A DNA stretch of 64,000 bases from Macrostomum lignano (GCA_002269645.1 NIVC01001221.1:1-64000); one strand, 5' to 3'; positions 1-64,000 are shown, numbered from the stretch's first letter. A program made the numbers and translations. Notes: generated by a model not told the origin, from the letters alone.

Positions 1-11976: not shown

Positions 11977-12609
11977 TCACTGAGGCCTGTTATATCTCCG
12001 AGCGGAATGCCCGCTTTGTCCCCTTTTCCTGGCCTTGGGACTGGCGTCCCCGTCTGCAGTGGCCGCAGCGAACACGGAGCTGGCGGCCATCAAGTTCTCA
12101 ATGTACTGCCCGAGAATCCGATTCTCGCTGCTAAGTTTGATATTCTCCTCTTTAACAGTTTCAACTCGTTGGCTCAAATCGTCAAGCGTGGACTGCAGCT
12201 CAGCAATCTGGGTCACCAGGCGCAGTTTCTCCTCCCCTTCCGTTTCGCCGCCCTCCAGATGTCCGGCCGAGTCAGCATTGGAGCTGGTAGCGCCAGCTCC
12301 AGTGAGAGCCGATACCGATGAAGCTCCACCCGATGCGCCAGCAGCTTCCAGGGCTGCAGACGACGATGTGCCATATTCGGCAAATCTGCCGCTTTGAGAC
12401 GAGTAACGCAACGTCTCGGACCAATGCTGCATCCATTCGGGATTGGAGTTGGGCAGGGCTGAGCTACCAGCTGCTTCAATGGAAGATGTTGGCAGCAGTG
12501 CTGGCTGCTGTTGACTGCTCAAGTCCTGCTTGGCTGGCTGCTGAGAATCAGGACCTGATTCAGAGTCACTTTCCAATGCTATCACTGTCATGTTGTTTTC
12601 TGACATCAT
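11977..12609 (-). CDS. SCOC: Short coiled-coil protein (SCOC family; UNC-69/Slo1-like), 210 aa, single coding exon
   Basis: C-terminal [55 protein letters not shown] matches the SCOC coiled-coil signature, including the GQYIENLM motif. ATG at 12609 lies 29 nt after a good acceptor (tttgatttatctacag). Confidence 0.92.
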
Positions 12610-15132
12610 TTTCTTGCTTCTTTTTTACTGATAGACAGCTGTAGATAAATCAAAGCATTGAGTTAAGTTACATTTGACTTGAAATTGACATTAAAGGATT
12701 AGGTTTTTTGAGAATCAGAGAGCCAATTAGTGCAAAATTTAAAGTAGTATAATCATAATTTACTGCTATGGGAAATGAGACTTAATCACAAATTTAGACT
12801 GAGTGCTTGTCTACTCCTAAGCATTAGTTTTAGAATACTTGCAGGTAGGCTATTAGCCTATTAGGCAGAGGCATAGCCAGAAATTTTTCACTTTTTTTTA
12901 TAGTCAAAATAATTTAATTTATAAGTATGCCAAAGATAGCCAGGATGATAAAACTATTTTAGATATATAACTAATTATTTTATACACATTAAAAAGTACT
13001 ATATTAACCATACTTGACTATGCTATTCATAGAAATTCTTAAGTCTAAAAGATGGCAGTTTTCTCAAAAGAATTGTATCATATAGTCTAGAAAGTGGCCT
13101 TTGCCATTTAAAATTCTAGTACATAAGGGTCCCTATCATGTGGTATAAAAGTATACTCATACAACCTTAATACACACTAGAAGTCTGGTATAAAACTATT
13201 CATCTATGCAACTAGAATTGGGTAATATTTCCAAGTTGACAAAAGTCACCAAAGTGTTGGGTGACTTTATTGGCAATTGACAAAGTGACCAATGACTAGG
13301 TATCCTCATTTGCTATGTACAATAATTGTTATCAATGATGTTGTTTTAATTATTACCTTATTTTATCTAAAACAATCAAATTCAACATTTAACTTCACCA
13401 TGAGTACTGGATGTACAAAGGTAAGATGTTCTCATACAAATATTCTATGCAAATGCATTACCTATGCACATTCAACTCTAATCCTAGCCTAAATGCATTT
13501 ATGCCTTATGAATCTTGCATATTTATACATTATATGACTAAATATATGTCCACATAGGTCATTTATCCCATCAAAACACATAGTTGAATGTTGAGGACTG
13601 CTAATAGTCTCTAGAGTTGAGAATATTTGCAAGCACATAAGAAGGGACTTATTGGGGATCTATATGAAGGCCCCTACCTAAAGCATTATGTATGATTCAC
13701 ATATATCATACTATATTAGGTTATTTCAGCCTGTCATGCTTAATAATAATAGTTTTAAATCTAGATTTATACCCCACTATTGCAAAATCATCCTATACTA
13801 ACAATCCAAACTGTTAAATTGGAAGTCCTATGACTCCTATTAGAATCACAATTAAATTTGTTGTTTCCTTAAACTCTATATAATTTTTGCCAATTCTATA
13901 GTAGGCTACACTTTCCAACAGAAACAATTTGGCTAACCATATGCCTTATATTGCTTATATATTCACCTATTGCTTATATAGCACTGTTCTATAGCCCTAT
14001 AGGCTAGAGCTAGAACTTCATTATTTATAAATATTTATTTATTTAGGGCTTAGTATATATAAAAATGATATCCCTTGGTCTTGGGCTAGTTTATTAAGTG
14101 AATTTAGTGTAGATGTCTGGCGCAGTTAAGCCATTAGCCATGTACTGCAATAGGCCAGGATGTCACTTAGTTATAAATTAAAGAAGGTTATATTATAGAA
14201 CTATTTGAATATTTGTTACATTAGCTATAATTCATATTCACAATTTAAAATTTACAAGTGGAGGGTGGATGGGTATAAAAGGCAATTAGAGAGAACAAAA
14301 GTACAGTAAACAGACTAGGCAAGGTAAGGTAAGGTGTACAACCATGGCATAGTAGGCTACAAATTACAAAACGCACTGATGCACAAAGGTTAAAGCATTC
14401 CCTGCCCTTTGGTACATGATGCATAGCAATCATAAGACAAATAAGTTAAAAAAGATGATTAATGATAAAAGTAGACTACAGTTTAGCCAATACGAGTTAA
14501 TAATCCAAATATTTTTTGTTTGCTAATAAATAATAAATAATTTATCTTTGTTGTTGACTTTAGCGAATATTTTCTATGAAACTGCTGAACTTGAATCCGC
14601 GTAAGTTGAAATTTTTGCACGATAATATGTCTGTATAAGTAAAGCAATGCAAGATGCTAAGCTTTATATACTTCTAGTGCTAGTAAAATGAAGTGATGGT
14701 TTACGATTATTATTTCTTGTTATTTTTATTTTTTAGGATTATTAAATTGTTATAACTATAACGTGTAAATTTCGAAATTTGTCGCGTAAGTTTGAATCTG
14801 AAATTTCTTAGAAGCAGACACAGCTGTCTGCAGGCTGTCAACATAAGTATAGTAGAATGTAGATGCTGCAGTAATATAACTTTAGAAGTAGCAATCTCTA
14901 CTATCGCGTTCTATTTTGCCAGTTTCTGTTTATGATCACCTTATATTTTGCTCATTGTCGTGCAAAAATTGTGTGTTCAAAACTGGCTGATAAAAAATAT
15001 GCAAAATTGAAACTGCAGTTTGTTGGATGATGCTTATAATATAGAAATGAATCTAATTCAGTTTGTAGCATAAAAGCCAAATATGTTCATTTTTGAGCCT
15101 TTTTAATATTCTCTATATTGCAGAATATGAAT

Positions 15133-15589
15133 TAAACACATTACAAACATACCAACAGTTCCAATTCCAATATACAAGCAAAGCCTAGCTAGCATACATC
15201 TACTATCATATGTAAATCTTGTATATAAATAGGAAACACAAGTCACAACTTTGTGTTAAAAAATGGTATAAAATTCTTAATAACAAAACTATAGCTTATG
15301 CCTGGTTAACATTTAGCCATAGGCATACAAAAGCAGAGGCCAACTCCTCTATTGGAGGAGAAAGGGGAAGAACTCCTATCACTGGAATCCATCAGCTGAA
15401 TCCTATGACTATGACCCGAATCCTATCATCCAAGTCCTCTTTAAAATCCATTAAAATCCTCTTCGTGAAACAGAAATCCATAAAAATCCTTTCTTTCAAA
15501 CAGGTTTGTTATTTATAAAAACTCTCAGTCAAACAGATATTCATAAAAATTCTCTCAGTGAAATAGCTATATTCATCAAAATTTTCTCT
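15133..15589 (+). repeat. Left copy of a 457-bp direct duplication flanking the non-LTR element
   Basis: Apparently identical to 17257-17713 on manual comparison (offset 2124). The ORF track shows the same 99-aa translation at 15219 and 17343. Confidence 0.93.
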
Positions 15590-17171
15590 CGTTTTCACCA
15601 AGCGCCGTAAGTGGGAGATGAAAAACCTCACTGTCTATGGCAGAAACATCCCCTTCAAGAAGGAGGTCAAATACCTCGGTGTGACGCTAACGCATGACCT
15701 GCGCTGGACGAAGCACCTTGATAACGTCATCGGTCGGGCAAAACGCTGCTTTGCCCAGCTGCGCAGAGCCATCGGGCCGACTTGGGGCCTCTCGCCTAGA
15801 ACGGTCCGTTGGATTTATACCGGCATCATCCGGCCCAGTATCACATACGCGAGTCTCATCTGGACTAGCGTGCTGGAGCAGAAGGCCGCCCGTCAGCGGC
15901 TGTACCAGCTTCAGGGCAGCATTTGCCGTGCCATCACAGGTGCGTACCCGTCCACCCCTTACGAGGGGCTGAACACTATCCTTAACCTACCTCCGCTTCA
16001 CCTATTTATTAGGGCGGAGGCTATGAAGACTGCCTCCCGGCTTATCAGAGATAAAACGTTAAATAACGCGCCCTCTGGCTTTATGCCAATGAAAACATTA
16101 ATCCCGCATATGGACTTTGTCCGCCGCGACCTTAACAACATCCACATGGACCTGGGCAATGTGGATAGTCGACCTCCCGCCCTCAACATCAGGAGGGGCT
16201 TCAAGACCGCCATCCCTGGCCGAGACAACATTCCGCTGGATGTCGGTGTGAACCGGCGCAGCCAGGGCATTCACTGCTTCACCGACGGCTCGCTGTTCAA
16301 CGGCCGCACTGGAGCGGGTATTGCCATTTTCCACGAGGGTAAGATGCTTCTCCAGGAAAGTCTGCACCTCGGTGAGAACACCTCAGTTTTCCAAGCTGAA
16401 ATTTGCGCCATCGAGCAGTGTGCCCAGCAACTGTTTCAGGCGAACATTAATAATTTTGACATTAATTTCTACACTGATAGCCAAGCTGCTATTAAGGCCT
16501 TAACCACTGAGAATATCTCCGCTGCTACAGTATCTCAATGCCACCGCAGTGTGCAATCTCTCTCAGTCCTTAACAGGATTAGAATTATCTGGACACCTGG
16601 TCACAGCAACATCCTGGGCAACGAGCTCGCAGACTCTCTCGCCAAGGAGGGCAGCAACCCAGACGGCAACCACCGTCTGATGAGGCTACCCACTCCCAGG
16701 TCGCAAGTCACCCGCCATATCAACAGGTGGCTCCATCAGCAGCACCAGCTCCACTGGAACAGCTGCACCGAGTACAGGCAGAGCCGCTCTGCCATGCCTA
16801 ACCTGAACAGGAAAGTCTCTGATTATCTGATTTCGCTTAACAGAACCGACCTCAGGGAGATGTGCATGGTCCTAACCGGCCACGGATTCTTCCAGAGACA
16901 TATATCGTTGCAAACCGGTTGCCCTCCCACCTGCCCCTTCTGTGGCATAGGAGAGGAGACCGCGGAGCATCACGTCACCTTCTGCCCTTACTTCAACAAG
17001 GCGCGGCACAAATACCTCGGCCACCCCCAGCGGATGGACGAGCTGACCACCGCGGACAATATCCGAGACCTCCGCGCCTTCGTCCGGGACTCCGGCCGGA
17101 TGAGGGTCGCCGATGCCTCCACTGCGGACCTGCCGACTACTGGCGGGGACTGGGCGCACCCCCAAGGCTAA
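15588..17171 (+). CDS. C-terminal part of retrotransposon ORF2 (RT end, thumb, RNase H, C-x2-C-x8-H-x4-C finger), uninterrupted
   Basis: Motifs [72 protein letters not shown] (D-E-D-D catalytic residues intact) and [18 protein letters not shown]. Confidence 0.93.
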
Positions 17172-17256
17172 TCCTTGTGCTCTTTTACCTTGGGGTTGCG
17201 ATAGGGGCCTCGCGGCCTATTCGCGGCGCCTGCGCCCCCCGTCAGTAGTAAGTAAG
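15590..17256 (+). mobile_element. 5'-truncated non-LTR retrotransposon with RNase H (R1/LOA/I-group; most like LOA/Lian type)
   Basis: Begins mid-RT (VFTKRRK...EVKYLGVTL...W..H), then thumb, RNase H and a CCHC finger. A short 3' UTR and a (TAAG)n-like tail follow at 17245-17259. Confidence 0.93.
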
Positions 17257-17713
17257 TAAACACATTACAAACATACCAACAGTTCCAATTCCAATATACA
17301 AGCAAAGCCTAGCTAGCATACATCTACTATCATATGTAAATCTTGTATATAAATAGGAAACACAAGTCACAACTTTGTGTTAAAAAATGGTATAAAATTC
17401 TTAATAACAAAACTATAGCTTATGCCTGGTTAACATTTAGCCATAGGCATACAAAAGCAGAGGCCAACTCCTCTATTGGAGGAGAAAGGGGAAGAACTCC
17501 TATCACTGGAATCCATCAGCTGAATCCTATGACTATGACCCGAATCCTATCATCCAAGTCCTCTTTAAAATCCATTAAAATCCTCTTCGTGAAACAGAAA
17601 TCCATAAAAATCCTTTCTTTCAAACAGGTTTGTTATTTATAAAAACTCTCAGTCAAACAGATATTCATAAAAATTCTCTCAGTGAAATAGCTATATTCAT
17701 CAAAATTTTCTCT
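17257..17713 (+). repeat. Right copy of the 457-bp duplication
   Basis: Starts directly at the element's tail and continues into the 30-bp minisatellite. Confidence 0.93.
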
Positions 17714-18070
17714 GTGAAACAAAAATCTATGAAAATCCTTTCCATGAAACAGAAATCCATCAAAATCCTCTCTGTGCAATAGAAAGCCCTTAAATTCCTC
17801 TCTGCAAAGCAGAACTCTATCAAAATCCTCTCTGTGAAACAGAACTCTATCAAAATCCTCTCCATGAAATAGAACTCCATCAAAATCCTCTCCGTGAAAC
17901 AGAACTCCATCAAAATCCTCTCTGTGAAACAGAACTCCATCAAAATCCTTTCCATGAAATAGAACTCTATCAAAATCCTCTCTATGAAATAGAAATCCAT
18001 CAAAATCCTCTCTGTGAAATAGAACTCCATCAAAATCCTCTCTATAAAATCAATATTCATCAAAATTCAC
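17665..18070. repeat. 30-bp minisatellite (CATCAAAATCCTCTCTGTGAAACAGAACTC)
   Basis: Tandem units are visible, with a 10-aa periodicity in ORF 17665-18063. Confidence 0.9.
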
Positions 18071-19670
18071 TCTGTTTAATGAATGTCTATCAATATCTCC
18101 TTCAAGCAAAAATCTATTAATTTAATCAACAGTAGTCTATTAAATTGGAGTGTATTATAAAAACACTTTTTATTTGTTTGTCTGGCTTTAATAAATGCAA
18201 GAAAAGGATTCACTGGTTAGGGAGGCACAATGCTACCTATTAAAAGGTGCCAATAATAAAAAATTGAACCAATTAATTGCAAAATCAATTTTTCAGTCAG
18301 TTAGTATCAGTCTCAGTTAAAGTTAACAAAATGATTGCGCAATCTAAATCAACGTTCAAATACATAGCAGCAATTAGAAGTTGAAGCCCCCAAATGTATA
18401 GATTGCATCTTGCAAAAATGAGTACAATCTTTGCAGAAAGTTGAAAGTATGGAAATTGTTTTTTGAATGCTGTGCTTTTATTTTTTATACTTAAGCAAGC
18501 AACTTATATCAGCATTGAAAGATTTTTCTAGCAATAAGTCTTCTCTTAAAGTTCAAAACTCGAGGAATAGTTTGCATTTGAAATTTCCCAGTTTAAAGCA
18601 TTGGATTTTTAGTGTACATTCACTTTTCACTGCCTGCTATAGTGAGAGGCTCGCAAGTTTATGCATTAAATTTCAGTGTCCACCAGTTAGCAAGGGTCCA
18701 AGTATACACACGCAGCCACTTAGAATGCCCCTATCCCCCACTGGGAAAGAAAATACACTTCTGAGATAGGAAAAATTTGTGGCGCAATCACTCAAAATTG
18801 ATAGAAATTTTCAGTTCAGATGAGAAAAAGTGGCCAAAGAAGGTTAAGAAAACAGTTTTCTGCTTTTTTAACAGACTTAGTTTTAAAAATTTCAACATTA
18901 AAATAGCCTATATGTTGTGTAGGAAAATTCTGCATTGATATATATAAGTTTTGCATTTGAGTTGGCAGCCATCTAGGAGGAGATACGCATTAAACCCGGC
19001 TGGTCAATTGATCCACTCAGCTCCATTGGTTTTTAAAGTTTTATTTTTGACTAGCATATATACGAGTATATATTTTAGTTGATACACTTTATTAGCATAT
19101 TTCATTTACATATATTTTCTTAGCTAGCCAAATGCTTTCTAGTATATGCAAAATGCAAAATCAATCTGCAATATGGGTTATACTTATAAAACAATAGATA
19201 AGATTAAGGATTGAATCATACCATAATAAATAATATGTCTAGAACATGTCTTTTTTCTTGCTTGCATAAAAATATCAGTATTTTTAAAGCTCACTAACTG
19301 ATAGATACTAGTTGAGTTTAATGACAATTATTTTTTACCCAAAAGGTTCAAGTTTGATGATTAAGTCTTTGATAGAAATATTAATTGGAAATTTTAGTGT
19401 TATTATATTTATACAAAATAATTATACCATTAATTTAAAGAAATAAATGGCTAATAGATGACTCATGACTCATTCCCTGACTATGCCACTGTTCAGGATA
19501 GCCTAGTCATACATATGAAAACTAGAAAATTTAATACCTAGCTGAGGAAATTTACATTTTACAGATAATGCTACTGATTAAAAAACTCCTTGTTTTCCTA
19601 CTACTGGTAGACTTTCTCAACAGTAGTATATGTACTAGCGATTGCAGATCCAGCTAAAGACAGGGCAGTG

Positions 19671-22600
19671 ATGAATTTGTCAAAAAGCGGCAGTCAGCAG
19701 GCTCTGGCGCCTGCCGAGCGGTACGAGACCTGCCCGATGTGCAGCACCTGCGTGGTGGAGAGCCGCCTCATCTGCCAGGCCTGCGTTCGTATGGGGAACT
19801 TTACTGCAATTCGAGATGATGTCACCTTTGCCCAGTTGCAGGTGAGCAGATGTGGGCTCGGGCTCTTAGGGTACATTGGGACTCCCAATGTAAATCCCCA
19901 GTTGATGGGCCACCAGCCTCCCAGAGTGTCAGTTGCCGGTGCAGACTCCCAGATCCTCAGTTGCCGGGCCAGGCTCCCAGATCCTCAGTTGCTAGGCCAG
20001 CCTCCCAGAGTGTCAGTTGCCGGGGCAGGCTCCCAGATCCTCAGTTGCCGGGCCAGGCTCCCAGATCCTCAGTTGCTAGGCCAGCCTCCCAGAGTGTCAG
20101 TTGCCGGGGCAGGCTCCCAGATCCTCAGTTGCCGGGCCAGGCTCCCAGATCCTCAGTTGCTGGGCCAGCCTCCCAGAGTGTCAGTTGCCGGTGCAGGCTC
20201 CCAGATCCTCAGTTGCCGGGCCAGGCTCCCAGACCCTCAGTTGCTGGGCCAGCCTCCCAGAGTGTCAGTTGCCGGGGCAGGCTCCCAGATCCTCAGTTGC
20301 CGGGCCAGGCTCCCAGACCCTCAGTTGCTGGGCCAGCCTCCCTGAGTGTCAGTTGCCGGTGCAGGCTCCCAGATCCTCAGTTGCCGGGCCAGGCTCCCAG
20401 ACCCTCAGTTGCTGGGCCAGCCTCCCAGAGTGTCAGTTGCCGGGGCAGGCTCCCAGATCCTCAGTTGCCGGGCCAGGCTCCCAGACCCTCAGTTGCTGGG
20501 CCAGCCTCCCTGAGTGTCAGTTGCCGGGCCAGGCTCCCAGATCCTCAGTTGCTGGGCCAGCCTCCCAGATCCTCAGTTGCCGGGCTAGGCTCCCAGATCC
20601 TCAGTTGCCGGGCCAGGCTCCCAGACCCTCAGTTGCTGGGCCAGCCTCCCTGAGTGTCAGTTGCCGGTGCAGGCTCCCAGATCCTCAGTTGCCGGGCCAG
20701 GCTCCCAGATCCTCAGTTGCTGGGCCAGCCTCCCAGAGTGTCAGTTGCTGGGCCAGGCTCCTAGATCCTCAGTTGCTGGGCCAGCCTCCCAGATCCTCAG
20801 TTGCCGGGCCAGCCTCCCTAACCAGCACTGAGGCCTCGCACTGCCCCGCCTCCCGGTCCCGCAGGCCCTGCAAAGCGAGCTGATCTCACAGAAAGCCAAT
20901 CTCGAGTCGCAGACGGAGGCGGTCGCCAACCCTTCGTCGTCACCGTCTGCCAGCTCCGCCCTGTCGCGCCGCTGCGAGAGCCGCCTCCGCTTGAAGCAGC
21001 TTCGGCGCGCCCTGTCCGACGCACGCGAGGCCGTCGGCGCCGAGCGCTCGCGTCGCTCCGCAGCGCGCCAGGCGTGCGCGGCGCTGAGCCGAGAAGTGGA
21101 GGCCTACAGGCGGAAGACGGCAGATCTCACAGCCGGTCTAAACAGCCTTCGCGATCGCTACAATGCTGGGCGGGCGCGAGCCGAGCGCGCCAGACATGGC
21201 GCTGCTAAAAAGGCGCGCAGTGTGTGCCGATTGATTGCGACTGAGGTGAGGCCTTGTAGCTGTAGCTTGAGATTCTCATTCAATTCTCATAACCCCGTCT
21301 CATGAGATTCTCGTCACCCAGTCTTATGAGATTCTCATCACTCAGTCTTATGAGATTCTTATCACTCAGTCTCATGAGATTCTCGTCACCCAGTCTCATG
21401 AGATTCTCATCACAGTCTCATGAAATTCTCATCACTCAGTCTCATGAGATTCTCATAACTCAGTCTCATGAGATTCTCATCATCCAGTCTCATGAGATTC
21501 TCATCACCCTGCCTCATGAGATTCTCATCATCCAGTCTCATGAGATTTTCATCATCCAGTCTCATGAGATTTTTATCATCCAGTCTCATGAGATTCTCAT
21601 CACCCTGCCTCATGAGATTCTCATCATCCAGTCTCATGAGATTCTCATCACCCTGTCTCATGAGATTTTCATCACTCAGTCTCATGATAAGGTTATCATC
21701 GCCCAGTCTCATGAGATTCTCATCACCCAGTCTCATGATGAGATTCTCATCACCCAGTCTCATGATGAGATTATCATCACCCAGTCTCATGATGAGATTC
21801 TCATCACTCAGTCTCATGAGATTCTCATCACCCAGTCTCATGGTGAGATTATCATCACCCAGTCTCATGATGAGATTGTCATCACTCAGTCTTATGAAGA
21901 GATTATCATCACCCAGTCTCATAATGAGATTATCATCACCCCGTCTCATGAGATTCTCATCACTCAGTCTCATTTAATTCTTATAACCCAGTCTCATGAT
22001 GAGATTATCATCACCCAGTCTCATTTAATTCTTATAACCCAGTCTCATGATGAGATTATCATCACCCAGTCTCATGATGAGATTATCATCACCCAGTCTC
22101 ATGATGAGATTATCATCACCCAGTCTCATGATGAGATTCTCATCACCCAGTCTCATGATGAGATTCTCATCACCCAGTCTCATGAGATTCCCAGTCTGCT
22201 CATTCTCAATCTCATCTCACTAAACGTCCGTGCTCCCATCCCGGCAGGTGTACAACCTTCACGAAACGGAGCGCAGCATCGTGCATCACCGTCTGCGCCT
22301 GCCGCCTCTGTCCAGCTTCCCCAGCCGCAGCTTGGAACCGGCTCCCGAGACCTACCAGGCCCTCCTAGCCGCCAGCTCCCTGCTGCAGGCGCTGACCGCC
22401 TGTCTGGCCACCTGGACCCCGTTCCAGCCGGTGCCGATCACCTTCATGCGCAGCCCCTGTCCCGCGACTCCGTGAACGCTCAGCACGCCAAACTGCAGGT
22501 GGCTCTGCACTCTCTGTGCAACCGCTACCATCACTGCCTGGCTCTGTACGCGCCTGGCGACCCACTGCTGACCCTGTGCCGGCTGCTTGAGTCTTCTCAA

Positions 22601-22942
22601 CTAGGCGTGGAATTCGCCAGTGCATCATCAACTGAGAAAAACGACCACCAACTAACGAATGAGGTCGAGCCGCAGTGCGTACAAGTAGGCTATGATCCTA
22701 TTCACGTCAGAGCTGAATGGGAACTGCCCGCTGTCATTGGTAGCACCACTTCCAGTCTGCACGATGCCTCTTGTTCTAGTAGGCTGTTGCCGTCGCAAGC
22801 TTTTTTCCCAGCCTCGCCTGCGGCTGGCAGAGTCGACGAAGGCGACGACGACTGGGTTGAAGTTGACGACGGGTTCTCTATCCCGGTGGACGAGAGCTGC
22901 TACGAAGGTCGCTCGGCGTTTCTGACATCGTTGTGGCGTTGA
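19671..22942 (+). CDS. ATG14: ATG14/Barkor-like PI3K complex I subunit; exons 19671-19841, 20865-21245, 22248-22942 (frame switch near 22431-22453)
   Basis: N-terminal cysteine pair CPMC...CQAC followed by GNF (human CPLC...CAKC..GDF). Exon 2 is coiled-coil-like. The C-terminus has an acidic LIR-like DDDWVEV and a terminal amphipathic RSAFLTSLWR. All junctions are GT-AG in phase 0. Confidence 0.82.
19907..20822. repeat. 28-bp minisatellite in ATG14 intron 1, reverse complement of the 9888-11893 array, organised as an 84-bp (3x28) higher-order unit
   Basis: GGCCAGCCTCCCAGATCCTCAGTTGCTG is the exact reverse complement of the first array's unit. ORF 19668-20345 shows a 28-aa periodicity. Confidence 0.95.
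21290..22205. repeat. 24/27-bp minisatellite (TCTCATGAGATTCTCATCACCCAG) filling ATG14 intron 2
   Basis: Tandem units with palindromic core TCTCATGAGA. Confidence 0.93.
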
Positions 22943-23049
22943 CTGATTGATTGATTTTGTCATTACCTGGCTTTTGTGATCCTTGAGAGTTTTATGGTTT
23001 TAGCGTTATAAGCAATTTTTGATTTGCATGATTTGTAATTATGGAATTC

Positions 23050-23745
23050 GGGATCTCTACTATTCACTATCGAGATCTCTGGGATTAACAACCGAGATCT
23101 CTGAAGGATTAACAATTGGGATCTCTGAGGTATTAACAATTGGGATCTCTGAAGGATTAACAATTGGGATCTCTGAAGGATTAACAATTGAGATCTCTGA
23201 GGGATTAACAATAGGGATCTCTGAAGGATTAACAATTGGGATCTCTGAGGGATTAACAATAGGGATCTCTGAAGGATTAACAATTGGGATCTCTGAGGGA
23301 TTAACAATAGGGATCTCTGAAGGATTAACAATTGGGATCTCTGAGGGATTAACAATAGGGATCTCTGAAAGATTAACAATCGGGATCTCTGAAGGATTAA
23401 CAATCGGGATCTCTGAGAGATTAACAATTGGGATCTCTGAGGGATTAACAATTGGGATCTCTGAGGGATTAACAATTGGGATCTCTGAGGGATTAACAAT
23501 CGGGATCTCTGAGAGATTAACAATTGGGATCTCTGAGGGATTAACAATCGGGATCTCTGAGAGATTAACAATCGGGATCTCTAGGACTCACAATCGAGAT
23601 CTCTGGGATTAACAATCGGGATCTCTGAGGGATTAACAATCGGGATCTCTGGGATTAACGATCGGGATCTCTGAGGGATTAACAATCGGGATCTCCCGGA
23701 TTAGCAATCGGGATCTCCCGGATTAACAATCGGGATCTCTGGGAT
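23050..23745. repeat. 24-bp minisatellite (GGGATCTCTGAGGGATTAACAATT)
   Basis: Tandem units with an 8-aa periodicity (TIGISEGL). Confidence 0.93.
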
Positions 23746-24339
23746 TTTTATGTACGAGTACAATCCATGTGTAGGAAGCCAGAATGCAATATGCTTCGCA
23801 TTGTTTTTTTAGCTTGCAGGGATGTCCAGTTCTATCAATAGGATTTTATTCAGCTCCTATGATTTTTTAAGATTTAAGATTTTAGTCGACGTATCGCGGG
23901 ATATTTTAGCATCGATCCCAAGATTCCAGATCCTCTGAGTCAGTTTTACCAAATTTGTCTTATCCAATTTTTGTTCGTTCAAGCGCACAGACTTCAAGGA
24001 TATTTGCTTACCAAATAAAATAATAGTGCTTTTTCACTTAAAAGCCTACTTTCAGTAGTTTTGCATCTCAGTAGGTCATGTTGTGCATATAAAAAGAAAT
24101 ATACGCGTTTTGTGTGTTATACCGTGACAAACCTGGGCCTGCTCTTTTTTGTCTATATTCTCTGCACTTAATTGTGAATTAATGAATTTTTTAACTAATA
24201 TAATATTCAAGCTATTATTCATAATTGCGTCACATTTACAGTTTTGCGCTCAGTTCCTAAAGTTTGGTTACTGTTTAGGATACTAAAGTTTGACGTATGT
24301 AACTAGCAAATCTATTTTATGCTCTATATTGGGGTGCTG

Positions 24340-24870
24340 GTGTGTGGGGTCAGTGTGTGTACAGTGTACATTGGGGTGAGTGTGTGTACAGTGTACATTG
24401 GGGTGAGTGTGTGTACAGTGTACATTGGGGTGAGTTTGTGTACAGTGTACATTGGGTGCTAGTGTGTGTGTACAGTGTACATTGGGGTGAGTGTGTGTAC
24501 AGTGTACATTGGGTGCTAGTGTGTGTACAGTGTACATTGGGTGCTAGTGTGTGTGTACAGTGTACATTGGGTGCTTGTGTGTGTGTACAGTGTACATTGG
24601 GTGCTAGTGTGTGTACAGTGTACATTGGGGTGAGTGTGTGTACAGTGTAAATTGGGGTGAGTGTGTGTACAGTGTACATTGGGGTGAGAGTGTGTACAGT
24701 GTACATTGGGTGCTAGTGTGTGTGTGTACAGTGTACATTGGGGTGAGTTTGTGTACAGTATACATTGGGTGCTAGTGTGTGTGTACAGTGTACATTGGGG
24801 TGAGTGTGTGTACAGTGTACATTGGGTGCTAGTGTGTGTACAGTGTACCTTAAGTGCTAGTGTGTGTACA
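24340..24870. repeat. ~27-bp minisatellite (GTGTGTACAGTGTACATTGGGGTGAGT)
   Basis: Tandem units, each with two TGTACA palindromes. Confidence 0.92.
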
Positions 24871-25584
24871 CATATCTAATCTGATTGACAAGCATCAAAG
24901 TTCAGTGCACTGTACCAGCAATATGCATTGCAGTTGTTACAAATTTATATTTGTTTTACGGCACTTTAAAAACGTACAATAGAGAAATGACAGACTAACA
25001 AAAGATTGCCAAAAAAAAGTTTGGCTATATTTTTAAAATGAAAAGCCACAGCTTACGTGTCACAATACATTGCTGTTTTGTTTACTTATTATTGTGTTTA
25101 AGATGTGTCATTACGATTACAATGTTAGCATGCAAAAATAAAGTCTATTTGTGAAATTAATCAACGATATATACGGCTACCAAAAAATAAGAATGATTTA
25201 AGTAGCTAAAGTAACTTTAATTAAGAACCAACCGCCACTGTTACCGCCACCTTCAGGTGCTATTATAAATATCAGATACGGGTATTGTGGAATTTAGAGT
25301 AAATACATTTGCACTTTACGAGTAGTACGCATCACTGGGGCTATTAAATCAGAGAGCGTACAAGATTGCTTGCAAGTAGTATGTATAGCAAGAAAGGTTA
25401 AATTTATACTTTGGCTTTGAAAATTTTGGTTTTCTGTTTGACTCTGTGTTCGAGTAGTTGTTAGACTACTATTAGTAATTCGGGATTGTGCTGTGAGTTT
25501 TTCAGTGCTTTCTTAGCTATTAGAAAGCCAAAGCGGTGAGTACTTGAATTTTTTGCCCCATATTATGCATTTGGGGATCAGAGG

Positions 25585-26350
<766 letters not shown>

Positions 26351-26495
26351 CAATTCTCAAGACACAGAAGTGAAAACTCCCACCAAACAGAGTATACAAG
26401 CAGTGTATATTAGCTCGGGGCTAATATTATGAAAAGAACAAAGACTATTCAGTCTATTGCATAGTCTTGGTCGCCCCACGGATGGTTTTCAAATC

Positions 26496-29400
26496 TCAAG
26501 CCCTGGCAACGGAGTCGCCACCAACAAGAGCCTCGGCATCAGTTTGTAGTTGCAGCCGTTGGCTCTGCAAAGTCTCCGCGTCCATCAGGGCCTGCTTGGC
26601 TAGGTACTGCTCCCTCTTGATCTTCACCTGCAGCACTTCCGGCACGTCCGGGATAAGAATGTCCAGCATCCGGCTGATGAAGAACACCACGTGCTGAGCG
26701 GGCAGTGTGGTAGAGATAAAAAATTAAACTCGTGTTTTTTCTTTAGTCACTTCAAAGTTACATGTAAGTGGCGGCACATCAAAGGATTCTAGAGTAGTGG
26801 CGGCACATCAAAGGATTGTAAAGTAGTGGCGGAACAATAAAGGATTATGGAGTAGTTGAAGAATATCAAAGGATTCTAAAGTAGTGGCGGCACTTCAAAG
26901 GATTTTAGAGAGTAATGACGGCACATCAAAGGATTCTAGAGTAGTTGAGGAACATCAAAGGATTCTAGAGTAGTTGAGGAACATCAAAGGATTCTAGAGT
27001 AGTGGCGGAACATCAAAGGATTCTGGAGTAGTGGCGGAACATCAAAGGATTCTAGAGTAGTGGCGGCACATCAAAGGATTCCAGAGTAGTGGCAGCACAT
27101 CAAAGGATTTCAGAGTAGTGGCAGCACATCAAAGGATTTCAGAGTAGTGGCGGCACATCAAAGGATTCCAGAGTAGTGGCAGCACATCAAATGATTCTAG
27201 AGTAGTGGCAGCACATCAAAGGATTCCAGAGTAGTGGCGGCACATCAAAGGATTCCAGAGTAGTGGCAGCACATCAAATGATTCTAGAGTAGTGGCAGCA
27301 CATCAAAGGATTCCAGAGTAGTGGCAGCACATCAAAGGATTTCAGAGTAGTGGCGGCACATCAAAGGATTTCAGAGTAGTGGCGGCACGTCAAAGGATTC
27401 CAGAGTAGTTGAGGAACATCAAAGGATTCTAGAGTAGTGGCGGCACGTCAAAGGATTCCTGAGTAGTGGCGGCACGTCAAAGGATTTCAGAGTAGTTGAG
27501 GAACATCAAAGGATTCTAGAGAGTAGTGGCGGCACATCAACGGATTCTATAGAGTAGTGGCGGCACATCAAAGGATTCTATAGAGTAGTGGCGGCACATC
27601 AAAGGATTCTATAGAGTAGTGGCGGCACATCAAAGGATTCTATAGAGTAGTGGCGGCACATCAAAGGGTTCTAGAGTAGTGGCGGGGGGGTACATAAGAG
27701 TATTGTGGAGTAGTGGCGGCACATCAAAGGATTCTAGAGTAGTGGCGGCACATTACAGGATTCCAATGTATTGGCGGAACATCAAAGAGCCAGCAGTTAG
27801 TGGCGGAACAACATGAAAGACAGAAAGAAGCCTCGGACCGGGCTCACCTCAAACACGATCACAAAGGCCAGGCGCACCGCCAGCAGCTTCCAGTAGAACA
27901 TGGTATAGTGGCCGTCCTCGCCTCTGAATGCCTTGTAGCGGCACGGCTGAGCAGTCGAGTTGGCCGGCGACCAGGCCAGGGTGAAGTTGGTGTAGCCGTG
28001 CAGCTCAGAGTCGAACTGGTACTTGTACAACTCCTTGGGCAGGAACTCAGAGGTGAAGGCGATTAAAAAGGCCTGCCAGTGGGAGTTAATAAGCATAACA
28101 GAAATTGTTCATTTTTGCTCCGATTTCTGGGTAAAAAGTCTGCCTCATTATCCACCCCCTCAAAAATCAATATAATCCGCCCCATTTCCCGCCCCTAGAA
28201 TAATCTAAAATCTGAAATCCACCCCATGTTCCGCCCACTCAGTAAAAATCCAAAATCGGCCCTAATTTCCGCGCCTAGAATAATCTAAAATCCGCCCCAC
28301 TTTCCGCCTCTAAAAAATTCTAAAATCCGCCCTTTTTTCCTCCCTCTCAATAATCTAAAATCCGCCCCATTTTCCCCCCTCAATAATCTAAAATCCGCCC
28401 CATTTCCCCCCCCCCCTCAATAATCTAAAATGCGCCCCATTATCCTTTCCCTCAATAATCTAAACTCCGCCCCATTTTCCGCCCCCTCAAAAATCTCAAA
28501 TCCGCCCCATTTTCCTCCCGGTCAATAATCTAAAATCCGCCTCATTTTCCACCCCCTCAATAATCTATAATCCGGCCCCATTTTCCGCCCTTCAATAATC
28601 TATAATCCGCCCCATTTCCCGCCCCATTAATAATCCAGAGTCCGCCCATTTTCCGCCCCATTAATAATCCAGAATCCGCCCATTTTCCGCCCCATTAATA
28701 ATCCAGAATCCGCCCATTTTTCGCTCCATTAATAATCCAGAATCCGCCCATTTTCCGCCCCATTAATAATCCAGAATCCGCCCATTTTCCGCCCCTAGAG
28801 TAACCTTGAATCCGCCCCATTTTCCGCCCCTAGAGTAACCTTGAATCCGCCCCATTTTCCGCCCCATTAATAATCCAGAATCCGCCCATTTTCCGCCCCT
28901 AGAGTAACCTTGAATCCGCCCCATTTTCCGCCCCTAGAGTAACCTTGAATCCGCCCTCATTTTCCGCCCCAACTCACATTGGAAATGACCGACAGCTGCA
29001 CAATGACATCCAGCAGGGTGAACCAAACCCCAATGTCCTGCGCCCGCTCGGACACCGGCCGCCGGGTCTCGCAAACCAGCTTGCTGGCATCCAGCCGGAT
29101 CTCCAGCCAGTTGTTCAGCAGGGCGAAGAACGGCGCCAGAGGGAAGGCGGCTACAAAAATGGTGATGAAGCCGAACTGCAGCACCATCTCCAGGTATTCT
29201 TCGAATAGGCCTTCGTAGGGAATTAGCTGGTAATCTGCCTGGCACCGGCTGGCCTCGGCCTCCTGACTGCGGCTCCAGTTCAGGCCCTTGGTGAACCGGT
29301 GGATCCAGGTGAATAATTTCCTGGGTAGGATCGGTGGAGTTTCAATGAGCCATTCTTTTGCCCTGGGGAAAAGCTTTGAGAGCAGCGACTTTGAGCGAGA

Positions 29401-32400
29401 CAGTGGCGGAGGAACTGGGAGCTCGTTGGTCTGGTACAGACTCTTCTTCTCTCTGTCTTCCCTCCATACCGTAATCTGCCTCTCCCTCTCTCCTTCACCC
29501 TCCCTCCCTTACCCTCTCTCCCCCTCTCCCTCTCTCCCTCCCTCCCATACCCTCTCTCCCTCTCTCCCTCTCTCCCTCTCTCCCTCTCTCCCTCTCTCCC
29601 TCTCTCCCTCCCTCCCTTACCCTCCCTCCCTTACCCTCTCTCCCTCTCTCCCTCTCCCCCTCCCTCCCTTACCCTCTCTCCCTCTCTCCCTCACCCTCTC
29701 TCCCTCCCTCCCTTACCCTCTCTCCCTCTCTCCCTTACCCTCTCTCCATCACCCTCTCTCCCTCACCCTCTCTCGCCTCACCCTCTCTCCACCAAACTCT
29801 CTCCCCTCACTCTCTCTCTCAACCAACCTCTCTCCTCCACACTCTTTCCCTCATCCTCTCTCTTGCACCCTCTCTCCCTCTCTCTCTCTCTTCACCCTCT
29901 CTTGCCTCACCTTCTCTCCCTCACCCTCCCTTCCTCTCTCAACCCTCTCAGTCCCACCCTCCCTCCCCACGCAATCTCCGTTCCTGTCTCTTAAACCGAA
30001 TGCGCAGAAGCTAAGTCCAAAGCCCCACTCACGGCAGGAAAACCTCCTGGCAGTTGTTGATGATCTGCTTGCCGATCATGATCACGGCCAGCTGCTGGGC
30101 CAGCTCGATCAGGCAGCCGCCGTTGTCGCATTCCTCGTTGCGCAGGCCAAAGAACTTAATGTACCTTCCCGGGTAACCGGTGAACCTGCACAGGTACGAT
30201 AGTATGGATTAGCTTTATGCTTTACTACTCTGATAATTAAAGTCATGATTGAACAAAATCCGAACTCACTTTCCCTTGAAGAATGCGATGTAAAAAATTG
30301 ACGAGTAGAAATTGACAAACTGGAAGATGAACACCTTCAGGATGAGCTGGTCCTCGAACTCCGTCTGCGTGCGGTGCATCTCTGCGAGCGAGGCCAGTAC
30401 ACTTATGATGCTAAAAATAGCTTAGGATTCCCTGTACACTATGATTCTAAAAATAGCTCTGGGATTCTCTGTACACTGGTTTTAAAAATAGCTCAGGGAT
30501 TCTCTGTACACTCTGGTTCTAAAAATAGCTAAGGGATTTCCTATACACTCGGATTCTAAAAATAGCTGAGAGATTTCCTGTACTCTCTGATTCTAAAAAT
30601 AGCTCAGTGATTCTCGGTACATTGATTCTAAAATAGCTCAGGGATTCTCTGTACACTGATTCTAAAAATAGCTCAAGGATTCCCTGTACACTATGATTCT
30701 AAAAATAGCTCAGGGACTCTTTTGGCATAGCTCTTTAGACTATAAACCCATTTTACATAAAATTGTCTATAAAACCACTACAACTAGATAAATAGCGCAA
30801 GTATTTCCCTCGGCTACCGCTTACCCCACTGAGTCAGTTTGTAGGCCAGCTTCTCGTACACCTTGCCCAGACTCATGATGAGGATCAGATTGACAATGGC
30901 GGCGGAACCGCTCGCCACCGTGGATGCTTGCGATCGAAGCAGCGGATTTTGAAATAGCGGAATAGCGATCAGCACCCGGTAGATAATGACGGCGATTATG
31001 AATATTACCACGATTACCATCTGGGGAGATTGTAGTCAGGAGTTGCTTTATACAATAAATTATTTTTGGAAGAAAAACTTCGTTCTATATTTTTTCTTTT
31101 TTCTTCTTCTTTTCTTTTTTTCTTCTTGTTTTAAATCTTTTCGGGAGAATCCCTTCGGGAGAATCCCTTCGGGAGAATCCCTTCGGGAGAATCCCTTCGG
31201 GAGAATCCCTTCGGGAGAATCCCTTCGGGAGAATCCCTTCGGGAGAATCACTTCGGGAGAATCCCTTCGGGAGAATCCCTTCGGGAGAATCCCTTCGGGA
31301 GAATCCCTTCGGGAGAATCCCTTCGGGAGAATCCCTTCGGGAGAATCCCTTCGGGAGAATCCCTTCGGGAGAATCCCTTCGGGAGAATACCTTCGGGAGA
31401 ATACCTTCGGGAGAATCCCTTCGGGAGAATCCCTTCAACCCTCTCGGGGTTGAACCCTTCAACCCTCTCGGGAGAATCCCTTCGGGAGAATTCCTTCGGG
31501 AGAATCCCATCGGGAGAATTCCTTCGAGGAAAATTCCTTCGGGAGAATCCCTTCGGGAGAATCCCTTCGGGAGAATCCCTTCGGAGAATCCCTTCGGGAG
31601 AATCCCTTCGGAGAATCCCTTCGGGAGAATCCCTTCGGGAGAATCCCTTCGGGAGAATCCCTTCGGGAGAATCCCTTCGGGAGAATCCCTTCGGGAGAAT
31701 CCCTTCGGGAGAATCCCTTCGGGAGAATCCCTTCGGGAGAATCCCTTCGGGAGAATTCCTTCGAGGAAAATTCCTTCGGGAGAATCCCTTCGGGAGAATC
31801 CCTTCGGGAGAATCCCTTCGGGAGAATCCCTTCGGGAGAATCCCTTCGGGAGAATCCCTTCGGGAGAATCCCTTCGGGAGAATCCCTTCGGGAGAATCCC
31901 TTCGGGAGAATCCCTTCGGGAGAATCCCTTCGGAGAATCCCTTCGGGAGAATCCCTTCGGGAGAATCCCTTCGGGAGAATCCCTTCGGGATAATCCCTTC
32001 GGGAGAATCCCTTCGGGAGAATTCCTTCGAGGAAAATTCCTTCGGGAGAATCCCTTCGGGAGAATCCCTTCGAGAGAATCCCTTCGGGTGAATCCCTTCG
32101 GGAGAATCCCTTCGGGTGAATCCCTTCGGGAGAATCCCTTCGGGAGAATCCCTTCGGGAGAATCCCTTCGGGAGAATCCCTTCGGGAGAATCCCTTCGGG
32201 AGAATCCCTTCGGGAGAATCCCTTCGGGAGAATCCCTTCGGGAGAATCCCTTCGGGAGAATCCCTTCGGGAGAATCCCTTCGGGAGAATCCCTTCGGGAG
32301 AATCCCTTCGGGAGAATCCCTTCGGGAGAATCCCTTCGGGAGAATCCCTTCGGGAGAATCCCTTCGGGAGAATCCCTTCGGGAGAATCCCTTCGGGAGAA

Positions 32401-35400
32401 TCCCTTCGGGAGATTCCATAAGGGAGATTCCATAAGGGAGATTCCATAAGGGAGATTCCATAAGGGAGATTCCATAAGGGAGATTCCATAAGGGAGATTC
32501 CATAAGGGAGATTCCATAAGGGAGATTCCATAAGGGAGATTCCATAAGGGAGATTCCATAAGGGAGATTCCATAAGGGAGATTCCATAAGGGAGATTCCA
32601 TAAGGGAGATTCCATAAGGGAGATTCCATAAGGGAGATTCCATAAGGGAGATTCCATAAGGGAGATTCCATAAGGGAGATTCCATAAGGGAGATTCCATA
32701 AGGGAGATTCCATAAGGGAGATTCCATAAGGGAGATTCCATAAGGGAGATTCCATAAGGGAGATTCCATAAGGGAGATTCCATAAGGGAGATTCCATAAG
32801 GGAGATTCCATAAGGGAGATTCCATAAGGGAGATTCCATAAGGGAGATTCCATAAGGGAGATTCCATAAGGGAGATTCCATAAGGGAGATTCCATAAGGG
32901 AGAATCCCTTCGGGAGAACCACTTTCGGAGAAACTCAATTACTCGTAGAAGACAAAGAAATCGCTCAAGAAGATTGACTCCTATAAAAATTATCACAGAA
33001 AATTGCTGAGAGAGAATCACCGGTGAGCGAAGCTAATGAGAGATAAATAATGATAGAGAATCATAGAGAATGGCTCATATAGAATCGCTCAGTGATCCTA
33101 TAATAGACAATCGCTCATAAGTAATGGATCATAAAAATGCTCATGAAACATTGCCCATCAAGAATTGCTCATACACCATAGCTCATAGAGAATCGCTAAT
33201 AGAGAATCGCTCATGGAGAATCGCTCATAGAGAGTCGCTCATAGACTATATTTCATAGAGAATCGCTCATAGACTATTGCTCATAGAGAATCGCTCATAG
33301 AGAATCGCTCATAGACTATTGCCCATAGAGAATCGATTATAGCGAATCGCTCAAAGAGAATCGCTCATAAAGAATCACTCATAAGGAATCGCTCATAAGG
33401 AATCGCTCATAAGGAATCGCTCATAAGGAATCGCTCAGAGATAAAAAAGGCTCCTCACGGGGATGCCTAATGGAGAAATAGATAATATAATTTCACTTAC
33501 CATAATGATAATACACGTGATGCCGGTGATGATTCTAGGAATGCGCAGGCTATTAGGAAAGTGCGGCTCAAGATTCCCCGTGACGGGATTTCGCTCATAC
33601 GAGGAGCAAAGCGCTGAGTACTCCGGCCTCGGTCGCTCTTCGTCCTCTTCGAAGTCCATGACGTCCCAGTGGTGTGCCAGCGAGGCATTTTTGCGTTTCC
33701 AGTTTTCCAGGAAAGTTACAGCTAGAAAAAAAGAGTAGCTTTATAACTCAGCCAAATTAGTCTACTTTAAGTAATCTGTTGGATAAAAGTGTGTATATTC
33801 AGTTTTTTCTATAGTTACATTCAAAATAAGTGCATCTCACCCCAGAAGGCCACAAACACTGAGTAGAACACGGTGCCGGGGTGGTCGAACAGATAGGAGA
33901 TCCGCATGAACATGCAGATGTCGCTCAGGTACCAGTACTTGCAGCCAATGGCCTCGTCGCACAGTGGGCACATCTTGTAAGTCATGTTGCTATCGCAGAC
34001 CTCGTTACTGACAGTTGGATTAGGGTTAGGCTTCAGTTTAGGGTTTAGGTTAGGCTTCAATTTAGGGTTTAGGTTAGGCTTCAATTTAGGGTTTAGGTTA
34101 GGCTTCAATTTAGGGTTTAGGTTAGGGTTTAGGTCAGGGTTTAGGTCAGGGTTTATGTTAGGGTTTAGGTTAGGGTTTAGGTTAGGGCTTAGGGTTAGCG
34201 TTTGGCTGAAGCAACAAGCTTATCTGCTTTTCTGGGCCATTTCTATGAAATGTTAGGAGTCTTTACACGCATATAAAATCTTCTTTATGCAACAAAGCAT
34301 AATTTGCATTTATGTATAGATTGAGTAGTCTATATCAATAACGTATATAGTTATCAAAAGCTGAGTTTCGCTCAATTTCGCTTCGATGAGAAGAGTCAAC
34401 AGAAGAGTCAGAAAATTGAGATCATGAATTATTTATGAGGGTCTGAGACCTACTTCCCGACTTACCATATATGAATCCCGAGGGAGAAGAAGGCACTCGA
34501 AGAATATGGAAGGCTCTTAAGAAGAGAAATTCGCATTGAGTGAACTTTTAAGGCAACTTTGATCCCGCAGTTTCCAAAGCGATAGCCTAAAATACTATTT
34601 AATATTTTCTTTAAATCTAAATAATCCTGACCCGACCGGGATTCGAACCTCGGCTGCAGAGTTGTCAAACGGGCACGCTTATCCCCTAAGCCAAAAACGT
34701 GCTCTGTACTCACCCTGGCACGTTGGCCTTGAACGTGAAGCAGCCGTAGAGGAACACGATGATGCCAACAATGCTAGCTGGTAGGAGCCAGGCTGTGTAC
34801 AGACCTGAAACATCGAAACCGTATTAAACGTACACATTTAGTGATCGACGAGAAAATCTAAACAAACTTAGATTTTCTATTTGTTATTATAATCAATAGT
34901 ATACTAGTATATCCGATTTCTTACCAAGCCAGGCAAAGTACAGTCCGATCTTCTCTCCGTAGTACTCTCTAATGTGATCCAACGGCTGGTATTTGTACCA
35001 CAGGCCCCATTTGGCCCAGTAGGCGTTTAGAATTTGGCGAGCGTTCAAGTCTTCGGGCTGGTAGTCCTTCGGAAGCTCGTAGGGACCCTTAGTTTTGATT
35101 TAATTTGAGTTATTTTAATTAGTTAAAGTTCTCTAATGAGTATTTATCATATGTCAGTCATTAAAGTGAGTGTACACTGGCAACAGGCCAGTACTCGTAG
35201 TGTTTCAATGAGTTTTTACTGGGATCGAGAATCATCTGGCTCTTAAGTCGAAACTTCGATCTCTTGGATCTCAGGGAGTGAGGTGGCGGTAGAAAGAGAC
35301 AACATCCAATGAAAAGAGAGCAGGGAGTGAGGTGGCGGTAGAAAGAGACAACAACCAATAAAAAGAGGGCAGGGAGTGAGGTGGCGGTAGAGAGAGACAA

Positions 35401-38400
35401 CAGCCAATGGGAAGAGGGCAGGGAGTGAGGTGAGGATACGACAACCAAGCCACAGACCTCGTGTAGCGGGAAGGCCCCAGAGTAGACCTCCTCCTCTAGC
35501 AGACGATCAATTCCGACTTCTGCCCTTTTTCTCTTCCCGTAGACCTGCGTGGCGAGAATCTCGTAGGCCACTTGGTGCCGCTGGGTGGACGAAAAGTACG
35601 TGTCTTGATCGTCGCTGCCAAGGAACCTGAGTAATTAAAAGACGCATTGATTTTTTCCCATAAAAACGCACCTGACACCTGTTCTCAGTAAAAATATTTT
35701 GAGAACTGAACTCACTTGCTGAGCTTGGACTTCCTGAACGGACAGGTGTAATAATCTAGCGGCTGATTCGGCACCCGCTGCTCCATGGCGTTCGGAATGT
35801 GCAGCGACTTCAGCACCTTGCCAGACCAGTTGTCCGCCGGGTGGCTGTGCGCCTAGCCAAGAGACAGATAAAAGCGTTGCTAATGACAACACAAGCCAAC
35901 TATCGAAGTATAATAGACTGGTTTCTAAGACAACAACAGACACAATAATATATTTAGTATCAATTGAACGGCAATTAAGAAGTGCATGAAAATATGCAAT
36001 GAAAAATAAGCTAACGCGCTGGTTCTGAATAAGATAGCTAGCGCCACAAAATCATCTGGAAATAAAACACTTCCAGTGATTTACGATCACTCTATGAGTA
36101 GCTTCGGAATTCCTCTTTATTCCTTTAACTTTGGCATTTTCAATACCCTATGATTCTATAAAAAGTTTCAGAATTGCTCTCAATCGATGATTCTAAAATA
36201 TCGCTTTAGAACTCCTCTCAATCGATGATTCTAAAAATAGCTTTAGAACTCCTCTTAATCGATGATTCTAAAAATAGCTTTAGAACTCCTCTCAATCGAT
36301 GATTCTAAAAAAAGCTTTAGAACTCCTCTCAATCGATGATTCTAAAAATAGCTTTAGTATTTCCCCGATCAATGATTCTAAAAATAGCCACGGTATTACC
36401 CCGATCAATAATTTAAAAAATAAGCTTTGGTATCCCCCTGATCAATGCTTCTAAAAATAGCCCTTCTCAATCGTTGATTCTAAAATAACATCCAATAACA
36501 TCTAATAAAGTAAAACAATCATTTACGTCTGTAGCAATGCTACTTAATACGAGCTATTAATAGCTTATAATACATATTTCTAGATACAAAATTTCAATGG
36601 ATATGTGAATTACTATAGAAGTAAAATGATATATACACAAAAATATAATTTGTTATTCTGCTAAGAGATTACAGTAAAATCGATTTATTTAAATCCCGGA
36701 GGAGTTAAACAAACAATAATAGAAAAGGTTTTTAGTAAAGAGGGAAGAACTAAAAGGCACAAAATTCCATTACCATGCTATTAGTAGCAGTTCTGTCGAC
36801 AGCTGGTGAACTCACATCATTCAGAACCTTTGCAAATTTAAGATAAAAGAAGTGCATAAGAAAATCTGCTTTGGTTAAATTGAGTTTATTTAAATAAGTT
36901 TATACCATCACCGGTTACCACAGCCAGCAATAAAAGCAACTTTTGCACCAATTCATGCACCAGTAGCAATACTTAATTTGCCTAATACGTAGTTATTACG
37001 ATATTTTGAAATGATTAATTCACCTGATAAATAAATAAATTTGTATATTTCCAGTGCTAAGCTGTGACCTCGGTTACCCTTTCTGTTTTGCTGATCTCTT
37101 CTTGTCCACCTCTTCTTTCTCTCGAACCTCCACTCATCCTCCTCTCACTCTGCTCTTCCCCTCTTCTCTCCTTTCTCCCTCACCCCACTAATGACCACTA
37201 ATAGTCTAGTACGATCCTCATGTATCAACCTCCTCCATCTCTTCTCTCGCCCTCCACTCACCCTCCACTCTCCCTCCACTCACCCTCCTCTCACCCTCCT
37301 CTCACCCTCCTCTCACGCTCCTCTCACTCTTATCTCACCCTCCTCTCTGCCTCCTCTCTGCCTCCTCTCACCCTCCTCTCACCCTCCTCTCACCCTCCTC
37401 TCGCCCTCCACTCACCCTCCTCTCTGCCTCCTCTCACCCTCCTGCACTCACTCTCCACTCTCCCTCCTCTCACCTTCCTCTCTGCCTCCTCTCTCCCTCC
37501 TCTCAACCTCCTCTATCTCTTCTCTCGCCCTCCACTCACCCTCCACTCTCCCTCCTCTCTAACTCCTCTCACCCTCCTCTCACCCTCCTCTCACCCTCCT
37601 CTCACGCTCCTCTCACCCTCCTCTCTGCCTCCTCTCTCCCTCCTCTCAACCTCCTCTCACCCTCCTGCACTCACTCTCCATTCTCCCTCCTCTCACCCTC
37701 CTCTCACCCTCCTCTCACGCTCCTCTCACTCTTATCTCACCCTCCTCTCTGCCTCCTCTCTCCCTCCTCTCTGCCTCCTCTCACCCTCCTCTCACCCTCC
37801 TGCACTCACTCTCCATTCTCCCTCCTCTCACCCTCCTCTCACGCGCTTCTCACTCTTATCTCACCCTCCTCTCTGCCTCCTCTCACCCTCCTCTCACGCT
37901 CCTCGCACCCTCCTCTCTGCCTCCTTTCACCCTCCCCTCAGCCTTCTCTCTCACCCTCCTCTCACTCTCTTCTCTCCTATCTTCCTGTACCCTTTTCCAT
38001 TCCCCTTTCTCCTCTCGCACATCTCGCCCTTACATTACTTGTATTTTAATTCTCGAACAAAGAATCTCATTAAAGCCTCACCTGCAAAGGAGCCCTCAAG
38101 CACAGGTCCTCAGCATAGTAACACATCACGTCCCAGGGCACGAAGAGCTTGATAAAGTGAATCTTTTTCTTCTCGCTAGTGCTGGTCTCCTGTGGAAGCA
38201 GGTATTGGCCAGGTTCATTGAGAGTTCATGCACAGAAAAGTACTTATAAAAGTGAAGTAATTTCACTGCCTGCGGAGGAAAGACAGTCTTCAATGTCACT
38301 CAAATTCTATCGAACTTTTGCCCTCACTACCGACTCAAGAGCTTCCGCCCTCCGTTAGGAAAAAACTTTGACAGCAGTTTTCTCTAATATCGATCGCAGA

Positions 38401-41400
38401 AACCTCTTGGCCTAAAAAACCTTTGCACTTAAACTTTAATCCATACGATCTGCTTGCAACCTTGACTTTTGTTTGCTTTTAATTATTTCAGCTTTCTACA
38501 CAGGAAAGTTCCGGAGAGAGAAGCATAGATCTACTCAGTGAGGTCTGCTCTCAACTAGAGCTCAAGTGCTTTAAAAACCTGAAAACTGTTTGGATAAATA
38601 AGCCAGCCTCACCTCCTCCATCTGGACTCCGACTTTCCTCAGGTTGCCTTCAAACCTGCGACGATAAACAGCCTTGCGCTGCTCCCAGGGGTCCTCGGGG
38701 TCGTCGTCAGCTCGTTGCAGGTCCTCCTCCCACACGATCACAAAGTCTGCGAGAGGTTAAAGAGAAGACTGAAGAGAATTGGCTGCAATTTAGCAAATCA
38801 ATTTTCTTTGACTATATAAGATAACCAAGTCTGGTCTCTGTGGTGCAAACAGAAAGGTAGTGCCAACGGCCTCATTAAGATAATTGGTGCGACTTGTAAA
38901 CTTTGGCAAAAAACAATATAGAAGCATTAGAGAATGGAAAAATTAGTTGAAAGTTGTATCCGGCCGTGTATTCCTCTAAACAAATATAACCCGAATATAT
39001 CAACCAGGAACATGTGCTCAGGGGTCTGACTGCTAGCTGTTGTCACTTTGATTTGAGTGCAGTGGCCAAAGATCTTTGCAAATATAAACATAGCCCCGAA
39101 ACCACAAACCTTAAACCATAAACCCTAAACTCTAATTTATAAACCCTGACCTCAAAGCCTAAAAATAAATCCTAAACGCTAAACCCTTAATAATGACGAT
39201 AACCCTAACCTTAAACCCTAAACCCTAACCTCTAAACCAGACACTAAAATCTTACTCTAAACCCTAAAACCTAACCACTAGACCCCAAACACGAACCCCT
39301 AAACAATAAACCCTAAACCCTAACCCTGAACCCTAACCCATAAAAACCCTAAACGCTAAGCCCTAAACCCTAAACCCTAACCCAAAAAACTCAGAACCCT
39401 AAGCCCTAAACCCTAAACCCTAAGCCCTAAACCCTAAACCCTAACCCATAAAACCCTAAACCCTAACCCATAAAACCCTAAACCCTAAGCCCTAAACAAT
39501 AAACCCTAACCCATAAAAACCCTAAACGCTAAGCCCTAAACCCTAAACCCTAACCCAAAAAACTCAGAACCCTAAGCCCTAAACCCTAAACCCTAAGCCC
39601 TAAACCCTAAACCCTAACCCATAAAACCCTAAACCCTAACCCATAAAACCCCAAACCCTAAGCCCTAAACCCTAAACCCTAACCCATAAAACCCTAAACC
39701 CTAAGCCCTAAACCCTAAGCCCTAACCCAAAAAATCCTAAACCCTAAGCCCTAAACCCTAAACCCTAACCCATAAAACCCTAAACCCTAAACCCTAACCC
39801 ATAAAACCCTAAACCCTAAACCCTAACCCATAAAACCCTAAACCCTAAACCCTAACCCATAAAACCCTAAACCCTAAACCCTAACCCATAAAACCCAAAA
39901 CCCTAAACCCTAAGCCATAAAAACCCTAAACCCTAAGCCTTGAACCCTAAACCCTAACCCATAAAACCCTAAACCCTAAGCCCTAAACCCTAAACCCTAA
40001 CCCATAAAACCCTAAACCCTAAGCCCTAAACCCTAAGCCCTAACCCAAAAAATCCTAAACCCTAAGCCCTAAACCCTAAACCCTAACCCATAAAACCCTA
40101 AACCCTAAACCCTAACCCATAAAACCCTAAACCCTAAACCCTAACCCATAAAACCCTAAACCCTAAACCCTAACCCATAAAACCCAAAACCCAAAACCCT
40201 AAGCCATGAAAACCCTAAACCCTAAGCCCTAAACCCTAAACCCTAACCCATAAAACCCTAAACCCTAACTCATAAAACCCTAAACCCTAACCCATAAAAC
40301 CCTAAACCCTAACCCATAAAACCCTAAACCCTAAACCCTAACCCATAAAACCCTAAACCCTAAACCCTAATCCATAAAACCCTAAACCCTAAACCCTAAC
40401 CCATAAAACCCTAAACCCTAAACCCTAACCCATAAAACCCTAAACCCTAAACCCTAATCCATAAAACCCTAAACCCTAAACCCTAACCCATAAAACCCTA
40501 AACCCTAAACCCTAAACCCTAACCCATAAAACCCTAAACCCTAACCCATAAAACCCTAAACCCAAACCCGGCACTCACCAACTCGTCGAACACCGTCGGC
40601 AAAGTAGCAGCCGGACTCGAGCCGGCGCTGGGACCGAGACTGGGCCAGCAAGCCGAGGCCGCGATCTCCCACGCCGTCGTCGCAGGCCTCCGGCTCGTCT
40701 GGGCGGCTCTGAGATTTGAGCAGTGTTTCTTTAAAGAAACTGTTTTTAAGATTAATCGTGAAGAAAGTAGTTTCAGCAACAGGAAACAGAAAGCATAGAG
40801 AAATATAGCACTTATCAAATCTAATTTTAGATAAAGTCTCATGCTCCAATCTCATATAGTCTATCTATACCTACAAAATCTGAATCTCAGAGTAGATTTA
40901 CCTACAAATCTAATCTCATATAGTAGATCTATCTTACAGATCTAATCTCATATAGTAGATCTATCTTACAGATCTAATCGCATACAGTAGATATACCTTA
41001 CAGATCTAATCTCATATAGTAGATCTATCTTACAGATCTAATCGCATATAGTAGATCTATCTTACAGATCTAATCGCATATAGTAGATATATCTTACAGA
41101 TCTAATCTCATATAGTAGATCTATCTTACAGATCTAATCGCATATAGTAGACCCACCTTACAGATCTAATCTCATATAGTAAATCTATCTTACAGATCTA
41201 ATCTCATTTAGTAGATCTATTTTACAGATCTAGTCTCATATAGTAGATCTATCTTACAGATCTCATCTCATATAGTAGACCCACCTTACAGATCTAATTT
41301 CATTTAGTAGATCTATTTTACAGATCTAGTCTCATATAGTCTATCTATAATACAATATATAATATACAAGATCTGAATCTCAGAGTAGATTTACCTACAA

Positions 41401-43066
41401 ATCTAATCTCATATAGTAGATCTTACAGATCTAATATCATGTAGTAGATCTATCTTACAGATCTCATCTCATATAGTAGACCCACCTTACAGATCTAATC
41501 TCATTTAGTAGATCTATTTTACAGATCTAATCTCATATAGTCTATCTATAATACAATCTATAATATAAAAGATCTGAATCTCAGAGTAGTTTTACCTACA
41601 GATCTGATCTCATATAGTAGATCTATCTTACAGATCTAATCTCATATAGTAGATCTATCTTACAGATCTAATCTCATATAGTAGATCTATCTTACAGATC
41701 TAATCTCATATAGTAGATCTATCTTACATATCTAATATCATGTAGTAGATCTACCTTACAGATCCAATCTCAGAGTAGATAAACATACAGATCTACAGAT
41801 CTAATCTCTTAGTAGATCCAATACTAACAAATCTAATCTTCTGGTATTATCTGAGATCTGGTCCTGATCTCAGGACTGGCAACTCTCTTGTTGCTGTGAA
41901 GAATGTTCCAAGTACACCTTGCATCAGTAACTAAGCATTGGTAAGCATACTGAAGTGCCACACTTTCAGCTCTAATGCAGGTAACTGCAAATTTCAGGTA
42001 ATTTATGCTTGCATTTCCTCACCAACCTCCCCACAGCTTAACTCTCTAAGAAGTCTACTCAAGATACCAAAGTCTCAATCAAGCTTAACCATACGCTTGA
42101 GCCAGTGAATGGCGCCAACATACACGGATGTACTTTAAAAATCTTAATTCCCTTATACAGACCAGATCCAGCAACAGAGCTCAGATTTTAGTTACACGGA
42201 ACTTTGCTGAGTTGGATGGAATTGAAATCTTGACGAACAAAGGACAAGTAGCTAGGCGTCATGAGTGACCAAAGTTAATTGTGGCGCCAATCTAGTGTGG
42301 CGCCAATCTAGTGTGGCACCAACTTGTAATGTGGCGCCACACTAGATATGTGTCTCAGTGGTGCCACATTAGATTTGTGTCTCAGTGGTGCCACACTAGA
42401 TATGTGTCTCAGTGGCGCCACATTAGATTTGTGTCTCAGTGGTGCCACACTAGATATGTGTCTCAGTGGCGCCACACTATATTTGTGTCTCAGTGGCGCC
42501 ACATTAGATTTGTGTCTCAGTGGCGCCACATTAGATTTGTGTCTCAGTGGCGCCACATTAGATTTGTATCTCAGTGGCGCCACATTACGGTTGTGTCTCA
42601 ATGGCACCACATTAGATTTGTGTCTCAGTGGCGCCACATTAGATTTGTGTCTCAGTGGCGCCACATTAGATTTGTGTCTCAGTAGCGCCACATTACGGTT
42701 GTGTCTCAATGGCGCCACATTAGAACTGTGTCGCAGTGGCACCAAATTAGGTTTGTGTCTAAGTAGCGCCACATTAGATTTGTGTTTCAGTGGCACCACA
42801 TTAGATTTGTGTCTCAGTGGCGCCACATTAAATTTGTGTCTCAGTGGCGCCACATTAGTTTTGTGTCTCGTGCAGTGGCGCCACATTAGATTTGTGTCTC
42901 AGTGGCGCCACATTAGATTTGTGTCTCTATGGCTCAGTAGTGAAAGAAAAACATTCAATCATTGAGTTACCTTAGTCGGCATCAGCTTGGCTCTATCGCT
43001 GCTGGAGCCGCCATTAATACTGCCGTATGTGTCCATTGGCATGGACACCGATCTGGTCTCCGACAT
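26496..43066 (-). CDS. ANO7: Anoctamin/TMEM16 family protein, ANO7-like, 16 exons, 880 aa
   Basis: Exons (minus): 43066-42971, 40708-40579, 38746-38613, 38189-38082, 35852-35716, 35626-35458, 35087-34925, 34804-34714, 34007-33841, 33721-33501, 31020-30825, 30381-30270, 30185-30033, 29320-28978, 28072-27848, 26693-26496. All introns are GT-AG with compatible phases; total 2643 nt with no internal stop. Motifs: [115 protein letters not shown]. The paralogue assignment and the exon 1-2 link are less certain than the family. Confidence 0.93.
26765..27785. repeat. 29-bp minisatellite (GTAGTGGCGGCACATCAAAGGATTCTAGA) in anoctamin intron 15
   Basis: Tandem units are visible. Confidence 0.93.
28140..28970. 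repeat. ~34-bp CCGCCC-containing minisatellite in anoctamin intron 14
   Basis: AATCCGCCCATTTTCCGCCCCATTAATAATCCAG and related units. Confidence 0.9.
29470..29975. repeat. CT-rich low-complexity/degenerate repeat in anoctamin intron 13
   Basis: Polypyrimidine tract on the plus strand. Confidence 0.9.
30405..30715. repeat. 35-37 bp minisatellite (GATTCTAAAAATAGCTCAGGGATTCTCTGTACACT) in intron 11
   Basis: Tandem units are visible. Confidence 0.85.
31143..32912. repeat. Compound 14-bp satellite: (GGGAGAATCCCTTC)n to 32407, then 35 copies of GGGAGATTCCATAA (32408-32897)
   Basis: Directly visible, with an abrupt in-register switch of unit. Confidence 0.96.
33175..33436. repeat. Degenerate 14-bp repeat (TAGAGAATCGCTCA)
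   Basis: Tandem units related to the neighbouring 14-mers. Confidence 0.85.
34019..34200. repeat. Telomere-like TTAGGG/TTTAGG repeat (24-bp unit TTAGGGTTTAGGTTAGGCTTCAAT) in intron 8
   Basis: Directly visible. Confidence 0.85.
34627..34693 (-). pseudogene. tRNA-related fragment (SINE head or tRNA pseudogene) in anoctamin intron 8
   Basis: Minus strand: A-box-like TGGCTTAGGGGATAAGCG and B-box GGTTCGAATCC at tRNA spacing. I could not fold an acceptor or anticodon stem. Confidence 0.5.
35272..35432. repeat. 49-bp tandem repeat (~3 copies) in intron 6
   Basis: GGGAGTGAGGTGGCGGTAGAAAGAGACAAC... recurs three times. Confidence 0.85.
36180..36490. repeat. 37-bp minisatellite (AATCGATGATTCTAAAAATAGCTTTAGAACTCCTCTC) in intron 4
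   Basis: Tandem units are visible. Confidence 0.85.
37100..37980. repeat. CT-rich repeat (CTCCTCTCACC-type) in intron 4
   Basis: Directly visible. Confidence 0.9.
39105..40566. repeat. Interstitial telomere-like array mixing CCCTAAA, CCCTAA, CCCTAAG and CCCATAAAA in intron 2
   Basis: Directly visible; frequent 23-bp unit AAACCCTAAACCCTAACCCATAA. Confidence 0.93.
40860..41835. repeat. 32-bp minisatellite (TAGTAGATCTATCTTACAGATCTAATCTCATA) in intron 1
   Basis: Tandem units with AGATCT palindromes. Confidence 0.92.
42280..42925. repeat. 27-bp minisatellite (GTGGCGCCACATTAGATTTGTGTCTCA) in intron 1
   Basis: Tandem units, 9-aa periodicity, palindromic GTGGCGCCAC core. Confidence 0.93.
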
Positions 43067-43951
43067 GCTTTCAATTCTTTCAAATCCGACTCTCAAATGA
43101 ACAAAAAATGTCGATCACAGCTCTCGGCGGTTCCTTACTTTCACTTTTTTATTCTATACGAGTATGAAAGTGAGTGAGTTCCAGTGCTGGAATGAGCTGT
43201 CTGAGTCTATACTCACTCATACACTTTGTTACATATGCATTTTTATCCCAATCTGTATGGGAAAACACAACGGACGCAGGAGGGAGCAGGATTGGTGCAG
43301 AGTTCTGTGTATTGCTCAGCTGTTCCGCTTTCCCCGCAACCCCATGCCAGCCATGCAGTTGGGAAAGATTTCAAATACGCTTCGAAAAGCTATGTGCAGT
43401 ACAGTTCTTCCCAGAGCCAGAGGCTATTTCCTACCACCAACAAAAATTATAGAAAACTAAAGTTTTTTTGCTGGTCCTGGAGTCCGGAAGCAGCAATGAT
43501 ATCGATTTTTATTGGAGAGTTGTGTGTTTGACAGAAGTCGCACACATCAATCATTGTTAACTAAAATTAATACGGAGCGTTCTGTATCAGTTTTGAAGCG
43601 ACCATACAATTCCTTTCAACACGGAGCAGCAATCAGGATTTGAGCATAAGCCACTGCATAAGCCCAGGCGTTGGATCAATAAATTGGAAATTCTTCCAAA
43701 AAATTCCTACCCTCAATCTGTCTGACTGCAATTTCAGCGATAGCTCCTGTGCAGTGCGCGGTGTGACACACGTGTGCCGGGACATGAAAGCCCCCATGCA
43801 GTGCTGTGGCTCATGGCTATGGAGCAGAATGTAGAGATTTTCTATCCAGAGAAATACCGCAATGCAAATCTCGATCCGTTTCCCTTAGCCTTTACTTGCG
43901 TTCCGCCTAGAATTGTACTTTTTATCTTAGTCCACTAACCTGAATTATGGC

Positions 43952-44425
43952 TCTGACATGCTGACACTGGAGTTGGCGCCCCATCTGACATGCTGACACT
44001 GGAGTTGCCGCGCCCAATCTGACATACTGACACTGGAGTTGGCGCCCCATCTGACCTGCTGACACAGGAGTTGGCGCCCCATCTGACATGCTGACACTGG
44101 AGTTGGCGCCCCATCTGACATGCTGACACTGGAGTTGCCGCGCCCAATCTGACATACTGACACTGGAGTTGGCGCCCCATCTGACCTGCTGACACAGGAG
44201 TTGGCGCCCCATCTGACATGCTGACACTCGAGTTGGCGCGCCCCATCTGACATGCTGACACTGGAGTTGGCACCCCATCTGACCTGCTGACACAGGAGTT
44301 GGCGCCCCATCTGACATGCTGACACTCGAGTTGGCGCGCCCCATCTGACATGCTGACACTGGAGTTGGCGCCCCATCTGATCTGCTGACACTCGAGTTGG
44401 CGCCCCATCTGACATGCTGACACCC
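43952..44425. repeat. 32-bp minisatellite (CTGACATGCTGACACTGGAGTTGGCGCCCCAT)
   Basis: Tandem units are visible. Confidence 0.93.
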
Positions 44426-45474
44426 AATTTGGCGCTAACGCCTAAGAAGCATAAAGTTATAATTCAACATTGTCAACTTACCTGCCAAATTGAGTCCATA
44501 GGTACAACTCGTTAACTAAAGTTTCGAGTCGCTAACACGCCCGCTTACAAAGCATCTCAGCTTAGTTACCGCATAACTGTGCATCTTTGCGCGTGGGAAC
44601 TCAAAACCTACATGCACAGACAGCTCACGCTGTGGTGCTCATAAACAGTAGCCAACTGATAAAGCGTGCCAATTTGTCCGGGTCGGACTCGACTGTCTTC
44701 CTGTCTGCGCCTGGGCGAAAGACGATTAAAATAAGGATGCATGCATAAATAAGCAGGGAATGCTAGGGGATGGGGAGATGGAAAGAGGAGCTGGGGGGGG
44801 GAGAGATTCGGAATCAAGGAGAGTGAGAACAGCGCAGCATCCAATAGCGTTCGCTGCTCATTAACAGGTCCAGTTCTTTGCTTCTTTACTCCGGCCTCAG
44901 CCACTCTCTGCACTTCTTCAACTTTCTCTCTACACCCCATCCCCCACCCCTAGGGGGGGGGGGGGAGCGGCTCCGCTAGTCCAATATACTAAATATGTCT
45001 ATAAACTCTCTTATATGGTAGCCGTTGTGTTCAGTATGCTGGCGCCATTACTGTACAGAGTTTCGGCTCGTATGATGAGAAGTTCTCTCTTTATCGTTAA
45101 GTGCTAGTTTTACAATCATACTTGTTCGATTAGTTGCTACATTTACTTCATTATTCAATTTGGCCTATCCTTGTTGTCCATCCGTTCAGATCCATCCATG
45201 CACAATTGCAAGCAGAAATGAACAAAAGCAGAAGAAGCAGATTGAATTTCCATGTATTTGTCACGTGTAAACAGACTAAACTAAACGATATTGCTGCTGG
45301 ATTGGGGCTTTCGTCGGATCGTTATGTGAAACCATGTCCATCATCTGCACTTAAATTTTCTGGGAGGTCAACGATAGGTGGGGCAGCTCAAAAGTAACGC
45401 TTAAAGTAAAGTAGCTCTTGAACCTAAGGTGGCCTGGGTTTGATTCCGTGCGTGCATGGTAACTAGCTAAATAA

Positions 45475-45564
45475 TACTAACTAACTGACTAACTAACTAA
45501 ATGGCAAACTATCTGATAACGAACTAACTAGCTAGCCAACTAACTAACTAACTAACTAATAAAA

Positions 45565-45602
<38 letters not shown>

Positions 45603-45640
45603 GCTAGCTAGCTAACTAACTAGCTAGCTAACTAACTAAT

Positions 45641-45687
<47 letters not shown>

Positions 45688-45852
45688 TAAACGAACGAAC
45701 TAACTAACTAACTAACTAACTAATAAAATAACTAACTAACTAACTAATAAAATAACTAACTAACTAACTAACTAACAAACTGACTAATAAACTAACTAAC
45801 TAACTAACTAACTAGCTAGCTAGCTAACTAACTAGCTAGCTAACTAACTAAT

Positions 45853-45899
<47 letters not shown>

Positions 45900-45909
45900 T
45901 AAACGAACG

Positions 45910-45950
<41 letters not shown>

Positions 45951-45988
45951 GCTAGCTAGCTAACTAACTAGCTAGCTAACTAACTAAT

Positions 45989-46039
<51 letters not shown>

Positions 46040-46140
46040 TAAACGAACGAACTAACTAACTAACTAACTAACTAATAAAATAACTAACTAACTAACTAAT
46101 AAAATAACTAACTAACTAACTAACTAACAAACTGACTAAT

Positions 46141-46175
<35 letters not shown>

Positions 46176-46176
46176 T

Positions 46177-46207
<31 letters not shown>

Positions 46208-46228
46208 TAAACTAACTAACTAACTAAT

Positions 46229-46267
<39 letters not shown>

Positions 46268-46268
46268 T

Positions 46269-46315
<47 letters not shown>

Positions 46316-46416
46316 TAAACGAACGAACTAACTAACTAACTAACTAACTAATAAAATAACTAACTAACTAACTAATAAAATAACTAACTAACTAACTAAC
46401 TAACAAACTGACTAAT

Positions 46417-46451
<35 letters not shown>

Positions 46452-46452
46452 T

Positions 46453-46483
<31 letters not shown>

Positions 46484-46504
46484 TAAACTAACTAACTAAC
46501 TAAT

Positions 46505-46547
<43 letters not shown>

Positions 46548-46600
46548 TAAAATAACTAACTAACTAACTAATAAAATAACTAACTAACAAACTGACTAAT

Positions 46601-46639
<39 letters not shown>

Positions 46640-46664
46640 TAAACTAACTAACTAACTAACTAAT

Positions 46665-46695
<31 letters not shown>

Positions 46696-46696
46696 T

Positions 46697-46727
<31 letters not shown>

Positions 46728-46865
46728 TAAACTAACTAACTAACTAACTAACTAGCCAACTAACTAACTAACTAACTAATAAACTAACTAACTAACTAGC
46801 TAGCCAACTAACTAACTAACTAACTAATAAACTAACTAACTGACGGACCAACTGACTAACTAACT
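45475..46865. repeat. (CTAA)n microsatellite with TAAA/CTAG/CGAA interruptions
   Basis: Directly visible. Confidence 0.96.
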
Positions 46866-47859
46866 CCTCATTTTGCTACCCCAAAAAGTCGCTGGAGTGA
46901 ACATTTTCTGAATTTTAATGGAGTTACACCGCACGACTCAATCACAAAAAACTATTTTCTAGCGAATACAATCGATCATGAACAAAAACTGGCATTGTTT
47001 GTCAAAAAACCGTTTAAAAAACATCCAGAGCGGGATGCTGTGAGAGCGCTTACTTTATTTCTCAGGGATTTCCAGCGGAAGGGCAGCGCCTTTCAAACCC
47101 GAAGCCGCGTGTGCATCATTTCGATCAGGACCCAAGTCTCAGACAGAATTAGCTGCCGGAGCAGTTCTCCCCCGAGACACTCAAAAAATTGGAATCCTTC
47201 AAGACTTTGAATGCTTTCTTTTCCCAAGGCGCTCCATCGAGCCGCCATGAAAGCACTAATGCGATTCCAACCAGCCATAAAAGGTCTTTAAGAATGAAAA
47301 AATAAATTTAACCTCCCGAAATAGAAATTCGATAGAATAAGATTTTCGAAAATTATTTTCAGAAATACTACTTATTAACTAAGTAGTTAAAAGCAAAAAA
47401 GTTTTTCTTAAATCTTTAAGAACACCGTTTTCAATTTAAATAAATTCTAATGACGTGTGTATACAAAACAAGAGTAGTAAATAATTTATTTGTAACTAAT
47501 TAATCAATCAAATAATTAAGTATAGCAACTAACGTATGAATTTTGATAAGCAAAGCAACAAAGCAAATCATATCTATGAATTTAGAAACAGACTATTTCA
47601 ACCAATTAATTATTCGTACAATTTAAACACTGGGGTATATCGGCAACAGAAGCTAAGCTTTCCGAGTTCACAAGGTGAGCATAGAGAGAGAGACAATATG
47701 CAGGTAAACATGCAGAACTACTATGATCTGCAAAAGATTGTGGGCAGTATGGTCTTTAATTTAAATACAATTGATTATCGTGGCAAAGATTATTAAATTT
47801 ATATGGCATGATGAATACTGGTTTATTTGATTATAAATTTAATAGACATGGTGTTTAGA

Positions 47860-49065
47860 AGACTGACACATACATCTGACAGACAGACAGATACATCTGA
47901 CAGACAGACAGACAGATACATCTGACAGACAGACAGACAGATACATCTGACAGACAGACAGACAGATACATCTGGCAGACAGACAGACAGATACATCTGA
48001 CAGACAGACAGACAGATACATCTGACAGACAGACAGACAGATACATCTGACAGACAAACAGATACATCTGACAGACAGACAAACAGATACATCTGACAGA
48101 CAAACAGATACATCTGACAGACAGACAGACAGATACATCTGACAGACAGACAGACAGATACATCTGACAGACAGACAGAAAGACACATTTGACAGACAGA
48201 CAGACAGACAGACAGACAGATACATCTGACAGACAGACAAACAGATACATCTGACAGACAGACAAACAGATACATCTGACAGACAAACAGATACATCTGA
48301 CAGACAGACAGACAGATACATCTGACAGACAGACAGACAGATACATCTGACAGACAGACAGAAAGACACATTTGACAGACAGACAGACAGACAGACAGAC
48401 AGATACATCTGACAGACAGACAAACAGATACATCTGACAGACAGACAAACAGATACATCTGACAGACAGACAGATACATCTGACAGACAGACAGACAGAT
48501 ACATCTGACAGACAGACAGACAGATACATCTGACAGACAGACAAACAGATACATCTGACAGACAGACAAACAGATACATCTGACAGACAGACAAACAGAT
48601 ACATCTGACAGACAGACAAACAGATACATCTGACAGACAGACAGATACATCTGACAGACAGACAGACAGATACATCTGACAGACAGACAGACAGATACAT
48701 CTGACAGACAGACAGATACATCTGACAGACAAACAGATACATCTGACAGACAGACAGACAGATACATCTGACAGACAGACAGACAGATACATCTGACAGA
48801 CAGACAGATACATCTGACAGACAGACAGACAGATACATCTGACAGACAGACAGACAGATACATCTGACAGACAGACAGACAGATACATCTGACAGACAGA
48901 CAGACAGATACATCTGACAGACAGACAGACAGATACATCTGACAGACAGACAGACAGATACATCTGACAGACAGACAGACAGATACATCTGACAGACAGA
49001 CAGAAAGACACATTTGACAGACAGACAGACAGACAGACAGACAGATACATCTGACAGACACATTT

Positions 49066-49113
<48 letters not shown>

Positions 49114-49161
49114 CAGACTAACAGACAGACAGATACATCTGACAGACAGACAGACACATTT

Positions 49162-49201
<40 letters not shown>

Positions 49202-49249
49202 CAGACTAACAGACAGACAGATACATCTGACAGACAGACAGACACATTT

Positions 49250-49281
<32 letters not shown>

Positions 49282-49321
49282 CAGACTAACAGACAGACAG
49301 ATACATCTGACAGACACATTT

Positions 49322-49369
<48 letters not shown>

Positions 49370-49417
49370 CAGACTAACAGACAGACAGATACATCTGACA
49401 GACAGACAGATACATTT

Positions 49418-49472
<55 letters not shown>

Positions 49473-49490
49473 GGAGACAGAGAGCCAGAC
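47860..49490. repeat. (CAGA)n microsatellite punctuated by GATACATCT, giving 21-29 bp units
   Basis: Directly visible. Confidence 0.95.
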
Positions 49491-50089
49491 ACACACAGCA
49501 GCGGATTAATCCTAAAGAGCAGCTATACTAAAAACCGGATGAAGCATAATGGAAAGACACTCGGGCTGTGACTGAATAAACAGGCTAAAAGAAAAAGAAC
49601 AATCAAAGTTATTTACTTTTATTTTGCTCATTAATTGTCTGGTTGGAAATACTCTTATATAATACTAACAGTAGCAAGCAACATTGCAGTGAATTATTAA
49701 CAGCTGGCAGAAGAACGTGACAGCGGAACACACAAGAAAGAGTATTTCTATTGTCGAATGCTATTCCAAGGTTTCTTTCAAACTCGAATAAGGTCGTGAA
49801 GGTCGTACATTCATTGCTATTCTGATTCAAAGAACCAGTACTAAAGATAGGAATGAGCAGCTATAAGGCTTGCATACAGGAATATCAACACAGGTTTAAA
49901 AAACTAACACAAGCAATTAACACAAAAGGCACAAAATTCATGCGCTTGATACTACTAATAGTAAATATATTAGTACTAAGTACTAAGTTTTTTTCAATCA
50001 AGCAGCCGACATGTTTTGAAACCAAATCTCTCATATTAAATCAATTTATTATCCCATAAGATTTAGAAGCGATGCAGTGGGTGGGAAAC

Positions 50090-53000
50090 TGGGTGAGATT
50101 GAGACTGAGAATTGGGGTGAGATTGAGAATTAGAATTGGGGTGAGATTGAGACTGAGACTAGGGGCGAGATTGAGACGGAAAATCGGAGTGAGACTGAGA
50201 AGGAGAATCGGGGTGAGATTGAGACGGAGAATCGGGGTGAGATTGAGACTGAGACTAGGGGCGAGATTGAGACTGAGACTAGGGGCGAGATTGAGACTGA
50301 GACTAGGGGCGAGATTGAGACTGAGACTAGGGGCGAGATTGAGACTGAGACTAGGGGTGAGATTGAGATTGAGACTAGGGGTGAGATTGTGACGGAAAAT
50401 CGGGGTGAGATTGAGACGGAGAATCGGGGTGAGATTGAGACGGAGAATCGGGGTGAGATTGAGACTGAGACTAGGGGCGAGATTGAGACTGAGACTAGGG
50501 GCGAGATTGAGACTGAGACTAGGGGCGAGATTGAGACTGAGACTAGGGGCGAGATTGAGACTGAGACTAGGGGCGAGATTGAGACTGAGACTAGGGGCGA
50601 GATTGAGACTGAGACTAGGGGCGAGATTGAGACTGAGACTAGGGGCGAGATTGAGACTGAGACTAGGGGTGAGATTGAGATTGAGACTAGGGGTGAGATT
50701 GAGACAGGGAATTGCGGTGGGATTGAGAATTAGAATTGGGGTGAGATTAAGAATTAGAATTGGGGTGAGATTGAGACTGAGACTAGGGGTGAGATTGAGA
50801 CGGAAAATCGGGGTGAGATTGAGACTGAGAATCGGGGTGAGATTGAGACGGAAAATCGGGGTGAGATTGAGACGGAAAATCGGGGTGAGATTGTGACGGA
50901 AAATCGGGGTGAGATTGAGACGGAGAATCGGGGTGAGATTGAGAATTAGATTTGGGGTGAGATTGAGACGAAGAATCGGGGTGAGATTGAGACGGAAAAT
51001 CGGGGTGAGATTGAGACGGAGAATCGGGGTGAGATTGAGACGGAAAATCGGGGTGAGATTGTGACGGAAAATCGGGGTGAGATTGAGACGGAGAATCGGG
51101 GTGAGATTGAGACTGAGACTAGGGGTGCGATTGTGACGGAAAATCGGGGTGAGATTGAGACGGAGAATCGGGGTGAGATTGAGACTGAGACTAGGGGTGA
51201 GATTGAGACTGAGACTAGGGGTGCGATTGAGACAGGGAATTGCGGTGGGATTGAGAATTAGAATTGGGGTGAGATTAAGAATTAGAATTGGGGTGAGATT
51301 GAGACTGAGACTAGGGTGAGATTAAGACGGAAAATCGGGGTGAGATTGAGACTGAGAATCGTGGTGAGATTGAGACGGAAAATCGGGGTGAGATTGAGAC
51401 GGAAAATCGGGGTGAGATTGAGACGGAGAATCGGGGTGAGATTGAGATGGAAAATCGGGTGAGATTGAGACTGAAACTAGGGGTGCGATTGAGACTGAGA
51501 ATTGCGGTGAGATTGAGAATTAGAATTGGGTTGCGATTGAGACTGAGAATTGGGGTGCGATTGAGACTGAGAATTGGGGTGAGATTGAGAATTAGATTTG
51601 GGGTGAGATTGAGAATTAGATTTGGGGTGAGATTAAGACTGAGAATCGGGGTGAGATTGAGACGGAAAATCGGGGTGAGATTGAGTCGGAGAATCGGGGT
51701 GAGATTGAGACGGAAAATCGGGGTGAGATTGAGACGAAGAATCGGGGTGAGATTGAGACGGAAAATCGGGGTGAGATTGTGACGGAAAATCGGGGTGAGA
51801 TTGAGACGGAGAATCGGGGTGAGATTGAGACTGAGACTAGGGGCGAGATTGAGACTGAGACTAGGGGCGAGATTGAGACTGAGACTAGGGGTGAGATTGA
51901 GACTGAGACTAGGGGTGCGATTGAGACTGAGAATTGCGGTGAGATTGAGAATTAGAATTGGGGTGCGATTGAGACTGAGAATTGGGGTGCGATTGAGACT
52001 GAGAATTGGGGTGAGATTGAGAATTAGATTTGGGGTGAGATTGAGAATTAGATTTGGGGTGAGATTGAGACTGAGAATCGGGGTGAGATTGAGACGGAAA
52101 ATCGGGGTGAGATTGAGACGGAGAATCGGAGTGAGATTGAGACGGAAAATCGGGGTGAGATTGAGACGGAGAATCGGGGTTAGATTGAGACGGAAAATCG
52201 GGGTGAGATTGTGACGGAAAATCGGGGTGAGATTGAGACGGAGAATTGGGGTGAGATTGAGAATTAGATTTGGGGTGAGATTGAGAATTAGATTTGGGGT
52301 GAGATTGAGACTGAGAATCGGGGTGAGATTGAGACGGAAAATCGGGGTGAGATTGAGACGGAGAATCAGGGTGAGATTGAGACGGAAAATCGGGGTGAGA
52401 TTGAGACGAAGAATCGGGGTGAGATTGAGACGGAAAATCGGGGTGAGATTGAGACGGAGAATCGGGGTGAGATTGAGACGGAAAATCGGGGTGAGATTGT
52501 GACGGAAAATCGGGGTGAGATTGAGACGGAGAATCGGGGTGAGATTGAGACTGAGACTAGGGGTGCGATTGTGACGGAAAATCGGGTGAGATTGAGACGG
52601 AGAATCGGGGTGAGATTGAGACTGAGACTAGGGGTGAGATTGAGACTGAGACTAGGGGTGCGATTGAGACAGGGAATTGCGGTGGGATTGAGAATTAGAA
52701 TTGGGGTGAGATTAAGAATTAGAATTGGGGTGAGATTGAGACTGAGACTAGGGGTGAGATTAAGACGGAAAATCGGGGTGAGATTGAGACTGAGAATCGT
52801 GGTGAGATTGAGACGGAAAATCGGGGTGAGATTGAGACGGAAAATCGGGGTGAGATTGAGACGGAGAATCGGGGTGAGATTGAGATGGAAAATCGGGTGA
52901 GATTGAGACTGAAACTAGGGGTGCGATTGAGACTGAGAATTGCGGTGAGATTGAGAATTAGAATTGGGGTGCGATTGAGACTGAGAATTGGGGTGCGATT

Positions 53001-55375
53001 GAGACTGAGAATTGGGGTGAGATTGAGAATTAGATTTGGGGTGAGATTAAGACTGAGAATCGGGGTGAGATTGAGACGGAAAATCGGGGTGAGATTGAGA
53101 CGGAGAATCGGGGTGAGATTGAGACGGAAAATCGGGGTGAGATTGAGACGGAGAATCGGGGTGAGATTGAGACGGAAAATCGGGGTGAGATTGTGACGGA
53201 AAATCGGGGTGAGATTGAGACGGAGAATCGGGGTGAGATTGAGACTGAGACTAGGGGCGAGATTGAGACTGAGACTAGGGGCGAGATTGAGACTGAGACT
53301 AGGGGTGAGATTGAGACTGAGACTAGCGGTGCGATTGAGACTGAGAATTGCGGTGAGATTGAGAATTAGAATTGGGGTGCGATTGAGACTGAGAATTGGG
53401 GTGCGATTGAGACTGAGAATTGGGGTGAGATTGAGAATTAGATTTGGGGTGAGATTGAGAATTAGATTTGGGGTGAGATTGAGACTGAGAATCGGGGTGA
53501 GATTGAGACGGAAAATCGGGGTGAGATTGAGACGGAGAATCGGGGTGAGATTGAGACGGAAAATCGGGGTGAGATTGAGACGGAGAATCGGGGTTAGATT
53601 GAGACGGAAAATCGGGGTGAGATTGTGACGGAAAATCGGGTGAGATTGAGACGGAGAATCGGGTGAGATTGAGACGGAAAATCGGGGTGAGATTGAGACG
53701 AAGAATCGGGGTGAGATTGAGACGGAAAATCGGGGTGAGATTGAGACGGAGAATCGGGGTGAGATTGAGACGGAAAATCGGGGGAGATTGTGACGGAAAA
53801 TCGGGGTGAGATTGAGACGGAGAATCGGGGTGAGATTGAGACTGAGACTAGGGGTGCGATTGTGACGGAAAATCGGGGTGAGATTGAGACGGAGAATCGG
53901 GGTGAGATTGAGACTGAGACTAGGGGTGAGATTGAGACTGAGACTAGGGGTGCGATTGAGACAGGGAATTGCGGTGGGATTGAGAATTAGAATTGGGGTG
54001 AGATTAAGAATTAGAATTGGGGTGAGATTGAGACTGAGACTAGGGGTGAGATTAAGACGGAAAATCGGGGTGAGATTGAGACTGAGAATCGTGGTGAGAT
54101 TGAGACGGAAAATCGGGGTGAGATTGAGACGGAAAATCGGGGTGAGATTGAGACGGAGAATCGGGGTGAGATTGAGATGGAAAATCGGGTGAGATTGAGA
54201 CTGAGAATTGCGGTGAGATTGAGAATTAGAATTGGGGTGCGATTGAGACTGAGAATTGGGGTGCGATTGAGACTGAGAATTGGGGTGAGATTGAGAATTA
54301 GATTTGGGGTGAGATTGAGAATTAGATTTGGGGTGAGATTGAGACTGAGAATCGGGGTGAGATTGAGACGGAAAATCGGGGTGAGATTGAGACGGAGAAT
54401 CGGGGTGAGATTGAGACGGAAAATCGGGGTGAGATTGTGACGGAAAATCGGGGTGAGATTGAGACGGAGAATCGGGGTGAGATTGAGACGGAGAATCGGG
54501 GTGAGATTGAGACGGAAAATCGGGGTGAGATTGAGACGGAGAATCGGGGTGAGATTGAGACGGAAAATCGGGGTGAGATTGTGACGGAAAATCGGGGTGA
54601 GATTGAGACGGAGAATCGGGGTGAGATTGAGACTGAGACTAGGGGTGAGATTGAGACTGAGACTAGGGGTGCGATTGAGACAGGGAATTGCGGTGGGATT
54701 GAGAATTAGAATTGGGGTGAGATTAAGAATTAGAATTGGGGTGAGATTGAGACTGAGACTAGGGGTGAGATTAAGACGGAAAATCGGGGTGAGATTGAGA
54801 CTGAGAATCGTGGTGAGATTGAGACGGAAAATCGGGGTGAGATTGAGACGGAAAATCGGGGTGAGATTGAGACGGAGAATCGGGGTGAGATTGAGATGGA
54901 AAATCGGGTGAGATTGAGACTGAGAATTGCGGTGAGATTGAGAATTAGAATTGGGGTGCGATTGAGACTGAGAATTGGGGTGCGATTGAGACTGAGAATT
55001 GGGGTGAGATTGAGAATTAGATTTGGGGTGAGATTGAGAATTAGATTTGGGGTGAGATTGAGACTGAGAATCGGGGTGAGATTGAGACGGAAAATCGGGG
55101 TGAGATTGAGACGGAGAATCGGGGTGAGATTGAGACGGAAAATCGGGGTGAGATTGTGACGGAAAATCGGGGTGAGATTGAGACGGAGAATCGGGGTGAG
55201 ATTGAGACGGAGAATCGGGGTGAGATTGAGACGGAAAATCGGGGTGAGATTGAGACGGAGAATCGGGGTGAGATTGAGACGGAAAATCGGGGTGAGATTG
55301 TGACGGAAAATCGGGGTGAGATTGAGACTGAGATTTGGGGTGAGATTAAGACTAAGATTTGGGGTGAGACTGAGG
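50090..55375. repeat. 24-bp minisatellite (GAGATTGAGACGGAAAATCGGGGT) with ~719-bp higher-order blocks
   Basis: 8-aa periodicity. Matching ORF translations recur at offsets 719 (53878/54597, 54177/54896) and 1438 (51447/52885). Confidence 0.96.
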
Positions 55376-55435
55376 TTTTTTGAGATCGAGACCCATGGAT
55401 GCAAGGAAGCAGGAAGACCGAGCCCCCCCCCCCAG

Positions 55436-57251
55436 TTAGTTAATGCTAGGCAGCCGGTCGCTTTCCCATTTCACAGTGAGGGTTGGCCATTTAGTCTGCA
55501 GCACTCTCATCAGGTCGCAGTGCCCGACGCTGCAGTCGGCGATCTCCTGCTGCATGTTGGCGTCGCCCCGCACGTACGCCACCTTGGCAGTGGCGCCTCT
55601 GGCCAGGTTATTGAGGTGGAACAGCGCAAATTTGCTAGGATAATCGTTGCAAGCATTGGGGAAGAATAGCCGGATGAAGCTGTCTCTTAAAATGATTTGA
55701 AGACCTTCGGGATCGAGGCGGGTCTTCAACTCGGACAGATTCTGGCAGCCTTCGGGCAGGTCGAGCCTGGCCGACTTCATCAGCTCGTCCAGCTTGTCGG
55801 CTGGGATAAATCCTGCCGAGCTGGCGTCCAGCTGGTGAAAGACTCGCTCCACCTGGGCGGTTGGGTGGGATTTTTATATAGTGGATTTAGGTTTGACATT
55901 GGGGGTTGGGGATTTTTCGTTAGAGATTTGGGATTTAACACTAGAGATTTGGGATTTTTTATTAGGAATTTTGCGTTTTCTCGTTAGGGATTTGGGATTT
56001 TTCATTGGGGATTTTGAATTTTTCTAGAGGGATTTAGGATTTTTCATTAGGGAGTTGGGATTTTTCATAGAGATTTAGGATTTTTTATTAGGGATTTAGG
56101 GTTTTTCATTGGGGATTTAGGGTTTTTAATTAGGGATTTAGGGTTTCTTATTAGGGATTTAGGGTTTTTCATTGGGGATTTAGGGTTTTCATTGGGGATT
56201 AGGGTTTTCATTGGGGATTTAGGGTTTTCATTGGGGATTTAGGGTTTTTATTGGGGATTTAGGGTTTTCATTGGGGATTTAGGGTTTTATTCGGGAATTT
56301 AGGGGTTTTCATTGGGGATATAGGGTTTTATTCGGGGATTTAGGGGTTTTCATTGGGGATTTAGGGTTTTTCATTGACGATTTAGGGTTTTCATTGGGGA
56401 TTTAGGGTTTTTCATTAGGGATTTGAGACTCTTCATTGGGGATTGGAGATTTTTCAGGCGAGATTTAGGATTTTTAAGAATATGGATTTTTTAGGGGACT
56501 TAGAGCGTATTCATAATTCCAATAGATTTGCGAGTTTTTGTTTCTGCAAGAAACTGACCTCTTGACACTTGCCATCGCCCTGAATGAGTCTGGCCTCATT
56601 AGAGAACAGCACAGTGAGGTGAGTCTCGCTGCCAACGATCCACACCGGGTAGCGAGGATTCTTCAGGTGCCAGCCAACCTCGCAGTAGCGCAGGGACTCC
56701 AACAGAGTGAGAAATCCAATACTGGGTTGACTGGCAATGCCTTGCATAACTGCGGGTTTATTTAGTTGCGAATTTATACGCTAATTATGCTACTGACAGT
56801 AGAAGTATAAGTGCATGTTTTTGAGAATTAGTATCTAGGCTAAGAAGCGTCCCAAGAGTCACTTTCGTTGTCTGAACGGTGTGTTTTTGAACGGTTATGC
56901 ACAAACTACACTACTTTAAATCAGCTGGTAAGTAGTATTTAATGCTTTTTATAGGAAAAAAATAATACAAAAGACGAAAAATTCCCCCCTCTCTCTCTCA
57001 CCCAGGCCGTCAACGTTGCGCATTCCGTCAAAAAAATGAGGCGTCGCCACCCCAGCAATGAGCAGATTGAGCAGCGCCTGGCTGCCATTTCCGCTGCGCG
57101 GATCAACAAGGGATTCTTCTTCGTCTGCCACCTGTTGGCGAACTTGATCTACGCCTAGCGTGAGCACGGCTGAGTACACCAGGGATAGCAGGCCCAGTTT
57201 GCCTAGTAGGCCTTGCAGTACTGACATGACCATCTGCTCCATGAGGTCGGG
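55436..57251 (-). CDS. MINDY3: MINDY3/FAM188A K48-linkage deubiquitinase, last three exons (57251-57002, 56749-56559, 55852-55436); 5' exons lie beyond the window
   Basis: Motifs GSQALLNLL, GFLTLLESLRYCEVG.HLKNP.YPVWIVGSETHLTVLF (catalytic His), an EF-hand-like insert, LDPEGL.IIL and terminal LQTKWP....W.SDR.PSIN. Junctions are GT-AG with compatible phases. Confidence 0.93.
55885..56500. repeat. ~20-21 bp repeat (ATTGGGGATTTAGGGTTTTTC) filling the last MINDY3 intron
   Basis: Tandem units are visible. Confidence 0.88.
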
Positions 57252-57269
57252 CTGCGGTGCGGGGTGAGG

Positions 57270-60200
57270 GGGCGATGCTTAGTGAAGGGTCAGGAGCGAT
57301 GCTTAGTGAAGGATCAGGGGCGATGCTTAGTGAAGGGTCAGGGGAGATGCTTAGTGAAGGATCAGGGGAGATGCTTAGTGAAGGGTCAGGGGAGATGCTT
57401 AGTGAAGGTCAGGGGAGATGCTTAGTGAAGGATCAGGGGAGATGCTTAGTGAAGGGTCAGGGGAGATGCTTAGTGAAGGATCAGGGGAGATGCTTAGTGA
57501 AGGATCAGGAGCGATGCTTAGTGAAGGGTCAGGAGCGATGCTTAGTGAAGGGTCAGGGAGATGCTTAGTGAAGGATCAGGGGAGATGCTTAGTGAAGGAT
57601 CAGGGGAGATGCTTAGTGAAGGATCAGGGGAGATGCTTAGTGAAGGATCAGGGGAGATGCTTAGTGAAGGATCAGGGGAGATGCTTAGTGAAGGATCAGG
57701 GGAGATGCTTAGTGAAGGATCAGGGGAGATGCTTAGTGAAGGGTCAGGAGCGATGCTTAGTGAAGGGTCAGGAGCGATGCTTAGTGAAGGATCAGGGGCG
57801 ATGCTTAGTGAAGGGTCAGGAGCGATGCTTAGTGAAGGATCAGGGGAGATGCTTAGTGAAGGGTCAGGAGCGATGCTTAGTGAAGGGTCAGGAGCGATGC
57901 TTAGTGAAGGGTCAGGGAGATGCTTAGTGAAGGATCAGGGGAGATGCTTAGTGAAGGATCAGGGGAGATGCTTAGTGAAGGATCAGGGGAGATGCTTAGT
58001 GAAGGATCAGGAGCGATGCTTAGTGAAGGGTCAGGAGCGATGCTTAGTGAAGGGTCAGGGGAGATGCTTAGTGAAGGGTCAGGAGCGATGCTTAGTGAAG
58101 GGTCAGGGGAGATGCTTAGTGAAGGGTCAGGGGAGATGCTTAGTGAAGGGTCAGGGGAGATGCTTAGTGAAGGATCAGGAGCGATGCTTAGTGAAGGGTC
58201 AGGGGAGATGCTTAGTGAAGGTCAGGGGCGATGCTTAGTGAAGGGTCAAGGGAGATGCTTAGTGAAGGTCAGGGGCGATGCTTAGTGAAGGATCAGGAGC
58301 GATGCTTAGTGAAGGATCAGGAGCGATGCTTAGTGAAGGGTCAGGGGAGATGCTTAGTGAAGGATCAGGGGAGATGCTTAGTGAAGGATCAGGGGAGATG
58401 CTTAGTGAAGGATCAGGGGAGATGCTTAGTGAAGGGTCAGGGGAGATGCTTAGTGAAGGGTCAGGGGAGATGCTTAGTGAAGGGTCAGGGGAAATGCTTA
58501 GTGAAGGATCAGGGGAGATGCTTAGTGAAGGATCAGGGGAGATGCTTAGTGAAGGATCAGGGGAGATGCTTAGTGAAGGATCAGGGGAGATGCTTAGTGA
58601 AGGATCAGGGGAGATGCTTAGTGAAGGGTCAGGGGAGATGCTTAGTGAAGGGTCAGGGGCGATGCTTAGTGAAGGATCAGGGGAGATGCTTAGTGAAGGA
58701 TCAGGAGCGATGCTTAGTGAAGGGTCAGGAGCGATGCTTAGTGAAGGGTCAGGGGAGATGCTTAGTGAAGGGTCAGGGGAGATGCTTAGTGAAGGGTCAG
58801 GGGAGATGCTTAGTGAAGGGTCAGGGGAGATGCTTAGTGAAGGATCAGGGGAGATGCTTAGTGAAGGATCAGGGGAGATGCTTAGTGAAGGGTCAGGGGA
58901 GATGCTTAGTGAAGGGTCAGGGGAGATGCTTAGTGAAGGGTCAGGGGAGATGCTTAGTGAAGGATCAGGAGCGATGCTTAGTGAAGGGTCAGGAGCGATG
59001 CTTAGTGAAGGGTCAGGGGAGATGCTTAGTGAAGGGTCAGGAGCGATGCTTAGTGAAGGGTCAGGAGCGATGCTTAGTGAAGGGTCAGGGGAGATGCTTA
59101 GTGAAGGGTCAGGAGCGATGCTTAGTGAAGGGTCAGGAGCGATGCTTAGTGAAGGGTCAGGGGAGATGCTTAGTGAAGGGTCAGGGGAGATGCTTAGTGA
59201 AGGGTCAGGAGCGATGCTTAGTGAAGGGTCAGGAGCGATGCTTAGTGAAGGGTCAGGGGAGATGCTTAGTGAAGGGTCAGGGGAGATGCTTAGTGAAGGG
59301 TCAGGAGCGATGCTTAGTGAAGGATCAGGAGCGATGCTTAGTGAAGGGTCAGGAGCGATGCTTAGTGAAGGATCAGGAGCGATGCTTAGTGAAGGGTCAG
59401 GAGCGATGCTTAGTGAAGGATCAGGGGAGATGCTTAGTGAAGGGTCAGGAGCGATGCTTAGTGAAGGGTCAGGAGCGATGCTTAGTGAAGGGTCAGGGAG
59501 ATGCTTAGTGAAGGATCAGGGGAGATGCTTAGTGAAGGATCAGGGGAGATGCTTAGTGAAGGATCAGGGGAGATGCTTAGTGAAGGATCAGGAGCGATGC
59601 TTAGTGAAGGGTCAGGAGCGATGCTTAGTGAAGGGTCAGGGGAGATGCTTAGTGAAGGGTCAGGAGCGATGCTTAGTGAAGGGTCAGGGGAGATGCTTAG
59701 TGAAGGGTCAGGGGAGATGCTTAGTGAAGGGTCAGGGGAGATGCTTAGTGAAGGATCAGGAGCGATGCTTAGTGAAGGGTCAGGGGAGATGCTTAGTGAA
59801 GGTCAGGGGCGATGCTTAGTGAAGGGTCAGGGGAGATGCTTAGTGAAGGTCAGGGGCGATGCTTAGTGAAGGATCAGGAGCGATGCTTAGTGAAGGATCA
59901 GGAGCGATGCTTAGTGAAGGATCAGGGGAGATGCTTAGTGAAGGATCAGGGGAGATGCTTAGTGAAGGATCAGGGGAGATGCTTAGTGAAGGATCAGGGG
60001 AGATGCTTAGTGAAGGGTCAGGGGAGATGCTTAGTGAAGGGTCAGGGGAGATGCTTAGTGAAGGGTCAGGGGAGATGCTTAGTGAAGGATCAGGGGAGAT
60101 GCTTAGTGAAGGATCAGGGGAGATGCTTAGTGAAGGATCAGGGGAGATGCTTAGTGAAGGATCAGGGGAGATGCTTAGTGAAGGATCAGGGGAGATGCTT

Positions 60201-63200
60201 AGTGAAGGGTCAGGGGAGATGCTTAGTGAAGGGTCAGGGGCGATGCTTAGTGAAGGATCAGGGGAGATGCTTAGTGAAGGATCAGGAGCGATGCTTAGTG
60301 AAGGGTCAGGAGCGATGCTTAGTGAAGGGTCAGGGGAGATGCTTAGTGAAGGGTCAGGAGCGATGCTTAGTGAAGGGTCAGGGGAGATGCTTAGTGAAGG
60401 GTCAGGGGAGATGCTTAGTGAAGGGTCAGGGGAGATGCTTAGTGAAGGGTCAGGGGAGATGCTTAGTGAAGGATCAGGAGCGATGCTTAGTGAAGGGTCA
60501 GGAGCGATGCTTAGTGAAGGGTCAGGGGAGATGCTTAGTGAAGGGTCAGGAGCGATGCTTAGTGAAGGGTCAGGAGCGATGCTTAGTGAAGGGTCAGGGG
60601 AGATGCTTAGTGAAGGGTCAGGAGCGATGCTTAGTGAAGGGTCAGGAGCGATGCTTAGTGAAGGGTCAGGGGAGATGCTTAGTGAAGGGTCAGGGGAGAT
60701 GCTTAGTGAAGGGTCAGGAGCGATGCTTAGTGAAGGGTCAGGAGCGATGCTTAGTGAAGGGTCAGGGGAGATGCTTAGTGAAGGGTCAGGGGAGATGCTT
60801 AGTGAAGGGTCAGGAGCGATGCTTAGTGAAGGATCAGGAGCGATGCTTAGTGAAGGGTCAGGAGCGATGCTTAGTGAAGGATCAGGAGCGATGCTTAGTG
60901 AAGGGTCAGGAGCGATGCTTAGTGAAGGATCAGGGGAGATGCTTAGTGAAGGGTCAGGAGCGATGCTTAGTGAAGGGTCAGGAGCGATGCTTAGTGAAGG
61001 GTCAGGGAGATGCTTAGTGAAGGATCAGGGGAGATGCTTAGTGAAGGATCAGGGGAGATGCTTAGTGAAGGATCAGGGGAGATGCTTAGTGAAGGATCAG
61101 GAGCGATGCTTAGTGAAGGGTCAGGAGCGATGCTTAGTGAAGGGTCAGGGGAGATGCTTAGTGAAGGGTCAGGAGCGATGCTTAGTGAAGGGTCAGGGGA
61201 GATGCTTAGTGAAGGGTCAGGGGAGATGCTTAGTGAAGGGTCAGGGGAGATGCTTAGTGAAGGATCAGGAGCGATGCTTAGTGAAGGGTCAGGGGAGATG
61301 CTTAGTGAAGGTCAGGGGCGATGCTTAGTGAAGGGTCAGGGGAGATGCTTAGTGAAGGTCAGGGGCGATGCTTAGTGAAGGATCAGGAGCGATGCTTAGT
61401 GAAGGATCAGGAGCGATGCTTAGTGAAGGATCAGGGGAGATGCTTAGTGAAGGATCAGGGGAGATGCTTAGTGAAGGATCAGGGGAGATGCTTAGTGAAG
61501 GATCAGGGGAGATGCTTAGTGAAGGGTCAGGGGAGATGCTTAGTGAAGGGTCAGGAGCGATGCTTAGTGAAGGGTCAGGAGCGATGCTTAGTGAAGGGTC
61601 AGGGGAGATGCTTAGTGAAGGGTCAGGAGCGATGCTTAGTGAAGGGTCAGGAGCGATGCTTAGTGAAGGGTCAGGGGAGATGCTTAGTGAAGGGTCAGGG
61701 GAGATGCTTAGTGAAGGGTCAGGAGCGATGCTTAGTGAAGGATCAGGAGCGATGCTTAGTGAAGGGTCAGGAGCGATGCTTAGTGAAGGATCAGGAGCGA
61801 TGCTTAGTGAAGGGTCAGGAGCGATGCTTAGTGAAGGATCAGGGGAGATGCTTAGTGAAGGGTCAGGAGCGATGCTTAGTGAAGGGTCAGGAGCGATGCT
61901 TAGTGAAGGGTCAGGGAGATGCTTAGTGAAGGATCAGGGGAGATGCTTAGTGAAGGATCAGGGGAATGCTTAGTGAAGGATCAGGGGAGATGCTTAGTGA
62001 AGGATCAGGAGCGATGCTTAGTGAAGGGTCAGGAGCGATGCTTAGTGAAGGGTCAGGGGAGATGCTTAGTGAAGGGTCAGGAGCGATGCTTAGTGAAGGG
62101 TCAGGGGAGATGCTTAGTGAAGGGTCAGGGGAGATGCTTAGTGAAGGGTCAGGGGAGATGCTTAGTGAAGGGTCAGGAGCGATGCTTAGTGAAGGGTCAG
62201 GGGAGATGCTTAGTGAAGGTCAGGGGCGATGCTTAGTGAAGGGTCAGGGGAGATGCTTAGTGAAGGTCAGGGGCGATGCTTAGTGAAGGATCAGGAGCGA
62301 TGCTTAGTGAAGGATCAGGAGCGATGCTTAGTGAAGGATCAGGGGAGATGCTTAGTGAAGGATCAGGGGAGATGCTTAGTGAAGGATCAGGGGAGATGCT
62401 TAGTGAAGGATCAGGGGAGATGCTTAGTGAAGGATCAGGGGAGATGCTTAGTGAAGGGTCAGGGGAGATGCTTAGTGAAGGGTCAGGGGAGATGCTTAGT
62501 GAAGGGTCAGGGGAGATGCTTAGTGAAGGGTCAGGGGAGATGCTTAGTGAAGGGTCAGGGGAGATGCTTAGTGAAGGATCAGGAGCGATGCTTAGTGAAG
62601 GGTCAGGGGAGATGCTTAGTGAAGGTCAGGGCGATGCTTAGTGAAGGGTCAGGGGAGATGCTTAGTGAAGGTCAGGGGCGATGCTTAGTGAAGGATCAGG
62701 AGCGATGCTTAGTGAAGGGTCAGGAGCGATGCTTAGTGAAGGATCAGGAGCGATGCTTAGTGAAGGGTCAGGAGCGATGCTTAGTGAAGGATCAGGGGAG
62801 ATGCTTAGTGAAGGGTCAGGAGCGATGCTTAGTGAAGGGTCAGGAGCGATGCTTAGTGAAGGGTCAGGGAGATGCTTAGTGAAGGATCAGGGGAGATGCT
62901 TAGTGAAGGATCAGGGGAGATGCTTAGTGAAGGATCAGGGGAGATGCTTAGTGAAGGATCAGGAGCGATGCTTAGTGAAGGGTCAGGAGCGATGCTTAGT
63001 GAAGGGTCAGGGGAGATGCTTAGTGAAGGGTCAGGAGCGATGCTTAGTGAAGGGTCAGGGGAGATGCTTAGTGAAGGGTCAGGGGAGATGCTTAGTGAAG
63101 GGTCAGGGGAGATGCTTAGTGAAGGATCAGGAGCGATGCTTAGTGAAGGGTCAGGGGAGATGCTTAGTGAAGGTCAGGGGCGATGCTTAGTGAAGGGTCA

Positions 63201-64000
63201 GGGGAGATGCTTAGTGAAGGTCAGGGGCGATGCTTAGTGAAGGATCAGGAGCGATGCTTAGTGAAGGATCAGGAGCGATGCTTAGTGAAGGATCAGGGGA
63301 GATGCTTAGTGAAGGATCAGGGGAGATGCTTAGTGAAGGATCAGGGGAGATGCTTAGTGAAGGATCAGGGGAGATGCTTAGTGAAGGGTCAGGGGAGATG
63401 CTTAGTGAAGGGTCAGGGGAGATGCTTAGTGAAGGGTCAGGGGAGATGCTTAGTGAAGGATCAGGGGAGATGCTTAGTGAAGGATCAGGGGAGATGCTTA
63501 GTGAAGGATCAGGGGAGATGCTTAGTGAAGGATCAGGGGAGATGCTTAGTGAAGGATCAGGGGAGATGCTTAGTGAAGGGTCAGGGGAGATGCTTAGTGA
63601 AGGGTCAGGGGCGATGCTTAGTGAAGGATCAGGGGAGATGCTTAGTGAAGGATCAGGAGCGATGCTTAGTGAAGGGTCAGGAGCGATGCTTAGTGAAGGG
63701 TCAGGGGAGATGCTTAGTGAAGGGTCAGGAGCGATGCTTAGTGAAGGGTCAGGGGAGATGCTTAGTGAAGGGTCAGGGGAGATGCTTAGTGAAGGGTCAG
63801 GGGAGATGCTTAGTGAAGGGTCAGGGGAGATGCTTAGTGAAGGATCAGGAGCGATGCTTAGTGAAGGGTCAGGAGCGATGCTTAGTGAAGGGTCAGGGGA
63901 GATGCTTAGTGAAGGGTCAGGAGCGATGCTTAGTGAAGGGTCAGGAGCGATGCTTAGTGAAGGGTCAGGGGAGATGCTTAGTGAAGGGTCAGGAGCGATG
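57270..64000. repeat. 24-bp minisatellite (GATGCTTAGTGAAGG[A/G]TCAGG[GGA/AGC]) in a MINDY3 intron, running off the window end
   Basis: 8-aa periodicity (MLSEGSGE/A). Rare 23-bp units shift the frame and recur at 1581- and 1509-bp offsets. Confidence 0.97.

Follow-up and report, generated by a model that had tools for sequence, protein, structure and literature searches.

The second half of LINE (non-LTR retrotransposon) integration, in which the other target strand is broken, is still poorly understood as regards both the site and the mechanism of that break; the usual distance between the two breaks is about 5–20 bp. Much longer target-site duplications (TSDs) have nevertheless been described in several systems. 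For human L1 in HeLa cells, up to 10% of events carry a TSD of more than 100 bp, and in nucleotide excision repair (NER)-deficient cells the median rises to 1.5 kb with a maximum of 5.3 kb, long TSDs that have been ascribed to a distant and possibly unrelated second nick (PMC5223499). A 1228-bp TSD, termed an 'L-TSD', was recovered in 1 of 25 insertions of the zebrafish element ZfL2-2 in DT40 cells (PMC2666801), and more than half of the de novo insertions of Dualen-4b_cRei in Chlamydomonas reinhardtii are accompanied by duplications of more than 50 bp, with a median of 900 bp (PMC9977147). Finally, tandem duplications in tumours have been found to carry L1 sequences where the duplicated segments meet (PCAWG; PMC7058536). 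The first-pass annotation of the locus described here had taken the 126-bp TSD of R9 elements as the exceptional upper benchmark, a yardstick that is outdated given that the TSDs of L1, ZfL2-2 and Dualen-4b_cRei reach hundreds of base pairs to kilobases.

The locus lies in the first 64 kb of contig NIVC01001221.1 (hereafter the window, meaning the whole stretch of DNA analysed) of the Macrostomum lignano assembly Mlig_3_7 (GCA_002269645.1). Mlig_3_7 is a Pilon-polished Canu assembly of PacBio reads from an aneuploid, neopolyploid and repeat-rich genome, in which REAPR scored only 64% of bases as error-free (PMC5730564), and the structure reported below is read from this one Canu and Pilon assembly. 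It consists of two direct copies of a host segment, R, on either side of a LINE fragment, spans 2.6 kb in total and is free of Ns and scaffold gaps. The repeat portion comprises the following features:

15133..15589, unstranded: left copy of R (TSD), 457 bp, 100% identical to 17257–17713, with a single counterpart in each of two paralogous loci, L003 (7491–7037) and L004 (6940–6459)
15133–15443, unstranded: unique host part of the left R, 311 bp
15444–15589, unstranded: minisatellite part of the left R, the first ~5 units of a 30-bp array, ~146 bp
17257..17713, unstranded: right copy of R (TSD), running uninterrupted into the remaining minisatellite
17568..18075, unstranded: 30-bp minisatellite of ~16 units (TRF; repeat family D2), holding the putative second break

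The initial description of two identical 457-bp direct repeats, the right one continuing into a 30-bp minisatellite, proved accurate to the base: window positions 15133–15589 and 17257–17713 match at 457 of 457 positions at an offset of 2124, the identity ends exactly at the repeat limits on both sides, and TRF delimits the array at 17568–18075; beyond R, only the right-hand side carries the array further, as far as about 18075. An exact match of this length is far beyond chance. The 1667-bp insert between the copies (15590–17256) differs sharply in composition from R (56% versus 33% GC), and neither R nor the insert has a further copy elsewhere in the 64-kb window; blastn and tblastn searches likewise returned no LINE copy besides the insert in the window, in L003 or in L004. 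A derivation of R from a SINE, a tRNA or another noncoding RNA was considered and rejected, as no tRNA gene or Rfam match is present in the window. R also contains a 99-aa ORF with a TTG start, which is absent from the protein collection.

The insert itself resolves into the following parts:

15590..17256, plus strand: 5′-truncated LINE fragment corresponding to the 3′ third of the element, 1667 bp, 56% GC, matching LINE proteins of M. lignano at 99% identity and missing at L003 and L004
15591..17171, plus strand: open ORF2 remnant (RT end (thumb), RNase H, C-terminal Cys/His domain), 526 codons plus a stop at 17169–17171
16269..16655, plus strand: RNase H domain, remnant residues 227–355 (Pfam PF00075, E = 4e-13; TDGS, QAE, TDSQ and NELAD motifs)
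17172..17256, plus strand: 3′ UTR (77 bp) and tail (TAAG)2 at 17249–17256, the next TAA (17257–17259) being common to the target

The ORF2 remnant begins in the middle of the RT, is uninterrupted by stop codons across its 526 codons and retains the D/E/D/D catalytic motifs of RNase H, which are readable in the translation. At its other extremity the element ends in ...CAGTAG(TAAG)2, followed directly by the TAA that forms the first three nucleotides of the right R. A 733-aa M. lignano protein (P0002), in which Pfam places RVT_1 at residues 187–439 in addition to RNase H, aligns with the remnant over its residues 407–731 at about 99% identity (99.4% from residue 407 on), and because its sequence continues upstream of the insert start, the truncation point of the present copy must lie within the C-terminal RT portion. 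The best protein matches of the remnant are dozens of M. lignano gene models at 92–100% identity, and the 93–100% protein identity among many of these models indicates, at the level of predicted proteins, a young multi-copy family in this species. The insert is thus the young, 5′-truncated, RNase H-bearing non-LTR element that had been proposed, as borne out by its 99% identity to M. lignano proteins, its PF00075 domain and its mid-RT start.

The APE domain is missing from the truncated copy and is found in members of the family. Three proteins (P0142, P0170 and P0173) share 99% identity with the N-terminal RT part and bear the UniRef name Endo/exonuclease/phosphatase, with PF03372 detected on P0170 and P0173. 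A 52% identical relative on a 5.2-kb metagenome contig (L001) displays the order ORF1, APE, RT and RNase H, where the APE corresponds to an Exo_endo_phos_2 ORF upstream of the RT, and its tail, too, is a short simple repeat, (ATG)n(AGTG)n. The closer relatives (P0007, P0008 and P0016; 49–63% identity) come only from metagenome contigs; more distant are insect RT and RNase H elements (30–36% identity), where the best named match is the 'Lian-aa1 retrotransposon protein' (34%); a protein of Folsomia automatically named 'R1' matches at 38%. Homology to the insect Lian-like elements reaches residue ~466 of the remnant, and a Pfam search of the C-terminal 526 aa for a second endonuclease returned RNase_H only, although a divergent RLE could escape Pfam. 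By best matches and domain content rather than by phylogeny, we provisionally classify the LINE as APE-type, RNase H-bearing and I/LOA-like.

Two uninserted counterparts of the locus were found through the 90% cluster of a neighbouring SCOC-like protein, a cluster with two further members from Mlig_3_7:

11977–12609, minus strand: SCOC-like (DUF2205) single-exon gene, neighbour of the locus (GenBank record at NIVC01001221.1)
L003 (NIVC01000278.1, Mlig_3_7): left flank A at 95.9% identity (2.4% substitutions), one R with 4 substitutions in the unique 311 bp, right flank B contiguous, LINE absent
L004 (NIVC01000085.1, Mlig_3_7): left flank A at 94.6% identity, one R with 9 substitutions in the unique 311 bp, right flank B contiguous, LINE absent

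At both loci flank A, a single R and flank B follow one another contiguously, and the LINE is absent. A single L003 segment (7037–7491) aligns to both copies of R in the window; the boundary between A and R is unbroken in both paralogues (...GAATATGAAT TAAACACATTAC...), with the target TAA intact; and across the boundary between R and B both carry the minisatellite on. The minisatellite part of R is more divergent between the paralogues than the unique part and includes indels. The presence of one R with both flanks and no LINE at L003 and L004 identifies R as host DNA, in agreement with its earlier characterization as host-like sequence. It follows from this comparison that R was single-copy before the event and that both the insertion and the duplication are derived in the window copy, whether they arose together or in succession. 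The two copies of R differ at 0 of 457 positions, compared with 1.3–3% substitutions between paralogues, which dates the insertion event after the paralogue split, with the caveat that Pilon polishing could have removed small differences between the copies. The empty sites are paralogues (1–3% substitutions plus indels) and as such are distinct from an empty allele.

Comparison of the filled and empty sites places the two putative target breaks as follows:

15130..15136, minus strand: candidate first-strand (bottom) nick, target ...GAATATGAAT/TAAACAC..., between 15132 and 15133 or, because of the shared TAA, as far as 15135/15136
17711..17716, plus strand: candidate second-strand (top) break, ...TTTTCTCT/GTGAAAC..., within a minisatellite unit, where identity stops at 15589/17713

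The tail of the LINE abuts the left edge of R with the TAA overlap and its 5′ end abuts the right edge, a geometry that had already been recognized as compatible with target-primed reverse transcription (TPRT). Because the TAA is common to tail and target, the length of the TSD is 454–457 bp. Microhomology at the 5′ junction amounts to at most 1 nt, as judged with P0002 supplying the sequence upstream of the truncation; a shared TTTTC near this junction was considered as the joint and rejected, as it was not used. Taken together, the junction sequences fit the arrangement predicted for TPRT if the second strand was broken 454–457 bp downstream of the first nick. The locus combines a LINE-type ORF2, an APE in the family, a complete and tailed 3′ end and a single-copy R at the uninserted paralogues, features that characterize a non-LTR element inserted by TPRT.

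We therefore favour, with a probability of roughly 0.7, a single recent TPRT event of a young M. lignano LINE in which the second break happened to fall far from the first, leaving a sporadic long TSD. The first nick, made by the element's endonuclease, would have fallen in the bottom strand within the AT-rich sequence GAAT/TAAAC. The exposed ...TTA-3′ end could then have annealed to the terminal UAA of the (UAAG)n tail of the RNA and primed cDNA synthesis. Reverse transcription would then have halted, or the cDNA disengaged, in the RT-coding region, yielding the 5′ truncation, while the top strand would have been broken 454–457 bp downstream within the 30-bp minisatellite. The 3′ end at this break may have primed the second strand with 0–1 nt of microhomology, and filling of two 457-nt single-stranded stretches would have duplicated the host segment. 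While this order of events is an inference, the exact duplication, the nature of the LINE with its truncation and tail, the single-copy target with an intact TAA at both paralogous empty sites and the junction sequences are directly observed.

The second break falls in the fifth unit of the minisatellite, and structure formation by this array was entertained as a reason why the second break lay so far away. This candidate was rejected: single-stranded DNA folding of both strands around the break (17620–17810) revealed no hairpin potential beyond that of shuffled sequences (z = 0.39 and 0.61). The second-break and first-nick sites also share no convincing motif similarity. We consider that the distant break probably arose by chance or from a pre-existing nick or end, such as those of replication or repair, an origin also proposed for L1 insertions with long TSDs (PMC5223499), rather than by programmed cleavage, which would make the long TSD a sporadic outcome and not a rule of the family.

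Two further insertions in the vicinity provide internal controls. A 516-bp MITE (TIR element) at window positions 8578–9093 is flanked by a 7-bp TSD (TTAGAAC) and is absent from L003, and a retroposon of ~907 bp with a simple-repeat tail in L004 (8341–7435) is flanked by a 12-bp TSD (TAAGTAAAGCAA), its empty site corresponding to window positions 14636–14647, ~490 bp from the LINE target. Both are unrelated to the LINE family and paralogue-specific, and they lie within the same ~20 kb; their ordinary TSDs argue against a general tendency of the locus to form long duplications around insertions.

The verdict of a sporadic event draws on one examined insertion of the family and on priors from other LINEs, and the same priors leave an unlikely place for the strongest competing account, according to which this LINE routinely breaks the second strand hundreds of base pairs away and so systematically duplicates host DNA. 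The single examined copy does carry a long TSD, and family-level long TSDs are documented in other LINE clades (PMC9977147). A single insertion, however, provides no positive evidence of a habit, the ORF2 C-terminus, Lian-like to residue ~466, yields no second endonuclease in Pfam, and long TSDs are a minority outcome in the APE-type LINEs studied so far (PMC5223499). Searches for further copies gave the following. The exact products of the window ORF, P0002 and P0003 gave no record, a 140-aa C-terminal query returned five candidates and no match, and an RT-part query retrieved no M. lignano protein from NCBI; the lack of other copies among GenBank proteins is explained by the exclusion of transcripts that overlap repeats from the annotation (PMC5730564). 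Ten gene models that fuse LINE and host parts are available as UniRef members only, without contigs, and an exact 24-mer from the 3′ UTR of the LINE found no match in JGI metagenome contigs.

Somewhat less probable still is an error of assembly, in which the true locus would hold one R and the second copy would stem from a chimeric read or from a mis-layout of filled and empty haplotypes or of paralogues. Such an artefact would be expected to yield two perfectly identical copies, and Mlig_3_7, built by Canu from noisy PacBio data on a genome that is aneuploid and highly repetitive, is reported to contain 872 within-contig FCD errors and 180–312 Mb of redundancy (PMC5730564). A 2.6-kb structure is, however, easily spanned by single PacBio reads, the junction between the end of R and the 5′ end of the LINE offers no shared sequence for an overlap assembler to mis-join, and both junctions resemble genuine TPRT junctions in sequence uninterrupted by Ns or gaps.

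We find a two-step or TPRT-independent origin slightly less plausible again. Here the LINE would have landed without a TSD at the joint of an older tandem duplication of R, or a duplication made by repair or replication would have captured a LINE cDNA. The final sequence is formally compatible with either course, and the many tandem repeats of the region make it unstable; moreover, bridging of L1 cDNA to a distant break has been proposed for tumour tandem duplications (PMC7058536). Set against this, R is single at both paralogues, the older-tandem version demands a nucleotide-exact coincidence of insertion site and duplication joint, and the complete, tailed 3′ end with TAA pairing at an AT-rich site is a signature of endonuclease-initiated TPRT, while the cDNA-bridging version departs from a single TPRT event solely in where the second break comes from. 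Lastly, the idea that R is a component of the LINE, comparable to the terminal direct repeats or pseudo-LTRs of Penelope-like or DIRS-type elements, has only the flanking of a retroelement by direct repeats to recommend it and is refuted by the AT-rich, host-like character of R, its continuity with the flanking minisatellite and its presence once, between the same flanks and without the LINE, at L003 and L004.

To our knowledge, very long TSDs whose empty site can be recovered have seldom been seen as clean natural cases, as opposed to cell-culture assays. The present locus offers a germline example in which both junctions are resolved to the nucleotide and uninserted sites exist at two paralogues, and it shows that a LINE can, in a single step, copy roughly 0.5 kb of the host's DNA. 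Were the long TSD a property of the family after all, family-level long TSDs would extend to an APE-only clade, the first such family beyond the RLE-type R9 and the dual-endonuclease Dualens, and the family would constitute a transposable element-driven source of sub-kilobase segmental duplications in the M. lignano genome.

Among the systems outlined above, R9 of bdelloid rotifers is a non-LTR element whose TSD likewise far exceeds 20 bp (126 bp; cited in PMC9977147). It is, however, RLE-type and specific to 28S rDNA, and all its copies have the same 126-bp TSD, whereas the M. lignano TSD is 3.6 times longer and its target is an AT-rich intergenic site beside a minisatellite. Membership in R9 was rejected, as the window contains no Rfam rRNA match. 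Dualen-4b_cRei insertions resemble the present one in being flanked by duplications of hundreds of base pairs; there, long TSDs are a family-level trait tentatively ascribed to the dual RLE and APE, whereas the M. lignano LINE has an APE-type architecture only and is known from one insertion. Assignment to the Dualens was rejected as well, given that Pfam detects no second endonuclease and the region past RNase H is Lian-like. In architecture the closest counterparts are the insect Lian/LOA- and I-type LINEs, which share an ORF2 with APE, RT, RNase H and Cys/His domains, a short simple-repeat 3′ tail and 30–36% identity over nearly the whole 526-aa remnant.

With respect to the insertion event itself, ZfL2-2 provides a parallel in its short-repeat tail, microhomology-guided TPRT and very long TSD, but it belongs to the L2 clade and was followed in an experimental system in which the frequency of long TSDs was measured (1/25). 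Human L1 shares with the M. lignano LINE an APE-type endonuclease, a normal tailed 3′ end, 5′ truncation and TSDs from more than 100 bp to kilobases; it differs in clade, in the lack of RNase H in mammalian L1 and in its poly(A) tail, and its long-TSD events were recovered in cultured cells, whereas the M. lignano case is a fixed or assembled germline insertion. In the PCAWG tumours, direct tandem duplications likewise have an L1 at their joint, and the 3′ junction of this L1 shows an endonuclease motif; joining of the cDNA to a distant downstream 3′ end has been proposed as the mechanism (PMC7058536), but these duplications are somatic, of megabase scale and thought to involve the sister chromatid. 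Viewed as a single event, the M. lignano insertion occupies the instructive yet expected tail of the known TSD-length distribution, and it adds a natural case to an outcome of LINE integration that is rare but known from earlier work, extending it to a new host phylum and another LINE clade.

The short coiled-coil (DUF2205/SCOC-like) protein gene of the window is present in three single-exon copies that are at least 90% identical, each on a different contig of the assembly, which fits the redundancy and neopolyploidy reported for M. lignano. The surrounding loci, here the window and its paralogues L003 (NIVC01000278.1) and L004 (NIVC01000085.1), remain collinear across ~15-20 kb and differ by 1-3% substitutions together with many indels in their arrays.

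Window 11977-12609 (-), SCOC-like gene
L003 10001-10645, SCOC-like gene
L004 10001-10654, SCOC-like gene
Window 8578-9093, MITE-like element, 516 bp (target-site duplication copies 8571-8577 and 9094-9100)
L004 7435-8341, retroposon, ~907 bp (target-site duplication at 8353-8342 and at 7434-7423; window 14636-14647 is the empty site)

The 516-bp element has (C)TAGGGATTGCAA...TTGCAATCCCTAG as its terminal inverted repeats and is flanked by a 7-bp target-site duplication, TTAGAAC. The paralogous L003 lacks it, with an empty site that reads ...GGTTAGAACTTAGAAA...; the insertion, a MITE-like DNA transposon, is restricted to the window copy. The retroposon, in turn, is found in L004 only, with a 12-bp target-site duplication of ordinary length (TAAGTAAAGCAA), and its empty site lies ~490 bp from the LINE target, the inferred first-strand nick near window 15133. 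It is GC-rich with a simple-repeat tail (ACAATAAGTAACAATA...), and neither blastn nor tblastn revealed any relation to the LINE.

Near-identical LINE pieces are also fused with domains of the host (thioredoxin, amino-acid transporter, MFS, SET and RRM) in many gene models of the older ML2 assembly, among them the UniRef proteins P0027, P0028, P0144, P0143, P0145 and P0023, which suggests that the LINE family of window 15590-17256 has given rise to widespread chimeric or mis-annotated M. lignano gene models.

A patchwork of mutually unrelated micro- and minisatellite arrays, with periods of 4-37 bp, covers about half of window 1-64000, for example:

9864-11891, 28-bp array
19913-20818, its inverted partner
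31140-32918, array
45460-46865, array
50091-55374, array
57269-64000, array

The first two, 85-87% complementary and ~9 kb apart, enclose the SCOC-like gene together with the LINE locus. At window 39095-40569 there is an interstitial array of ~206 CCCTAAA heptamers (74% matches), or (TTTAGGG)n on the opposite strand, which is the plant-type telomere-like repeat; such a repeat is not expected in a flatworm.
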